Below are positions 1 to 64,000 of a DNA stretch of 64,000 nt, piece after piece (within the stretch, counting starts at the first letter, position 1; every line of letters begins with the position of its first letter). Position numbers and translations under genes: made by a program. A model generated the notes under the pieces. The model was not told the origin of the DNA, made no database searches, and saw only the letters and a list, made by a program, of their open reading frames with translations. The DNA comes from a virus, in IMG/VR virus record IMGVR_UViG_3300025669_000021, positions 1-64,000 of that record; one strand, given 5' to 3'.

Positions 1-102
1 GTCTTTCTGTATCGTGTTTCGGTGCTCGGTCCTGTGTAAGAATTATTTTTTACTGTTCCTGTTCCCATTGACAGTGGATCAGGTGAGGAGGAGGGGTAGC
101 AA

Positions 103-825
103 ATGGCTGAATGGATCAGCTTAACAGAGTTTGCCAAGTGGCATGGGTGGTCGACCAAATGGGTTCGAACACTTGCCGGGAAAGGAATGCCCTCCCGGAA
201 GGTCAAGGCAAAGAAGGGAGGGGGAAAACCTCGCTACCAATTCAATCAAGAGGAATGCATCAAGTGGCTATCCATCAAAGGCCATGTATCGAAGGGCATG
301 AAGAATCTTGCGGATCAGAATCGTCCTACCCCGGCACCGCCCTCTGTCTCCTCTCGAAAAGATGACACCAGTGGCTTCGATATCGACAAGGATCTTGCCA
401 ACCGGCCCGGATTGCTCGGAACCTATGAGAGAGCCAAACTTGCGGAATATACCACAGCAACCTTGATCATGCAGAGGAAGAGGGATGGCGACACCGATGA
501 TGCCGAGAGATTGCAGAGACTCTACATCAAAGAAGTGTCCTTGGTGCAGAAGCTATCCGAAGCCGTGGACAAATATCAGGTGACAAGAGGGAAGCTCATC
601 GATGCCGATATCGTCCGGACTTTGTGGACACGGATCGGGACAGCCTTCCAAAACTCAGTAATGTCTATCGGGGCCGATGTTGCTCCCATTGTCCGGCAGC
701 ATATGAAGTCCCCGGATGATGTGGAAGCAGTCCGTCAAGTGATTGATGAAAAGGCAAGAGATATCCTCCTCATGTTGAGTGGAGGATTACCAGAGCAAAT
801 CGATGTTGATGCTAACGAAAATTGA
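103..825 (+). CDS. Terminase small subunit, lambda Nu1-like
   Basis: N-terminal winged-HTH-like segment (SLTEFAKWHGWSTKWVRTLAGKGMP...YQFNQEECIKWL), coiled C-terminus (RGKLIDADIV), RBS GAGGAGG, overlaps GpA-type terL. Confidence 0.8.
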   Translation: MAEWISLTEFAKWHGWSTKWVRTLAGKGMPSRKVKAKKGGGKPRYQFNQEECIKWLSIKGHVSKGMKNLADQNRPTPAPPSVSSRKDDTSGFDIDKDLANRPGLLGTYERAKLAEYTTATLIMQRKRDGDTDDAERLQRLYIKEVSLVQKLSEAVDKYQVTRGKLIDADIVRTLWTRIGTAFQNSVMSIGADVAPIVRQHMKSPDDVEAVRQVIDEKARDILLMLSGGLPEQIDVDANEN

Positions 826-2797
826 GGCAAGCCCTCTCGCTGGAATCATGGGAGCGATCCGCCCACCAGAGAAACTGGATGCAGATGAATGGGCAGAAGC
901 CAATCTCGTATTGTCTGAGCGCAATTCGATGATCGCCGGGCCACTCCGTCTGTCGGTGACACCCTATCTCCGGGGACCACTCAAATTCTTTTCTGATCCT
1001 AATGTGCGGAGAGTGTCTTTGTGTTGGGGTACGCAGTCAGGCAAGACGACCATGATCTTCTGTTGTATGGGTTACATCGTGGATTATGCGCCAGGGCCAA
1101 CCCTTATCGTTTACCCGACCATTGATATGGCGACTGCAGTGAGCAAGGATCGGTTGCAGCCCCTACTGATGGATTGCCCGGCTCTCAGGAAGCACATGAC
1201 TAAGAGCACAGATGATTTGCAATTGCTCTCTTACACACTCGATGCCATGACGGTCCGCTTCGGATGGTCGGGATCGTCGGTCAGTGTTAGGTCCCATCCC
1301 ATCAAATATCTGTTCAAAGATGAAAAGAGTGCCTTCACACCCGGAGCATCGAGGGCAGCAGACGAACGGACCAAGACTTTCTGGAACCATAAGATCGTGG
1401 AAGTGTCTACCCCGGAGAGGCAGGACGATCCGATGTGGCAGACCCTTGGCCTTGTCCCGAAGAGTGATGAGTTCCATGGGCAGGAGTTATGGCAGACCTA
1501 CAACTGGAAAACCAATGGATCAACGGCTGTTTACTTCTATGAGGTCAAATGCCCCAAATGCAAGAAGTGGATTCGCTTTGAATTTGAGGGAATCCGATGG
1601 GACAAGGATTGTGCAATCTCTGATCTGGATGGTCGGGGATGGTATGAGTGCCAGAAATGTGGAGGCACGATCACCGATGGCGACAAGTTGACGATGATCC
1701 AACCGCCAAATGCCGAATGGAGGAGTGAGAATCCTGGCGGCAAATGGGTGGCCTGTCATATGTCGAGTATCTATGCCCCATGGGATTCTTGCCGATTCGG
1801 TGCGATAGCAGCCCAATATCTGCGAGCAAAGATCACTCAAGACCCGGAAGTGATGAAGCGGTTTGTGAATGATTGGCTGGCGATGCCCTATGGCTTTGAA
1901 CAGAGTGGGCAAACTCTGGTCACAGAGAAGTCCATTGAATCGGTGATCACAGGATACCGGAGAAACCAGATCCCCGCCGATGTCAAGGTGTTGGTCTGTG
2001 GTGCAGATGTCGGTGAACACCAGACCCATTACACGATCCTCGGAGTCGGAGCAGGGTCGAATATCTATGTCATCGATTGGGGAGTGGTGTCACAACCGGC
2101 CGATTTATTTGAATTGATCAAGTCGACCACCTGGGACCATCCTGTTGGAATGAAGATCTCCATAAGTATCGGGGGCATTGACTCTCGATATCGCCGGGAA
2201 GAGATCGTGGCTCTCTGCAGAGCAAACCCGGTGATGAAGGCTGTGAGAGGAGAGGATAAGATAAAAGACCCGCAGCAGGTCGGACAGGTTCCGTGGAGGG
2301 CCACCGCCTTGGATCGGGATCATAGTGGCAAGGCCTTGCTCGGTTCCCTGGTCGGGTACAGAGTGAACACAATCTATTGGAAGCAGTTTTTGTATGGTCG
2401 GTTGCACGTGAATGTCGAGACAGGGCTGAGAGAGGATCAGGAAGCCCCCCTCCTCTTCCACCTTCCGCAAGATCGGGATGCTATCTTTGAAAGGCATATC
2501 CAATCAGAGCATGAAATCAGGGAACGTGCCAGGGGGACCGGGGAACTCAAGAGGAGATGGGCGAAGAGAGCCGGGTTCGATGCCAACCATTATCTCGATT
2601 GCCTAGTGTATGCCCTCTGTATGGGTCATGCTTTCAACCTATTCCAGTTGAGTGAGGAGAGCCCGGTGCTGCCCGGTGTGGCTCAACAGGCCGTCGATAT
2701 GGCGAAGGCAAAGGCGAAGAAAGCCCAAGAGAAGAAAAAGAAGCCGGATTCATTCGTGAGGAGGAAGGTTGACATCAAGAGACATAGGAAAAAGTGA
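779..2797 (+). CDS. Terminase large subunit, lambda GpA family
   Basis: ADEWAE...TPYLR, Walker A WGTQSGKT, Walker B YLFKDE, VSTP, CPKC/CQKC zinc motif, nuclease GADVG and NHYLDCLVYA; true start may be ~20-30 nt downstream. Confidence 0.93.
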   Translation: MEDYQSKSMLMLTKIEASPLAGIMGAIRPPEKLDADEWAEANLVLSERNSMIAGPLRLSVTPYLRGPLKFFSDPNVRRVSLCWGTQSGKTTMIFCCMGYIVDYAPGPTLIVYPTIDMATAVSKDRLQPLLMDCPALRKHMTKSTDDLQLLSYTLDAMTVRFGWSGSSVSVRSHPIKYLFKDEKSAFTPGASRAADERTKTFWNHKIVEVSTPERQDDPMWQTLGLVPKSDEFHGQELWQTYNWKTNGSTAVYFYEVKCPKCKKWIRFEFEGIRWDKDCAISDLDGRGWYECQKCGGTITDGDKLTMIQPPNAEWRSENPGGKWVACHMSSIYAPWDSCRFGAIAAQYLRAKITQDPEVMKRFVNDWLAMPYGFEQSGQTLVTEKSIESVITGYRRNQIPADVKVLVCGADVGEHQTHYTILGVGAGSNIYVIDWGVVSQPADLFELIKSTTWDHPVGMKISISIGGIDSRYRREEIVALCRANPVMKAVRGEDKIKDPQQVGQVPWRATALDRDHSGKALLGSLVGYRVNTIYWKQFLYGRLHVNVETGLREDQEAPLLFHLPQDRDAIFERHIQSEHEIRERARGTGELKRRWAKRAGFDANHYLDCLVYALCMGHAFNLFQLSEESPVLPGVAQQAVDMAKAKAKKAQEKKKKPDSFVRRKVDIKRHRKK

Positions 2798-2814
2798 TTT
2801 CCTCAAGGGCATAC

Positions 2815-2869
2815 AGGTCGCATGGAGGTCGCAGCTATGCCGCATGGAGGTCGCATGGAGGTCGCAGCC
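2815..2869 (+). repeat. Five tandem 11-bp units, consensus AGGTCGCATGG
   Basis: AGGTCGCATGG (2815), AGGTCGCAGCT (2826), ATGCCGCATGG (2837), AGGTCGCATGG (2848), AGGTCGCAGCC (2859). Confidence 0.9.
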
Positions 2870-3015
2870 ACCAGAGCCAGCAGGGGCCAGTGGGGTGGGC
2901 ATGATTTGGCAACAGTTCAATGTTTGCAGGGTGTTTTGTCGGTGAAGGCTTAAGGGGTGGCTTGGCCCTTGGCTTAAGGTAGAAAAGAATAAGAGAAAAG
3001 AAAGAGAGTGTTGGC

Positions 3016-3786
3016 ATGGCCATTAAGAAGAAAGTAACGAAGAAAAAGACCACAAAGAAGAAAGCAACCGCCAAGAAGTCGAGGGTGAAAAAGAAGGGGA
3101 ATCCCCCGGGAAATGTCATACCACAGGCCAGTGGCATTGATGTATTCTGCTCATTCCATGAGATCAGAGACATCGCAGATGTGATGCCCAACCCCAGGAA
3201 CCCGAATAGGCATCCTGATAAACAGATTGCTCTGTTGGCAAAGATCATCCGGGATCAGGGATGGAGGAACCCCATAGTGATCAGCAGTCGCTCGGGAATG
3301 ATCGTCAAGGGCCATGGCCGTCTGGAAGCGGCAAAGATGCTCAATGTCGAGAAGGTGCCGGTGGATCTCCAAGCATATGCCAGTGAGGAGGAAGAGTACG
3401 CAGACATGATTGCTGATAATCGGATCGCAGAATTGGCCGAGCTTGATACCTCGATGCTGAAAGATCTGTTTGAAGTCATGGACACCGGGACACTGGATCT
3501 CGATCTGACAGGATACTTCACCGAGGAGATCGAGGAGATGATGACGGAGAACCGTCATATCGAGGACAAGCCGGAAGTCGAATTCACTCAAGAACTCATG
3601 GAGTGCCAGCAATACGTTGTCTTGGTGTTCAATAACGATATCGATTGGCTACAGGCACAAACGATATTCGGACTCAAGACCGTGAAGGCTCTTTCCTCCC
3701 GCCCAGGTTATGAGAAGCAGGGGATCGGGAGAGTCCTTGATGGAGCGAAGGCCATCAATGCTATCGCCAATGGAGGAGAGGGATGA
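3016..3786 (+). CDS. ParB/Srx-like domain protein
   Basis: PNPRNPNRH, GWRNPIVI, IVKGHGRLEAA, IADNRIAELAE; Lys-rich N-terminus. Confidence 0.88.
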   Translation: MAIKKKVTKKKTTKKKATAKKSRVKKKGNPPGNVIPQASGIDVFCSFHEIRDIADVMPNPRNPNRHPDKQIALLAKIIRDQGWRNPIVISSRSGMIVKGHGRLEAAKMLNVEKVPVDLQAYASEEEEYADMIADNRIAELAELDTSMLKDLFEVMDTGTLDLDLTGYFTEEIEEMMTENRHIEDKPEVEFTQELMECQQYVVLVFNNDIDWLQAQTIFGLKTVKALSSRPGYEKQGIGRVLDGAKAINAIANGGEG

Positions 3787-4556
3787 AGATCTCCATCAAT
3801 GTGCCAACCTATAAGAGAGCAGGAATGGTCGATACCTTTGGGCTATTACCATCTGCGAATTATTGGGTGCATAAATTTGAAGAGAAGGAGTATCGGAAAG
3901 CTCATCCCAAGATGCAGATCCTGGTCTTGCCGGATAAGATCAGAGGAAACATTGCGAAGGTGAGAAATCATATCATGCTCGCAGAGTTGGCAAAGGGTCT
4001 GGATGCCATGCTGATGGTCGATGATGATATGTCCCACGTGGGATATTGGGAAGCTAGAGAGCGTAAGAGATTCGCCGGAGAAAAAGAGATCCAGGCCTTC
4101 ATCGAAAGAGGGACACGATTGGCAAAGGATTGGGGGGTGTTTTTGTGGGGGATCAATGTGAATCCAGATCCACAATGTTATCGAGAGTACACACCCTTTT
4201 CCACGTTGTCATATGTCTCTGCATCGTTCTCATGTTTCCTCAAAGGGAATGAGTTGATCTACGATGAAAGATTCAGCTTGAAGGAAGACTATGACATGAC
4301 CCTTCAACAGTTGAATGTGCATCGCCATATTCTGAGGTTCAACAAATTCTTTTATGAGAAGAAGGGAGCCGAACAACAGGGAGGGTGTGCAACATATCGG
4401 AATGTCGAGAAGGAGTTAGGACAGATCAAGATGTTGCAGAAGAAGTGGGGAGACAAATTCGTGAAGATCGACAGGAATGAACGAAGCCACTCATCGACCC
4501 AAGAAAAGACATTTGATATCAACCCGGTGATCACCGTACCAATCGCAGGAGTGTAA
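3783..4556 (+). CDS. GREB1-like / TET-associated (TAGT) GT-A glycosyltransferase
   Basis: INVPTYKRA, GNIAKVRN, MVDDD, LKEDYDMTLQ, GGC motif; ATGA-coupled to ParB gene. Confidence 0.8.
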   Translation: MKISINVPTYKRAGMVDTFGLLPSANYWVHKFEEKEYRKAHPKMQILVLPDKIRGNIAKVRNHIMLAELAKGLDAMLMVDDDMSHVGYWEARERKRFAGEKEIQAFIERGTRLAKDWGVFLWGINVNPDPQCYREYTPFSTLSYVSASFSCFLKGNELIYDERFSLKEDYDMTLQQLNVHRHILRFNKFFYEKKGAEQQGGCATYRNVEKELGQIKMLQKKWGDKFVKIDRNERSHSSTQEKTFDINPVITVPIAGV

Positions 4557-5035
4557 TGGCTAGAGGATCAAGATGGACAGCAGAACAGCTTGGGGATTAT
4601 CGGAAAGACAAAACCCGAAAGAAGTTCAAGAAGGAAGCCAAGAAACAGAAATACAATTCTGTTGCCTGTGAAGGTGGACTCTTTCCTGAGATCATGGGGA
4701 GATCATTTCCGTCGAAGCTAGAGAGAGATGTTGCAACAGGATTATGCGCCCGGCTTCATGCCGGGGAGATCAGTGATCTCCGCTTCCAGGTGTCGATAGA
4801 TCTGACAACCGCGATACCAATTCCATGGTGTGTTGATTTCACATATGAAGAGGATGGAGTTACATGGGCGCATGAAGCCAAAGGAATTGAAACTGCACGA
4901 TATCGATTGATCAAAAAACTCTATGCAGCCTACGGTCCGCACCCTCTGAGGATCTCCGTGAGGGCAGGTCGGGGAGGATTGAAGGAAAGCACCATCATTC
5001 CAAATTTCGAGAAATATGCCTCTCGATCTGTCTGA
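4556..5035 (+). CDS. DUF1064-like PD-(D/E)XK endonuclease
   Basis: KYNS...FPSKLE...EISDLRFQV...VDFTY...EAKG. Confidence 0.7.
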   Translation: MARGSRWTAEQLGDYRKDKTRKKFKKEAKKQKYNSVACEGGLFPEIMGRSFPSKLERDVATGLCARLHAGEISDLRFQVSIDLTTAIPIPWCVDFTYEEDGVTWAHEAKGIETARYRLIKKLYAAYGPHPLRISVRAGRGGLKESTIIPNFEKYASRSV

Positions 5036-5129
5036 TCTCTGAAAAAAGTTCCATTTATTTTCACATCGATCTCGATCAGTCCGGCAAGCATATCAATTCT
5101 GTACCACGATCCCACTCACTATAGCCGGT

Positions 5130-5157
5130 TTGACATAGTATCATTAGCCGATATTAT
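5130..5157 (+). promoter_or_regulatory. sigma70-type promoter
   Basis: TTGACA (5130-5135), 16 bp, TATTAT (5152-5157), at the head of the early gene block. Confidence 0.65.
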
Positions 5158-5190
5158 GTGGGCCATGTTCAAGATAACAAATAGTGAAAG

Positions 5191-5434
5191 AGGGACACCG
5201 GGCGCAGCTATGGTTCGCCACCATTACAAGAGTGATTATACCCCAGTGAAGTAACGAAGTCGCAAGACTCCGTGGGTACACCAAAGAATGATGGAGAGAG
5301 TGAGAGGGACAAACCGCAAAACCTGCGGGGCGGCGACCCGGCTCTCCGAACCAAGATCCATCATGTGAGTCTGTGAAGAACACCCGCAAGTCGTGGGATG
5401 TTAAGACGAGGGATTAAGCGAAAACACTGTCCCT
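5191..5434 (+). ncRNA. Putative structured RNA / 5' leader
   Basis: ORF-free; AGGGACA(5191)/TGTCCCT(5428), ACGAAGTC-GCAA-GACTCCGT, TACCC/GGGTA, ATGATGGA(5288)/TCCATCAT(5357), CCGCA/TGCGG. Confidence 0.55.
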
Positions 5435-5499
5435 GAGAATCTTCTACCAATTTCTAATTCAAGACTAACCAATCGAAACGAAACCAACCGGAGAGAGAT

Positions 5500-5682
5500 A
5501 TGATCAAAGTACGAATCCGCAAGAATGAGTTTGGCGAGTATGAAGTTCGAACAGTGAGAAATTTGAAAGTGAGAGAGGAAGAAACCTATTACACGGATGA
5601 TCTGGATGATGCCAAGGAAACGAAGAAGGCCATCGAGAGAACAATCGCAGCCCAGGCGAAAATGGAAAAGGTGACAGCATGA
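5500..5682 (+). CDS. Hypothetical early protein
   Basis: RBS GGAGAG, first gene after leader, ATGA-coupled to next. Confidence 0.7.
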   Translation: MIKVRIRKNEFGEYEVRTVRNLKVREEETYYTDDLDDAKETKKAIERTIAAQAKMEKVTA

Positions 5683-5948
5683 CGAAAGCAGCAATAACTC
5701 GTAAGATTAACGAAGCTCTATGTGGGATAGTGACAGTCAGGAGAAGGGGAGATAAGTACATCGGGAAAAGGGGTTATTTCTATCGGCATGGAATGGACAC
5801 CACGAAGTTAGAGGTTGCAATTACTGATAAGCTGAAAGCGATAGGGTTCACAGTGATCATCACGGAGTCGAGTGACAACTGGAATGCCTGGCCTAAGGAT
5901 AGTTTTTTCAAGGTCGAGTTCTCGGTAGTGGAAGGAGATGCGGTCTGA
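5679..5948 (+). CDS. Hypothetical early protein
   Basis: ATGA overlap, operon context. Confidence 0.7.
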   Translation: MTKAAITRKINEALCGIVTVRRRGDKYIGKRGYFYRHGMDTTKLEVAITDKLKAIGFTVIITESSDNWNAWPKDSFFKVEFSVVEGDAV

Positions 5949-5987
5949 TCATCAAGAAACCAACTTCGGAAGAGTTGAAGAAATCAA

Positions 5988-6197
5988 GTGCGTGGAAAAT
6001 TGGAGAAGGCAATGAACGAAACAGAGATCAGAGATATGTTGCAAGAGGCAATCCAAACTTATGAAGAAGAGGGATACCTTGACAAGAGAATTGATGTGGA
6101 CACATTTGAAGAGCATGGCGTGATGACCAATAACAAAGGTCTGGTGCTGAGAGTCGGGGAAAAGGAGTTCCAGATAACCATCGTGCAGAGTCGATGA
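5988..6197 (+). CDS. Hypothetical phage protein
   Basis: TFEEHGVMTNNKGLVLR...EFQITIVQSR; likely start at ATG 6012. Confidence 0.65.
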   Translation: MRGKLEKAMNETEIRDMLQEAIQTYEEEGYLDKRIDVDTFEEHGVMTNNKGLVLRVGEKEFQITIVQSR

Positions 6198-7399
6198 ATA
6201 CATCGAAAGTAATGGCAGCGATGAATGGGAATGCTGCGAAGAAGATGCAGGCACTCGTCTACCAAGCAATAGTAGGAAACACGACAGGACAAGGGGGAAT
6301 CCCCTTGGCTCAGATAGATCCCAAAAAAGGAATCAAAACAATGACAAATGGCAAAGTAATGTTCGCAGCAATCGATCAGCTAAAGAGAATATTCGCACTC
6401 AACTGGATGGCCTGGATACCAACCTGCGTTGTCGGATCAGTAGGAACCGGAAAGACTAGCGAGGCAGAGGAGTTCATAAAGGAACTGGATGGCAATAGTG
6501 AAGAGACTTATCACCAGTGGAAGATTCTACCATCGGTGATGGAGCCAAGTGACTTCGGTGTGCCGTACCCGCAGGACGGCAAGCTGGCTCATCTGGCCCC
6601 GACCTTCTTGCCATTCAATTGTCAAGACAAAGGTGTGATGATCGTGGACGAATTTGATCGAGCGAAGCCGGATGTGCAAAACACATTCCTGCAGATTCTT
6701 CTCGGCGGGAATATCCACGGGAATGTGATCAGTCCGAATGCCTACACGATTATGACGATGAATGGGGCAAGCGATATGTATACCACCCCGTTGTCTGAGG
6801 CCGCAAGGACTCGGGTGTGCAGCATCTTTGTATCAACCCATGCAACAGGCAATCTGGATGGATGGGATGAATGGGCGGAGAATAATGAGATCAATACTGC
6901 AACACGGGGATTCGTAAAGTTCCGCCCGGAGTTGCTAGAAGCCAAAGAGGATTTTGAAGAGTTGGCACTTCCTAATCCCCGCACGATAGCCATGGCGAGC
7001 AAGATCATGGATGCCGCCGATGAAGCCAGCTTCCGAACAGATGATATCTTGCCATTGTGTTTGGCGGGTGTGGTCGGGAAGGCTGTAGCAATCGAGATGA
7101 TGGCATACAAAGAGATGGTGGACAAATGCCCGGATGTCGATGACATCATCGCTAACCCAGAGAAAGCGCAGATGCCAACAGATCAGTCGGTTCTCTATGC
7201 AATCGGTTTGGCCCTAGTGTCTAAGGTGAGTGGGGATGAAGATCAGGAGACAGCGAAAGCGGTTGTGCAGTATGCCGCGAGGATGCCGGAAGAGTTCACC
7301 GCATTCGTATTGAGGAAGCTCGGCGGGAAGTGTCCCAGAATCCACACAACGAAGGATTACATGAAATGGGCGGAAGAACACAAGATGATCATCATGTGA
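6194..7399 (+). CDS. MoxR-like AAA+ ATPase
   Basis: Walker A GSVGTGKT, Walker B MIVDEFDRA, PNPRT; likely true start 6341 (RBS AAAGGA). Confidence 0.88.
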   Translation: MNTSKVMAAMNGNAAKKMQALVYQAIVGNTTGQGGIPLAQIDPKKGIKTMTNGKVMFAAIDQLKRIFALNWMAWIPTCVVGSVGTGKTSEAEEFIKELDGNSEETYHQWKILPSVMEPSDFGVPYPQDGKLAHLAPTFLPFNCQDKGVMIVDEFDRAKPDVQNTFLQILLGGNIHGNVISPNAYTIMTMNGASDMYTTPLSEAARTRVCSIFVSTHATGNLDGWDEWAENNEINTATRGFVKFRPELLEAKEDFEELALPNPRTIAMASKIMDAADEASFRTDDILPLCLAGVVGKAVAIEMMAYKEMVDKCPDVDDIIANPEKAQMPTDQSVLYAIGLALVSKVSGDEDQETAKAVVQYAARMPEEFTAFVLRKLGGKCPRIHTTKDYMKWAEEHKMIIM

Positions 7400-7635
7400 T
7401 GGAGCAGCCTCCGAAGGGAGCAGTCTGCAGAGAGTGTCAGAGCTATGACAGCCGGGGGTTTGATCCCTCTTGCTGTCATAGGGAGATGCCGAATAGCCGA
7501 TATCATTATGGATCAACACCAGCATGTGAGAAGTTTGCAGAAATGGAGGATGATCCGTTGGTGCTGGCTGTCATGGCGGGATTAAGGGAGAAGCGATGTT
7601 TTCTATCACCCCAATGCTCAAATCAAGAATCATAG
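7399..7635 (+). CDS. Small Cys-rich protein, paralog 1 (GAxCxEC...ACxxF-x5-DPLxLA)
   Basis: TGATG overlap with ATPase stop; PKGAVCREC...ACEKFAEMEDDPLVLA. Confidence 0.7.
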   Translation: MEQPPKGAVCRECQSYDSRGFDPSCCHREMPNSRYHYGSTPACEKFAEMEDDPLVLAVMAGLREKRCFLSPQCSNQES

Positions 7636-7692
7636 TCCTCGGTCCTGCTGGCCGAAGAGATCGAACCCAATACGAAAAGAAGGAAGAGAACA

Positions 7693-8649
7693 ATGACAAC
7701 CGATATATCGTTAATCAAAGACATGGTGCTGATCAAGGTAACGGTGAGAGCCTATCTCGGAACCGTGCGGAGCGACAAGGCCGCTAGGGATGCAGAGAAC
7801 ACATCTGGTGCAGAGATGGGATCAGTGGATGCCAGTGTGAAGAATCTGGCAGAGGAGTATGCAGGTCCCATCCGTCATGCCCGTAGTGTCATCCGTAAAT
7901 TCTGGTACGAGAACACGCTACCGTGGCTCGATGGTGGTTACAGGATTGTTCCTGCATCGGAATATCAGAAGTTGATGGATGGCATCGCAAAGTTGGTGTC
8001 GAGTGTATGGGAGAGGCCGGTGCAGAAGTTGCTCGATAACTATGATCAGGTGAGAGTCGATGCACAAGCCCGGCTCGGTGGTCTGTTTGACGAGCAGAGA
8101 TTTCCTAATAGGGAGAATCTTGCCGACAAGTTCGATGTCGATGTTTTCCGATCATCGGTACAGAACCCCGGAGATATCCGCATCAATGGTTTGATGGGTG
8201 ATGCCATAGAGGAGATCCAGAAGGAAGTAAGCGACAAATATGCAGTCCAGATCAAGGGTGCAGTGGATCAAGTCGTGGATACGATCAGAGCGACCATGAT
8301 ATCGGTTGCAGAGAGAATGGATCGCCCAGGCAAGGGAGCCAAGTACAAGGGCTTATGGGGAACCGTGCAGAGGTTAGTCGACACCCTACCCGCATTGAAC
8401 ATCACGGGCAATGAAGAGATCAGCAAGGCGATTGATGGTATGAGAGAAGAGATCGCCGGGGTGGATCTGACGGAGATCAGGGAGAAGACAGCCACAAGGG
8501 AGCAGGTCAAGAGCGCAGCATTGAGGATAGAGAAAGGCCTTACTGCATCGGGCAAACCGTCTGTGGCTGAGACTGCAATCACGAAAAGCGGGATCGGTGT
8601 GACTGTCGGACAGACAACAAGCGGCGACCTGGGAAATATGTTCAAGTGA
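7693..8649 (+). CDS. DUF3150-like protein
   Basis: YENTLPWLDGGYRIVP, ARLGGLF..FP, LPALNITG; lies between MoxR and vWA genes. Confidence 0.7.
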   Translation: MTTDISLIKDMVLIKVTVRAYLGTVRSDKAARDAENTSGAEMGSVDASVKNLAEEYAGPIRHARSVIRKFWYENTLPWLDGGYRIVPASEYQKLMDGIAKLVSSVWERPVQKLLDNYDQVRVDAQARLGGLFDEQRFPNRENLADKFDVDVFRSSVQNPGDIRINGLMGDAIEEIQKEVSDKYAVQIKGAVDQVVDTIRATMISVAERMDRPGKGAKYKGLWGTVQRLVDTLPALNITGNEEISKAIDGMREEIAGVDLTEIREKTATREQVKSAALRIEKGLTASGKPSVAETAITKSGIGVTVGQTTSGDLGNMFK

Positions 8650-8903
8650 TGTCATGGCAATGGAATGGGGCATACTGTGGAGAATGTTATTTCCTGAGCA
8701 TTATGCGTAACAAGTGCATGCACTATTCTCAATGTGGTCAAAAGAATGGTGTGATGGATTCGGCATGCATAAAGTTCCGAGAAGAGGAAACAGATCCATT
8801 GAAGTTGGCGATCCTGTCGGCAGAACGAAATCGGAGAATACGAAATGAAGAAATTGACACCAGAGTTGAAAATCAAAAAGGCCTTGATCGCATTAATGCG
8901 TGA
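8649..8903 (+). CDS. Small Cys-rich protein, paralog 2
   Basis: TGATG overlap; NGAYCGEC...ACIKFREEETDPLKLAILSAER. Confidence 0.7.
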   Translation: MSWQWNGAYCGECYFLSIMRNKCMHYSQCGQKNGVMDSACIKFREEETDPLKLAILSAERNRRIRNEEIDTRVENQKGLDRINA

Positions 8904-10338
8904 AGAACCTTTCTTTGCCTCGCTCCTGTTGAAGATGGAGATCGTGGAGGAGGAGAGGGTGGGAACCTTTGGCACGAATGGGTCGAAGGTCTTTTATAGC
9001 CCTTCCTTTGTCGAGACACTGACACCGGGCAATGTCAGAGTGATTCTGACGCATGAAGCCATGCACGTTGGGCTAGGTCATCATCTGCGCTCTACAGAGT
9101 TGTCGGTGTTGGATCTCGGAGTGGTGAAGGCTGTGAAGGAAGGGAAGAGTCGCCAGAAAGAGATGTGGAATATTGCAGGAGACATGGCAATCAACTCGCA
9201 TCTCGATTCGGACAAGGATTGCCCAGAGGAAGGGACATTCGCAGGGAAGGGTGAATGGGCCGATTACGAAAAAGGAAAGAATGCGGAGACATACTATGCC
9301 AGGATCAAAAAAGAAGATGATAAATGCAATAGGTCTGGAAGTGATGGCGGTGATCGAGATCAAGGGCCATCACAAGATGGTCAGATTCAGAAGGCACAAG
9401 GGGATCAAGGATCTGATAGCGATGGTTCGCCCTCTGATAACAATCGGGGCAATGAGGCAGTCGGAGAAAATGGAAAAGGGGGGAGTGATAGTACGAATGG
9501 CGGGAATGATGGAGATCACGGACGATCCCCTAGTGATGGCGATCAGGGAGGCAGTACCGGACAAGCTCAAAGCGATGGAAAAGATGGAAGTGGAATGGAC
9601 GGAATATCCAATCGAGATCCCGATAAGATAGACCGTGGACAGACCACACCATTCGGAACAGTGATGGCGCCGGAAGATCAGAGTGAAGAGGGAAGGCAAG
9701 AGGCAGAAAAGAATTGGGAGCAGATGGTGGCAGGTGCGATGGTGGAAGCCAAGGGTGCAGGAAAGATGCCCGGATGGATGGAAGAAGCGATTACAGAGAA
9801 GCTCAAGGTGGCACAAGTGCCATGGGAGCAAGCGTTGAGGCCGATGCTCACATCGTTTGCCCGTGGTGGTTTCAGCTACCGAAGGCCAAGCCGTCGATTC
9901 TCGTACTTGAAGGGAGTGATCATGCCTTCCAATCTGCAACGCACATTGGAGTCGGCACTATTCGCCACCGATACCTCTGGGAGTATGTCTCAGGACGAAT
10001 GCAACCTAGTATTGAAGGAGATGGAAAAGGTGATCATGGAGTTCCCATCCTCTCTGCTAGATGTCGTGATGTTCGATACAGAGATACGAGAGGAAAGCAA
10101 ATTCCAGATGAAGGATTGCCCAATCAAGATTAACGATTGGACATGGAAGGGAAGAGGGGGAACGAAGTTCAAGCCCATCATCGACAAGATCAGGAGAGAG
10201 CGACCAGTGGTGTCGGTGATCCTAACCGATGGCGGGCATTGTGATGGATGGCAAGAAGATCCGGGCAGTCCTGTGATCTGGCTAGTGACAGAAGATGTGG
10301 TGGCCCCGTATGGTCGGACAATCAGGATGAAAGTCTGA
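8845..10338 (+). CDS. DUF2201-type metallopeptidase + vWA protein
   Basis: HEAMH zincin motif, WNIAGDMAIN, G/D/S-rich linker, MIDAS DTSGSM, GRGGTKF, LTDG. Confidence 0.9.
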   Translation: MKKLTPELKIKKALIALMREEPFFASLLLKMEIVEEERVGTFGTNGSKVFYSPSFVETLTPGNVRVILTHEAMHVGLGHHLRSTELSVLDLGVVKAVKEGKSRQKEMWNIAGDMAINSHLDSDKDCPEEGTFAGKGEWADYEKGKNAETYYARIKKEDDKCNRSGSDGGDRDQGPSQDGQIQKAQGDQGSDSDGSPSDNNRGNEAVGENGKGGSDSTNGGNDGDHGRSPSDGDQGGSTGQAQSDGKDGSGMDGISNRDPDKIDRGQTTPFGTVMAPEDQSEEGRQEAEKNWEQMVAGAMVEAKGAGKMPGWMEEAITEKLKVAQVPWEQALRPMLTSFARGGFSYRRPSRRFSYLKGVIMPSNLQRTLESALFATDTSGSMSQDECNLVLKEMEKVIMEFPSSLLDVVMFDTEIREESKFQMKDCPIKINDWTWKGRGGTKFKPIIDKIRRERPVVSVILTDGGHCDGWQEDPGSPVIWLVTEDVVAPYGRTIRMKV

Positions 10339-10808
10339 TGCCATCGATACGAAGGAAATATGGATTTTCTGATGAGGAATACAAGGCGGCTCAGAAGTCC
10401 ATTGTACGGTATTGGGGGCAAGGCGGGATTGGGCAGATCGATTATGCCCATCCCGCTAAACCTGGGAGTGGTCCGAAGGGTGCCTTCTGCAAAGAATGTA
10501 AACACAGGAGACACCGAAATGGAGAAAAGGTCTATAAGAAATGCCAGTTATTGATGATGGCCATCGCGAATAATCGGGAGAACCAAATCAAGATATTGAG
10601 GAAGGGAGATCAAGCGTGCGAACTCTTCCAAGATTGGGGAACCGACCCATTGAAGTTGGCGATCAAATCGGCGGAGAGAGCAAGGAGGAATGAGAAGGAG
10701 AAGGAGAAGGAAGATGCCGCCACCCAGAGGAAGTTGGGGAACATCAACGATCTGTCATGGGATTGCTCCCGCCAGCCGAATGATCGGAAACACAAAAGGC
10801 TGATCTAG
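10338..10808 (+). CDS. Small Cys-rich protein, paralog 3
   Basis: TGATG overlap; PKGAFCKEC...ACELFQDWGTDPLKLAIKSAER. Confidence 0.72.
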   Translation: MPSIRRKYGFSDEEYKAAQKSIVRYWGQGGIGQIDYAHPAKPGSGPKGAFCKECKHRRHRNGEKVYKKCQLLMMAIANNRENQIKILRKGDQACELFQDWGTDPLKLAIKSAERARRNEKEKEKEDAATQRKLGNINDLSWDCSRQPNDRKHKRLI

Positions 10809-10827
10809 GGATATTGAGAGGAGAAGT

Positions 10828-11097
10828 ATGACGAGTTTTTATCTAACCAAGAAGCAGTTGATCGAGATGGATACCATGGGAGAAATCGGTGCGGCAGAAA
10901 GGGATGAGTTGAGGGAGGGGAAGAAATACATCGTCCAGAATCAGAAGGCCGAAGATGATGGGACGGTGACATTGCTTGTGGCCTTGTCGGGGACAAAGCA
11001 GGTGAAGGTGTCAGTGGGGCCGGAAGAGTTCCGCAAGATAGGAACCACAGAGGATGGCCTAGAGATGCCAGATGGCCGTATATGGGGTGAGAGCTAA
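10828..11097 (+). CDS. Hypothetical protein
   Basis: RBS GAGGAG, operon context. Confidence 0.65.
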   Translation: MTSFYLTKKQLIEMDTMGEIGAAERDELREGKKYIVQNQKAEDDGTVTLLVALSGTKQVKVSVGPEEFRKIGTTEDGLEMPDGRIWGES

Positions 11098-11719
11098 GAG
11101 GGAGGGTGAAAGGGTGAACGAAAATAGGAAACAGCTTCTCGCCGTAATGGTGGGGCTAGAGCGCGGATGTGTGGCGGGGATGTTGGATGCCGGGAAGATG
11201 GTGGAAGATGAATTCCTGAAAAAGAGTGAATGGGTGGGAGAGAGAGGGCAAATCCAGAATGCAGCATCGAGGGCTGCGGGATTCGTATTTGAGAACACGG
11301 GGATCAGCAAACAAAATGCGTGGTACTACCATGCTCTGCTTGCCCACCAGAAGATCATCGAGAGCGACAAGAATAGGATCAGGGCGAATCCGAATGTCAC
11401 AATGGCTTGGATGAATTGGATCATCTTCCGAGAGGAACCTGCAATCCATTCGATCTGTAAGGAGATCACCCGGACTACTCCACGGCAAGAGTTTGAAGTG
11501 ATAAGGTCGGGCAAAAAGAAGAGCGGGCAAGTCAACAATGCAGGTGGAAGAGGAAAGGATGTCAACAAGACCCCGCCAGAGTTGCCAGAGAAGTGGGATG
11601 TCGAGCATATGCACGATTATTTTCTAGGGCTGTTAAGTGCAAGCGAAAGGATGTTCGGGACAGGGCCAGATAAGATTGCAGATGGATTCGATAGTGCGAG
11701 AAAACGGTTCAACGTATGA
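11072..11719 (+). CDS. Hypothetical protein
   Basis: Long ORF in operon; start uncertain. Confidence 0.6.
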   Translation: MAVYGVRAKREGERVNENRKQLLAVMVGLERGCVAGMLDAGKMVEDEFLKKSEWVGERGQIQNAASRAAGFVFENTGISKQNAWYYHALLAHQKIIESDKNRIRANPNVTMAWMNWIIFREEPAIHSICKEITRTTPRQEFEVIRSGKKKSGQVNNAGGRGKDVNKTPPELPEKWDVEHMHDYFLGLLSASERMFGTGPDKIADGFDSARKRFNV

Positions 11720-11728
11720 AGGAGAGAC

Positions 11729-11938
11729 ATGAGCGAAATTGAAGACTTGAAGAAGCAGGTGCAGAAGTATCGGATCGCATTGATCAGGGAGAAAGCCAAG
11801 AAGGAAATAGTGGAGGGAGTAAACAGATTGTACCAAGTGGCAATTGCCGAGTGCCATCTGAAACATGGTTTTGATATGGGAGAATTAAAGAAGAAGATCG
11901 AGCAGTACCATGCTCGGCATAATGTGAAAGGTGGATGA
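11729..11938 (+). CDS. Hypothetical protein
   Basis: RBS AAGGAG. Confidence 0.65.
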   Translation: MSEIEDLKKQVQKYRIALIREKAKKEIVEGVNRLYQVAIAECHLKHGFDMGELKKKIEQYHARHNVKGG

Positions 11939-12113
11939 AGTGAAGCGAACAGTGTCAGTGATGGAGAGGCTGAATTGTACCATCAGGCCGGAAGCCAGGA
12001 AGATGGCAATCGAGATAGCAAAGGCGAAGCACGAAGGGAACATCAGCGAAGCCATTGAAGAGATGATCCGAGACAAGCACAAGAAACTCAAGAAGGAGAA
12101 GGTGAAGAGATGA
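11931..12113 (+). CDS. Ribbon-helix-helix-like DNA-binding protein
   Basis: RLNCTI..EARKMAIEIAK...NISEAIEEMI pattern. Confidence 0.5.
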   Translation: MDEVKRTVSVMERLNCTIRPEARKMAIEIAKAKHEGNISEAIEEMIRDKHKKLKKEKVKR

Positions 12114-13018
12114 CCAGCGAAAACGAAACGAAAGAAGTCACCAAGACAGATAGTGGCACATCGCAGATCGTAATGATGGAGGAGCAGCTTTTACAGAGGA
12201 TCGAAGCTGTCGATCGCATGACGAAACTGATCAACACAAGAACAGACCCCAGGACAGATCTAAACATTGTGCAAGGTCAGCCATGCAGGAATGGGAATCT
12301 GGCAAAGAAGCTATATCGAATGTTCGGCGGGACATTTGCTTACATCAAAGACAATGAAGGCATCCCCATCGTGAGGCGAATTGATCAGGAAGATGGTCAT
12401 GGGAAATATTATTACTACGAAGCCTATGGTCGGTACACGCCTCCATTTGGCTATGGTGATGCAGTCGAGGCATCGGGGATGTTCTCTTCCAGAGATTCTT
12501 TCTTTGGCAAGGATCAAGATGGGTGGAAGCCATTGGATGAAGTGAATGAACAGGATGTCAGGCAAGCTGCTCAGACAGAGTGTTTCAAGAAATGCGTATT
12601 CACAGCCTGTGGCCTTGGTCGTCTAACCTTAGAGGAGTGTGAAGAGGCCGGGATGGATATGACCAAGTGCGAAGGATATCAGGGAAGGTCAAATGCCGGG
12701 AGCAAGGGCGGAAGCACGGACACGGAAGAGGATGGAGATGTGAGGGCAGAGATTGAGAAGATGTGCCGAGAGATGTTTGCCAATGGATTGAAGCATCCAG
12801 AGACAGGCAAGCCATTCAACTCTATCGATGATCTGTTGAAGGTGATCACGACGACAGAGACATGGAGGGGATGGGATAGCATCGCCCGGATCTCTGCAAA
12901 GGGATTGGGAATCACGTTGAAGGGAGTGCTCGCGGTTTATACCGAATGGCAGAAGAGTGCAGGGATCGATGATGACAATGTTCCTCTCGGTGAAGGGCCA
13001 GAAGGAGATGGCAAATGA
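12110..13018 (+). CDS. Putative single-strand annealing / recombination protein
   Basis: EASGMFSSRD...AAQTECFKKC...GL resembles Rad52/ERF-fold core; directly upstream of exonuclease. Confidence 0.5.
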   Translation: MTSENETKEVTKTDSGTSQIVMMEEQLLQRIEAVDRMTKLINTRTDPRTDLNIVQGQPCRNGNLAKKLYRMFGGTFAYIKDNEGIPIVRRIDQEDGHGKYYYYEAYGRYTPPFGYGDAVEASGMFSSRDSFFGKDQDGWKPLDEVNEQDVRQAAQTECFKKCVFTACGLGRLTLEECEEAGMDMTKCEGYQGRSNAGSKGGSTDTEEDGDVRAEIEKMCREMFANGLKHPETGKPFNSIDDLLKVITTTETWRGWDSIARISAKGLGITLKGVLAVYTEWQKSAGIDDDNVPLGEGPEGDGK

Positions 13019-14049
13019 TCCTGAAAGAAATCATCGAGGGTGCAATAGATCAGCACTTCCAGAGGCGGGTGGAGAATGTCTACCCGGTCAATAACACATG
13101 GGCATCAGAGATCGGGCATCCGTGTGCCCGTTTCCTGGTCTATCGGCAGACGGAGTGGAGGATACAAAAGAAGTTTGAATCGTACCATGGGGCATTGTTC
13201 GATCTGGGGAATCTGCATGGCAAGCGAGCCCTCCGGGTTTTGGAGGATGCCTTAGATGGATCTCCTGCAACACGGCACATAGAAGTGCAGCAAGCGGAAG
13301 TGTCATTGCCGGAGAATGAATATGGGATCACCGGGAGACTCGATTGCGTATTGAAGATCGGGAGAGTCGGGAAGCGATCACTATATGTGCCGGGAGAGGT
13401 CAAAGGATTGGCCGATGCCAATTATAGGAAGATAAACTGCGAGGATGACATGCGGAATGCGACTGCCGTATATCTGAGGAAGTACCCCGGACAGTTGCAG
13501 ATCTATATGAGGCTAACCGAGACAGAGCATGGAGTTTTCATTCTGTGCAGTAAGCAATCGGGGGGATTCAAGCTCATCGATATCAGGCACGACAAAGCCT
13601 ATACCGATGCATTGATCGCCAAGGCCGTGGTCGTGAAGTCAGCAGCCAGGAAGTATAAAGCATCAAGGTCTGATACCGGGAGGGAGAAGGCATTGCCCAA
13701 GCGATTGGATTGGACATCAACCGTCTGCGGAACGTGTGGCTTCTTGGGGGTCTGTATCCCCGACATGGCACAGCTAAGTGGTGTCGAGAATCTGCTAGGC
13801 GACAATGAGATGGAAGCTCTGTGCAAGGAGTATTCGGAAGTGAAGGAACAGGCAGCAGCCTACCGATCAGCAGATCAGAAATTGAAGAAGCACATGAAGG
13901 TGATCTGTGAAGGTATGGAAGTCGGGGATATGAAGACGATCATGCTCCCAGGTCATAATGTGGAAGTGAAGATTGGGGAACAGGTGATGCCGGAGATGAA
14001 GGCCCGGAGATCAGTCTATCCTCGGATCACGAAAGTGGAGAAGGTGTGA
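13015..14049 (+). CDS. Cas4-like PD-(D/E)XK exonuclease
   Basis: ASEIGHPCAR, GRLDC, EVKG, QLQIYM, C-terminal CGTCGFLGVC (four-Cys pattern). Confidence 0.82.
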   Translation: MILKEIIEGAIDQHFQRRVENVYPVNNTWASEIGHPCARFLVYRQTEWRIQKKFESYHGALFDLGNLHGKRALRVLEDALDGSPATRHIEVQQAEVSLPENEYGITGRLDCVLKIGRVGKRSLYVPGEVKGLADANYRKINCEDDMRNATAVYLRKYPGQLQIYMRLTETEHGVFILCSKQSGGFKLIDIRHDKAYTDALIAKAVVVKSAARKYKASRSDTGREKALPKRLDWTSTVCGTCGFLGVCIPDMAQLSGVENLLGDNEMEALCKEYSEVKEQAAAYRSADQKLKKHMKVICEGMEVGDMKTIMLPGHNVEVKIGEQVMPEMKARRSVYPRITKVEKV

Positions 14050-14050
14050 A

Positions 14051-14641
14051 ATGGCGAAGGATAGACCGTGGATGAAGTTTGAATGCCTCACATGGCTAAG
14101 TGATCCACATCTATCATGTTGTTCTCCCACGGATCGGGGAGTGCTGATTGACCTAATGAGCCTTGCACATTTCGGTGAACCTTACGGATACATCTCCAAT
14201 GGTGGGCAACCACTCGGAGATCTGGAAATACAGAGGACGCGGCACTATCCATATCAGCTATGGAGAAAGAGTCGGGACAATCTGTTGAAGGCAAACCGGA
14301 TCGCACAGGACGAAGACACAGGAGCATACTACATTCCCAGGATGGTGGAAGATGCAAAGAAGTCTGCATTGAACTCTGTCCACGGGATGTGGGGTGGCAA
14401 CCAGAAGTTGGGGGGGGGAGGGAATAGGCCCCAACCCAAAGCGGAGCCAAGTGCTTGTGTGATGTTCAAAGAGTATGCGGATACGATCTGGCTGTGTGAA
14501 ACACGGAAGCAGCCGGAGAAGGTCGCCAAGCTCTATGCGAAAGTGCAGAAGGTGTTAGGGAAGGAACAGCATGACGAGATGAAGGAACTCATCGAGGGAT
14601 GGAAGAAAGATCCCAAGTCCAAGAATACCAGGAAACAATGA
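14051..14641 (+). CDS. Putative replication initiator / replisome organiser
   Basis: PWMKF...WLSDPHL...RGVLIDLM...PYGY...YIPRMV, typical N-terminal domain. Confidence 0.65.
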   Translation: MAKDRPWMKFECLTWLSDPHLSCCSPTDRGVLIDLMSLAHFGEPYGYISNGGQPLGDLEIQRTRHYPYQLWRKSRDNLLKANRIAQDEDTGAYYIPRMVEDAKKSALNSVHGMWGGNQKLGGGGNRPQPKAEPSACVMFKEYADTIWLCETRKQPEKVAKLYAKVQKVLGKEQHDEMKELIEGWKKDPKSKNTRKQ

Positions 14642-14651
14642 AAGTAGGTGC

Positions 14652-15038
14652 GTGATGTCGGAAGAGACACAATATGAACTATATGAGAAAACCATCGCCC
14701 AGAAATTTGAGGATTGGGTGCATACAGAAGGGGGGGGATGGGTGGCGAATTGTTGTATTCGCTATGCTCTGAGATTTCAGAGGGAGCAAAAGAATCGGAG
14801 CATCCGTCTCATATGGGAAATGACACGGGCGGATCTGGTGGATCTGATCCAAGAGAAAGCAATGGAAGGTGTGAAGGTCGGAAGAGTGCATGGCTATGCA
14901 ATGTTAAATGCCTTCACTCCTCACATGGCTCGATTCATCGAGAATAGAGTCCCATCGCTAGGTGGCTATTTCGTGAAGCATGAACTAGGACAGCAGAGAA
15001 AACGCAAGGCAGTAGTCGTGCCGATTAGGGAGAAGTAA
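14652..15038 (+). CDS. Hypothetical phage protein
   Basis: Operon context. Confidence 0.6.
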   Translation: MMSEETQYELYEKTIAQKFEDWVHTEGGGWVANCCIRYALRFQREQKNRSIRLIWEMTRADLVDLIQEKAMEGVKVGRVHGYAMLNAFTPHMARFIENRVPSLGGYFVKHELGQQRKRKAVVVPIREK

Positions 15039-15040
15039 AA

Positions 15041-15910
15041 ATGGACGAGCAACTATTTATGATGGGCATGGGTTTAAGCCTTGAAGAGAAAGAAGCGAAA
15101 GCCATTGCCAACTTCCAGAACTATGAGCCAGAGGCATTGAGGAGAGATCCTATCAATGGCTATTACCTCTGCGATAGCTATGGCAAGGATAGTGATACAA
15201 TATTGGACTTGGCTAAAAGGTCTGGGGTGAAGTTCTTGGCTCACCACAACCTAACAACGCTGGATGCGCCAGAGCTGATACATTTCGGGCGGAAGTTCCA
15301 TAAGGAAACTGTGGAGCATAAGCCGAAAGTGCCAATGCTTAAATTTATGGCCGAAGGTTATTATGGCCCACCTACGAGAATTGCTCGATGGTGCTGTGCT
15401 AAATACAAAGAATCGGCGGGCATGGAGATGGTGAAGGTGTTTGGTGTTCGGGCAGCAGAGTCGGCAAGAAGAAAGTCGAGATGGAAGATCTGGACTCCAT
15501 TCAACAAAAACAATGGAGCCGGGGAGCAGATTTCATGGGTGCTAAATCCAATCCTATTCTGGTCGGACGATGATATCTGGCAATACCACAAAAAGCATAA
15601 TGTGCCATATTGTTCTCTGTACGATGAAGGCTTCACCCGGTTGGGATGTATTGGATGCCCAATGGCTGATAAGCAAAGATATGAAGAGTTCGCAAGGTGG
15701 CCAAAATATGAGGCGGCATGGAAAAGAGCGATAACGCGGTTTTATGACAAATGGCATGGTGTGCCAAGGAATGATGGCAAGCCGCGGTGGTTTGATTGCC
15801 AAAGGTCTGATGGGTCATATATTACATCTGGCAACGATCTGTGGAAATGGTGGATGGAAGAGATGCCGACAGCCGAAGCGGAAGATGATTGCCAGATAGG
15901 GCTATTCTGA
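15041..15910 (+). CDS. PAPS-reductase-family protein
   Basis: SYGKDS PP-loop, RWCC..YKE, GVRAAESARR, RLGCIGCPM. Confidence 0.88.
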   Translation: MDEQLFMMGMGLSLEEKEAKAIANFQNYEPEALRRDPINGYYLCDSYGKDSDTILDLAKRSGVKFLAHHNLTTLDAPELIHFGRKFHKETVEHKPKVPMLKFMAEGYYGPPTRIARWCCAKYKESAGMEMVKVFGVRAAESARRKSRWKIWTPFNKNNGAGEQISWVLNPILFWSDDDIWQYHKKHNVPYCSLYDEGFTRLGCIGCPMADKQRYEEFARWPKYEAAWKRAITRFYDKWHGVPRNDGKPRWFDCQRSDGSYITSGNDLWKWWMEEMPTAEAEDDCQIGLF

Positions 15911-16314
15911 AAAAGAAAGATCAAGGAGAAGCGATAGCAATGAAGAAAATGAACAAAGAACGATTCAGACACAATGCAGTGTGTGGGCCGTGTGGGAAAC
16001 CGATCACATACATCAGTCTTGCAGAGAAGCCCCAGAGCGATCCGTGGTGTCCAGAATGTTTGGCATGGTACAAGAAGCAGAAAGAGGGCATGAGCAAGTG
16101 GCAATTCGGGGTGGAGTGGAAGGATGCATTTAAGATGCTAAGGCAACCTCTGAGGGGATGGGTGGCTTGTGTGGTGTGGTGGGACTTCTTGGCAGATGAT
16201 GTGACACTATTCGAACTGCTCCACTATTATCCCTATTCCCATTCGCATTCGATGGTGGATGCAGATCTAGCCCAGGGGTTACGGACAAGAGGCGAGGATG
16301 AATGCCCGATCTAA
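15889..16314 (+). CDS. Hypothetical Zn-finger protein
   Basis: CGPC...CPEC; likely start 15940. Confidence 0.55.
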   Translation: MPDRAILKKKDQGEAIAMKKMNKERFRHNAVCGPCGKPITYISLAEKPQSDPWCPECLAWYKKQKEGMSKWQFGVEWKDAFKMLRQPLRGWVACVVWWDFLADDVTLFELLHYYPYSHSHSMVDADLAQGLRTRGEDECPI

Positions 16315-16456
16315 GCTAGAGGCAGCGATGACTAATTTCATTCACTACAGTACGGAGGATGGAATGGACAAGTCTGATATTATAAGAGATATTTGTGACA
16401 TTATCTATGAGGCGTCACCGTTGGAGATTCTTCTTTTAAACGGCGAGATAGACTGA
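16298..16456 (+). CDS. Hypothetical 52-aa protein (not in ORF track)
   Basis: Manual translation MNARSKLEAAMTNFIHYSTEDGMDKSDIIRDICDIIYEASPLEILLLNGEID; ends at first array repeat. Confidence 0.55.
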   Translation: MNARSKLEAAMTNFIHYSTEDGMDKSDIIRDICDIIYEASPLEILLLNGEID

Positions 16457-16490
16457 TCGGATTGGTTCCGACAGATAAGGGGGTGAATCA

Positions 16491-16754
16491 GTGAACATCA
16501 AGCAACTGATTGTAGGAGAGATAGAACGACAAGGCATGGATGGTTTGTATTGTTCAGAGGGGCCATGTGGATGCCTAAAGGAAGATTTAGCACCTTGTGG
16601 GACAGAAGATTATTACGGCTGTTCCATTGGTAAGCGGATGGAATGGGCGGCAGACGAAAGCTGTGGTTGTGGCGCTTCGGGCATTGATCACTGGCATATC
16701 TGCGACCCCAATTACCCCAAACCGACAGATAAGGGGGTGAATACTCATGGCTAA
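16491..16754 (+). CDS. Cys-rich hypothetical cassette protein
   Basis: Repeat-supplied RBS; DGLYC...CGC..EDLAPC. Confidence 0.7.
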   Translation: MNIKQLIVGEIERQGMDGLYCSEGPCGCLKEDLAPCGTEDYYGCSIGKRMEWAADESCGCGASGIDHWHICDPNYPKPTDKGVNTHG

Positions 16755-17091
16755 AGCGGAGACATATAGCCCTTGTTGGGGATGTGAAAAATCAACCACT
16801 TCTTGCTGCTGTCCAGATCTTAAACAGTGGGTTGAGAAGAGAGACAATGAGGATGGACAAATGAAGTACGAATGGAAGCAACTCAGTCAATGGGATTGCC
16901 CAAAGCCAGAATATTACGTCGAGAGCAGGGAAGTCTCTACTGGGATGAGCAAGGCAACTTGTGTATTCCTGTTGGTCGAGTGCGTAGACCAAGGAAGGGG
17001 ATATATTAGAACCATCCCAATCACCAAGGCAGATGTGACAGGGAAGATGATTGATATTGCAAATACCGCAAACCGACAACAGGAGGGGTGA
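16747..17091 (+). CDS. Hypothetical cassette protein
   Basis: Flanked by repeats. Confidence 0.65.
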   Translation: MAKAETYSPCWGCEKSTTSCCCPDLKQWVEKRDNEDGQMKYEWKQLSQWDCPKPEYYVESREVSTGMSKATCVFLLVECVDQGRGYIRTIPITKADVTGKMIDIANTANRQQEG

Positions 17092-17295
17092 ATGATGTAC
17101 GATGATATATGCCGCAAGAAGGGGTGTGATCACTACATAGAGTGGGACTACTCCTTAGACTCGGAGACTCAGCCGTACCCCTGTGTGTCATGCAATCTCG
17201 TAGGCCAGTCACACCATATAGATATCATTCCTGATGCGTGTCCATTTATGGATGCGATCCGAGCGGTAACGACAGTAAACGCACTGAATAAATAG
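17092..17295 (+). CDS. Cys-rich hypothetical cassette protein
   Basis: Flanked by repeats. Confidence 0.65.
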   Translation: MMYDDICRKKGCDHYIEWDYSLDSETQPYPCVSCNLVGQSHHIDIIPDACPFMDAIRAVTTVNALNK

Positions 17296-17307
17296 AGGAG
17301 TTGAATA

Positions 17308-17538
17308 ATGGGATACGATGACAACCCAAGGATGGTAAGAGTTGATTTCTTCAAACCGTCAGGCAAGTGGTATAGCACGGAGGCCATAAAATGGCTTTCG
17401 TATGACGAGACTCAGATACACGATGCTTTCAGGGAAGCACTAAGGGCCGAACTTGGCGGGAGGTTGAGCGAGATGACGGCTGTATGCCTTCATCCATACC
17501 ATGTCAACGAACATCCGCTGATGATAAAAGAGTGGTAA
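17308..17538 (+). CDS. Hypothetical cassette protein
   Basis: MVRVDFFKPSGKWY...VCLHPYH; RBS GAGGAG. Confidence 0.7.
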   Translation: MGYDDNPRMVRVDFFKPSGKWYSTEAIKWLSYDETQIHDAFREALRAELGGRLSEMTAVCLHPYHVNEHPLMIKEW

Positions 17539-17560
17539 CGACAGGAGAGGGGGTGAATAA

Positions 17561-17728
17561 GTGAAGGTGAGATGCCCAAACGATGATGTATGCGGTGATG
17601 GTAAGGCGGGGGGATTCCATTGTGAACCACACGAACACACTGAGGAGTGCGATGTGAGCCATGGCGAGTTCGGGTTTTGCCCTCCTTGTGTAGTGATTCA
17701 GCCCAAACCGACAATAGGAGGTAAATAG
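17561..17728 (+). CDS. 55-aa Cys/His-rich cassette protein (not in ORF track)
   Basis: GTG start after repeat; MKVRCPNDDVCGDGKAGGFHCEPHEHTEECDVSHGEFGFCPPCVVIQPKPTIGGK. Confidence 0.65.
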   Translation: MKVRCPNDDVCGDGKAGGFHCEPHEHTEECDVSHGEFGFCPPCVVIQPKPTIGGK

Positions 17729-18478
17729 ATGAAAGCAATAACGGTAGCATGGTTTAGCGGAGGAACATCATCGGCAATCTCGACGAAGATGATGATTGAC
17801 GAAATAGACCATATCATATTTCAAGACATAGAAGATCACCACGAAGATACCATGCGCTTTGTGATGGACTGCCAAAAATGGTTTGGTAAGGAAATCGAGA
17901 TTCAGAAGTCACCTTACGGAAGCGTTAATAACGCCTGTAAAGGTGCCGCATTTGTGCGTGGCCCACACGGTGCGGCTTGCACTCGATTGTTAAAGATACG
18001 AGAACGCCAAATATGGGAAGCCCAAAACAGATTCTTTTGCAACTTTCGCTATATTTGGGGAATGGATGCGAATGAAACTACAAGAGCTGACAGAATTAGA
18101 TATGAGTCTATGCCAGATGAAGAACATATATTCCCCTTGCTGGAGAATGGTATCGACAAACCGGAAGCCCATGCGATTTTAGCCAGGGCAGGGATAAAGC
18201 GACACGCTATGTATGATATGGGATACCCAAACGCAAATTGTAGGGTATGCACAAAGGGCGGGATGGGATACATGAATAAATGCCGTGTAGATTTCCCTGA
18301 TTGGTTCTGGGCAAGGGCAAGAATGGAGAGAGAGGTCGGAGCGTCTTGCATCAACGGGGTATTCCTCGACGAGCTTGATCCCGATCGGGGCCGTGACTGC
18401 GAGATCATACTGCCAGAATGTGGAATGATGTGCGAGATCCTAGATTCACCCGCTAGTCCGACATTAGGAGGTAAATGA
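17729..18478 (+). CDS. PAPS-reductase-like / adenine-nucleotide alpha-hydrolase protein
   Basis: AWFSGGTSSA, CTRLLK, MYDMGYPNANCRVCTKGG. Confidence 0.8.
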   Translation: MKAITVAWFSGGTSSAISTKMMIDEIDHIIFQDIEDHHEDTMRFVMDCQKWFGKEIEIQKSPYGSVNNACKGAAFVRGPHGAACTRLLKIRERQIWEAQNRFFCNFRYIWGMDANETTRADRIRYESMPDEEHIFPLLENGIDKPEAHAILARAGIKRHAMYDMGYPNANCRVCTKGGMGYMNKCRVDFPDWFWARARMEREVGASCINGVFLDELDPDRGRDCEIILPECGMMCEILDSPASPTLGGK

Positions 18479-18479
18479 T

Positions 18480-18755
18480 ATGTCTTCAACAGACAAAATC
18501 AAAAAGCATCTTTTCGATATGACTGCGGAGGAATTAACAGAGTCCTTCAACCAGTACCTTAAAGAAATTGAAGACGCTTACGGTGACATACCGAAGGATA
18601 AAGATTGTGCCAAATGCCCACATTCAACTAACGGTCAGTGTTCGGGAATGGTGACGCCGTGTTTTGATATTTGTTCTGGCGATGCGTTTGGTGGAATGTG
18701 TGCTAGTGATTCACCCGCTAGTCCGACAGTAAAGAGTGAATCGAGGGAATTATGA
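18480..18755 (+). CDS. Cys-rich hypothetical cassette protein
   Basis: Flanked by identical 21-bp repeats. Confidence 0.65.
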   Translation: MSSTDKIKKHLFDMTAEELTESFNQYLKEIEDAYGDIPKDKDCAKCPHSTNGQCSGMVTPCFDICSGDAFGGMCASDSPASPTVKSESREL

Positions 18756-19069
18756 AATTAGTCAGCATTGAGAGTCCGTATGCGGGGAATGTGGAAGAGA
18801 ACGAGAAGTACGCCAGAGAGTGCATGAGGGATAGCCTGTTACGCGGTGAGGCACCATACGCCAGTCATTTGATATACACTCAGCGGGGAATCTTAGACGA
18901 TACCAAGCCGGATGAGCGCAAGCTAGGTATGGAAGCTGGCAAAAAGTGGGAGATCCACGCAGAGCTTACTGCGGTTTATACCGATCTTGGAATATCAGGC
19001 GGCATGGAGTGGGGCGTCGATCAGGCTAGATCCGTAGGGCGGCCAGTTGAGTACAGGAGTATTCGATGA
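18752..19069 (+). CDS. DUF4406/DUF7768-like (nucleoside deoxyribosyltransferase-like fold) protein
   Basis: IESPYAG, PYASHLIY, ERKLG, ISGGM. Confidence 0.7.
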   Translation: MKLVSIESPYAGNVEENEKYARECMRDSLLRGEAPYASHLIYTQRGILDDTKPDERKLGMEAGKKWEIHAELTAVYTDLGISGGMEWGVDQARSVGRPVEYRSIR

Positions 19070-19746
19070 AACCATATTATGAAGCGGCGGGGATTACGAT
19101 TTACCACGGGGACTGTCGGGAAGTATTGCCGACTCTTGACAAGGTTGATCTTGTTTTGACTGATCCGCCGTATGGGATTGGGAAGTCGGGGCAAAAGCGT
19201 TCTAGATGCAAGAACCCAAAACATGACCGCAAGCACTATGACGACTTGGGGTGGGATAAGGAAATACCACCGCTAATGTGTTTCGATTTGATGAGACTAA
19301 AATCAGACCACCAGATTATATGGGGCGGCAATTATTTCGCCCACTATCTGCAGCCTTCCATGGGGTGGCTGTTCTGGGACAAAGGACAAGACCTTAACCA
19401 GGCAGACGGAGAGCTTGCATGGACGAGCTTTGACAAGGCACTACGGCGCAAGGTTCTCAACAGTTCGGCCATTGCCTCCGACGGGGCGGTGCATCCTACA
19501 CAGAAACCCTTGGCAATAATCAAGTGGTCTATTGAATACGCCGAGGGCCACATGAAGTACCCCCTCTCAATCCTCGACCCCTTCATGGGCAGCGGCACAA
19601 CACTCAGAGCCGCCAAGGATCTGAACCGCCAAGCCATAGGCATTGAGCTTGAAGAGAAGTATTGTGAGATAGCGGCCAACCGTTTGAGTCAGGATGTTCT
19701 AGGACTATTCGATTCACCCGCTAGTCCGACATTAAGGAGTAAATGA
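19066..19746 (+). CDS. N4-cytosine/N6-adenine DNA methyltransferase (beta class)
   Basis: LTDPPYG, HPTQKP, LDPFMGSGTT, GIELEEKYC. Confidence 0.93.
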   Translation: MKPYYEAAGITIYHGDCREVLPTLDKVDLVLTDPPYGIGKSGQKRSRCKNPKHDRKHYDDLGWDKEIPPLMCFDLMRLKSDHQIIWGGNYFAHYLQPSMGWLFWDKGQDLNQADGELAWTSFDKALRRKVLNSSAIASDGAVHPTQKPLAIIKWSIEYAEGHMKYPLSILDPFMGSGTTLRAAKDLNRQAIGIELEEKYCEIAANRLSQDVLGLFDSPASPTLRSK

Positions 19747-19997
19747 TGGCAAGCAATAAGCACATAGAACTGGTAGAAGCAGTCAATAATTCCAAGACGA
19801 TTGAGGAGCATAAGAAAGCTAAAATATACTTGCAAGGCTTTCGGGCAGGAGTAAGTAATTGCGACTACTACCTAGACCTGTGTGGATGTGATATGTACTA
19901 CATCGACAAAGGCATAGACCGACCGATGTGCGGCGGAGTGTGGCTAGATTGGAAGCCAAGTGATTCACCCTCCACTACGACAGTAGGAGGTAAATAG
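19743..19997 (+). CDS. Hypothetical cassette protein
   Basis: Flanked by repeats. Confidence 0.65.
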   Translation: MMASNKHIELVEAVNNSKTIEEHKKAKIYLQGFRAGVSNCDYYLDLCGCDMYYIDKGIDRPMCGGVWLDWKPSDSPSTTTVGGK

Positions 19998-20001
19998 ACA
20001 G

Positions 20002-21717
20002 ATGAAAGACAGAATGACCAAAATGCTATTCTTGACCACCCTTTTTGTGGTCCCGTCCGTGTTCTCTTCTCAGACTGGAGACATCGGGCTACTGCCGCAA
20101 CTGATGATGTTGTGTATGTGCAGCCTATTCCTTCTGTTCTTTTTGGACTTGAAGGGGCGTAAGAGGAGCCTATCCGCGGTTCTCCTGATATTCTTGGCCT
20201 TCCTGGCGGTGAACATCATATCCGTCAAGAACGCGATCAACGGCCAGGAGTGGCTGTTCTCTATCGCTCGGCTATCGATACTGGCAACCTTCTTCTTCAT
20301 CACCCACTCTATTGTTACCAGAAGAGCAGGACTTAGGTTTGATATTGCCGGGGCGATTGCTCTGTGTGCCGGGGTCCATGCCATAATAGGCATACTTCAA
20401 TACTACGGAGTCAAGATCCCCTTCATTCCTGTTGCTACTGCCGGCAGTGTCTCGACCATGGCAAACAAGAACCTATTTGCCTCGTTCCTGTTCCTCTGCA
20501 GCCCCTTTGTCCTATACCGGTGCATCGTGGCCTGGAGAAGTAAAATACTGCTCTTTGGTGGAATACTGGTGTTGTGTGGACTGGCTATCTTTGTGTCTCA
20601 GTGCAAAGCCGTATGGCTGGGCATGGCAGTCGGTTCCATTGCCGTGCTGATCACCCTTCTTTTCAACCGTAGATGGAAAGCGGCTACGCTCCTGGCGATG
20701 GTAGGGGTGGTCGGCTTGCTGTGCGTCTTCTTCCTATTCAAGGACATCGTTATCAATCAACTCTCCATCGTCAATTTGCATTGGTCTATCAAGCCTCGGC
20801 TGGCTATTTGGTCACAGACAATAGAACTGATATCGGATCATCCAGTTTTCGGGACCGGATCGGGCAACTGGAAGATAGCCTTTCCTGGTTACGGTTGGGA
20901 TGCTGCAGGAATGACGCATTGCATACGGCCCCACAATGATTTCCTTTGGGTCATGGCAGAGACGGGTATCGTCGGGCTTCTGTTGTACGCCTCTCTATTC
21001 TTGGTGTCCATCCGTCAGGCGGTGAAGCAAGCCAAGGATTGTCTGTTTGGTCGGGAATGTTGGAGCTATTGCCTGATCTATGGCCTTGTAGGGTTCATGG
21101 TTGTGTCTTTCTTCGACTTCCCATACGAGCGGATCCCTCACATGATGTTGTTCATCGTGATTCTAGCGTCTTCAATGTATCCCTTCTCTAACTATGCGGA
21201 TTTCAGTAAGAGGGAACATGAGGGCAAGACCTACTCTATTCCTGGCGCTTCTCTCACGGTAAGCATCATCGGAATGATCATCTGTCTTTGCGGCGGTCTT
21301 CTTATCTCGCGCATGGAGTCTGAGATTGCAGCCATGGATGGTGTTAGACTGTTCCAGCGGGGCAAGTTCGATGAATCAAAGGCGTGTATGCTCAGGGCCC
21401 GTACCCCGTTCTACACTATTGACCCATACACGGCGCCAGTTGATTGGCACCTTGGGAATATTGCTGTGGTAGAGGGTGACAACGAGGCGGCTTTCTACCT
21501 CTACCAGGAGGCGGCTTTCTATCACCCCTCCCATATCCATGTTCTATCTAACCTCGGGGCAATGTACTATCGTTTTGGGTTCCTAGATGCAGCTTTGGAG
21601 ACAACAGAAAGGGCGCTCCAACTCGCACCCGAGTTTGAAGCACCCCTTCTCAACCTGCCAATTATCAAGAAAGCTCTACAGAGCCAAGCCCAGGAAGATC
21701 ATCCCGCCCAGGACTAG
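20002..21717 (+). CDS. O-antigen ligase / O-oligosaccharyltransferase (Wzy_C) family membrane protein with C-terminal TPR
   Basis: ~12 hydrophobic segments, STMANKN, RLAIW...HPVFGTG.GN, PHNDFL...ETGIVG, TPR-like tail (LSNLGAMY...ALQLAP). Confidence 0.85.
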   Translation: MKDRMTKMLFLTTLFVVPSVFSSQTGDIGLLPQLMMLCMCSLFLLFFLDLKGRKRSLSAVLLIFLAFLAVNIISVKNAINGQEWLFSIARLSILATFFFITHSIVTRRAGLRFDIAGAIALCAGVHAIIGILQYYGVKIPFIPVATAGSVSTMANKNLFASFLFLCSPFVLYRCIVAWRSKILLFGGILVLCGLAIFVSQCKAVWLGMAVGSIAVLITLLFNRRWKAATLLAMVGVVGLLCVFFLFKDIVINQLSIVNLHWSIKPRLAIWSQTIELISDHPVFGTGSGNWKIAFPGYGWDAAGMTHCIRPHNDFLWVMAETGIVGLLLYASLFLVSIRQAVKQAKDCLFGRECWSYCLIYGLVGFMVVSFFDFPYERIPHMMLFIVILASSMYPFSNYADFSKREHEGKTYSIPGASLTVSIIGMIICLCGGLLISRMESEIAAMDGVRLFQRGKFDESKACMLRARTPFYTIDPYTAPVDWHLGNIAVVEGDNEAAFYLYQEAAFYHPSHIHVLSNLGAMYYRFGFLDAALETTERALQLAPEFEAPLLNLPIIKKALQSQAQEDHPAQD

Positions 21718-21752
21718 GAAGAAGAGCGCCGTCATTATGGCTTCGGAGGCTT

Positions 21753-21953
21753 TCATGTCTTAGGCGTGAAAGCCTTCTCCCTTTCTTCCGGTGAGAGTCC
21801 GTGCACAAGCTTCTCGTGTAGGACTACCACATCATCCGGTGCCTCTATCCCTACCTTGAAGTTGCCCGTCTTCTTATCGTGCTCAAGAGCCGTTATTGTT
21901 ATATCGGGCCCAATGTATATACGACTGTTTGGATACATCCCTAGAATTAGCAT
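21753..21953 (-). CDS. CsrA/RsmA-like protein (divergent)
   Basis: MLILG....RIYIGPDITITAL...FKVGIEAPDDVVVLHEKL aligns with the CsrA fold; start at 21953. Confidence 0.75.
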   Translation of the reverse strand: MLILGMYPNSRIYIGPDITITALEHDKKTGNFKVGIEAPDDVVVLHEKLVHGLSPEEREKAFTPKT

Positions 21954-21957
21954 AATC

Positions 21958-22323
21958 CTATATCCCTTCTTTGAGTTGACACCACTGTTGAACTGCCAGA
22001 GCGGATATCTTCCAAGTATCGTCATTCTGGTGCACAAGGTATTCCACCACGAACTGATAAGACCAGTCCTCGGCTAGTGTCCTATCCACGCATACAGAGA
22101 GGATTGACAGGGCAAGGTTTTCCGCGTGTTGGAGGTGAGCTCCATCCCCGAAGTCGAGCACTGCACATTCGCTATACTTGGAATTGATTGGCATGAGGGG
22201 GAACCGCTCCCCATCCCTCGGGTTGACTTCCCCTGTCACTACTCCATTCTTTCGACTGATCACAATGACGTCATGTCCATTGCATAGATCTACAAGCCTT
22301 CCGTATGGTGTTGTCGCTGTCAT
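21958..22323 (-). CDS. DUF6166-like protein
   Basis: LALSIL...YQFVVEYL...WKI....VQQW pattern. Confidence 0.5.
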   Translation of the reverse strand: MTATTPYGRLVDLCNGHDVIVISRKNGVVTGEVNPRDGERFPLMPINSKYSECAVLDFGDGAHLQHAENLALSILSVCVDRTLAEDWSYQFVVEYLVHQNDDTWKISALAVQQWCQLKEGI

Positions 22324-22793
22324 CTGTTTTCGTCCTCCTCCTTATCCTGCTCTGCTATCTGTTTGACACATTTGGCGGTATTCGCCGCCGTTATCTTCTG
22401 TTGTCTCTTGATGTTTAGCATCCACTTACCCGCGAATACAGCGTGATCTTTCTGCATCCTCTTGCGGTATCCTGTCCATTCCCCCTTATCATCGAAGATT
22501 ACTGACTCCTCGTCGCGCCCTATCCAGTCGTTGCGATAGGAGGTAGGGTAATACTTCGCGTCCGTCTTCGTGGCGTGAAGAAACACCATGTCAGGATCTC
22601 GCATAGCATCCCCGTTACTCTCCCCGTAGTGGGCAACAGAGATTAACTCCCCGAGCTTGCACAACCCTATCAATTCGACCACTACCGGCATGAATGTCTC
22701 TTCCGTGTTGTCGATCGTTAGGTGCTGACTACCGCACATCATCTCCAGGAGCATATCCATTACCGCGTGGCCTTCCTTGTTCAATGACTTCAT
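22320..22793 (-). CDS. DUF6908-like protein
   Basis: ISVAHYGESNGDAMRDPDMVF...FAGKWMLNIKRQ. Confidence 0.7.
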   Translation of the reverse strand: MKSLNKEGHAVMDMLLEMMCGSQHLTIDNTEETFMPVVVELIGLCKLGELISVAHYGESNGDAMRDPDMVFLHATKTDAKYYPTSYRNDWIGRDEESVIFDDKGEWTGYRKRMQKDHAVFAGKWMLNIKRQQKITAANTAKCVKQIAEQDKEEDENR

Positions 22794-23023
22794 TTGCGGT
22801 GCTTCTCCATTCTCTTGACCACTTCCCGCCGCTGATACGCCGTAAGCTCTGACCGCTTGTCCTGTATCAACTGATACTCTACCGCTATGTCTACGCCCTC
22901 TAGCGGATCTTCCTTCTTCCGTGGCTCTGGCATCCCCGCCGTTGCCATTGGAGGAGGACCAAACAGCTTTGTCATTATCCCTTTGGGGCTAAATGTCGCG
23001 CCCTCTTTCTTCTCTTCAATCAT
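22790..23023 (-). CDS. Hypothetical protein
   Basis: ATGA-coupled in the minus-strand operon. Confidence 0.6.
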   Translation of the reverse strand: MIEEKKEGATFSPKGIMTKLFGPPPMATAGMPEPRKKEDPLEGVDIAVEYQLIQDKRSELTAYQRREVVKRMEKHRK

Positions 23024-23187
23024 TTCTTCCGTCCCTTCTTGTCCTCGTTCATTGCTTTAGTGAGTCTGTTGACCATCACCCAGTTCTGGGAGCGATCCTG
23101 CCTCTTGGCCGCTTCTTCTATCCATGCCGCCAGTTCGGGCGGTAGGTAGATTGATCTGGCCTTTGGTTTGTCTGTCTTATCTGCCAT
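23020..23187 (-). CDS. Arc-like ribbon-helix-helix regulator (not in ORF track)
   Basis: MADKTDKPKARSIYLPPELAAWIEEAAKRQDRSQNWVMVNRL; RBS AAGGA. Confidence 0.7.
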   Translation of the reverse strand: MADKTDKPKARSIYLPPELAAWIEEAAKRQDRSQNWVMVNRLTKAMNEDKKGRKK

Positions 23188-23198
23188 GTGTTCCTTTC

Positions 23199-23411
23199 TT
23201 AGTCTTCTGGTCGTAGGTGCGCGTTGATGAAGTCCACCGCTTCGTTAGATAACTCGTTAAGCCTCTCGTCGCTAGTGGCCTGGATCTCCTTGCCTTGGGT
23301 GTTGTCGTAAAGTTCAATGCCTATATCGTCTACGATTGGAGCAGTGAAGGCGAAAGTCCACTTGCCATCTTTATATTGCAGCCATACCTTTGCCGTAGCT
23401 TCGATGCTCAT
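23199..23411 (-). CDS. Hypothetical protein
   Basis: Operon context. Confidence 0.6.
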   Translation of the reverse strand: MSIEATAKVWLQYKDGKWTFAFTAPIVDDIGIELYDNTQGKEIQATSDERLNELSNEAVDFINAHLRPED

Positions 23412-24310
23412 ACCGTTGCCTCTTTGATTGCTGCCGCCATGATATTGAACAGGTGGAAGTCTTTTCTAACAGTGAACTTCTTGCTACGGCATATAATCGA
23501 CTGGACTTCCTCTAGCGTTGCCAGAAGTGTAGGAGCAGCCGCCCTTTGCGCATCACTGGCATCAGAGCAGCCTTTACACATCCCTACACTGCTCTGATAC
23601 ATCGCCTGTATTCGGAGAGGAGTCTGACACTCGCTGCAATACCCTATTTCCTCGTCAGACTTTGGGTAGTGATTTACTTCATCTATGGAATCACACCAAG
23701 CCTCATACCTCTTTGCAGCCTCAAGAGCTAATGCGCTCTTGGCTCTGTACCGATCTCCCATTTCTCGGTTGGCTCGTCTGTCAGCCTCTTGCATTAGCTC
23801 TCTTCTCTTTGCGATGAATTCCCGCAGAGCAATACGAGAAGCATCCTTCTTTTCTAGGTAGTCACGCTCTGCTTCCTGCTTGGCTGCAAACCTTTTGGCG
23901 TTTGCCTGTGTCCGTTCTAGCCACTTCTCTCCTATCTGCCAGCAATCAAAGGCTAGCTCATAGGTCTGCAACGCAAGCCGCAGGGACGTAGAATATACCT
24001 CACACCATTCATCAGATGATTCGTCAGCTTCATGCCTAGTAGGGTATTCCGATAGCCATTCATCATCATTATTTGAATCTACGCCTAGAATGTATATCCT
24101 TCCTTCTTCTGGAAGAATGACCTCTATCCAGAAATCATCGAGCACCTTGATAGGAACTGTCCCGTGGAATAGATCAAGAGCTACCTCTGAGATCTCCTCC
24201 CTTGGAGTATCGTCTGGAATCTCTATCTGATACTCCCCTGCAACATCCTTGTCATAAATATGCAGTTCGCTTGTCGGTTTATCCGTCTGTAATCTTACTT
24301 TGATCTTCAC
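23408..24310 (-). CDS. Hypothetical mosaic protein
   Basis: 300-aa ORF with CSEC/CKGC and a C-terminal AAAPTLL segment. Confidence 0.65.
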   Translation of the reverse strand: MKIKVRLQTDKPTSELHIYDKDVAGEYQIEIPDDTPREEISEVALDLFHGTVPIKVLDDFWIEVILPEEGRIYILGVDSNNDDEWLSEYPTRHEADESSDEWCEVYSTSLRLALQTYELAFDCWQIGEKWLERTQANAKRFAAKQEAERDYLEKKDASRIALREFIAKRRELMQEADRRANREMGDRYRAKSALALEAAKRYEAWCDSIDEVNHYPKSDEEIGYCSECQTPLRIQAMYQSSVGMCKGCSDASDAQRAAAPTLLATLEEVQSIICRSKKFTVRKDFHLFNIMAAAIKEATV

Positions 24311-24633
24311 GCTGTCACCTTTAGGTTGGGGTGGTTACGTTGTGCCGAGGTAGTGTGCCAGTTGTTCTTGATCGTCTCGCGTGACCAATCGTCACCGTGC
24401 TCAAGTATCTCAGACTCAAACAGGACGAATGGGATGCACCAGTCGCAGTCCTCTTCGAACCATTCGGTAGAGCCGAGCCAGTTGGTTTCCTTTGTCAATA
24501 CCGGTACAAGGTCTTGGTGTGCCTTGTCCAGATGGATGCCGCCGTGTCCTGACGTAGTTACTGATGTGATTCCAGGTGCGAGTTCTTTAACTGTCTGTGC
24601 TGGGCCCCATGGTGTGTGTGATCCTGTCTTCAT
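24307..24633 (-). CDS. DUF7007-like protein
   Basis: TPWGPAQ...APGI..VTTSGHGGIHL...WFEEDCDW. Confidence 0.7.
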   Translation of the reverse strand: MKTGSHTPWGPAQTVKELAPGITSVTTSGHGGIHLDKAHQDLVPVLTKETNWLGSTEWFEEDCDWCIPFVLFESEILEHGDDWSRETIKNNWHTTSAQRNHPNLKVTA

Positions 24634-24715
24634 GCTTTCCCCTTTGTGCTGTACTTGTTTCTGAGATATAGCCCCGCGACTGCGTAGGCTGTGAGTATTG
24701 CTAGAAGTTCCATTG

Positions 24716-24892
24716 TTATGCCCTTCCCTCTAGTTTAAGCATTACTCGGTCATTATCGATCGCTTGCAGGACTGCGGCGAATGCGTCAGACCTTGAACCT
24801 GACCGATCGGCCATTATCACTGTCTGAGGGTTTGTGCTGCCACTGAGCTTGTCCTGCCATTAATTCTCGCTTAATGTGGCTGTGTCTTTCAT
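24716..24892 (-). pseudogene. Small ORF with in-frame TAA at codon 11
   Basis: MKDTATLSEN*WQDKLSGSTNPQTVIMADRSGSRSDAFAAVLQAIDNDRVMLKLEGRA fills the gap between neighbouring genes. Confidence 0.35.
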
Positions 24893-24901
24893 ATCTATCC
24901 C

Positions 24902-25069
24902 CTATGCTGCTCGGAGTGAATCTAGCTTGAGCTCTGCGAGTCTGATGTTCTCGGAATAGACAGGCTTGCCGAGGAGACGGGTGAGCTCTCCGTTCCGTGC
25001 CAGATCCTTCTTGGCTTTTCTGATGATCTTCTGCAACCGTCTGATGTTCCTTAGCTCCTTGATCTTCAT
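24902..25069 (-). CDS. Small basic early protein (not in ORF track)
   Basis: RBS AAGGAG; MKIKELRNIRRLQKIIRKAKKDLARNGELTRLLGKPVYSENIRLAELKLDSLRAA. Confidence 0.6.
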   Translation of the reverse strand: MKIKELRNIRRLQKIIRKAKKDLARNGELTRLLGKPVYSENIRLAELKLDSLRAA

Positions 25070-25111
25070 GCCTCTCCTTGTTTCGTGCTGCTATCGTTGT
25101 TCCATACTGTA

Positions 25112-25139
25112 ACCATACGAGAATCATACACTATTGCAA
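25112..25139 (-). promoter_or_regulatory. sigma70-type promoter of the minus-strand early operon
   Basis: TTGCAA, 16 bp, TATGGT on the minus strand in an AT-rich divergent gap. Confidence 0.45.
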
Positions 25140-25256
25140 ACCAAAGTAAACCACTAAATGCAATAAAGTGAAGAAAGATCTGGAGCGTTGAAAGGGAGTG
25201 TGTAAAATAATACAACATTAGGGGAACAAGGGGCTCAGTGTAGTAGTAGGAGAAGA

Positions 25257-25829
25257 ATGGCAGATCCAAGACCTATCATGCAGATGCAGACGAGCATCAC
25301 ACACAATCTCACTATCCCAGGCCTTCGTACTTGGCTCCGAAGATCACTCGACGCTATCCAGGATCAACTCCCAGACACCGGCAGACCCCAGAGCTTCACA
25401 CAAGATGTCTACCTCGTAGTATCCTCCCCCGCGAATCCAGACCCTACCGCTGACATCCCCCAACGCTCCGAACTGCCCCACGGCAGAATGGTCGAGTTGA
25501 TCTCAGAGATGCCCAACAGCAAGACACCGCTATCTGGCGTAGAGGCTGATTTCGCCCTCCAAGCCCATGGTCAAGGATGGACTGTATCCAAGAAGGGTTG
25601 GCCTGACTTCTTCCTTACTCGCCCCATATCCGAATCAGAAGAGCCACGCTGCGAAATAGCCTGTGTCGAGCTCATGCCTCGCAGAACACGCCGACTACGC
25701 AAGCACCAGAGAGCCGTAATGCTTGCCCTAGCCTCTTATGGTGTTCCCTGCTACCGCTGGGCCCCATCGTCCGGTTACGACCGTATAGGCCTAATACAGC
25801 CCCAAACCGAGGAAATACCCGCAAAATGA
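25257..25829 (+). CDS. VRR-NUC-like nuclease-fold protein
   Basis: KKGWPDFF...CVELM...LRKHQ; E-x-K lysine replaced by Met. Confidence 0.55.
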   Translation: MADPRPIMQMQTSITHNLTIPGLRTWLRRSLDAIQDQLPDTGRPQSFTQDVYLVVSSPANPDPTADIPQRSELPHGRMVELISEMPNSKTPLSGVEADFALQAHGQGWTVSKKGWPDFFLTRPISESEEPRCEIACVELMPRRTRRLRKHQRAVMLALASYGVPCYRWAPSSGYDRIGLIQPQTEEIPAK

Positions 25830-26326
25830 GCAGAAACCCAGCAATAGAGCCCGTTGGCCCGTCAATGGTCATCTCCGGTGACAACTCCGGTCCTGTCTGG
25901 CCTCTTGGTAGGCCTGTCTCTTGGGTATCGTCGGGTGGTATCGGGAAAGCTGCAAGATCGGAAAAGGTAGAGCATGGCATACTCCTCGCAATAGACAAAG
26001 ATGCTGACTTCTATTTAGAGCGGCCAGACGGATCTGTTGCGCTTGTCGGTTGTACTTCCTGCCGATTCACGGACAGCGACCAGCCGCCCTCGGTAGAGAA
26101 TGGACAAGGTTGCCACAACTGTCTGGCCTCAAAATGCCCCAAGACCACATACTCCGAAGTCTGCGACAAATGGGAGCCAGAGCCCGAAGCCTCCAGCCGA
26201 CAATGTGATGAGTGCTGGAAGGACGGTAAGCGCGTCTGCCCTCATAAAGATCCGACCCACGCCACAGACGAGAACGACAACACAGAGGCGTACAACTGCA
26301 CCGATTTCGGGGAGTGCCCATTCTAA
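25826..26326 (+). CDS. Cys-rich hypothetical protein
   Basis: ATGA overlap, several CxxC motifs. Confidence 0.55.
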   Translation: MSRNPAIEPVGPSMVISGDNSGPVWPLGRPVSWVSSGGIGKAARSEKVEHGILLAIDKDADFYLERPDGSVALVGCTSCRFTDSDQPPSVENGQGCHNCLASKCPKTTYSEVCDKWEPEPEASSRQCDECWKDGKRVCPHKDPTHATDENDNTEAYNCTDFGECPF

Positions 26327-26697
26327 TGCAAGACCACGAAACAAGGAAACGGCTGCGAGCCATCCGAGACGAGTTGACTTCCATCCGCTTTGCCGTGTGG
26401 GTTGTCGCTGTCTACGCCATATCTGAGATCATGGCTATCGTGTTCCCTGCTATAGCACAAGGGCTCTTTCACCTAGTCAACTTCGTGGTGCCTCTATGAC
26501 ATATCCCCCAGAATCCACCAGTCTACCCCTGTACAATCACAAGCGCCTTCTCATTCAAACCCCGTGTAGGCCCTCTCAGGACGTTTACGCTAATAAAACA
26601 AGCACAGTTACAACCAACTGCAGCAAATAATGCAACATCAGGGGAATATAGGGGCTCCGGGGTATATCACTAAGAGAATAGGGAGATATTAGGATTC

Positions 26698-27336
26698 ATG
26701 GCTAAATCAGACAACAATCTACCTGCTAATACCGATAGCAACTCCCAAGACTCCAACAACTCCAGTCTCACAGAAAAAAACACCCCTGCCTTCGACATCA
26801 ACCTGCTTGTTAAAAAGACTCATAAACCCCTTGCTACCAGATTAAAGAGGTATTTGACTCACGCCACGCCTCGCGTACGCGCCCGAACAGCACACTTCCT
26901 ATGGCTGACTGCACAGGGCATGACATTCAAGAAAGCGGCTGCAGAGGCCGAGATCGGTTGGGCACAGCTCCAGTCATTAAAGGCACATAATCCAGGCTTT
27001 TGGGAGATTTACGAGGTATCGCGCGAATGTATGAGGGCAGTGCAGCTTCATGAGATGGAAGACGCCTTGCATGAGAGAGGCACAGTGGGCTGGGAGGAGA
27101 AGATCTATCGCAATGGCGTCTTCGCCGGGGTAATCCGCAGATACTCGGACAAATGCCTAGAGCTCTCTCTAAAGGCTAACGATCCCAAGTACAAGGACAA
27201 GGCAGACATCAAGATCAATGTCGGAGCCAAGATCAGCTTCACCTCGATAGGCGTCGATCACTCCGCACAACAGACAATCAACGTCGAAGCCGAGGAAACT
27301 GGGTCAAATACGGGTCAAGATGATGAAGAAGAGTAA
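26698..27336 (+). CDS. Terminase small subunit (second, non-Nu1 type)
   Basis: HTH-like (MTFKKAAAEAEIG), EDALHERGTVGWEEKIY...IRRYSDKCLELSLKANDPKYKD. Confidence 0.7.
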   Translation: MAKSDNNLPANTDSNSQDSNNSSLTEKNTPAFDINLLVKKTHKPLATRLKRYLTHATPRVRARTAHFLWLTAQGMTFKKAAAEAEIGWAQLQSLKAHNPGFWEIYEVSRECMRAVQLHEMEDALHERGTVGWEEKIYRNGVFAGVIRRYSDKCLELSLKANDPKYKDKADIKINVGAKISFTSIGVDHSAQQTINVEAEETGSNTGQDDEEE

Positions 27337-28044
27337 AACACTAAGGAATAGCAGCACGGTGCATGGATTAGGAATCCGTGTACCATCATCTAAAGGAGAG
27401 ACAGGGGGAGAGCACGGCGAGATCAAAGGAGCCAGATTACTAGAGGCACTAAAACGAGCAGCGGCAAAAACAAAACACAATACGAAGGGGGGGGCGGGAC
27501 CATTCGCGCTTCGACCCCCACCCGCTAATAATATCTCCCCTTTACACGCGCGGTTTCCTGATAATTTATTTCCCAAGCTGGGGTACAGTATTTTTTCTAA
27601 GTTGACAGAAATTGGCACGGAAGATGAGGGGGATAGGAAGGATAAGGTTCGGATAGGCAAGGTTCCAAAAATTTCGATCAGAGAGTCTGTTGCGGCGCCG
27701 GGGTCAGAGTTTTGTGGAGAGAGTACCTTTGAGTCGGTAATGCGTCTGTCTGCAGAAAGAGAGGAGTCTGAAAAAATTCGACCAGCGGATAGTCTTGGGG
27801 GGGTGGGCCGCTTGAGGGACATTCTCTGTGATATGGAAGTACCGGCGTCTGATGCCTTGCAGGACGAATTATGTGCGCTTGAGCAGAAATTGGCTGATTC
27901 CGTGGACGGTTGCTGCCCGAAGTGCGGTTCTCAGTGGATGTACGATATTTTGCGGAAGAGTCCCTGCCCGTGCCGCGTGTGTTCTGATTGTAGCTACATG
28001 GAGCGATACGCCTTCTGGATGTACGGAGTTGATTTTCACAGCAA

Positions 28045-29934
28045 GTGGGTGGAGTATGTTCCCGAGAGCCCCGCGTTGGCCGGCATGGACTGGCGATAGG
28101 AGAACCTTGCGATTCGTGCGATATGCACTATTTCAATCCTGGGAACGTGAAGGAGCGTAGGGATATTTTCGGAAGGGGTATGTCTGCGGGGATGAGGGAT
28201 TTGTTGCCTGGGATGGGGCGCTTGGATAGTTACGAGCTATATCAGTCGGATATGCGGTCAAAGATGCAGTATGAGCCCGTGACGTACCCGAGCGCGGATC
28301 TGAGTGGAGTGATTCCTGAGAGTGATCGGACAATACTGTATCCTGGCCTTCCTGGGCACGATTGCGGGAAATTGTTCGGTATCAGTCAGACGTATGGGTA
28401 TATACCAACGAGTGAGCGGCATAGAGAAGAACTGTTGAAAAATGGGGGTTATGAGATGAAGTTGCATTTGAATGGTCACGAAGAAGCGCTAATGGCCTTT
28501 ATGAAATTGGAACCTACCGGCGAATTCCGCAACCCGAAGCGTGGGGAGCCGTTTTTCCATGAGAAGACTAGGCTTATCGTGTCATCCTTGGAGGATACTT
28601 ACATTCCTCGGTTCATTCTGAGGCGCGTGGAAGAGAAAGAGACATTCAACTGCTCAACCTGCGCGAATGCGGCCCTGGACCGGTATTACTGCATGACGAA
28701 GGAGATACCCTACGAGCGTGGCGCTACTTCCGAGTCGATGAATTGCAGGAAATACCGGCATTTTCGGACCAATGAGATGCAGTTCCCAGCGGAAGCGGAG
28801 CCCGTTCCTGATGTTGTGGAGATCACCTGCAGCGAATACAGCGTTCAGAATCGCGGAGAAAAGGTTTTGTTTTGCCATCCTACCCATAGGCAATATCTTC
28901 ACAAGGGGTTGTTAAGTTTCAGTGACGGCAGGAAGGATCGGTCTTGGGGCGAAGCTCGGACTTTAGATGTAATAGACGATGAAGATGAAGCTACCATGCG
29001 AAAAGTGTTAGAAAGCCTGGAGGGTGGCGTTGTCGTAAACGATCTCCGGACAGCGAAAGAGCCAGAGAAAGGTATGTGGGTTCCAGCGATCGGAGAGCGG
29101 TTCCGGATTATACCAGGAATAGGTACAGGAAACATCTATCGGCGTATTGAGCCTAAACACTGGGAAGAGGTTGAAGGTATGCTCCTGGCTTCCTGCGATG
29201 GAACTAAGGTAAACTTCTCTTTTGACCGTAGAGGGATGCTTGACCAGTTTGAGGAGGTTGTCGACGCTCCAGATGCCGGTGAGAAACTTGATTGCGGTCC
29301 CGGCAAAGATATATTCGTAGACAAGACTCCTGCGGCCTGTATTGGTGATGACGGCGTATTGCGCTGCCATAAACAATCCGAGGAGATCAAGCGACTGAGG
29401 GACGATAATCACCACCTTCTCACCAAGGGCCAGGAGCTACACGATAAGAACGTGATGCTGGATTCGAACAACAGGAAGATGTCCGAACTGTTGGCTATCC
29501 CAGTAGACACGACAGACTGCTTGAACTGCAGCCAGTCAAAGGAAGTGCGGCGGTTGGCTGACGAGAATGTAGCTCTGAAAAAGGTAATGGAAGATACTAG
29601 GCTCAAGTGTCTGGCCTGTGGTTTGTCCCATGGTTGCACTGTCAGTAGTCTCCAGAGAGAGTTGACCAAAGCTGTCGAAGAGGGCCGCAAGGACTACGAT
29701 GGTATGCGAGATATGCAGCGCAAGTTCATCAAGGCCGACCATGAACTACGGGAGTTGAAGGAGTCCCTAGCCGGTAATAGTGAAGATGATGTGTGCGGCC
29801 GTTATGGGTGCAAAGGGGTTATGGCTTACCCTTCTCCGCGTAATTGCACTTGTCATACTGGAAATGCTCCTTGCGGGGCGTGTACTGAGGTAGTGCTGAC
29901 GTGTTCTGAGTGCGGTTTTGAGGTTAATACATGA
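28045..29934 (+). CDS. Hypothetical mosaic Cys-rich/coiled-coil protein
   Basis: 629-aa ORF with several short Cys modules; start uncertain (possibly 28456). Confidence 0.55.
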   Translation: MGGVCSREPRVGRHGLAIGEPCDSCDMHYFNPGNVKERRDIFGRGMSAGMRDLLPGMGRLDSYELYQSDMRSKMQYEPVTYPSADLSGVIPESDRTILYPGLPGHDCGKLFGISQTYGYIPTSERHREELLKNGGYEMKLHLNGHEEALMAFMKLEPTGEFRNPKRGEPFFHEKTRLIVSSLEDTYIPRFILRRVEEKETFNCSTCANAALDRYYCMTKEIPYERGATSESMNCRKYRHFRTNEMQFPAEAEPVPDVVEITCSEYSVQNRGEKVLFCHPTHRQYLHKGLLSFSDGRKDRSWGEARTLDVIDDEDEATMRKVLESLEGGVVVNDLRTAKEPEKGMWVPAIGERFRIIPGIGTGNIYRRIEPKHWEEVEGMLLASCDGTKVNFSFDRRGMLDQFEEVVDAPDAGEKLDCGPGKDIFVDKTPAACIGDDGVLRCHKQSEEIKRLRDDNHHLLTKGQELHDKNVMLDSNNRKMSELLAIPVDTTDCLNCSQSKEVRRLADENVALKKVMEDTRLKCLACGLSHGCTVSSLQRELTKAVEEGRKDYDGMRDMQRKFIKADHELRELKESLAGNSEDDVCGRYGCKGVMAYPSPRNCTCHTGNAPCGACTEVVLTCSECGFEVNT

Positions 29935-30541
29935 GGCGAAAACACCAGTTTAACGGGGCGTGGCCTATCGGGCACTGCCTCCATTGTCACCAAGTCACGG
30001 GACTGGATACGTGGCAGATCAAGGAGATGCACCCTTCTATGGCCGAGTGTCATGCTTCTACAGCCCCCAGGATGGGTTTCTGGGAGTATCTAACTGCCCG
30101 GGTGAACTGTCTATCGCAATATGCTGGAGAAGAACCTGACAATACAACTGAGAGTGCTCCTGTGTGCGCTCCGTGGGTGAGAGATGGGTTTTTATGCTAG
30201 AATGTAACCTATGCGGTGACAACTACGATGAAGACATTGAGCCCGGGAGCAAGCTTGAGGGTGTCCAGATGAATGATGTAGGAGATATATCGACGGTGGA
30301 TGCCCACCTATGCCGAATTTGTACCGGACTGATTGTCTGCCAGATGGTATCAACGCCCAGTGACGGAAAGGTTATACTGTAATGCCGGCGATTCCGCGAA
30401 CAATTCAGGATGTCGACAAGGATATCAAGAATCGCAGTGACCGGCTTGAACGATGCCGGCACGGGGATCAAGCGAATGGTCTACGTAAAGAGATCGACCG
30501 TTTTCTTGATGAAAGGTTAGAATTGATGAGGAGGAACACTG

Positions 30542-30886
30542 ATGTCGTTGCCGCCAGATGATAATGAATATACCAAGCACGTTCCTAACAACAGCGACAA
30601 GGGCCAGAAGTATCTATCTCTTATGATCAAGATTCAGGCTTTCTTACATGAGAATGGCTGTGACGCCAATAATGCCCTAGACATCTTCGCTACGCTGTTC
30701 GCCAATGTGGGATGCAAGCATAATGCCGACAAAGAACGGTTGAAGGCTGTAATGCTCGACACCATTGATGGGGTCTACAAGACCCAGGGGAGGATAAGAC
30801 CGCAATCCAATGCTGACGTTATCCCTCAAACTCTCGAGGACATTATGAATTCAGACACCTATCTAGGGGAAACATCAGATGGATAG
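30542..30886 (+). CDS. Hypothetical protein
   Basis: RBS GAGGAGG. Confidence 0.6.
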   Translation: MSLPPDDNEYTKHVPNNSDKGQKYLSLMIKIQAFLHENGCDANNALDIFATLFANVGCKHNADKERLKAVMLDTIDGVYKTQGRIRPQSNADVIPQTLEDIMNSDTYLGETSDG

Positions 30887-31196
30887 TAAACTACTCACCA
30901 CCATCATCTACGGCAAGATGACAACAGTACCAGGGCTTAACCCCATGCTCTCACTTGTGATGGACTCCTTTGAGCATATCGACAAGCTGGGGTGCAAACT
31001 ACGGGCCCCAGGCGGCGAAACACTGGTATGCGACAATGAGATCATCCTACATGGTCTTGAGAAGGTGCCGCATAATGACTATAATCGTATTGCCGATATC
31101 GTCTGGACGCAAATATCGATGAGAATAGATATCACCAAGATCAAGGTCTTTGGCGGTTGTGTTGTGGAAGATAAGTTCATATTTGGAGTGCTATGA
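30879..31196 (+). CDS. Hypothetical protein
   Basis: Overlapping operon context. Confidence 0.6.
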   Translation: MDSKLLTTIIYGKMTTVPGLNPMLSLVMDSFEHIDKLGCKLRAPGGETLVCDNEIILHGLEKVPHNDYNRIADIVWTQISMRIDITKIKVFGGCVVEDKFIFGVL

Positions 31197-31413
31197 GTGT
31201 ACGTTGCCCAAAGAAGAAGTGTCAGACGCCAAGAGAATATCTTCACCATAAGTTTTGCCCGTGGTGTGGAACACCGTATGAGGATACGTTCTTGAAGCAT
31301 GGCGGCTTTCACTGGTTAAGGCGTAGATTGTCATGGCGTAGACGCGCATTAGGGCTCCATGCCAGACTTGAACAGTACGAAATAGAGATTCGCCGTTTGA
31401 AAAAGGGATAATT

Positions 31414-31998
31414 ATGCTGATATTCGAGATGTCGACAATGGAACCGGGATTAGTAATCTCTGTTCGTTCATTTGGTGTTGGTGGTAGGACCATACGCGGG
31501 ACACTTGGCTCTTTCACCAACCATAACGCTTTGTCAGTATTCGACCACCCTTCCGAGCGGTTCAAGATCGCGGAAGCTGTTATGCCAGTGTCTAAGCTGA
31601 CCGAGCTTGCCGAGTACGAGCACAAGATGAATCTCCCCAAGACCCATAGGGATTACATCATCGTCCGGATCTGGCGCGTGAAGGGATTGACCACTGCAGA
31701 GAAGTTTGCCATCTCCGAGTATGCTCGGTGCAAGCTGATGGGGATACCGTACCCGATCAACAGCGTATTGCGAATGTGGGTGTTTAGGTTCGTGAATTCC
31801 CTCCCCTGGGAGATTGAGGGGAAATGGTGTTCCCAGTTGGACGCTGACGCAATCCAGCACGTTAAGCCCAACGCTCTTCTGGATCCCAGGGGAAAGATCA
31901 AGAAGAACTTCACTCCCCGGACTTTTGAGAACAGGCTAGTGTCTGGAGCGATCGAGGACGCAACGGACGAAATCATAGTAAATGTGGACCGAATATAG
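31414..31998 (+). CDS. Permuted papain-like (YiiX/NlpC-P60-like) enzyme
   Basis: His before Cys order: TNHNAL...IAEA...PY...WCSQL...TP. Confidence 0.55.
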   Translation: MLIFEMSTMEPGLVISVRSFGVGGRTIRGTLGSFTNHNALSVFDHPSERFKIAEAVMPVSKLTELAEYEHKMNLPKTHRDYIIVRIWRVKGLTTAEKFAISEYARCKLMGIPYPINSVLRMWVFRFVNSLPWEIEGKWCSQLDADAIQHVKPNALLDPRGKIKKNFTPRTFENRLVSGAIEDATDEIIVNVDRI

Positions 31999-32292
31999 GA
32001 GAAACCAGATGCCATACGAGACGATCAGCAAGCCAAAGAAAAAGAAGAAGCCGGCGCCGAGGATGAATGTCCGGGCGGTCGGGAATGTTGGAGACGGAAG
32101 CCCGGGCGGTATGGAGATAGACCCGCGATCAGGGGTATCTGGCAACTCCAAGAGCCGAAATCTGTATCCTGGGGCCCAAGGGACCGACTTCTGCATGAGG
32201 AAGAATCCGGACAAGAAAAGGAAGTTTAAAGGCTGTGCCCATCCCCGCAGATGCAAGAAGTGTCTAAACTACAGCGAATTTGAGGAGAAGAA

Positions 32293-32670
32293 GTGAAGAA
32301 ACCTATGATAGTAGAGCTAGGACTTCATTCTGTAGAGGTTAACTTCGAAGAACGGTCTGGCGGTAACTTCTCTTTTCCTGACGGTGAACGACCAACTGTA
32401 TCTATCGGGTTTGGTGAGGAATTGTGGGCAGATGTATTGGATACGGCAATCCATGAATTCATGGAGTTTATGTTAGTTGCCCGTGGCCTGAGATTCAAAA
32501 GCTCTGGGGAGAGGTCAAGAACGTCAGATTCAACAGTAATGTTTATGACTCACGCTCAATTCACTTCTTCCCTCCAAGAAGCAACAGCGGCGTGGTGTGT
32601 GGTAGACACAGAGGCATACAAACAGTGGAAGGCTTACAAGGCCAAACTGAAACGGAGAAAGAAGAAATGA
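32293..32670 (+). CDS. Hypothetical protein, zincin-like
   Basis: DTAIHEFME. Confidence 0.5.
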   Translation: MKKPMIVELGLHSVEVNFEERSGGNFSFPDGERPTVSIGFGEELWADVLDTAIHEFMEFMLVARGLRFKSSGERSRTSDSTVMFMTHAQFTSSLQEATAAWCVVDTEAYKQWKAYKAKLKRRKKK

Positions 32671-33311
32671 AGCGAATACCACTAGCACTATTGGCCCTGA
32701 TACTCTTGTCAGGCTGCGCGTACATCCCTAAGAGCAAGTGGCGTGACGCCAGGAAGGCTAAGGAGAGCCTAAAGAACATCATCCCTAGCCAGGAGTCGTT
32801 CTACGATATCTTTGGAAGACCCCGTAAGGACGATAACACCGGATCCACCGAAGAACTGCCTTTCGAGTGGTCAAATGTGGACTGGATATCCTCCGGAAGC
32901 GAGAATGTTGGAGACTGGCCGGTAACTATCGGTATCTCGGTAGGATCGATCAGCCAAGGAGATAGCGTTTCCTGGGGCTATATGACGTCTGAGGGCCACG
33001 ATCGGATCAAGGCGTACCCAAAGACGCAAGCTATCCATAACAACCCCAATGCGTGTATTGGATGGGTAACAGAGATAGATGGTCAATGGTACGGTGGGAT
33101 AGGTGAATGGCTACTCGCCGGCCAGACTGTCCAATCAAAGAAGCTATTCAAGTCCGACCGCGGCAACAAGCGAGTATTTCAATCCCCCCTCAAAGACTTC
33201 GAACCCAAGGAAGGACAGGTCTTCTATCTGTTCGTCTGTGGATTGAATTGGAACAACCAGCGCAATGTGAAGGAGCGCAGTACGCTCCTGGCGATGGTAT
33301 ATCACGAATAG
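32667..33311 (+). CDS. Predicted lipoprotein
   Basis: MKRIPLALLALILLSGC lipobox. Confidence 0.75.
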   Translation: MKRIPLALLALILLSGCAYIPKSKWRDARKAKESLKNIIPSQESFYDIFGRPRKDDNTGSTEELPFEWSNVDWISSGSENVGDWPVTIGISVGSISQGDSVSWGYMTSEGHDRIKAYPKTQAIHNNPNACIGWVTEIDGQWYGGIGEWLLAGQTVQSKKLFKSDRGNKRVFQSPLKDFEPKEGQVFYLFVCGLNWNNQRNVKERSTLLAMVYHE

Positions 33312-33958
33312 GGAGGCATCATGGTTCAGCGTAGACGCAGAGGTAATATAGTGCAGAAGGTCTTGGGAGCAACCGTAGCGCCATTGGCTAGGCGTAAAGT
33401 ACGTGGAGAAAGCGTCTACGACGCCAAAGCCATAGTATCCAAGAAGAAAGCCGGCGCAGCTAAGAAAGACGCTGCAGCCAAAAAGAAGGTTTCCAAGAAG
33501 AAGCCTGGGCAGTCAGTTGGATCAGTTTTGGTCAGAGGAAGAAAGCTTCGCAGCTAATAGGCAACAATCTGGCCGCTGGTGGGCAAAGGCGAATATGTTC
33601 AAGGAGCACAGACAATTCAAGGATCAACCGGAAGCGCGGGGCGTAATGCCCATTCGTGGACGGCTATCTTGGCATAAATGCGTTGTTCTTGAAGATAATA
33701 CCTGCCCCTGGCGGTCATCTGTTTAGAGGAGAACGATGAAGACGTATGATGTTCATGTGAGTTATGTGGTAAAGAAGCGTGTCGGCGGTAGGAATATCAA
33801 CTCAAGTGGTGGCACTCAGATGAATATACGAGCAGCCAGCGAGGAAGGTATTGTCTTAGGTGTAGTCAAGAAGCTGCAGAAGTTCCACAAGGGAGTGGTG
33901 ACTGAGTTTACAATAATCACGGTTAAATAGAGGCCAATAGGCCAGAAAGGTAGCAAGC

Positions 33959-34273
33959 ATGAAGGTACTGACAGAGGGCCACAAATACATCATGGATAAC
34001 TTTGAGCATGACGATACTCAGCACGTCATCCAGTTCATCGAAAAGGTTCCTGTAGAAGGGTCAGCGGGTGGAGTCTTAGAGACGGTCCACAACGGAACGA
34101 CCAACGAAGAGGTACTGCGCGTCTTGATCGACAGGATGCAATACCTACAGGGCAAATTCCCGTGCAGGGAGAATGCCATCGTGATCACCAACCTTGAAGA
34201 GTCGCTAATGTGGCTTGAAAAGAGAACAGCAGACCGTCAGGCCCGAGGCGTAGAGGGCAAGCAGATCAAGTAA
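33959..34273 (+). CDS. Tad1-like cyclic-nucleotide sponge (anti-Thoeris/CBASS)
   Basis: IQF...NGTTNEEVL..LIDRM..LQGKFPCRENAIVITNLEESLMWLEKRTADRQARGVEG matches the recalled Tad1 pattern. Confidence 0.8.
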   Translation: MKVLTEGHKYIMDNFEHDDTQHVIQFIEKVPVEGSAGGVLETVHNGTTNEEVLRVLIDRMQYLQGKFPCRENAIVITNLEESLMWLEKRTADRQARGVEGKQIK

Positions 34274-34366
34274 ACATGGGAATCATACTGCCAATAGTAG
34301 TTATATCGATTGTGTTTCTTGTTATGATAGGTATTGCTGGATGGATATATTATAGGGGGATTGAGA

Positions 34367-34777
34367 ATGGCTAAGAAGAAAACCAACATCATCATACCGA
34401 TCAAGAAGAAGACCTTGAAGGTGCTGCTACGAGAGACGCAAGAGCAGTATGTGGCCTCTGAGAAGAGAAACATTGCGGCGATCGAGTATATTCAGATCAT
34501 GGAGAAGGTATTCAAGGAGATACTGTACTTCTCGGCAGAGCACCATGAGAAGCTGAATCTTGTTATCTCCCCGGGAACCGAAGAGGCTATCCTGATACTC
34601 GCAAAGGTATGTGCCCACGTAGTCCCGTTCTGCAGTGATGTAGATGAGATCAAGCTACCACCGGAGGCCGTGGCCGAATTGTATCAGCAGGGGGCAAGGA
34701 TGGTAGAACAGCCAGAGGAAGATCCAGATAAACCAGAAACACCAGAGGAGGAAAAAGATGTCGAAGCAGAAGACTGA
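34367..34777 (+). CDS. Hypothetical protein
   Basis: Operon context. Confidence 0.6.
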   Translation: MAKKKTNIIIPIKKKTLKVLLRETQEQYVASEKRNIAAIEYIQIMEKVFKEILYFSAEHHEKLNLVISPGTEEAILILAKVCAHVVPFCSDVDEIKLPPEAVAELYQQGARMVEQPEEDPDKPETPEEEKDVEAED

Positions 34778-35006
34778 GAGTTTGGTTCATGTAGCCAAGG
34801 ACGATAAGACCGGCCAGTATCGGATAGTTGACGATCTCACGGGGGAAGTCTCTTTTGCCATGAAGAAGGATGGCACTATGAGCGAGAAGCCCCGGGACGG
34901 CGGCGGTCACGACCACCTGGACAAGGTGTCTCGTCAGGTCGAGAAGCATATCAACCCCTCGATCGTGACGGCCAACAAGCGAAAAGAACAGGAAAACGCA
35001 GTATAG
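34758..35006 (+). CDS. Hypothetical protein
   Basis: RBS GGAGGAGG. Confidence 0.6.
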   Translation: MSKQKTESLVHVAKDDKTGQYRIVDDLTGEVSFAMKKDGTMSEKPRDGGGHDHLDKVSRQVEKHINPSIVTANKRKEQENAV

Positions 35007-35015
35007 AGCAACATT

Positions 35016-36581
35016 ATGGCTAAAGACTTCGAATTTGATGACGATGAAGACAGGGAAATCGTCTATGTGGCAGAGCAAACTGCTACTGAATTCCATGCTG
35101 ATAATAGCTTTATCAGGGGAATAAAGGGGCCTATTGGCTCTGGGAAGTCTGTAATGTGCGTGTGGGAACTGTTCTGCAGGGCCCAAGAGCAAAAGGCGGT
35201 CAGGGGGAAACGTAGGACCAAGTGGGCCATAATCAGGAACACTTATCCGGAACTGCAGGATACAACCCTGAATACATTCCTGGAATGGATACCCGAGGGG
35301 GAGTTCGAAGGATACTCCCTCCGGGTAAACAGGACTGCCCCGATCCATGCCTATCTCAAGATGAACCTTCCTGACGGAACGGAAGTTCAAGCGGAATTCA
35401 TCTTCCTTGCGCTAGACAATGATGATGATGTCAAGAAGCTCAAATCACTGGATTTGACCGGCGCCTGGATCAATGAGGCTTGTGAAATCATATGGAATAT
35501 CTTCACGATGGCAAGGGGCCGCACCCGTCGATTCCCCTCCAAGAGGGATGGTGGGTACACCTGGGCCGGTGTCATCATGGACACCAACCCGCCAGATACA
35601 GAGCATTGGTGGCATAACCTTGCAGAGGTCGAAAGGCCGCTAAATCACCGATTCTGGTCACAGCCGCCAGCCATTCTTCCCATGCCAAAGAAAAAGAAGA
35701 GCGATCCAACCATCTATATGCCCAACAGGGGGCAGGATCCCCGGTACTCCGCGGCAGAGAATGTAAACAACCAAAACGCTGGATTTAGCTACTGGCTAGA
35801 TCTTACGGCCGGTGTAGGGGAAGACTGGATAAATGTGTTTCTTCTTGGATTCTACGGATCGACCATGGACGGAAAGCCGGTATATTCAGAGTATAAGGAT
35901 GATGTCCACTGCTCTGCAGAGGTATTAGAGCCTTTCAGGGGTCTACCCCTCGTCTTGGGCTTTGACTTCGGCCTTACGCCATGTGTTGCCATCATGCAGC
36001 TATCCCCGAAGGGTGTCCTACGTGTAATCGATGAGATATGCTCCGGTCACGGTGATTTCGATGATATGGGGATACGCCAGTTTGCTACATCTGCAGTAAA
36101 ACCCCATCTTAACAATGTCTACGGGGGAATGGTGATCAAGAGCGTTGGAGATCCTGCCGGTAACTCCCGGGCCCAGGCAAACGACGAATTGACCTGTCTG
36201 CTAGAGCTACAGGCTGCAGGAATACCAACAGAAATGGCCCTAACCAACAACTTCCTTACTCGGCGCGAGGCGGTTGCCGGCTTCCTAAACCGTATGGTAG
36301 ACGGAAAAGCAGGGTTTCAGCTATCCCCGAATTGCAAGGTTCTCAGGAAGGGATTCACGCAAAAGTACAAATATCGAAGGATTAGGACGTCTTTGGGGGA
36401 GAAATTCACCACTGAGCCTGATAAGTTGCATCCGTGGTCGGACGTCCATGACGGCCTACAGTACGGAGCAATGTATCTCAGCGGCGGCGGCATTGCCGGT
36501 TCCAGCACCCCGGCGCTACCATCAAGCGGTTCCCAGACAAGACGAAATGTCAAAGTCATTAGCTCTAAAGGCTGGTCGTAA
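35016..36581 (+). CDS. Terminase large subunit (second, non-GpA type)
   Basis: GPIGSGKS, IIRNTYPEL, LTGAWINEA, MDTNPP, GFDFGLTP, GDPAG, SDVHDGLQY; directly upstream of portal. Confidence 0.93.
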   Translation: MAKDFEFDDDEDREIVYVAEQTATEFHADNSFIRGIKGPIGSGKSVMCVWELFCRAQEQKAVRGKRRTKWAIIRNTYPELQDTTLNTFLEWIPEGEFEGYSLRVNRTAPIHAYLKMNLPDGTEVQAEFIFLALDNDDDVKKLKSLDLTGAWINEACEIIWNIFTMARGRTRRFPSKRDGGYTWAGVIMDTNPPDTEHWWHNLAEVERPLNHRFWSQPPAILPMPKKKKSDPTIYMPNRGQDPRYSAAENVNNQNAGFSYWLDLTAGVGEDWINVFLLGFYGSTMDGKPVYSEYKDDVHCSAEVLEPFRGLPLVLGFDFGLTPCVAIMQLSPKGVLRVIDEICSGHGDFDDMGIRQFATSAVKPHLNNVYGGMVIKSVGDPAGNSRAQANDELTCLLELQAAGIPTEMALTNNFLTRREAVAGFLNRMVDGKAGFQLSPNCKVLRKGFTQKYKYRRIRTSLGEKFTTEPDKLHPWSDVHDGLQYGAMYLSGGGIAGSSTPALPSSGSQTRRNVKVISSKGWS

Positions 36582-36654
36582 GTACATTCCTTGTACGTCG
36601 ATGTACGCTCAGTGTACAAATAAGCTTGCAATTTAGGCGTTTTCGTGCTATGTC
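36582..36654 (+). promoter_or_regulatory. Putative late promoter with four helically phased GTAC sites
   Basis: GTAC at 36582, 36593, 36603, 36614; TTGCAA (36626), 17 bp, TATGTC (36649) with extended -10 TG. Confidence 0.55.
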
Positions 36655-36785
36655 TATTCCATTGAATGAGAGAAAGAAACTTTAGGCGGGACTTCTAATG
36701 CGTAAATATTTCTATGTAACCATTTGCTACTGAGCAAGATATGACGAGGGCTGCTAGGTCTGATCCCCTGGTAGCGATTGACTTC

Positions 36786-36826
36786 AAAGAGGCCGTACAG
36801 GGCTGTACCCCTGTGCGGCCTCTTTT
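36786..36826 (+). terminator. Strong intrinsic terminator just upstream of portal gene
   Basis: AAAGAGGCCGTACAGGG-CTGTAC-CCCTGTGCGGCCTCTTTT. Confidence 0.8.
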
Positions 36827-36847
36827 CTTGTCGGGATACAACAGCTT

Positions 36848-38899
36848 ATGCCAGATCCAATCGGACTGAAAGAGGTTAGCACCGGGAAAAATACTTCCCG
36901 TTACGGTATGCTTACCGTCAAAAGCAACGATCAGCTTGTCAGCGAGGAAGCTCTTGAGAGGGCGAAACAGGATGAGATCAACGCCCAGAGCAAGCCCGAG
37001 ATCGCCGGTATGGCCCTTCACGTCAAGGATGCTTGGCAAAGGAACAAGCTCCATCGCCAGCGAAGTGGGGTAGATGAGCGTATTCTCAGTGCTTTACGTC
37101 AAAGAGAGAGCGAATATGACTCAGACAAGTACGCTGCCATCATGGAGCAGGGCGGCACAGAGGTCTTTATGGGGCTTACGGCGCTCAAGTGTCGCGCCGG
37201 GGAAGCATGGCTCCGCGACATCCTGGCAGATGATCAAGAAAAGCCCTGGTCGCTAGATCCTACTCCCCTCCCCGAGCTTCCACAGCACATAGAACAGGGC
37301 ATCGTGGAATCTACCCTCCTCCAGGTCCAGCAACACATGGAACAGGGAGGAGAACAAGTCTCCCCCGAGCAAATCAAAGATCTTGCGGCCAGTATGCGCG
37401 ACGAAATTGAAGACTCTATCCAGATGGAGGCAGATACCAGAGCGGCCAGGATGGATAAGTTTATCCACGATCAGCAAGTAGAGGGCGGTTGGCGGGATGC
37501 TTTCTCCGACTTCATCACCAATTTCGTTACCTTCCCGGCCGCATTTATCAAGGGCCCCATCATCCGTAATCGCTCGGCTCTCGCATATACCTTCGTAAAC
37601 GGCAAGACCGGCGTGAAGGTTAAGAATGAGATAGCCCAGGAGTTTGAGTGTCCAAGTGCTTTCGACATCTACCCTTCTGCAGGGGCAGTAAGCATGGATG
37701 ACGGTGATCTGATCGAGAGGATGAGGTACAGCGGAGTCAGTTTGCTCGAAATGAAGGGGCTCCCCGGCTGGAATGACGAGGCGATAGACCTTGTTCTCTC
37801 TCTGTATCGTGATGGTGGACTTCGGGAATGGACGGCCATAGACCAAGAGCGATCGGAGCTTGAGGATCACGGCCCAGACCGTATCGAGCAACGCGACTGG
37901 ATGGAGGCTCTTGAATACTGGGGCGCCGTATCTGGTGAAACTCTCCAGAAAGAGGGCATGGAGAAGGATATCCACGGCAATGCCATCATTCCTATCATGG
38001 AATACGAGATGAACGTCATTCTTATTGGAGATTACGTGGTCTACAGCGGTCTTAACCAGGATCTACTCGGCCGCAGACCATACTCTAAGGCTTCCTGGAG
38101 CGTCATTCCCGGGTCATTCTGGGGCAAGGGTGTCCCTGCGATGATGGCCGACCTACAATCTATCTGTAACGCCACTATCAGGGCTCTAGTGAACAATGAG
38201 GCGGTCGGATCTGGACCCCAGGTAGTCTACAATGATGTAGGAAGGATCCCATCTGGCGAGGATATAACCAATCTCTTCCCTTTCAAGACTCACCAGTTCA
38301 CAAACCAGATGAACAGCCAGCTAAAGCCTATCGACTTCTTCCAGCCAAAGATAAACGCCGCGGAGCTATTGGGCGTCTATCAGAAGTTTGCCGACATGGC
38401 CGACGATTATACAGGAATTCCGTCATACGCGCATGGAAACGACAATGTTGGAGGGGCCGGCAGGACTATGGGAGGCCTATCCATGTTGATGTCAAATGCT
38501 GCGAGGGGGATGAAGATGGTGATAGGTCGCGTCGATGACAAGATCATCAGAGACGTGATTATGCGTCAGTTCCATTGGAATATGCTCTTTGAGCCTGATG
38601 AGTCCATTAAGGGTGACATCGAGATCGTTGCGAGGGGTGCATTGGCTCAGATCGTTAAAGAGTCGATGAATTCCAGACGGGTCGAATACTTGAACGCCAC
38701 CAATAATGAGACAGACAGGATGCTCACGGGGCTGGAAGGACGCAGGTTGGCACTCAAGGAAACAGCTAAATCCTTAGATATCCCCGGGCAACTGGTCAGG
38801 AGCAAGGAAGAAGTCGCAATGTTGGAGCAACAGTTACAGGACGCTCAGATAGCAGCAACTCAAGAAGAAGCCCAGGCACAAGCCGGGGCAGCAGCGTAA
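36848..38899 (+). CDS. Portal protein
   Basis: 683 aa after terL; GSFWGKGVP, NATIRALVNN, ADDYTGIPSY, RTMGGLSMLM, IKGDIEIVARGA. Confidence 0.88.
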   Translation: MPDPIGLKEVSTGKNTSRYGMLTVKSNDQLVSEEALERAKQDEINAQSKPEIAGMALHVKDAWQRNKLHRQRSGVDERILSALRQRESEYDSDKYAAIMEQGGTEVFMGLTALKCRAGEAWLRDILADDQEKPWSLDPTPLPELPQHIEQGIVESTLLQVQQHMEQGGEQVSPEQIKDLAASMRDEIEDSIQMEADTRAARMDKFIHDQQVEGGWRDAFSDFITNFVTFPAAFIKGPIIRNRSALAYTFVNGKTGVKVKNEIAQEFECPSAFDIYPSAGAVSMDDGDLIERMRYSGVSLLEMKGLPGWNDEAIDLVLSLYRDGGLREWTAIDQERSELEDHGPDRIEQRDWMEALEYWGAVSGETLQKEGMEKDIHGNAIIPIMEYEMNVILIGDYVVYSGLNQDLLGRRPYSKASWSVIPGSFWGKGVPAMMADLQSICNATIRALVNNEAVGSGPQVVYNDVGRIPSGEDITNLFPFKTHQFTNQMNSQLKPIDFFQPKINAAELLGVYQKFADMADDYTGIPSYAHGNDNVGGAGRTMGGLSMLMSNAARGMKMVIGRVDDKIIRDVIMRQFHWNMLFEPDESIKGDIEIVARGALAQIVKESMNSRRVEYLNATNNETDRMLTGLEGRRLALKETAKSLDIPGQLVRSKEEVAMLEQQLQDAQIAATQEEAQAQAGAAA

Positions 38900-38919
38900 A
38901 CAATCAGGAGATACAGACC

Positions 38920-39405
38920 ATGCAGAAAATGACTAAAGCAGTGATCGCAGTTGGAATCCTTAGCTTATTCGTGGCCGTTGGGGCATTTGCTGACCGTGCA
39001 GATTACGGTATCAGGCTTCTCCGGGTGAAGGAGATACACAAATTCCCCCCTAACACATCAATCTCGGTTGAGGATCCCATTACTTTTTCGGGTTCTATAG
39101 CCCAGGCGGCGTCGAGAACTTTGACTCCTTCGACCGTTACCGGTGCGGCTACCGTTCTTGGTGTAGAAGCTGGAATGATAATCATGGAACCGTCATCGGC
39201 TCACGATTTGACGCTTACGGCCGGTGTCTCTGGACAGGTTGTCACTCTGTTCAATAACTCCGCAGGATCAACGAACATCACGCTCCTATCGGCGGCAGCT
39301 ACTCATAGATTCAACTCCGATATCGTGTTGTCGCAGTATGATTCTATCACTTTGGCCTATCTTGATAGCAAGTGGTCGACCATTGCATCTTCAACGTACA
39401 ACTAG
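38920..39405 (+). CDS. Virion-region protein with signal peptide
   Basis: MQKMTKAVIAVGILSLFVAVGAFA then a beta-rich S/T domain. Confidence 0.7.
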   Translation: MQKMTKAVIAVGILSLFVAVGAFADRADYGIRLLRVKEIHKFPPNTSISVEDPITFSGSIAQAASRTLTPSTVTGAATVLGVEAGMIIMEPSSAHDLTLTAGVSGQVVTLFNNSAGSTNITLLSAAATHRFNSDIVLSQYDSITLAYLDSKWSTIASSTYN

Positions 39406-39454
39406 GGGATGAACGGGCTCGGGGCTACCTCGCGGGGCCCCGGGCTTAATCATT

Positions 39455-39748
39455 ATGCCAAAAGAACAAGACAACAACGAGACGAAGAACCAAAAGGCAA
39501 TACATCTTGCCGAAGCGTGTAATAGGCTTATGGGTCAAAGCCAGGATTTTAGGTATTTCGTTGAGGAGTTGACCGAAATGCTTCTCGACCAGAGGGACAA
39601 GAACGAAGGATTGCTTGGCGAGTTGGCTATCGTCGGCAAAGGGATGTCCCTGAACATGAAACAGATTTTGCAGATGATCGATAATTCTTCCGCAGTTTTG
39701 GTCAGAGCAAGGGCCGCGGAAGGAAAACGACTTAACGGATTGAAGTAA
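39455..39748 (+). CDS. Hypothetical head-module protein
   Basis: Small helical ORF between portal and scaffold. Confidence 0.65.
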   Translation: MPKEQDNNETKNQKAIHLAEACNRLMGQSQDFRYFVEELTEMLLDQRDKNEGLLGELAIVGKGMSLNMKQILQMIDNSSAVLVRARAAEGKRLNGLK

Positions 39749-39859
39749 GAATGAAGTGCACACTGAAATGTCAGAGCCGGGGGGGTAAGAAGGCATACAT
39801 TTATGAGCCGTCTTTCCTCGTTGGCAAACTACTAACAGAGCATAGGGAGAAATAGCACC

Positions 39860-40924
39860 ATGGCACACGAAGTACCAATACCAAGACAAGCCCAACAGGC
39901 AGCAGAACAGGATGAGATAGATCAGGCAGCAGAACAAGAGGCCTTGTCACAGCAAGGAACTCCTGCAGAGCCGGTCCTAGATCATGTGATCGAGCAGCCA
40001 GAAGAGGATGAACAGCCAGCGCCCGTAGCGGCTGCAGTTCCCGACCAAGCTACCCTAGCACCCGCACCAGTAGCGGAAGAGGGTGAACCGGTCGAGAGTC
40101 TTGTAGACCTGAAACGGAGGCTATTAGAGGCCGAGCACAGAAATCGGACTCTACAAGGCATGATCCATTCTCAGAAGCCAGAGGCCGAAGAAATGGCCGC
40201 TCTCAAAGATCGTATTGCGGAACTGGAGAATAGACCAGAGGAGCACGTAGCTCCCGCGGAGCCAGGAGTAGCAGCGCATTTGAGATACCTCAATAAAGAT
40301 GAGCGTGAGGCCGTCGACGGGGAGGAAGGTTCCCTGGAAGTCAGAATGGCTAAAGGTATGGCAGAAGAGGGCATTGAGAAGGTAAAGCGTGAAGCCGCGC
40401 AAGAGGCATTAAAGCTAACTAGGCGTATAGACGCCATAGAACGCCGTCAGGAAGATGACGATTCAGATAGTGCTGTATCTGGGGTTATGGCCCAGGTCGA
40501 AGAGTTGATGCCAGGAGCGATAAAGATTAACTCCGATATTCTCTGGGTTGATTGGCTTGAAGGTGCTGATCCCGAAAGCGCGACAGGAGCAACGTATGGG
40601 GCAAAAGGACAGGCTCTTATGGCGATTGGCGATACCAAGGGTATTGTCGATTTGATGAACAAATTCCTGGCAGACGTGCCCGAGGCGTCAGACCAGATTA
40701 AGGCACAGATTCGACCCGCAAAGTCGAGCGTAGTGCCAACTGAGGGGAAACCCGTAAAGAAACAGGGTATTCCAGAGTCTAGGGCGGTTGCTTTCTACAA
40801 GGCACAGAGGGAAGGTCGGCTGAAAAACGCTGATGGTTCTCCTATGTCTGCAGAACAGGAAGTAGCCCAAGAAGCATTAATAGATAAGGCCTACGTTGAG
40901 GGACGAATCCTAGAAGGCAGGTAG
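39860..40924 (+). CDS. Capsid scaffolding protein
   Basis: Acidic, P/E/A-rich, coiled coil (RNRTLQGM), AYVEGRI end, directly before MCP. Confidence 0.75.
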   Translation: MAHEVPIPRQAQQAAEQDEIDQAAEQEALSQQGTPAEPVLDHVIEQPEEDEQPAPVAAAVPDQATLAPAPVAEEGEPVESLVDLKRRLLEAEHRNRTLQGMIHSQKPEAEEMAALKDRIAELENRPEEHVAPAEPGVAAHLRYLNKDEREAVDGEEGSLEVRMAKGMAEEGIEKVKREAAQEALKLTRRIDAIERRQEDDDSDSAVSGVMAQVEELMPGAIKINSDILWVDWLEGADPESATGATYGAKGQALMAIGDTKGIVDLMNKFLADVPEASDQIKAQIRPAKSSVVPTEGKPVKKQGIPESRAVAFYKAQREGRLKNADGSPMSAEQEVAQEALIDKAYVEGRILEGR

Positions 40925-40963
40925 TTTCCTGTCGGCGCGTGGGTCTGGAAAGAGAGAGACATT

Positions 40964-41908
40964 ATGGGAAGTGCATATCCAGAAGCAGCAGGTATCCGAG
41001 ACATCGGCACGTCGACAATGAAGTACATCCCCACTATTTATAGTGGTAAGATGCTCGTCAAGTTCTACACGAACACAGTATTTGGGGCTATCTCCAATAC
41101 TGATTACGAAGGCGAGATCAAGGCTCAAGGTGACACGGTTGAGATCCGCTCTCTGCCTGACATCACGATCAATGATCATACCAAGGGAATGACCCTTGAC
41201 TACGAGCAGCCCGTGGCTACTCCGGTAACTCTAGAGATCAACAAGGGCAAAACGTGGTCATTCGCCACGAACATCGTTGATGATGCCCAGACTGATCTCA
41301 AGCAGTACCATGATCAGTGGTCGGAAGTCGCAATGCGCCAGATGAAGATAAGCATTGATAGAGATGTGTTGGCAACCATCTACACCGACCCTGATTCTTC
41401 GAATGAGGGTAACTCGGCCGGTCTGATCAGTGCCAACATCGCGCTTGGAGCCGATGGTGGTGTTTCGGTCCCAATGACCAAATCTGATGTAGTCGATAAG
41501 ATTGTCGAGTGCGGTCAGGTTCTCACCGAGCAGGACGTCCCGGAAGAAGGTCGCTGGATGGTTATACCAGCATGGATGTGTACGCTCATCCTGACATCGG
41601 ACCTCAAGGACGCTTCCTTGAGTGGTGACGGCACCTCGATGCTCAGAAACGGGCGCCTGGGAATGATTGACACATTCACGCTCTACAAGAGCAACCAGTT
41701 GAAGACCACGGCCGACTCTTCGGCCAACACCTGCACATTCATCATGTTCGGGACCAACCACGCGGTTACATTCGCCTCTCAGATAGTGGAGAATGAAAAC
41801 CTCAAGAACCCTAACTCCTTCGGAACCTTGTTCCGTGGGCTGCAGGTTTACGGGTTCAGGACAGTCAAACCGGAAGCTCTGGGCGCCCTGTACGCCTACA
41901 AGGCCTAG
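40964..41908 (+). CDS. Major capsid protein
   Basis: IPTIYSGK...ISNTDYEGEIKAQGDTVEI, GRWMVIP, RNGRLGMID.F, FRGLQVYG..VKPEAL. Confidence 0.92.
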   Translation: MGSAYPEAAGIRDIGTSTMKYIPTIYSGKMLVKFYTNTVFGAISNTDYEGEIKAQGDTVEIRSLPDITINDHTKGMTLDYEQPVATPVTLEINKGKTWSFATNIVDDAQTDLKQYHDQWSEVAMRQMKISIDRDVLATIYTDPDSSNEGNSAGLISANIALGADGGVSVPMTKSDVVDKIVECGQVLTEQDVPEEGRWMVIPAWMCTLILTSDLKDASLSGDGTSMLRNGRLGMIDTFTLYKSNQLKTTADSSANTCTFIMFGTNHAVTFASQIVENENLKNPNSFGTLFRGLQVYGFRTVKPEALGALYAYKA

Positions 41909-41919
41909 TTGTAAACCGC

Positions 41920-41951
41920 GGGGGCTTGCCAAGTGGTGAGCCCCCTTCTTT
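41920..41951 (+). terminator. Intrinsic terminator after MCP
   Basis: GGGGGCTTGCC-AAGT-GGTGAGCCCCC-TTCTTT. Confidence 0.75.
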
Positions 41952-41999
41952 CACCGCAGAGTAAACGATTCGATTAACCCTCCTAAAGGAGAAAACATC

Positions 42000-42401
42000 A
42001 TGGCAGTTGACACTTCAATCACAGTACAGACTGGTGCAGCAGACACCGGCAAAAAGGTAGTGGTCTATCAGCGTCTCATCGACTTCTCGGCAGACAATCT
42101 ATCCGATGGTGACTGGTTCGACCTGTTCCAGATGCCTACCGCGGCCGTTGTCATTGGTGGCGCTTCTGATCTGGTCTTGACCGGAACCGCAAGCTCAACC
42201 TTCGACGTAGGAGTTGAAGGCGGGGCCGAACTGTTGAGCGCAACCACGCTTGACGGCACTACTGGCACCATCACGGCCTTTACGGCCACCGTTGGCGTTG
42301 TCTTCGACGGCACCACGATCGACGTTTCGATCAACACCGCTGCCGCTGTACTCGGAAAGCTCCGAATTACTGCGATAGTTGCATATTGTGACGCACTGTA
42401 G
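42000..42401 (+). CDS. Capsid decoration/cement-like protein
   Basis: Small beta-rich protein after MCP, strong RBS AAAGGAG. Confidence 0.6.
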   Translation: MAVDTSITVQTGAADTGKKVVVYQRLIDFSADNLSDGDWFDLFQMPTAAVVIGGASDLVLTGTASSTFDVGVEGGAELLSATTLDGTTGTITAFTATVGVVFDGTTIDVSINTAAAVLGKLRITAIVAYCDAL

Positions 42402-42468
42402 AGAGCGTTGCGGCTGATCATCTAAGCGGGGTGAGGAAACTCCTCCCCCGCTTTAGCCGCGTCTCTAC
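42398..42468 (+). terminator. Long imperfect hairpin (terminator or processing site)
   Basis: GTAGAGA/TCTCTAC, GCGGCTGA/TTAGCCGC, AAGCGGGG/CCCCGCTT nested stems. Confidence 0.5.
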
Positions 42469-42530
42469 CCACTTTTCATACCTCAACCCTATGTCGGGGT
42501 TGTTTCAACATCAGAGCAAGGAGTTATATC

Positions 42531-43070
42531 ATGGGTACAGAATCAGCAGGTTTGTGGTGCAGGAAGAACGGCACCGATCAGGTTTATCAGTTTCGTGAGG
42601 ATATGAGGCCGCGTCTCGGTCTTGACCTTGTTATGGTCGACTATCCCAGCGCAATGGCTCTCAGGGCCCGTAGCGACTCCAAGAATCGCAAGGAAAGCAA
42701 GGGCCAGAATGATGCTCATGCCCAGGCGGCTTTCGAAGAGGCGAATGGCGTTGTAGCGGCCGTGGTTGTCAAGCCGGCTGATCCAGGCAAGTTTGTCGAT
42801 CAGCAAGAAGTCGATGCTTCCGGTGAAGTCTCTGCAGTGGCAGACCTTGACCTCAAGCCCCAGACTCCAGAAGAGGCGATGGCCGATATCAATGCTGCAA
42901 GCGGCGATGATGACGGCGTTAAGATGACTGACGGTCTGGCAGATATGTCACGACGAGAGTTGTTTGTCATCATCACCGAAGAGGAATTGCCCGTTAAGAA
43001 GGTTGGCAAAAACCCTCAGATCGTTGAAAACATACGCGCGGCCAGGGCAGCAGCCCCAGCAAGCGAGTAG
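42531..43070 (+). CDS. Hypothetical protein
   Basis: RBS AAGGAG, acidic. Confidence 0.65.
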   Translation: MGTESAGLWCRKNGTDQVYQFREDMRPRLGLDLVMVDYPSAMALRARSDSKNRKESKGQNDAHAQAAFEEANGVVAAVVVKPADPGKFVDQQEVDASGEVSAVADLDLKPQTPEEAMADINAASGDDDGVKMTDGLADMSRRELFVIITEEELPVKKVGKNPQIVENIRAARAAAPASE

Positions 43071-43082
43071 GGAGAGTGATCT

Positions 43083-43430
43083 ATGGCGGTGCTGGTATCG
43101 GAAGTATTGACAGAGGCAAGACAGCAGCTTAACGACTCTACGGCTACCTATAGGTGGTCCGATGCAAGTCTTATGCTATATATGAGCCGAGGCGTTGATG
43201 ACGTCTACGGTGACTTTCCTGAGTCTTTCTTTATCGATGGCGAGAAAATACCGATATCAGCGCCAGAGGCCATAACCGCAGTGACCGAGGACTTCCCTCT
43301 CAGGAAGGAATACATAGAAGCCATTGTCCACTACATCTGTTGGAAGGTGTTCGGGGAAGACACCGAGGATGACGGTAATATCGCTCTTTCGAAGGACCAC
43401 GCGAAACAATATATGCAAGCTAGGGGTTAG
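43083..43430 (+). CDS. Head-tail adaptor-like protein
   Basis: EARQQLND...RWSDASL...AIVHYI. Confidence 0.65.
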   Translation: MAVLVSEVLTEARQQLNDSTATYRWSDASLMLYMSRGVDDVYGDFPESFFIDGEKIPISAPEAITAVTEDFPLRKEYIEAIVHYICWKVFGEDTEDDGNIALSKDHAKQYMQARG

Positions 43431-43432
43431 GC

Positions 43433-44038
43433 ATGATCAACAAATACTCGGATTTCTATGAATTCATGCTTGAAGACCTTCCTCGCTGCCCCGAGCCGTT
43501 GAAGCTGCAGCAACTCAAGCAAGCCTTTCGTGAATTTGCTTTCAGGACCGAGAACTGGACCGCAACCCTCGATAAAGTCAATCTGGTAGCAGATCAGCAA
43601 GACTACACCCTCCGTCTTCCCCAGGATGGCCTTGTCAAGCGGTTGGTATGGGTGAATATCAGTGATGCAGCAATGCCTACCAATCAATACGAGCTCCGCA
43701 ACGAGTATTCTCTCCGATGGAAGAAGACCCCTGTCAGCTACGTTCCCACCTACTCTCTCGATGACGGGCTCCAGGTCAGGGTAGCAATGTATCCGGATTG
43801 GGATTCTAGGACCGTTGACGAGAACTATTTCACCCGATGGGGGGATGCAATCCTCAATCTGGCGCTCTACCGTCTCCTGATGATGCCCGGAAAGACTTGG
43901 ACACATCCCGAGTTGGCCGTCCAGAAGAAGGATATCTATGATGTTTTCTATAATGACGCGATCAAAGAGAAGTACACCGAAGGTAAAAGTGGTTCACTGT
44001 CCGTAAATCTACGGCCGGTTACGAGGAGATTTGCATAA
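43433..44038 (+). CDS. Tail adaptor / tubular protein A-like
   Basis: LPRCPE...REFAFRTENW...ALYRLLMMPGKTWTHPELA. Confidence 0.7.
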   Translation: MINKYSDFYEFMLEDLPRCPEPLKLQQLKQAFREFAFRTENWTATLDKVNLVADQQDYTLRLPQDGLVKRLVWVNISDAAMPTNQYELRNEYSLRWKKTPVSYVPTYSLDDGLQVRVAMYPDWDSRTVDENYFTRWGDAILNLALYRLLMMPGKTWTHPELAVQKKDIYDVFYNDAIKEKYTEGKSGSLSVNLRPVTRRFA

Positions 44039-46638
44039 TGAAGAAGATACTAGCCCTTATGGCAGCAATCGTGTGCACGGCGTTGACGATCGTTCATGCC
44101 ACTACGACCATTATCACCGTCGATCTGACTGAAAACTCCATTGTGGCAAGCTCTATCCCCGCAATCAGGGAGACTGCGACCATCATAGTGACCAATGCCC
44201 CAGGCTATACCCCCGGCAATCTCACGATGTCGCTCATATACACGAATACGCAGTACGCCGTGGCTGATAACTTCGTGGCCGGCGCCGGTTCTTCCTATTC
44301 AGCAACGATGAACCTGAATACCATACTCCTTACCAACTACTTCGTCGGGCTCTCCGATCAGTCTATACGGACGTTCACTGCAACTTTGTGGGATAGCGGC
44401 ACCCCTGCACTGATATTCAATGATAAGTTGGAGATCCAAAACAATCCATACGTGCCCGGGATGCTCCCCGCGGTGATCACTACCAACGAATTTGACGCAA
44501 GGCTGATAGTTCTTGAGGATCAGACAAGCGCATGGAACAACGTCACCAACATCGTGAATGGCGGGACAGTAGGCTCAACCGGAGAGATAGCACAGGTTGG
44601 TGGAACGTGGACATTCATGTTTCCTACGATCACCCCTTCCCTTTCCTTCACCAACTGGCTAGGCGTCACTGCCGGGGATATCCTCACAATGGCCGGGGGA
44701 AATAGAAGTGGATCCAACACCTTCGCTACCGGTCTTGCGGCCGTAGACACAAACAACTGGAACGGAGGATTGACTGACATATCCCTCCTACAGGGTCTAA
44801 CCGGTCAAGTCTATTACGCTGACGGCCGTACTGCTCTCTCCGACACCATGAACACTGGAAACAATTGGATTAGTGGTGACGGTAGCGATACTGGAATCAA
44901 GATAGAAGCAGGAGGCGGCGTAGAACTGTCCAGCAACCTTACTGTTACGGGTGCCTCAGACTTCAAGCTAATATCTACGTTTGAGAGTTGGCTAAGTGGT
45001 AGTGGTCTTGCTGAAGGTATCATGATAGGTGCTGCAGGACACGTAGGAATCAACACTCCTACCCTCACATCAGCTTTAAACGTTCTAGGTTCTGTCTTTA
45101 TTAACGGGGCATTGACGAACAGAGGGGCAATCTTTGTAGACTTGCAATCATCTACGGGAAGTTATCCTGTTGTATTCCAGGATAACTCTGGTGAACAGTG
45201 GGAGATAGAGCAGAATGGTGCAGGGCTTATCTTCACTGAGACAGGAGTAGGAGAACATTTCAGGATTGCTAACGGCGGCACAGCCACATTTCAGGGTGTT
45301 ATTACTGGTAACGATGTTCAGGAGAACGGCACGAACATCCTAGCCTTTGTTGCCGCAGCGACCAATAGCTTTGTTCTGACCAATGACGTTAGAACTGTTG
45401 CCCTTAGTGGGCTAGTAACTGTTCCCGATGGTACTAATGATAATGCAGCCGTCAATCTTGGGCAGGTCAATGATTTAGTAAGTAGCTTGCAAACGCTGGA
45501 ATTGTATGGAGCGACGAATCTAAATAATTTCGTGGTCGATAGTGGATCGTTATACGTGAATATTCCGACCCCTGCATGGAGCATGGCTAGTGGCGCATTG
45601 AGTGACGGCGACAACTGGCAGGGTTATTACTGGGGAACTCAAGCTGTTGATTTAATAAGGGAAGGTTCCTATTCTGGATTCTTCTTTTCCGAGAAAACGG
45701 CTGGAATTAAAGATGTGAGGCCAAAACTCGAAGTGGTCTATACCAACTTGACTGGCGGTGCCTTGCAAACTATAGGATGTTCTTCGACTGGAGCATACAT
45801 CACTGCAACACTTTCGGATAAAAGCATAATTTGTAATGTCACAACAAACACCTTGGCTCAGTCAACGAATTTAGTGCTTGGCGTAAGGTATGGACTGTTT
45901 CAGTCTGGTGGTGGATCGGCTGCACAGGTAACAACCTATGGCGGCACAGGATACGGTACACACATGGCAACTCCAGGGTTGGGTTCTGCGGTTGGTTACG
46001 TTACCGAAGCATCGGCTGATGGCAAATACTATGGCCGGAAGGATGAGGCATGGACCGACCTCGACGCTAGATATGTGAATACCAACAATGCCATTGCCAA
46101 GACGCTGCAAGTGGATGGTCACTCAACCCTAGCAGGGGTGGGCATGACATCGTTGACCAACACGGGCCCGAGTTATCTTACAGGCAATGTCGGCATCGGA
46201 ACGGCTACCACTCGCAGTAAGATGGACGTTGCAGGATCGGCAACCGTAGATGGTGCGTTTAGCAATCTCACTGGCAATGCTTACTTTGCCAACCAACTTC
46301 ACATAGGAATTGTAGGAACAAAGCCATTCCAAATCCATGCCGCAGCAGCATCCGACATTATGCGTATCCAGAACAATAGCGGTATGTTCAACTTCGGGAT
46401 AACCTCGGGTGGTGGTAATGCAACAACAAGTTTTGACCTTCAGGGTGACAACGATAGTTTGCGTGTCCGACGAGGTTCATCAGTCCCGTTTCAGATTCAA
46501 ACAAATGGTGCAGTGAACTTCGCTCCAGTAGCCGCAGCGCCAGCTACCCCTGTCGCTGGTGATATGTATATCGACTCGACCCTTACCAATATGCTGAGAG
46601 TGTACAATGGTTCAGCATGGAAGAATGCTTGGGAGTAA
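44038..46638 (+). CDS. Tail fibre-like protein with N-terminal signal peptide
   Basis: MKKILALMAAIVCTALTIVHA; T/N/G-rich; GHVGIN, AVNLGQ, ADGKYYGRKD, GNVGIGT fibre motifs. Confidence 0.75.
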   Translation: MKKILALMAAIVCTALTIVHATTTIITVDLTENSIVASSIPAIRETATIIVTNAPGYTPGNLTMSLIYTNTQYAVADNFVAGAGSSYSATMNLNTILLTNYFVGLSDQSIRTFTATLWDSGTPALIFNDKLEIQNNPYVPGMLPAVITTNEFDARLIVLEDQTSAWNNVTNIVNGGTVGSTGEIAQVGGTWTFMFPTITPSLSFTNWLGVTAGDILTMAGGNRSGSNTFATGLAAVDTNNWNGGLTDISLLQGLTGQVYYADGRTALSDTMNTGNNWISGDGSDTGIKIEAGGGVELSSNLTVTGASDFKLISTFESWLSGSGLAEGIMIGAAGHVGINTPTLTSALNVLGSVFINGALTNRGAIFVDLQSSTGSYPVVFQDNSGEQWEIEQNGAGLIFTETGVGEHFRIANGGTATFQGVITGNDVQENGTNILAFVAAATNSFVLTNDVRTVALSGLVTVPDGTNDNAAVNLGQVNDLVSSLQTLELYGATNLNNFVVDSGSLYVNIPTPAWSMASGALSDGDNWQGYYWGTQAVDLIREGSYSGFFFSEKTAGIKDVRPKLEVVYTNLTGGALQTIGCSSTGAYITATLSDKSIICNVTTNTLAQSTNLVLGVRYGLFQSGGGSAAQVTTYGGTGYGTHMATPGLGSAVGYVTEASADGKYYGRKDEAWTDLDARYVNTNNAIAKTLQVDGHSTLAGVGMTSLTNTGPSYLTGNVGIGTATTRSKMDVAGSATVDGAFSNLTGNAYFANQLHIGIVGTKPFQIHAAAASDIMRIQNNSGMFNFGITSGGGNATTSFDLQGDNDSLRVRRGSSVPFQIQTNGAVNFAPVAAAPATPVAGDMYIDSTLTNMLRVYNGSAWKNAWE

Positions 46639-46826
46639 TGAAAAATCTAATCCCCATATTGCTGATTGCCATTGCCCTATCAAGTGGCTGCACTATGCCT
46701 AGCATGGTCTATCAGCGCACTAACGATATAGGACAGGTATACAACGTAGATGCCCGATGGTGGGCCGTGACTAAGGAAATAGGCAAAGCTGGAATGACCG
46801 TCGGAGCATTCATCATCGCATTCTAA
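46638..46826 (+). CDS. Small predicted lipoprotein
   Basis: MKNLIPILLIAIALSSGC lipobox, C-terminal hydrophobic segment. Confidence 0.6.
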   Translation: MKNLIPILLIAIALSSGCTMPSMVYQRTNDIGQVYNVDARWWAVTKEIGKAGMTVGAFIIAF

Positions 46827-46845
46827 GAAAGGGAAGTATTGGACT

Positions 46846-47253
46846 ATGAGCAACGAGGGGCAGATGATTCTATCTAGCATGAAGAAAGAGAACACTCGGG
46901 CGATCAAGACGGCCAGGGATTCAGAGGGTAGTGACTGTTGCGCTTCTCACCCCGCCATACGATCATTGGCAGAGCGCAGCTTGAGTAACGGGGAGCTTCT
47001 TGGTGATATGATAATGATGGTTCCTGACCAGATCGCCGCAAAGGTTGTCGAGCAGACAGTGGTAAATGGCCCTGTCGATACCGATGCTCTTGTAGATGAG
47101 GTAAGCAAACGGCGCCGGGGCCGTCTATTCTTGAAAAGGGGCCAGTGGGAATTCTCTGGGGATATACAGAGCGCACTGACACTGGGCCTATTCCTACTGG
47201 GGGTGTATTGGTTTCTCGGTAAACACGGGATGCTTCCTAGCTGGATGCAGTAA
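46846..47253 (+). CDS. Membrane protein (holin-like position)
   Basis: Single C-terminal TM helix. Confidence 0.5.
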   Translation: MSNEGQMILSSMKKENTRAIKTARDSEGSDCCASHPAIRSLAERSLSNGELLGDMIMMVPDQIAAKVVEQTVVNGPVDTDALVDEVSKRRRGRLFLKRGQWEFSGDIQSALTLGLFLLGVYWFLGKHGMLPSWMQ

Positions 47254-47267
47254 AAAGGGGTGATTTC

Positions 47268-49352
47268 ATGCCGTCAATCAAGCTCGATCAGTTCAAAGGG
47301 ATCATACCAAGGACAGCGCCAAAACTCCTTTCACCAAATGCAGCCCAGACCGCGCAGAACGTAGAATTGATGTCCGGGCGCCTGGAAGCTCTATTGCCGC
47401 TCGGCGCGGAAGTCGACACCCAGGCGGGAAACACCATATTCAAGTGGTATCGCAACTCCTCCTCTGAATGGCTCTCAATGACGGGTATTGAGGATTTCGC
47501 CGTTGGTCCTATTCGGGCTGATCAATACGATAGGGTCTACTTCACCGATGGCGGCACCCTCAAGATGAACGCCTGGAAGACATCCAAGATTACCAGGACA
47601 GTAGGTCTGACGGCCCCCAATGCTGCTCATGTCCCTACTTTGACGTCTTCTGCAGTCAATAAGTGGAGGTTTAATCCAGGAGCAATCGCCAATGATCTAC
47701 GTCTTAACTCAAGCATAGGAATATCCCTACCGTGGAATACACCTACTCCTGAAACCAACGAAGATATCACGCCTGAGAGATGGGAATTTACTGCTGACGG
47801 AAAGTGTCACGTTTGGTTTCCTGTTCCGGGCCAACGGATAAATACGTCAACTGGGGCATCATGGGTTAGTTATAGTTTAACATCCATATTCCTCTACCAG
47901 TTGAAGGTAGATACAGCCGGTGGCGGTACTGACGCTACTAAACCAGCAGCATACGGACAACTGACCAATACTGTATCCTTTGATATTACTGATGGAGTAG
48001 AAGGGACGAAGTATGCGGAACTGGTTGTAGAGTCAATGACAAGAGAAGGAATGGAAGTAGAGTGGATAGATGGATCTACTGGAAAATCTCTTATTAGTGG
48101 TCGTCCTGATGGAACATTTGCAACATTCACTTGCTCTGACCACATGGCTCATCTAGTTCTCAATCTCAACTATGTTGATCTTGTCGGAAGTAAACTCAGG
48201 CAGACATCATACTATGTTCAGACCTACGTTGATGATCTAGGCGAAGAGAGCCCCGCTAGTGGCATCTCAGCGGCAATAGAGTTCGTTCCCGGCACAGAAG
48301 TAGTCCTGGGGCTGGGCTCCGATCCTGGGGGCAATATAGCGACGAGACGGCTATACAGATCGGCGGCTGGAAGCCTGGAAGATGCTTTCTTCTATGTGGC
48401 AGACATTACAGCGGCCACAACAGCCTATACGGACACGAAGACGGACGCGGAGCTAGGAGAGGTCATCCCCGGCTTTGAGAATCCTCCAACGACTCTGACG
48501 GGCATTGTGGCTATGTCTAATGGTTTTCTGGCTGGCTGGTCTGGGAAAACTCTCCATTTCAGCGAACAGTGGCACCCCTATAGCTGGCTGGATACTTACC
48601 AGATTAACCTAGAGTACGATATTATTGGTCTGGCGGTTGTGGATACCGACCTGATTGTGATGACTGAGGGTCATCCTTACGTTGTGACAGGTGTTCACCC
48701 AGAGAACATGACGGTAGACAAGATTGCTCTCTCCCAGTCTTGTGCAAGCCGTCGATCGATCGCAACGATGAAGGATAGCGTATTCTATACGTCTCCGGAC
48801 GGGATTGTAAGGATTAGGCACGGCGCCGGCCAACTGATCACCGAGGATTTCTACACAAGGGTCCAGTGGCAAGCCCTTACCCCGTCATCGGCTATATCCG
48901 CGGTGCAGGATAAGAAGTATTTCGCGTGGATGACCGGGATAAAGCTCATTTTTGACATGGACGAGGGGCTTGCGGCTATCACGTCCCATGATATCACGGC
49001 AACGGCCGTCTATACTGATCTGGTGGATGATACTCTATACGTGTCTCAATCAGGAGTAATCAAGGGTTGGGAGAAGGGGTCAGTCAATAAGACTATCCTC
49101 TGGAAGTCGAAGGAATACGCTATTCAGCGCCGGTGGGCCCCGGTGGCGGGTCGAATAGTGGCAGATTCGTACCCTGTAACGCTCAGACTGTACGCAGAGG
49201 GCGCCCTAGTGTCGACCGTGACCGTTTCTAGCCAGACAGCCTTTAGGATCCCTATACTGCGTCAGGAGCGCGTGTGGTCCCTCGACGTGCAGAACGATGA
49301 CACTATCGATGAAGTGATGATCTCTAGCAGCATGAAGAATTTGAGAACGTAA
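47268..49352 (+). CDS. Tail tubular protein B / nozzle-like
   Basis: FKGIIPR...AQTAQNV, YVQTYV..GEES, RRLYRS, FSE..PYSW, Y.SPDG, WKSK. Confidence 0.78.
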   Translation: MPSIKLDQFKGIIPRTAPKLLSPNAAQTAQNVELMSGRLEALLPLGAEVDTQAGNTIFKWYRNSSSEWLSMTGIEDFAVGPIRADQYDRVYFTDGGTLKMNAWKTSKITRTVGLTAPNAAHVPTLTSSAVNKWRFNPGAIANDLRLNSSIGISLPWNTPTPETNEDITPERWEFTADGKCHVWFPVPGQRINTSTGASWVSYSLTSIFLYQLKVDTAGGGTDATKPAAYGQLTNTVSFDITDGVEGTKYAELVVESMTREGMEVEWIDGSTGKSLISGRPDGTFATFTCSDHMAHLVLNLNYVDLVGSKLRQTSYYVQTYVDDLGEESPASGISAAIEFVPGTEVVLGLGSDPGGNIATRRLYRSAAGSLEDAFFYVADITAATTAYTDTKTDAELGEVIPGFENPPTTLTGIVAMSNGFLAGWSGKTLHFSEQWHPYSWLDTYQINLEYDIIGLAVVDTDLIVMTEGHPYVVTGVHPENMTVDKIALSQSCASRRSIATMKDSVFYTSPDGIVRIRHGAGQLITEDFYTRVQWQALTPSSAISAVQDKKYFAWMTGIKLIFDMDEGLAAITSHDITATAVYTDLVDDTLYVSQSGVIKGWEKGSVNKTILWKSKEYAIQRRWAPVAGRIVADSYPVTLRLYAEGALVSTVTVSSQTAFRIPILRQERVWSLDVQNDDTIDEVMISSSMKNLRT

Positions 49353-49354
49353 TT

Positions 49355-49948
49355 ATGGGCAGAAGAGTACAAGTTGACGTAGTGCAGTCGAGGTCGTTGG
49401 TTTCCCCGCATGGGGTCGATGATGCTCTGACATATAGATGCTTACGGGCCCTCGTTGAAAATGTGCGTCACCTAAAGAGTGAGATGAACCCCAAGGCCAA
49501 TAAGGCTGTAGAAAACTTCCAAGAGACAAATATAGGTGCAGGAGATCTATCAGGAGAAGTAGAGGGGCCGCAAGGAGAGAGGGGGCCAAGAGGACGTAAG
49601 GGGGAAGATGGCGAGGATGGCAGTCCATACGATCATTCCTTCAAGTTTACGGCTACGAGCACCACGGGCGGGGATATAACAGAGGGATATTGCTTCATAG
49701 GTGGAGCGGCAAAGACGATCACCAACCTTCCATCATCTGTTTCCTCGATCACTTCCAGCGTGAAATACTATATAGAGATAGACCTTGCGGCCGCAACCGC
49801 CGAATGGAAGTCAACTTCTAGCGCCTATCCCGTCTCCGATATTGATACTGAAATATGGCCTATTCTTGAGCTTACAGCCGCCGATAGCGTAATTAGCGCA
49901 GTTCTCGAGCGGTACACTTCTGATATTCATGTGACACTGGCAGCGTAA
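49355..49948 (+). CDS. Tail-associated protein with short collagen-like repeat
   Basis: GPQGERGPRGRKGEDGEDG. Confidence 0.65.
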   Translation: MGRRVQVDVVQSRSLVSPHGVDDALTYRCLRALVENVRHLKSEMNPKANKAVENFQETNIGAGDLSGEVEGPQGERGPRGRKGEDGEDGSPYDHSFKFTATSTTGGDITEGYCFIGGAAKTITNLPSSVSSITSSVKYYIEIDLAAATAEWKSTSSAYPVSDIDTEIWPILELTAADSVISAVLERYTSDIHVTLAA

Positions 49949-51018
49949 TGAAACAAATCATTTTGGCAATAATTCTAATGGCGTCTATATCGCACTCAGC
50001 GACATGGAGTGATGATGTATGGCCGGGGTGGGATACTCCGAGATCAAACTACTGGAGAGCGGTAGATTGTTACAGTGGGCTAGTGCAGCGTATCGATGTT
50101 CTTTCATCGTCTGCCGTAGACGCTCCATCCCACAGAAACAACAGGAGTGATCTTGTAGCATATAAGGTCAAAACAAGAACGATAATGTCATCATTCATGC
50201 CTGTAACCAATCTGAGTGGTTTGGTATCGGTCCCGTACTTAGACCCCACTAATAGATGCTTTATCAGCAAGATCCCTACCAACTACTTTGAATACACTCC
50301 GCAGAGAAGCCTGTCAGGGCTCGGAACATTTGACGATGATTCAGGAGTAGGACATCTGCACGGGTACACAAACAATGATACAGCAAGAGGCGGCACTAAT
50401 TTCCCCGGGTCGCAGACAAACTGGTACACTACTGATTACGGATGGGATCCTCTCAAAGTGCTGATTACTAACATGATTTCTACAGCAGACACCATCTATC
50501 CAGTTATGACTATAATACCGGCATGGCGATTCTATGGTACTCACAGCGGATCAGGAACAGAATCATGGTCAAACGTGGTTGACGCTGCAAAACTGGATTG
50601 GGCAGAGACAATACACTGCACATGGGCAAATTATACTGTTGGAAACATATCTGGTACATCGTTTGATGCTGATACCTGGGGCCTACAGTGGCAGTCTGGA
50701 ATATCTCACATGAACACAGCACATAATAAGACGGTACATTTCCATATATGGGTTGATCCTACTAGCGGCGGCGGTGCTGGTGCTGTTCATACGTTCAGCA
50801 ACATGGGAGACGATTGGGTAAAGGAGAGCGCGTACAGCTACGCAGGGAATACAAACGCCTTACTGAGCGCCACGGCAACCAATAGCTCCATCTCTCACAA
50901 TACAAATGCCCCAACTAGCTGGCCGTCCGAGCCCGGAGTAGGAGAGACGCGCTATAAGGGGTATTTCATTGACCAAGGGAAAGATATCTCAGTGTTTGAG
51001 TGGGAATTTGACTATTAA
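49948..51018 (+). CDS. Virion-region protein with signal peptide
   Basis: MKQIILAIILMASISHSA; T/N/W-rich. Confidence 0.7.
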   Translation: MKQIILAIILMASISHSATWSDDVWPGWDTPRSNYWRAVDCYSGLVQRIDVLSSSAVDAPSHRNNRSDLVAYKVKTRTIMSSFMPVTNLSGLVSVPYLDPTNRCFISKIPTNYFEYTPQRSLSGLGTFDDDSGVGHLHGYTNNDTARGGTNFPGSQTNWYTTDYGWDPLKVLITNMISTADTIYPVMTIIPAWRFYGTHSGSGTESWSNVVDAAKLDWAETIHCTWANYTVGNISGTSFDADTWGLQWQSGISHMNTAHNKTVHFHIWVDPTSGGGAGAVHTFSNMGDDWVKESAYSYAGNTNALLSATATNSSISHNTNAPTSWPSEPGVGETRYKGYFIDQGKDISVFEWEFDY

Positions 51019-51037
51019 ATAACAGGAGACAATAGCG

Positions 51038-51772
51038 ATGGCTAAGAAGTTTTGGAACACAACTGGAAAAGAAAAAAGACTTTGGAACCCAGATAAGAAA
51101 GTAGGCCTCAAGGACAAGAAGTCTACATCTGGCGTAAAGAGCAAGTCCAAGGACATCGGGCGTACTAATGCCGGTGCTGTATCTGATTCCCGCTCACGCA
51201 GGGCTCTATCTGGTGCTAAAAATGCCGCAAACAGATTGATCGGGCTTGGCGGTGAATATGCCGCTCGGGGAAGGAAATTTGAGGGTATTGATGATCAGAT
51301 CATTGATCAGGCCTCGCAGTCTCCCGACTTCCTTGTTGATCAGGCGGCAACCGATACAACCTTGGCTTTTGACAAGTCGAAGGGCATAATGGACCGCAAC
51401 GCCTCTCGTATGGGTATAGATCCTAGTAGTGGCCGGTTTGGCGGTCTGCAGCAACAATGGGCTATGGCTCGATCTGCAGCGGAAGCTGGAGCAAAGACCC
51501 GTGCACGGCGCCAAGCAACGGACGTCAACTTTAGTAGGCTCCTCCAGGCGTCAGGAATAGGATCTCGCTACCCGGGATTGGCTGTAAATGCTACTTCGGC
51601 TGGTGGTAGTGCTTTGAGTGGTCTGGCCGGTGACTACGGAAGCAGGGCTTTTGATTCAGCGGCAGAAGGATCCTATGTTGATTCTAACAGTAACGCCGGT
51701 AACGGTGGTAACGGTGGTAACGGTGGGTCCAGTCTTCAATCTGAGGTAGATCAAGAACAGGGAGATTTGTAA
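51038..51772 (+). CDS. Internal virion / ejection protein
   Basis: A/G/S-rich; RMGIDPSSGRF motif. Confidence 0.65.
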   Translation: MAKKFWNTTGKEKRLWNPDKKVGLKDKKSTSGVKSKSKDIGRTNAGAVSDSRSRRALSGAKNAANRLIGLGGEYAARGRKFEGIDDQIIDQASQSPDFLVDQAATDTTLAFDKSKGIMDRNASRMGIDPSSGRFGGLQQQWAMARSAAEAGAKTRARRQATDVNFSRLLQASGIGSRYPGLAVNATSAGGSALSGLAGDYGSRAFDSAAEGSYVDSNSNAGNGGNGGNGGSSLQSEVDQEQGDL

Positions 51773-53001
51773 TGGCGATTAGAAGCGCAGCAGGAGGGCG
51801 TCTTGCCGGTCTACGGGCTGCAGGACAAGATCAAAGGGCCGAGAAGACTGTTGGGCTCAATGAAGCATCTGGAGCTCGGGCAGAGCGTGGGCTACAAGTC
51901 AACGAAGCAGCATCACGGCGCCAAGATGAAATCTTTCAGGCAGAGAAGCAAGACAGAATCCGCGGCAATGTTGGCCGCGCCTATGAAACTGCATCATGGG
52001 GAGATCAAGCAGGAGCTATAGCTGCGTACAACGAGGGCCGTGCTAAAGATCAGCATATTGACGGTATAGAGGTTGGCGATAATGGCGATCTATTTGTGTC
52101 TCGACGTGGAGATCAAGCAAGGATTAAGCTTGCCAGGATTGAGAGATGGCTACCCAAAAACCCTAACGCCGTAAAAGCAGGGTCAAGAATAACCGCCAAC
52201 ACTCCTGGCGCCCGTATGAAGATAGGCCAGGGCATTAACCAGTTTGATAAAAACTATGATACGAAGAAAGCAAAGCAAGACCCAGCTACTAAGAAGGCGA
52301 TAGAAGACGCCATGCTGACTTATGATCCAAACACGGACGGTCCGATTGATGAATACCAAGCGAATGTAGCAAGGGATCTAGGGATAGATCCCGCAGGATC
52401 TGAGGGTATCGTCAACGAATTACAGGCAAAAGACCAAGAGATCGCAGATATGCAGGAATCCATGAGAGCGGGTGGATTTTTCTATGGTCCTGAATTTAGT
52501 GTGAAGGGAACTAAGTTTCCCGTGAATCCCCTCGCCAAAGACCGTAGTTTCAAACTACGGGAGTTGCAGCAGGAAAGAAAGATCCTCGCAAGAGAGTTGG
52601 AGATGGCTAATCCCGTTGTCAGGGCACGGCAAAACAAAATAAGGTTAGAGGAAAGGAAAATCGTCAAGGCTCACCCTGGCTTTGATAGTAACAATGACGG
52701 ACGTATAGATGAACAAGATAAGATGTTCCAGGTAGCGCAGTTGGTTGTTGAAACATTAGCCATTCCTGATGATTCAGAAGACCCGAATATCGCAATAAAA
52801 AAGAAGAAGTTTAGAGATAGATACTCGCCAAAGCGACTTATCGAATTTGAAGCTCTGGTCAAAGCCGTAACGAAGAAAGCTACTGCTGACGCCGAGACAA
52901 AGGTAGGATTAAGAGAACCTAAGAAAACTGCTTCTCCTGCTGCTGCTCCAGCGAATAAAGCTCGAGGAAATATCCAAGGTCTACAATTCCAAAACAGGTA
53001 A
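51772..53001 (+). CDS. Putative internal virion protein
   Basis: Between ejection protein and giant protein. Confidence 0.55.
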   Translation: MAIRSAAGGRLAGLRAAGQDQRAEKTVGLNEASGARAERGLQVNEAASRRQDEIFQAEKQDRIRGNVGRAYETASWGDQAGAIAAYNEGRAKDQHIDGIEVGDNGDLFVSRRGDQARIKLARIERWLPKNPNAVKAGSRITANTPGARMKIGQGINQFDKNYDTKKAKQDPATKKAIEDAMLTYDPNTDGPIDEYQANVARDLGIDPAGSEGIVNELQAKDQEIADMQESMRAGGFFYGPEFSVKGTKFPVNPLAKDRSFKLRELQQERKILARELEMANPVVRARQNKIRLEERKIVKAHPGFDSNNDGRIDEQDKMFQVAQLVVETLAIPDDSEDPNIAIKKKKFRDRYSPKRLIEFEALVKAVTKKATADAETKVGLREPKKTASPAAAPANKARGNIQGLQFQNR

Positions 53002-53007
53002 TATATA

Positions 53008-56000
53008 ATGGCTAATGGCTTACTTGATCCTGATCAAGAACTCGCGTTCATAAAATCACTTGATGATGAAACGGCCCCTGTCGACGGGGCTGGTGCCTTC
53101 CGTCCTCCAGAAGTGGATGACCCTCCAGAGGAAGAAACTCTTGACGGGAAGAAGGAGCTATTTTGGCTAGAGAACCTTGACCAGGAGATCCGCCAGGAAA
53201 GTGTCAAGGAATTGAAGGCTAAGGGACAGACCGCAATCCTCGGTAAATCTAAGGCTCGTATGCCATTCGGGGAGAAGTTACGCCGAAGCTTTAGCGGTGA
53301 GCCTTTCGGTGCAGACGTTACTCCTGTAGAAGGGGCAATAGCTTATCTTTCTCCGGTAGCTAGGACAAACAAGCGTCTTGAACTCAATGAGATCCGTGAA
53401 AAGCTTTCAAGAACTGCAGGAGCCGAAAGCGTAGAAGATGAACTAGCACTATACTCCAAGAACTTCGAAGGATGGTCGGACGGTGATCTATTCCAATATG
53501 TGCACGGATCAACAGAAATACCACCTGACAGGGTAATTGATAGAGAGCAGACCATACGTACCAGCTTGGAACGCGATAAGCAGATGCTAGAGAGGCTTAC
53601 AGCCTTCGACCAAGAGCTAGAAGAGCGTGACGGTCCATTGTCAGAGAACGCTCCTACAGTAATGAAGCTGAATAATCTGCTAGAGGATGGTGTATTTGGC
53701 GCTATCGACATGATCCCGTATATGATCAAGATGGCTGCTGGCCCTGTTGGCGTATTCGTTGAGGCTATGACCCAGTTTGATGAACGTCTGCATGGAGAGG
53801 GCAAGATCAATGAAGATGGCCGATACGAGATCACCAAGGAACAGGCCGGTGTCTTTGAGGCAGCATGGAAGAGTATTTTGTCTGCTGGGGCTGAATATTA
53901 CATAGAAAAGAAGGTCGGTTCACAGTTAAAGCTTTTAGGAGGAAAGAAGGGCGCTCAGAGATTCCTTAGTGCTGGAATGCAAGAGTCCATAGAAAAGTTG
54001 TCAAAGAAGATGGTTGGCAAGTCCTTTGGCAAAACTGGGACGAAACTATCAGAACTGACCGGTGCCAAGATCCTCCAGGGATTCAATCCAGCAAACTTGT
54101 TTGAGGAGATAATCGTTGAAGAAGGGCTCCAGGCCGTATGGGATGCCGCCTGGAACCTAGATAACATGGTCGATCCTGAGAATCCAGACAGGAAGCTAGA
54201 CTTTGCAGAGAGACAAGCACTGGCCCTATCGTCGTTTGCGAAGTCTATCCCAGAGATGGCGATTAGCTTCTCTCTGTTCGGTATTGGCGGCCAGGGCGCT
54301 AATAAACTATCAAGTATAAGAACCCGTAGCGCCCAGAAGAAGTATCTCACAGAGCTTGGATTAGAGCCAGAGCGTCAGAAACAGATAATGGACGAGAAAG
54401 ACCCCAAGAATCGTGGCGAGATGCTTCTACAGGAAATACTCAGCAGACACCTACGGGCCGAAGCGTTTGGCGTACCATTCCCGTTTGCCCAGGACAAGGA
54501 GTCATTGAATAACCGATTAGAAGATGCTGAGAAGCTATTCAAATTCGGCACTGAGAAGGCTCCACCCAGCGTAATGGATCAGTTGAGCGTCAGAGCTAAA
54601 CTAGCCACGATTAAAGCTGGATTGCCGGCAGAAGGGAAAGAGGGTGAGCAACCAGCAGATCAACCATCAAAAACACCTATAGAACCCCCGGCGCCAAAGG
54701 ATGAAACGCCTATTCCTCCCGAGGATCAACCACCTATCGAGGAAGATGATGAAACACCAGAGACGGGCCCAAAGGGTCAGGATCTTGTTGATACCTTTAC
54801 CGATGAGAACGGCATAATCTTTGAGCGTTTTGAAGGTCCGGACGGTACGTCTACGATGATCCAGCGTGATCCAGAGAACAAGGATCCAATACAGGTCATA
54901 AAGGGCGATAAGGACGTCATCCTCAAGCGTTACACGGAGCAGATCGACAAGATTAAGAAGATTGAGGAGAAGCCTCCGGTAGATACAAAAGCAGTCAAAG
55001 CTAAGTACCTTGATGACTATGTATCGTACCTGATGGACGATTCTCAGGATAAACCACCAGCAGAGCCAGACATCAGCGAAATGTCTCTCAACAATTTAAG
55101 GCGTCAGGCAAAAGAGATAGCCCTGGATCGCAAGCGCAAAGATGAGAAGCCGCCCGAAGACAAGAAGCCCCCCAAGGAAAAGAAGACGGCCACTGACGAG
55201 ATAGAAGACATAGATATTGATGACTTGGACGATCTATTAGATGAAGCTGACGAGGGAGAGGCCCCCGCCGAGACTCCCACGCCGCCGCCACCTAGAGATG
55301 ATCGCCCACCTGTAGACGATAATAGACCGCCTGTTGATCGCCCACCGGCAGAGGCTGGTGAGGTCAGCAATGATAACGTCGACAAGCTGAAAGACCTATT
55401 CCCTGGCCTTGGGGCACCGACACAGTTAGGTTCACCAGCCGGCGCCGAGAAAGAACCAGCTTTCAGCAAGGAAAAGTATGCTGCAGCCACTCCTGTATTC
55501 GTATCCAGTATAAAGGATATGTCTGCTGGCGGGAAAACACTGAAAGACTTCCTCTCCTGGGCAATCAAGAGCTTTGGCTCCGACATCAAACCATACCTGA
55601 AACAGTTCGTGGTCGACGTTAAAGCTGGCAAGATCAACCTAAAGGAAGAAGATAAGGCCGATACTCCTCCCCCGCCGCCGCCAGGGCCCCAGGACAATAC
55701 TACGCGCATAAGGGCACTTATCCTGTCCGATGCTTCAATGCAGCAGAAAAGTGCTGACATGAAGAAGATGGCCCGGGAACTGGACATATCTGATAAGGCC
55801 GTTCAAGAGATGGTTGAGGCTGAATTGGTCAGAATGGCGAGGAAGATCATTGTAGCCAATGACACCAAGCCAGGAAATACAGATGCCCAGACAATGAAGG
55901 ATCTGATTGCCCTGTACGAGAAACAGCCCATCTTCTCAGCCAGGAGTAGCGGTAGCGTCTCCAGACAGGCTTATTCCACCCCTCTCCCCCTGGCGTTTGC

Positions 56001-59000
56001 CATTGAGCGTATGATCGACGCCAAGAACGGATCCAAGGTATATGAGCCCACGGCCGGGATGGGCGCCCTAGTGATAGATGTCGACCCCAAGAAGGTAGAT
56101 GTCAATGAGATCGATTCTGTCCGTGTGCAGGAACTCAAGAAGAACGGCTATAATCAAGTCACCAGCAATGACGCCTCACTGCAGCCCCCCGCGGATCGCC
56201 TCAAGTCCTATGACAAGGTGATAATGAATCCACCTTTCGGGACACGTAAAGACGGGGCAATGCGTTGGAATGGTTTCCGGATTACCCAGCTTGACCACGA
56301 AATCGCTCTCAGAACCCTCGACCAGATGACAGATAACGGTCAGGCGGCGATCATCCTCGGTGCATCACTTCATCAATCAGATGAGCTTACCCGTAAGGAT
56401 AGGGCTCTTTTGAACGCCATAATGAATAACTTCAACGTGGTGGACAATTTTGAGGTCAGTGGAGATCTCTACCGCAAGCAGGGCGCCAGTTTCCCTACAC
56501 GGGTTTTGATCATATCAGGCAGAAAACCAGCAACAGAAGAGCAGCTTGCCCCCAAAAAGGTCGACCGGCTCAATACTTGGCGCGAAATAGAAGACAGAAT
56601 AGAGGGAAATAAGAATGAATCTAAAAGAATCAGAGACATTGTGGAGTCCGAGCGACGATCGAAGACTACTGACGGTCCTGGAGAAGGGGGAGAACCCCCC
56701 CAAGGCCCTCGCAGGATTCCTGAGTCTACAGGCGAACCTCCTATCCCAACTGATACAGGAGTCGACAGAGGAGGAGATACAGGCGGCTCAGAAGATGCTG
56801 GGGGATCTTCCGACGAGCGCACTGATGGGACTAGACACAGCAAACGTAAAAAGCCCCCACTTCCCGAAACAATTTCTGAATCTGAACATAGAAAGCGGAG
56901 AGAATCCGATAGCGGAGTGGAGAAAGGACGCAGAGGAGGCACTACCGCAAGAGACAAGCATGATTTCGTCCGAAGAGGCGAACCAAGAGATCACAGAGTT
57001 GACCCTCTCAAGGTTCCTGGAGAGAATGATATAGTAAACATAGATGAGTTTACATCTACCTATGTTCCATTCTCTCGGGCCCCCGGGCTAGATACTGTCT
57101 CCCCTCGATACATGGCATTGCCGATGTTTAGGGCCATGAAGGAATTGACTGATCAAGTAGGTGATCTTGACTATTACCTAGTTGACAAGCTTGGCTATGA
57201 TAACGTCCAGCACCTATGGGATGGTGACAATGAAAGATCGACGGCCGGTCTAGCTGCAGAGCAGATTGATTCGATCGCCCAGACCATATACCAGATAGAG
57301 GCCAACAAGGCCGGTATGATCGTTGCCGATGAGACGGGTATTGGTAAAGGACGCCAAGCTGCAGCCCTGATGCGCTACGCTATAAGGGAAGGCAAGATGC
57401 CTGTCTTCTTTACTGCTACCCCAAAGCTCTTCTCTGATATGTACGGAGATCTGCAGGACATTGACACTACACTATCCCCTCTTCTGGTTGGTTCTCAGGG
57501 CAAAGCGGAAGTGAAGGATGTTGACGATAAGGTAATAGTTGCCTACGAGGCGAAGCAAAAGCAGATAATGAAGCGGTATCTCGACGGAGATGAGGACGCG
57601 CTCAAAGAGTTTGACTCTATCTTTGCCACATATTCCCAGATAAATGCTGCCGACAACATCCAGCAACGCTTCTTCCAGGCACTGTCCGAAAGAGACGATG
57701 TATTTTTCATCATGGATGAGTCTCACAAGGGCGCCGGTCAAACATCTACCACGGGAGTCTACCTTCGCGGTGGAGAAACAGAAAAGAAAGACCCCCAGAC
57801 AAAAGAGACGATTAAGACAGAATATCCTGGCGCTCTGCGCTCGGACGGTGTTTCGGGGGTAACGTACCTATCTGCTACATACGCCAAGAACCCACAGGCC
57901 ATGGGATTGTACTTCTGGACAGACATATCCAAAGCCGCCAATACACCAGAAGATCTGGAATTCATATTTGAAAACGGTGGTGTCCCTATTCAGCAGGTAT
58001 CGTCGGCCGCTCTTGCAGAAACTGGACAGCTTGTCCGTAGGGAGAAGTCCTTTGACGGTGTTAAGTTTGAGCAGGAAGACATCAAAATGGACGAGCGTGA
58101 ACGCGCAGAGCTTATTGCTGATGTTGACGAAGTGACGTCTATTCTCGGGGATATTGTCGATTACAGCAATAGGGCGATAGATGTAATGGGCACTCTTCCT
58201 GACTATCTGGTGAAGAAGAGGAACAGCGTACAGACCCAACTCCAGACAACGACCTTTGCCAGTGTCGTGCACAACAAGATTGCCCAGTTAATGTATTCCA
58301 TGAAGCTGAAATATGCCGTGGAAGAGGCTATTGCAACGCATAAGCGCGGAGAAAAGCCCGTTCTCGCAGTTGTCAATACGATGGAGTCCTTCCTAGAGGA
58401 CTATGTAAGGAAGAACCATCTTTCCGAGGGTGATACCGTTGACGTAAACTTTGCTGATACCTTGAAGACCGCTCTCGATCGTACAATGAGGGCGTCAGTC
58501 GAGGGCCCTACTGGTGACAATGAGCATATTGAGTTTACGCCAGAACAGTTGGGAATGAGAAGCGAGTATGATGAACTAATGGCCGACATAGATGCTTTAG
58601 AGTTAGATCTCCCTGCATCACCGATCGACTGGTTGAGACATGAGCTAGAAAAGGCTGATATATCAACCGGTGAATTGACCGGCCGCTCCCTAATGTTGGA
58701 GTATCAGGACGATGGAACGGCAATACTTCGCTCCAGGACACCAAAGGAACGGGCAGACAAGAATGGTCCTACCAACGCGTTTAACCGCGGCGATATAGAT
58801 GCCATCATCCTGAATAAGTCTGGCAGTACCGGTATCTCTCTCCACGCTGCAGAGAAGTTTGATGATCATAAGAAACGCAGAATGATCGTTGTCGACGCAC
58901 ATCCTGACATCAACGAGTTTAAGCAAATCTTGGGACGTATCAAGCGGTCAGGCATGATAGAGCCAGACGAGAACGGTGTAGCGGCCGCGTCCTATATCAT

Positions 59001-62000
59001 GCTCAAGCTTCCTTTAGAGTCTGAGAATCGTCCATTTGCCGTGATCAATCAGAAGATGAAGTCATTGAACGCTCTCACGACTGCCGGCGCCGATGCCGAC
59101 CTAGACGTTAAAGCCGTAGACATATTGAACAAATACGGCAATCAAGCAGCTAGTGAGATGCTGTTTGAGGATGATGAGCTAACCGACAAGCTTAGAATGA
59201 GCTCTGACGTCAACATGAACGAGGAGGGAGGATTACTTGCCGCCAACCAACGCCTAGTATTGAAGTTCACCGGCCGATTGGCCCTCCTGACCAATAAAGA
59301 GCAAGCCGAGGTATGGGAAGATCTGCTGGTCAAGTACAACGAGATCGTGGCCCTAGAGAAGTCCACTGGTCAGTATGACCTGGAAGTAGCCGTCCATGAT
59401 GACTGGGATGCCGAACTGGTAGATGAGGCTGTATTGGAAGAGGGCGAGGATTCGTCATCGATCTTTACATCTGACGTTGTGCTCTCCCAGTACGACATCA
59501 AAGATACCCGCAAGCCACCATCTCTTGAAGAGGTACAGTCTGCGTACAATGAGAGCTTTGGTCCTGATTCTCGGCCACACGTAGTAAAGAAGGGACTGAT
59601 TGATTCTCTCAACGAGGCCAGCGCAAAGGCCATAGGCGAAGAACCAGCGTTTGAGGCAGAGAAGAAAGCAGTTGCGGAGCCCGTAGTTGAAACAGAAGAA
59701 GGTGAAGATGCTCCTGCCGAGAAGAAAGAGCCCAAAGGCCCAGTAGAATCTGCCGAACACAAGAACTACGTTAAGAAGAAGGAATTGGCAGATCAAGTGC
59801 GGGAGAACATGAATGATCTCCTTAGCTTCACCTTCAAGCATATTGGTAAAGGAGTCCTGATAGAGGTAGGGGATGAATCATACGAAGGCGTTATTACGAG
59901 CATCACCCATAAGCCTACCAAGAAGGGTATTCCTGGCCGAGCGAGTAAGTACAGAATAGAAGTGATGATCAACAGTCCTCTCCGAAAGCTGGTGCTTCCT
60001 CTTAGCAAGATCCAGAATGGAGACGTCACCCTGTCGGATATCCCGGGCAATCAAAGCCTTTCGGATACATTCTCAGAAGATCATAGGACTGCAGAGAACC
60101 GTGTCAGACGCTATGTGATGACTGGCAACGTGATGAGGGCTATCCCACTTACCGAGGGAAAGGGAAGTATAGTCACCTTCCGTAACGATAAAGAGCAGGA
60201 CATCCTGGGATTGCTTATGCCCCAATCATGGAGCCCATCTCAGCTAGGCCGTGATCCTCGCAATGAACTGAATAGCGGCGAGGCAGTGCGTATATGGATG
60301 GAGAAATATGCTCATACCAGTGACAATGTGTCTACTGGCGGCGATCTTGTCATCCAAAAGCAATATGATGACCGATACACCGTAAATGTTCCTGCCAGCA
60401 AGAACGGTCAGAAGTATTACTTGGATCAGGGCCTATTGGAGATTACCGGAGAATTCAATAAGTCATCTAAGCGGCAACTGGTAAGAGTCGACAAAGAAAC
60501 CATGGAGAAGGTTGCGAACTATGTCATTAACGAGATGAAGGAGAACTTTGTCCCTAACCGTCTCGATCCTAAACAGATCGATGACGCTAATGGCCGCGCT
60601 CCTGCCGATGGTGGTGTTGCAGCGACTTCTGGTCAGACCGAGCAGGGGGCTTCGAAGAAAAAGAAGAAGAAGGAATCCCAAACTCCGCGGATAGACCCGG
60701 ACCCAATAAAGGGCCAAAAGCCGAAGAATGTTAGACAGGCGGTTTTGGATCTCACCAACGCTCTTGGTAAAAAGATATATAACTCCAAAGTGCCCAAGAA
60801 GTTTGCAGGGGTTTACTATACTGATACGGGAAATATATCTATCAAGGCCACGGACCATCTGGATACGATCGCCCATGAGATCGCGCACAGCCTGGATGAC
60901 CGGTACGGCATTGTTGCTGAATGGGCTGGTAATTATGATAAGTCTCCTTTTGATGAAGAACTAAGGCACCTATGGGTCTATGGCTCAGTTACGAAGACAG
61001 GAGCCCGGGCTAAGTTGATTTACAAACGTGCCGAGGGTGTTGCCGAATGGGTCCGTGCCTATATAATGAATCCAGAGGAGGCAAAAGCTCTTGCCCCGAA
61101 GTTCCATGACTTCATCAAGGAAAAGGTTCCCAAGGAAGCATGGGACGCCATAGAGCAATTCTCCGTTGACGTCAGAGTTCTTGCTGGAGCAACAGGTGAG
61201 GAGAAGGTTCTTGCCAGGATTACCACTCCAGAAGATAAGGAAGGTTTCCTTTCCAGGCTAAGAAACGGAAAACGTGGCCCACTAGACATGACCTTGTGGG
61301 ATAAGTTCAGTCAGACCTTTATCGACAGTAGAACTATGTCTAATAAGGCTTTTGCTCTGGCTTCTGATATCCAGGGTGGCGTTCTTCCGGACGATGACCC
61401 CAGGCTTATGGCTAATATATACCTTGGGATCATTTCAAAGATTGAAGATGTCTTCGACACTGGAATGATAAACCATGAGGGAGTAAAGCTGCGCTCTTCT
61501 GACGGCCAGCTAATGAATCTTAAATGGCTCTACTCTGCTCTTGATAATACGTCCGAAGAGACTATTGCGGCCGAGGCTAAAGCTACTACAGCATTTATGA
61601 TTGCCCAGCGTACTATTGAAAAGTCGGCAATATTGGGTAAGCGCGTCATATCGGGAATAGGATCAGGGATAGGATCTGATGTAGATGTTGCAAGGCAGAC
61701 TATAGAGGAATTAGAGGAAGATCCAAAGAAGGCAAAGAGAGTAAAGGAAGCTGCCCGTAGATACCGTGAATTCGCTGACTCCATTCTCCGCTACATGGTA
61801 GACAAGGGACGAATGAGCGAAAAGGATTACGACAAGATCAAGGAACAGAACGAATACTATGTTGCCATGCACAGAGTAATGGAAATCAGTACGGTAGATC
61901 CGGTCGTGTTCTTCAAGCCGGCCAGAGGTGGTGGGGATCGTATTGGAAATATAATCATGCCGGGGAGTCTCAAGAAATTCAAAGGGTCCGATAAGATGCT

Positions 62001-63702
62001 AGAGGATCCTTACCCCGCACTGATGGATACATTGGTAAAGGGAATGAGAGAGGCTGATCGTAATGAGATTATGTTGTTCTTCCGAAATCTCCTAGTTTCT
62101 GACAGAAACGGTCTTTATTCTCCAGGGCTAGATAAGGCAGAGCGGTTATCTGATATAGGTCACAAAGTATCACTGCAAGATACTGGGAACACTATTGATA
62201 TATGGGTTGACGGCAAGAAAGAGAGATGGCAGTTCCCGAATGAAGACGTATATAAGTCGTTAAAGGGACTATGCGAGGCTCCTACTCCGTACAAGGCTTG
62301 GGCAACGATATCAGGAAAGATGCTCCGTGCTGGTATCATTAATATGCCACAGTTTGCTATCCGTAATGTGATACGTGACTTCCAGCATAGACTCCAAGTT
62401 TCGGATGCCGACCTGATGACATCGCTAAAGAACACATTCAAGCTATACGGGCCGCAGGATGTATCAGACCTGATGACGTTTGGCGGTGACATGGCTGGTC
62501 CTTATCTTCGTAGCAAGGCTGACTATATCCGGTCCATTGAGGCCGCAATGCGTGAAGTTGCCGCAGATCCTAATGCGATCCTGGTCAATCCGGTTGAACT
62601 AGCCAAATTCGCAGCCGGTAAGTACAAGAAACTTATGGAGTCTTCCGAGCGGATAGGTCGTATTGCAGAGTTCAAGTCTTCCTATGCCTACGCTAGGGAA
62701 AAGCTGGGATACACCAAATATCAAGCTCAGTTGTACGCCGGGGATAAGGCCAGGGGATTGATCGACTTTGCCGTTATGGGTACATGGATTAGGGAAATCA
62801 ACTCTCTAATTCCTTTTACTGGGGCAGCAGTCCGAGGGCTAGTAGTGACCGCGGAAGCATTTAAGAAGAACAAGAAGCGATTCACGATGATCTGGGCCCT
62901 GACGTCTCTATTGCCGTCTATCCTGGCGCGGCTAATGGCATCGGCTACTGGTGATGATGAGGAGTACCAGCAGTTGCCTCCGTATCTAAGGGATATGTTC
63001 TTCAACTTCAAGGTTGGGCCTAATACATGGCTCCGGATACCGAAGAACTTTGAAATGGGAGTCCTTGGCGCTATTGGTGATCGCATGGTTGATCAAATGA
63101 TGGGAAATAAGAACGCCTGGGAAGGATATATGGGATCAGTGGCAAAAGGATTTTTGCCAGTCGACGAGACAGCCGTAGCCGGGGCTGGATTATTGAAGGG
63201 GATAGCAGAGGTTAGATCTAACTATGATTGGTTCCGGGATAAGAACATCATTCCTACCGATGAAAAAGACAGTTTACTTGAATTTCGTCACACAGAACGG
63301 GGATCTCGGCTTGGTCAGGCGCTCCAGAAGATCATAGGAGTGGATTCTCGGAACGTCGACCACTTAATGAGGGCTACATTCGGGATTGCCGGTAGTACGG
63401 CTGTAAGACTATCTAACGCGGGTAGGAAGGATAAGCAGGGCCCCGGGCTAAAGGAGTTGGGCGTGTTCACATCCTCACCAGCATACGAGGCCATGGATGT
63501 CCAATGGGTGCAGACCCAAGCTAAAGAGCTTGGAGTATTCCATAGAAGGGACTACAAAGGGCTCCAGGACACGATATCGCAATACTTTGAAGCTCGTAGT
63601 GGCGCCCGAAGAGATTTGTTGGCAAAAAGAGTCAGACGTGAAGCGCGTAGGATTCGTAGAAATTGGGAGAGAGTCCCACCAAGAGTAAGTAAGAGGAGAT
63701 AG
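53008..63702 (+). CDS. DarB-like giant polyvalent virion protein (MTase + Strawberry-notch SF2 helicase + zincin + LPD38-like)
   Basis: AYSTPLP, YEPTAGMG, VIMNPPFG; IVADETGIGKGRQ, IMDESH, YLSATYAK, SGSTGISLHA, QILGRIKRSG; IAHEIAH; C-terminal LRIPKNFEMG. Confidence 0.88.
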   Translation: MANGLLDPDQELAFIKSLDDETAPVDGAGAFRPPEVDDPPEEETLDGKKELFWLENLDQEIRQESVKELKAKGQTAILGKSKARMPFGEKLRRSFSGEPFGADVTPVEGAIAYLSPVARTNKRLELNEIREKLSRTAGAESVEDELALYSKNFEGWSDGDLFQYVHGSTEIPPDRVIDREQTIRTSLERDKQMLERLTAFDQELEERDGPLSENAPTVMKLNNLLEDGVFGAIDMIPYMIKMAAGPVGVFVEAMTQFDERLHGEGKINEDGRYEITKEQAGVFEAAWKSILSAGAEYYIEKKVGSQLKLLGGKKGAQRFLSAGMQESIEKLSKKMVGKSFGKTGTKLSELTGAKILQGFNPANLFEEIIVEEGLQAVWDAAWNLDNMVDPENPDRKLDFAERQALALSSFAKSIPEMAISFSLFGIGGQGANKLSSIRTRSAQKKYLTELGLEPERQKQIMDEKDPKNRGEMLLQEILSRHLRAEAFGVPFPFAQDKESLNNRLEDAEKLFKFGTEKAPPSVMDQLSVRAKLATIKAGLPAEGKEGEQPADQPSKTPIEPPAPKDETPIPPEDQPPIEEDDETPETGPKGQDLVDTFTDENGIIFERFEGPDGTSTMIQRDPENKDPIQVIKGDKDVILKRYTEQIDKIKKIEEKPPVDTKAVKAKYLDDYVSYLMDDSQDKPPAEPDISEMSLNNLRRQAKEIALDRKRKDEKPPEDKKPPKEKKTATDEIEDIDIDDLDDLLDEADEGEAPAETPTPPPPRDDRPPVDDNRPPVDRPPAEAGEVSNDNVDKLKDLFPGLGAPTQLGSPAGAEKEPAFSKEKYAAATPVFVSSIKDMSAGGKTLKDFLSWAIKSFGSDIKPYLKQFVVDVKAGKINLKEEDKADTPPPPPPGPQDNTTRIRALILSDASMQQKSADMKKMARELDISDKAVQEMVEAELVRMARKIIVANDTKPGNTDAQTMKDLIALYEKQPIFSARSSGSVSRQAYSTPLPLAFAIERMIDAKNGSKVYEPTAGMGALVIDVDPKKVDVNEIDSVRVQELKKNGYNQVTSNDASLQPPADRLKSYDKVIMNPPFGTRKDGAMRWNGFRITQLDHEIALRTLDQMTDNGQAAIILGASLHQSDELTRKDRALLNAIMNNFNVVDNFEVSGDLYRKQGASFPTRVLIISGRKPATEEQLAPKKVDRLNTWREIEDRIEGNKNESKRIRDIVESERRSKTTDGPGEGGEPPQGPRRIPESTGEPPIPTDTGVDRGGDTGGSEDAGGSSDERTDGTRHSKRKKPPLPETISESEHRKRRESDSGVEKGRRGGTTARDKHDFVRRGEPRDHRVDPLKVPGENDIVNIDEFTSTYVPFSRAPGLDTVSPRYMALPMFRAMKELTDQVGDLDYYLVDKLGYDNVQHLWDGDNERSTAGLAAEQIDSIAQTIYQIEANKAGMIVADETGIGKGRQAAALMRYAIREGKMPVFFTATPKLFSDMYGDLQDIDTTLSPLLVGSQGKAEVKDVDDKVIVAYEAKQKQIMKRYLDGDEDALKEFDSIFATYSQINAADNIQQRFFQALSERDDVFFIMDESHKGAGQTSTTGVYLRGGETEKKDPQTKETIKTEYPGALRSDGVSGVTYLSATYAKNPQAMGLYFWTDISKAANTPEDLEFIFENGGVPIQQVSSAALAETGQLVRREKSFDGVKFEQEDIKMDERERAELIADVDEVTSILGDIVDYSNRAIDVMGTLPDYLVKKRNSVQTQLQTTTFASVVHNKIAQLMYSMKLKYAVEEAIATHKRGEKPVLAVVNTMESFLEDYVRKNHLSEGDTVDVNFADTLKTALDRTMRASVEGPTGDNEHIEFTPEQLGMRSEYDELMADIDALELDLPASPIDWLRHELEKADISTGELTGRSLMLEYQDDGTAILRSRTPKERADKNGPTNAFNRGDIDAIILNKSGSTGISLHAAEKFDDHKKRRMIVVDAHPDINEFKQILGRIKRSGMIEPDENGVAAASYIMLKLPLESENRPFAVINQKMKSLNALTTAGADADLDVKAVDILNKYGNQAASEMLFEDDELTDKLRMSSDVNMNEEGGLLAANQRLVLKFTGRLALLTNKEQAEVWEDLLVKYNEIVALEKSTGQYDLEVAVHDDWDAELVDEAVLEEGEDSSSIFTSDVVLSQYDIKDTRKPPSLEEVQSAYNESFGPDSRPHVVKKGLIDSLNEASAKAIGEEPAFEAEKKAVAEPVVETEEGEDAPAEKKEPKGPVESAEHKNYVKKKELADQVRENMNDLLSFTFKHIGKGVLIEVGDESYEGVITSITHKPTKKGIPGRASKYRIEVMINSPLRKLVLPLSKIQNGDVTLSDIPGNQSLSDTFSEDHRTAENRVRRYVMTGNVMRAIPLTEGKGSIVTFRNDKEQDILGLLMPQSWSPSQLGRDPRNELNSGEAVRIWMEKYAHTSDNVSTGGDLVIQKQYDDRYTVNVPASKNGQKYYLDQGLLEITGEFNKSSKRQLVRVDKETMEKVANYVINEMKENFVPNRLDPKQIDDANGRAPADGGVAATSGQTEQGASKKKKKKESQTPRIDPDPIKGQKPKNVRQAVLDLTNALGKKIYNSKVPKKFAGVYYTDTGNISIKATDHLDTIAHEIAHSLDDRYGIVAEWAGNYDKSPFDEELRHLWVYGSVTKTGARAKLIYKRAEGVAEWVRAYIMNPEEAKALAPKFHDFIKEKVPKEAWDAIEQFSVDVRVLAGATGEEKVLARITTPEDKEGFLSRLRNGKRGPLDMTLWDKFSQTFIDSRTMSNKAFALASDIQGGVLPDDDPRLMANIYLGIISKIEDVFDTGMINHEGVKLRSSDGQLMNLKWLYSALDNTSEETIAAEAKATTAFMIAQRTIEKSAILGKRVISGIGSGIGSDVDVARQTIEELEEDPKKAKRVKEAARRYREFADSILRYMVDKGRMSEKDYDKIKEQNEYYVAMHRVMEISTVDPVVFFKPARGGGDRIGNIIMPGSLKKFKGSDKMLEDPYPALMDTLVKGMREADRNEIMLFFRNLLVSDRNGLYSPGLDKAERLSDIGHKVSLQDTGNTIDIWVDGKKERWQFPNEDVYKSLKGLCEAPTPYKAWATISGKMLRAGIINMPQFAIRNVIRDFQHRLQVSDADLMTSLKNTFKLYGPQDVSDLMTFGGDMAGPYLRSKADYIRSIEAAMREVAADPNAILVNPVELAKFAAGKYKKLMESSERIGRIAEFKSSYAYAREKLGYTKYQAQLYAGDKARGLIDFAVMGTWIREINSLIPFTGAAVRGLVVTAEAFKKNKKRFTMIWALTSLLPSILARLMASATGDDEEYQQLPPYLRDMFFNFKVGPNTWLRIPKNFEMGVLGAIGDRMVDQMMGNKNAWEGYMGSVAKGFLPVDETAVAGAGLLKGIAEVRSNYDWFRDKNIIPTDEKDSLLEFRHTERGSRLGQALQKIIGVDSRNVDHLMRATFGIAGSTAVRLSNAGRKDKQGPGLKELGVFTSSPAYEAMDVQWVQTQAKELGVFHRRDYKGLQDTISQYFEARSGARRDLLAKRVRREARRIRRNWERVPPRVSKRR

Positions 63703-63707
63703 GCAGC

Positions 63708-64000
63708 ATGAAGAAGTTCAAAATAGCATCGTGTATAGCGGGTAGCGTTCTTTTGGTCAGTATTGCAATGGCTGGCGGGTTCAAGGGTCTGATAAGTGGG
63801 TCATTCACTGGCACGACCAACAGATTCACGTACAAAAGCAGCAGTCCTGCAGGGATCTCTGCTGTCAGGTTGTACCCGAATGTACCAGCAGCTACATCAA
63901 TCAGCTTCTCTAACACCGGGGAACTGTCGACAACCCTTAACTCTGTCACAAATGCGCCTGGGGCAACCTACACCGATGGATCTTGTCCGTATCAGCTAAA
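63708..64000 (+). CDS. Partial protein with signal peptide (runs off window)
   Basis: MKKFKIASCIAGSVLLVSIAMAGG...; open to window end. Confidence 0.6.
   Translation, partial: MKKFKIASCIAGSVLLVSIAMAGGFKGLISGSFTGTTNRFTYKSSSPAGISAVRLYPNVPAATSISFSNTGELSTTLNSVTNAPGATYTDGSCPYQL

Follow-up and report, generated by a model that had tools for sequence, protein, structure and literature searches.

A start-associated repeat as a probable joint for accessory-gene cassette exchange in an uncultivated temperate phage

Introduction

Turnover is very rapid among phage accessory genes, including those for anti-defence, DNA modification and host surface modification, and the mechanism has been detailed for only a few model groups. 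The locus analysed here raises the question of how such genes are joined to their neighbours. In a window of 64,000 nt (positions 1 to 64,000 of IMG/VR record IMGVR_UViG_3300025669_000021), part of a 101,415-nt phage genome, consecutive genes are separated by copies of a short repeat, which an earlier note read from the sequence as the sites of an integron-like array of exchangeable 'gene + site' units. Are these copies signals for translation, joints for recombination, or both?

Results

A start-associated repeat at gene junctions

Fourteen repeat copies were found on one strand of the 101,415-nt genome, ten within the window and four at 66372, 76127, 76514 and 76936; a degenerate further copy is located outside the window at 99158. 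All 14 are on the coding strand, and a start codon lies 0–19 nt 3′ of every one. The gapped form CGACA-N6-11-T[GA]AAT, scanned over the entire genome, matched 13 times on the + strand and once on the − strand, compared with 1.5 ± 1.2 matches per strand in Markov simulations, and a PWM separates the copies (at least 26 bits) from all other + strand sites (at most 7.9 bits). The literal pattern given in the earlier note finds nothing, even with 3 mismatches allowed, because spacings vary among copies. Its placement of the repeat was borne out: between 16298 and 20002, 10 of 11 consecutive junctions carry a copy, an ATGA overlap (19066/19069) being the sole exception. Direct sequence match likewise recovered the 21-mers that had been described as shared, GATTCACCCGCTAGTCCGACA at 18443, 18708 and 19711 and CCGACAGATAAGGGGGTGAAT at 16468 and 16722, the latter recurring at 76126 outside the window. 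Copies are confined to blocks of small genes and to the junction after the integrase gene.

The repeat follows one layout: an optional left arm GAT(T/C)C, the invariant CGACA, a strong or extended Shine-Dalgarno sequence, and T(G/A)AAT, which forms a stop codon and often also the ATG of the next gene. The left arm, the inverse of the right-hand GAATC, is present in ~10 of 26 aligned copies (about 40%), so that the imperfect inverted arms proposed earlier exist without being general to all copies; the perfect pair GATTCAC/GTGAATC at 18708–18742 is as reported. Up to 11 nt of the Shine-Dalgarno sequence are complementary to the canonical 16S rRNA 3′ end, and genes without the repeat have ordinary, shorter ones. 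Among upstream ORFs that read through the core, 10 of 11 use a common frame (xCG-ACA). Frames entering at the core meet a stop between −25 and +12 nt of the next start in 37 of 42 copy-by-frame combinations (about 44% in random sequence, by our own estimate).

Folding did not support the hairpin character ascribed to the repeat. The ten window copies fold no better than shuffled sequence (z −1.3 to +1.0), the mean z of 30 copies is −0.28 with 1 of 30 below −2, and this comparison revealed no conserved or consistent RNA hairpin across copies. Promoter-like sites between 11000 and 26000 number 18, which is the level in shuffled sequence, and none coincides with a repeat copy.

Table 1. Repeat copies, cassettes and neighbouring features of the array
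Feature	Position	Strand	Remarks
Repeat copy 1	16460..16488	+	Core CGACA 16469-16473; 2 nt before GTG start 16491; upstream ORF stops just 5′
Repeat copy 2	16709..16742	+	Core 16723; before ATG 16747; 21-mer common to copy 1 and the 76127 copy
Repeat copy 3	17060..17093	+	Core 17074; stop TGA, then directly ATG 17092
Repeat copy 4	17261..17289	+	Core 17270; no internal Shine-Dalgarno; real one (GAGGAG) 3′, before ATG 17308
Repeat copy 5	17530..17558	+	Core 17539, abutted by TAA stop of upstream gene; downstream start GTG 17561
Repeat copy 6	17695..17726	+	Core 17709; left arm GATTCAG; before ATG 17729 (PAPS-reductase-like gene)
Repeat copy 7	18443..18476	+	Core 18459; left arm GATTCACC; encodes upstream protein's tail DSPASPTLGGK
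Repeat copy 8	18708..18742	+	Core 18724; perfect 7-nt inverted pair; second Shine-Dalgarno before ATG 18752
Repeat copy 9	19711..19744	+	Core 19727; methyltransferase TGA stop overlaps ATG 19743
Repeat copy 10	19962..19995	+	Core 19978; before ATG 20002 (Wzy_C/TPR gene)
Five single-gene cassettes	16491..17728	+	16491-16754, 16747-17091, 17092-17295, 17308-17538, 17561-17728
PAPS-reductase-like cassette	17729..18478	+	PF01507, phrog_424
91-aa Cys-rich protein cassette	18480..18755	+	Tail repeat-encoded
Two-gene cassette, no internal repeat	18752..19746	+	DUF7768/deoxyribosyltransferase-like 18752-19069; N6/N4 DNA methyltransferase 19066-19746
84-aa protein cassette, no assigned function	19743..19997	+	
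Last cassette	20002..21717	+	Membrane protein, Wzy_C (O-antigen ligase/polymerase-type) domain and TPR repeats
Terminator-like hairpin, 15-pair stem	21745..21777		Between array and convergent gene block
Divergent CsrA-family gene	21753..21953	−	~66 aa from internal Met; convergent with array end

The cargo proteins are unrelated to one another, as had been claimed, except in their repeat-encoded tails. In the PAPS-reductase-like protein the last 11 residues are repeat-encoded, and they are missing in 44 of 44 homologues inspected. The five single-gene cassettes encode proteins of 55–114 aa, four of them Cys-rich (the exception is 17308) and none placed in any Pfam family. The 105-aa protein first labelled DUF4406-like gives Pfam matches to DUF7768 instead, and also matches a nucleoside deoxyribosyltransferase-like PHROG. 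Homologues of the PAPS-reductase-like cargo in 80 other phage loci are never flanked by the repeat, one of three outcomes that the earlier note listed as jointly refuting exchangeable units; here it tells against integron membership. A 91%-identical copy of gene 17308 occurs in contig L118 with gene-exact boundaries and no repeat, indicating that selection for gene-boundary joints can act without the motif. A search of deposited phage genomes yielded no relatives.

Cassette exchange at the repeat

Metagenomes were scanned with a pattern that required the A-type right half of the repeat, which biases the junctions seen, and five contigs were recovered that are 98–100% identical to the phage up to the repeat core and unrelated beyond. 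Positions 1–4145 of L133 match genome positions 12934–17078 at 100% identity and are followed by unrelated DNA, so that repeat copy 3 is the breakpoint of this contig. Homology to the phage ends at 76518 in both L124 and L128 and begins at 76125 in L122, while L135 contains the two-gene cassette 76125–76518 between foreign flanks. In the near-identical contigs, every one of the six homology-block ends coincides with a repeat. Three of the junctions, at genome positions 17078, 76518 and 76125, have the end of homology at the CGACA core itself; ACCGACA is all that the parental forms share at the L133 junction, confining that exchange to the 7-nt core. Some breakpoints are instead located where the repeat ends on its right, or past a hairpin variant, and not at the core.

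Flanking genes are also reused in different combinations. One left flank is joined to 4 different downstream genes, and 5 downstream genes each have two different upstream neighbours; junction L17-R10 is present in both L122 and L135, and L16-R16 in three contigs. Segment maps place cassette X 3′ of gene 16747 in L133 and 5′ of it in L119, a reversal of gene order between contigs, and cassettes move between both arrays. These patterns support the earlier claim of exchangeable units, and the further claim that a cassette arrives ready to translate also held, since each unit retains its own Shine-Dalgarno sequence and start. The data establish the motif, where it sits, and mosaicism at the level of cassettes with breakpoints in the repeat.

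Based on these comparisons, we think it probable that the repeat is a portable gene-junction module and the joint of exchangeable accessory-gene cassettes in this uncultivated temperate phage. The left half would consist of the upstream gene's last codons, often with the GAT(T/C)C arm; the invariant CGACA at the centre would be the shared exchange point, with any further role conjectural; and the right half would be a pure translation signal, in which a Shine-Dalgarno sequence and a T(G/A)A stop are followed by the next start. Such a module is predicted to terminate any upstream gene and restart translation on the downstream gene by translational coupling, and because each cassette carries its own right half it would need no further signal on arrival. 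The copies would act as joints for deletion, insertion, duplication and reordering of cassettes among co-circulating phage variants, and the two hyperplastic regions, at 16.3–21.7 kb and 76.1–77.1 kb, may draw on one cassette pool. Exchange could proceed by short-homology recombination through phage or host functions rather than a dedicated recombinase. Ordinary homologous recombination works poorly on 6–7 nt of identity, so that a dedicated enzyme could still be involved, and the strict invariance of CGACA goes unexplained by translation signals; both points, like the breakpoints away from the core, count against our reading.

The CsrA-like gene and possible translational regulation

Alternatively, the repeat could be a purely regulatory start-associated motif, in which CGACA and the Shine-Dalgarno sequence form a translational-regulator operator or an RNA-processing site and the mosaicism is ordinary phage mosaicism made visible at conserved junctions. 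We regard this as unlikely. The placement and single orientation of the copies do match the start-associated sequences of Cluster K phages, and the 17270 variant, which has lost its Shine-Dalgarno sequence and retains CGACA-N10-TGAAT, suggests that the bipartite motif matters in itself. A candidate regulator is adjacent, as the gene convergent to the array end belongs to the CsrA family (PF02599, 37.7 bits vs a cut-off of 27). CsrA sites are ACA...GGA motifs that overlap Shine-Dalgarno sequences. GGA, however, which every CsrA site should contain, is absent from 3 of the 14 copies, and the CsrA-like protein lacks the TRR segment and has His at the position of R44, a residue of CsrA essential for RNA binding (PMC7366521). 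Assignment of the repeat as a CsrA binding site was rejected on these grounds, and the protein is retained as a candidate trans-acting factor only. The lack of conserved RNA structure also argues against regulation as the sole function, and the placement of every homology-block end at a repeat, with combinatorial reuse of flanks, goes far beyond the incidental.

Recombinases and possible site-specific recombination

The earlier note had seen no integrase and proposed that a recombinase be sought outside the window. One is present just beyond it: a tyrosine recombinase gene at 65261–66388, the genome's only PF00589 match, 45 kb from the array. This enzyme is generic and Xer-like rather than IntI, scoring 28.1 bits against TIGR02249 (integron integrase; cut-off 265) and far below the XerC/D cut-offs as well. 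No match to a serine recombinase, Y1 HUH transposase or HNH was found in the genome. The phage shares with integrons a set of cassettes in one orientation that differs in content and order from one close relative to the next. Integron membership was rejected, given no IntI, no attC boxes or stable fold, and a repeat 5′ of its gene; the aligned copies do not have RYYYAAC/GTTRRRY ends, in agreement with what had been noted. The exchangeable units of the earlier interpretation thus stand, but not the integron.

A dedicated site-specific system, analogous to an integron, would have a phage enzyme cut and rejoin at CGACA, perhaps guided by the arms GAT(T/C)C...GAATC, and so excise or insert cassettes; the Xer-like recombinase is the sole recognisable candidate. 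We consider this doubtful. Such an enzyme would fit a core that never varies between copies, on either side of which the flanking halves assort independently, the single orientation, the three junctions at which homology stops at the core and the one exchange within 7 nt, the left arm seen in ~10 of 26 copies, and a recombinase gene whose own 3′ end carries repeat copy 66372, but conserved inverted binding arms do not immediately flank the core, the left flanks are heterogeneous, not every breakpoint is at the core, none of the contigs was a circular cassette, and the low recombinase scores and absence of the other enzyme classes weigh in the same direction. In its fullest form, which also strikes us as improbable, the phage would possess a cassette system with its own site-specific chemistry at the 5-nt CGACA, carried out by an enzyme not yet recognised or by the Xer-like recombinase, and two integron-like arrays whose cassettes each bring a three-frame stop/restart adapter along with a ribosome-binding site, with the adjacent divergent CsrA-like protein possibly controlling their translation. 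An assembly artefact, in which metagenome sequences were fused into chimeras at the repeat, is very hard to credit as the source of the variant contigs. These contigs are short (1.3–7 kb) and several end close to the repeat, as expected at assembly-graph branch points, but no assembler would make a join on the 7 nt shared at the L133 junction, where each side extends for hundreds of nt, and identical junctions recur in contigs of independent datasets.

Discussion

The closest known analogues of the repeat are the PeSL cassettes of T4-type phages and the start-associated sequences (SAS) of Cluster K mycobacteriophages. PeSLs are promoter-early stem-loop mobile regulatory cassettes for which excised mini-circles have been demonstrated (Arbiol et al. 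2010, PMC2839356; Comeau et al. 2014, PMC4122927). In both systems a repeated motif precedes ORFans of hyperplastic regions and has a Shine-Dalgarno sequence and start codon at its 3′ end; in both, indel or replacement breakpoints between close relatives fall inside the motif, and a gene moves with its own expression signals. PeSLs are ~100 bp in length with a sigma-70 promoter and a terminator stem-loop. The phage repeat, at about 30–35 nt, is purely translational: nothing in it resembles a promoter or terminator, it extends into the coding region 5′ of it, and the five nucleotides of its core never vary.

As described in passages of Pope et al. (2011, PMC3203893), the SAS and extended SAS resemble the phage repeat in being asymmetric repeats a few nt 5′ of start codons, with a Shine-Dalgarno core, in one orientation and at non-structural genes only. 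In both, the repeat often contains the stop codon of the gene before it, and about half of the copies are extended by an additional inverted repeat without the behaviour of an RNA hairpin. The Cluster K consensus in those passages, GGGATAGGAGCCC, is unrelated to CGACA...T(G/A)AAT, and in Cluster K the sequences accompany gene families that are conserved from phage to phage. The same passages claim no recombination-joint role for SAS, whereas cassette exchange is seen at the phage repeat.

Integrons and the phage array are both co-oriented series of unrelated, mostly small genes with a repeated element between them; close relatives differ in gene content and order, and a cassette can occur more than once. 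The phage array differs in the lack of IntI, attC boxes or fold, and in having no recognisable attI, a site that, like the Pc promoter, has no sequence definition applicable outside known integron classes. Its repeat lies 5′ of its gene, supplies the ribosome-binding site and is translated as the upstream protein's tail.

Stoperators are repressor-binding DNA sites distributed across the whole genome; they are numerous, short and asymmetric, and occur in or near short intergenic gaps with one orientation relative to transcription. The phage repeat shares their number, asymmetry, shortness, location and single orientation, but stoperators are not known to be tied to a Shine-Dalgarno sequence and start codon or to take part in the exchange of cassettes. 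Those of Cluster A mycobacteriophages are named in the passages cited above (PMC3203893).

Our results provide nucleotide-level natural evidence for a translational junction of roughly 30 nt at which an uncultivated temperate phage exchanges cassettes. The cassettes change order and pass from one array to the other, against a genomic background that remains 98–100% identical. The results connect start-associated sequences with modular shuffling of the PeSL type, so far treated as separate phenomena, and they offer a testable idea for why start-associated repeats exist. As read from its sequence, the repeat may also be a ready-made, frame-independent stop/restart adapter usable in synthetic operons. 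Enzyme-directed exchange at CGACA, if true, would represent a new kind of gene-capture system.

Distribution of the repeat and its cargo genes

The repeat, a junction element of about 30–35 nt with an optional left arm, a CGACA core, a Shine-Dalgarno sequence and T(G/A)AAT ahead of the next start, lies at 10 of the 11 junctions between the genes at 16298–21717, as the earlier note had claimed; the sole exception is an ATGA overlap at 19066. These genes share the + strand and leave little space between them. Both sets of identical 21-mers described in that note are present, while its literal motif pattern fails because spacings vary. The pattern CGACA-N6–11-T[GA]AAT occurs 13 times on the + strand of the whole genome and once on the − strand, against an expectation of 1.5 per strand. 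Copies have PWM scores of at least 26 bits, and any other + strand site scores at most 7.9 bits. The 3′ end of a recombinase gene carries a 14th copy, with shorter spacing, at 66372, and a degenerate copy is found at 99158. In every copy the repeat finishes 0–19 nt upstream of a start codon. The family occupies 16–20 kb and 66–77 kb, regions between which variant contigs show that cassettes have moved.

The cargo proteins are mutually unrelated, as had been proposed, and only their repeat-encoded tails are alike; 44/44 homologues inspected of the PAPS-reductase-like protein lack its tail. Cassette GC content is homogeneous and uninformative. The IMG/VR virus record (101,415 nt, 50% G+C, 97% completeness, the window being its first 64 kb) comes from a temperate tailed phage, as judged from the terminase, portal and tail genes in the window together with a tyrosine recombinase gene just outside the window, where the earlier note had proposed looking for one. 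The recombinase stop overlaps the next gene's start via the copy at 66372, which is preceded by the palindrome GGGGAATTTCCCC. Two large-terminase-like genes occur in the contig (779–2797 and 35016–36581), and GATC is found 801 times in the whole genome, about twice the base-composition expectation.

Features of the phage genome and of metagenome contigs carrying the repeat family
Feature	Sequence	Coordinates	Remarks
Cas4/RecB-like exonuclease	window		directly downstream of ORF 12110–13018
PAPS-reductase-like paralog	window	15041–15910	backbone, upstream, without repeat
Seven small proteins	window	within 16491–19997	no Pfam family, mostly Cys-rich
PAPS-reductase-like protein	window	17729–18478	cassette
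Two-gene unit	window	18752–19746	DUF7768/deoxyribosyltransferase-like and N6/N4 DNA methyltransferase
Wzy_C/TPR membrane protein	window	20002–21717	
Divergent CsrA-family gene	window	21753–21953 (−)	convergent to array end; PF02599, 37.7 bits, cut-off 27
Polyvalent protein, 3564 aa	window	53008–63702	N6 methyltransferase, Strawberry-notch-type helicase, LPD38 domains
Generic Xer-like tyrosine recombinase	genome	65261–66388 (L012:898–2025)	just outside window
Second small array	genome	76127, 76514, 76936	repeat copies, outside window
Homology block	L133	1–4145	genome 12934–17078, 100%, then unrelated DNA; ends on last base of copy 3 core
Homology block	L124	1–1866	genome 74653–76518, 99.7%, then unrelated DNA; ends on core 76514–76518
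Homology block	L128	1–773	genome 75746–76518, 99.4%, then unrelated DNA; end point as in L124
Homology block	L135	490–883	genome 76125–76518, 98.2%; one two-gene cassette, foreign DNA on either side
Homology block	L122	1490–3859	genome 76125–78494, 99.9%; foreign DNA upstream
Variant junction	L124	1862–1895	CGACA, GCGGGT-loop-ACCCGC hairpin, separate Shine-Dalgarno
Variant junction	L128	769–800	same
Variant junction	L135	~1541–1575 (reverse complement)	same
Variant junction	L127	101–135	same
Cassette X, second gene	L119	887–1256	
Cassette X, second gene	L122	1142–1517	
Cassette X, second gene	L133	4548–4833	
Cassette X, second gene	L135	888–1179 (reverse complement)	

Cassette exchange in variant contigs

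Of the 18 contigs recovered by a metagenome scan for CCGACANNNAAGGGGGTGAAT, a search pattern that skewed the sample towards A-type copies, several carry 2–6 copies of the motif family; the contigs were compared with the genome by BLAST. All 6 homology-block ends in L133, L124, L128, L135 and L122 fall at repeats. The L133 junction combines the left side of copy 3 with the right side of a copy found in L119, L122 and L124; the parental forms have only ACCGACA in common. Because an overlap of 7 nt cannot cause an assembly chimera, the cassette mosaic is real. Several junctions recur in contigs of different datasets.

When the flanks of 50 copies were clustered, left and right sides separately, a combinatorial pattern emerged. 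One left flank, which is the 3′ end of cassette X (a two-gene unit seen in the metagenome contigs), is followed by any of four downstream genes; conversely, each of five downstream genes has two different upstream neighbours. Cassette order, which the earlier note had proposed comparing among relatives, does vary: in segment maps gene 16747 comes before X in L133 but after it in L119. In L122 and L135, X stands before gene 76149, so both arrays draw on one cassette pool; the 3′ end of X occurs twice in L122. The second gene of X encodes a Gly/Ser/Asp/Tyr-rich repeat protein (GSGDGYG...) in which repeat number varies by contig; its repeats form an open reading frame in two frames. L127 bears another array of the motif family, whose cassettes have no homologue in this genome.

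Breakpoints are not all at the core; some fall in other parts of the junction. The three contigs with the GCGGGT...ACCCGC hairpin variant after the core diverge from each other only past the hairpin, and in exchanges between two A-type copies the breakpoint may lie anywhere within 20–21 identical nt. A copy of gene 17308 at 91% identity sits in L118 (5756–5984, − strand), a contig with no other similarity; the homology spans exactly start to stop codon, and no repeat flanks it.

Close relatives were sought by several routes. No match to the phage was found among deposited phages, and neither the portal protein nor the array's PAPS-reductase-like protein retrieved relatives from IMG/VR. The motif was absent from 80/80 loci around PAPS-reductase-like homologues of distant phages (~1 Mb of sequence), and the upstream paralog had only distant relatives (36–43% identity) with no motif. 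Motif scans of IMG/VR (25 single matches) and of GTDB genomes (6 matches, no prophage, no host) stayed at chance level.

Anatomy of the repeat and translation signals

Alignment of 26 distinct copies, taken from the genome and from metagenome contigs, shows no variation in CGAC or T.AAT and hardly any at the fifth core position; unaligned, each copy has CGACA. About 10 of the 26 have a left arm, GAT(T/C)C, inverse to the GAATC with which the right side often closes. A role of the arms as GANTC methylation sites was discarded (381 sites genome-wide, 385 expected). The interval from the core to T[GA]AAT is a Shine-Dalgarno sequence (GGAGG, GGGGG or GGAG), those of the phage's other genes being ordinary and shorter. 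In the type seen most often, 11 nt of pairing, with one G-U allowed, would be possible between TAAGGGGGTGA and the canonical 16S rRNA 3′ end, which we assume here and which may not be the host's. T[GA]A supplies a stop codon, and several copies contain a direct TGA-ATG or TAA-ATG stop-start pair. A ribosome entering at the core would stop between −25 and +12 nt of the next start in 37/42 copy-by-frame combinations, compared with ~44% by our own estimate for random sequence.

The right half of the repeat is thus fully explained by translation: Shine-Dalgarno sequence, stop and restart. Since translation signals account for it, the repeat may be read as a translational-coupling adapter, which would work whatever gene stands upstream. 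The xCG-ACA frame is used by 10 of 11 upstream ORFs reading through the core, giving unrelated proteins similar short tails. A shared peptide (DSPASPT... tails) was considered and rejected: copy 17074 is read in another frame, which places the constraint on nucleic acid, and the DNA is still conserved where translation of the upstream ORF ends at the core or ahead of it, as in three cases.

The hairpin that the earlier note had seen in the repeat is not supported by RNA folding as a conserved structure (z −1.3 to +1.0 for the ten window copies; mean z −0.28 over 30 distinct copies), and pairing is lost where the same right half has a different left flank. None of the repeat copies overlies a promoter-like or terminator-like site. 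A T7-like promoter, pursued for a resemblance to T3/T7 promoters, was dropped: the 3564-aa ORF, rather than specifying a virion RNA polymerase, encodes the polyvalent methyltransferase/helicase protein. A search for single-subunit RNA polymerase gave no candidate, weak evidence as the control likewise gave no signal, and no sigma-70 region 2 was found.

CsrA proteins repress translation at sites overlapping the Shine-Dalgarno sequence, which makes the phage's CsrA-family protein an obvious candidate trans-factor, though no more than a lead. GGA is missing from three repeat copies, which counts against reading them as CsrA sites. The protein has His at the equivalent of Arg44, a residue essential in CsrA (PMC7366521), and GMY in place of the N-terminal TRR segment.

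Mechanism of exchange

In the way it works the repeat resembles PeSL cassettes, known from T4-type phages (PMC2839356, PMC4122927), but it lacks both PeSL promoter and terminator and therefore falls outside that family. Cluster K mycobacteriophages have start-associated sequences that look similar, including an extension on half the copies, but are unrelated in sequence (PMC3203893).

That this phage has a cassette system of integron-like kind, directed by an enzyme, seems improbable to us. Room for a dedicated activity is left by three observations: CGACA does not vary, the halves on either side of it assort independently, and one exchange is confined to 7 nt. Against a classical site-specific system, the core has no conserved inverted binding arms beside it, and searches for serine recombinase, Y1 transposase and HNH nuclease found none. 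The recombinase is generic and scores 28 bits on the integron-integrase model (cut-off 265), and the integron likeness drawn in the earlier note does not extend to membership.

The exonuclease adjoins a possible annealing protein of 302 aa (12110–13018), an assignment that is only a lead: Sak/Rad52-type matches in the ESM Atlas were sub-threshold, and the single-sequence fold (pLDDT 37) was unusable. The idea of a single-strand annealing protein beside the array was set aside.

The simplest mechanism would be recombination on short shared sequence, with selection retaining only in-register products. As far as the contig comparisons go, they show the putative translational-coupling adapter doubling as the joint of cassette exchange.
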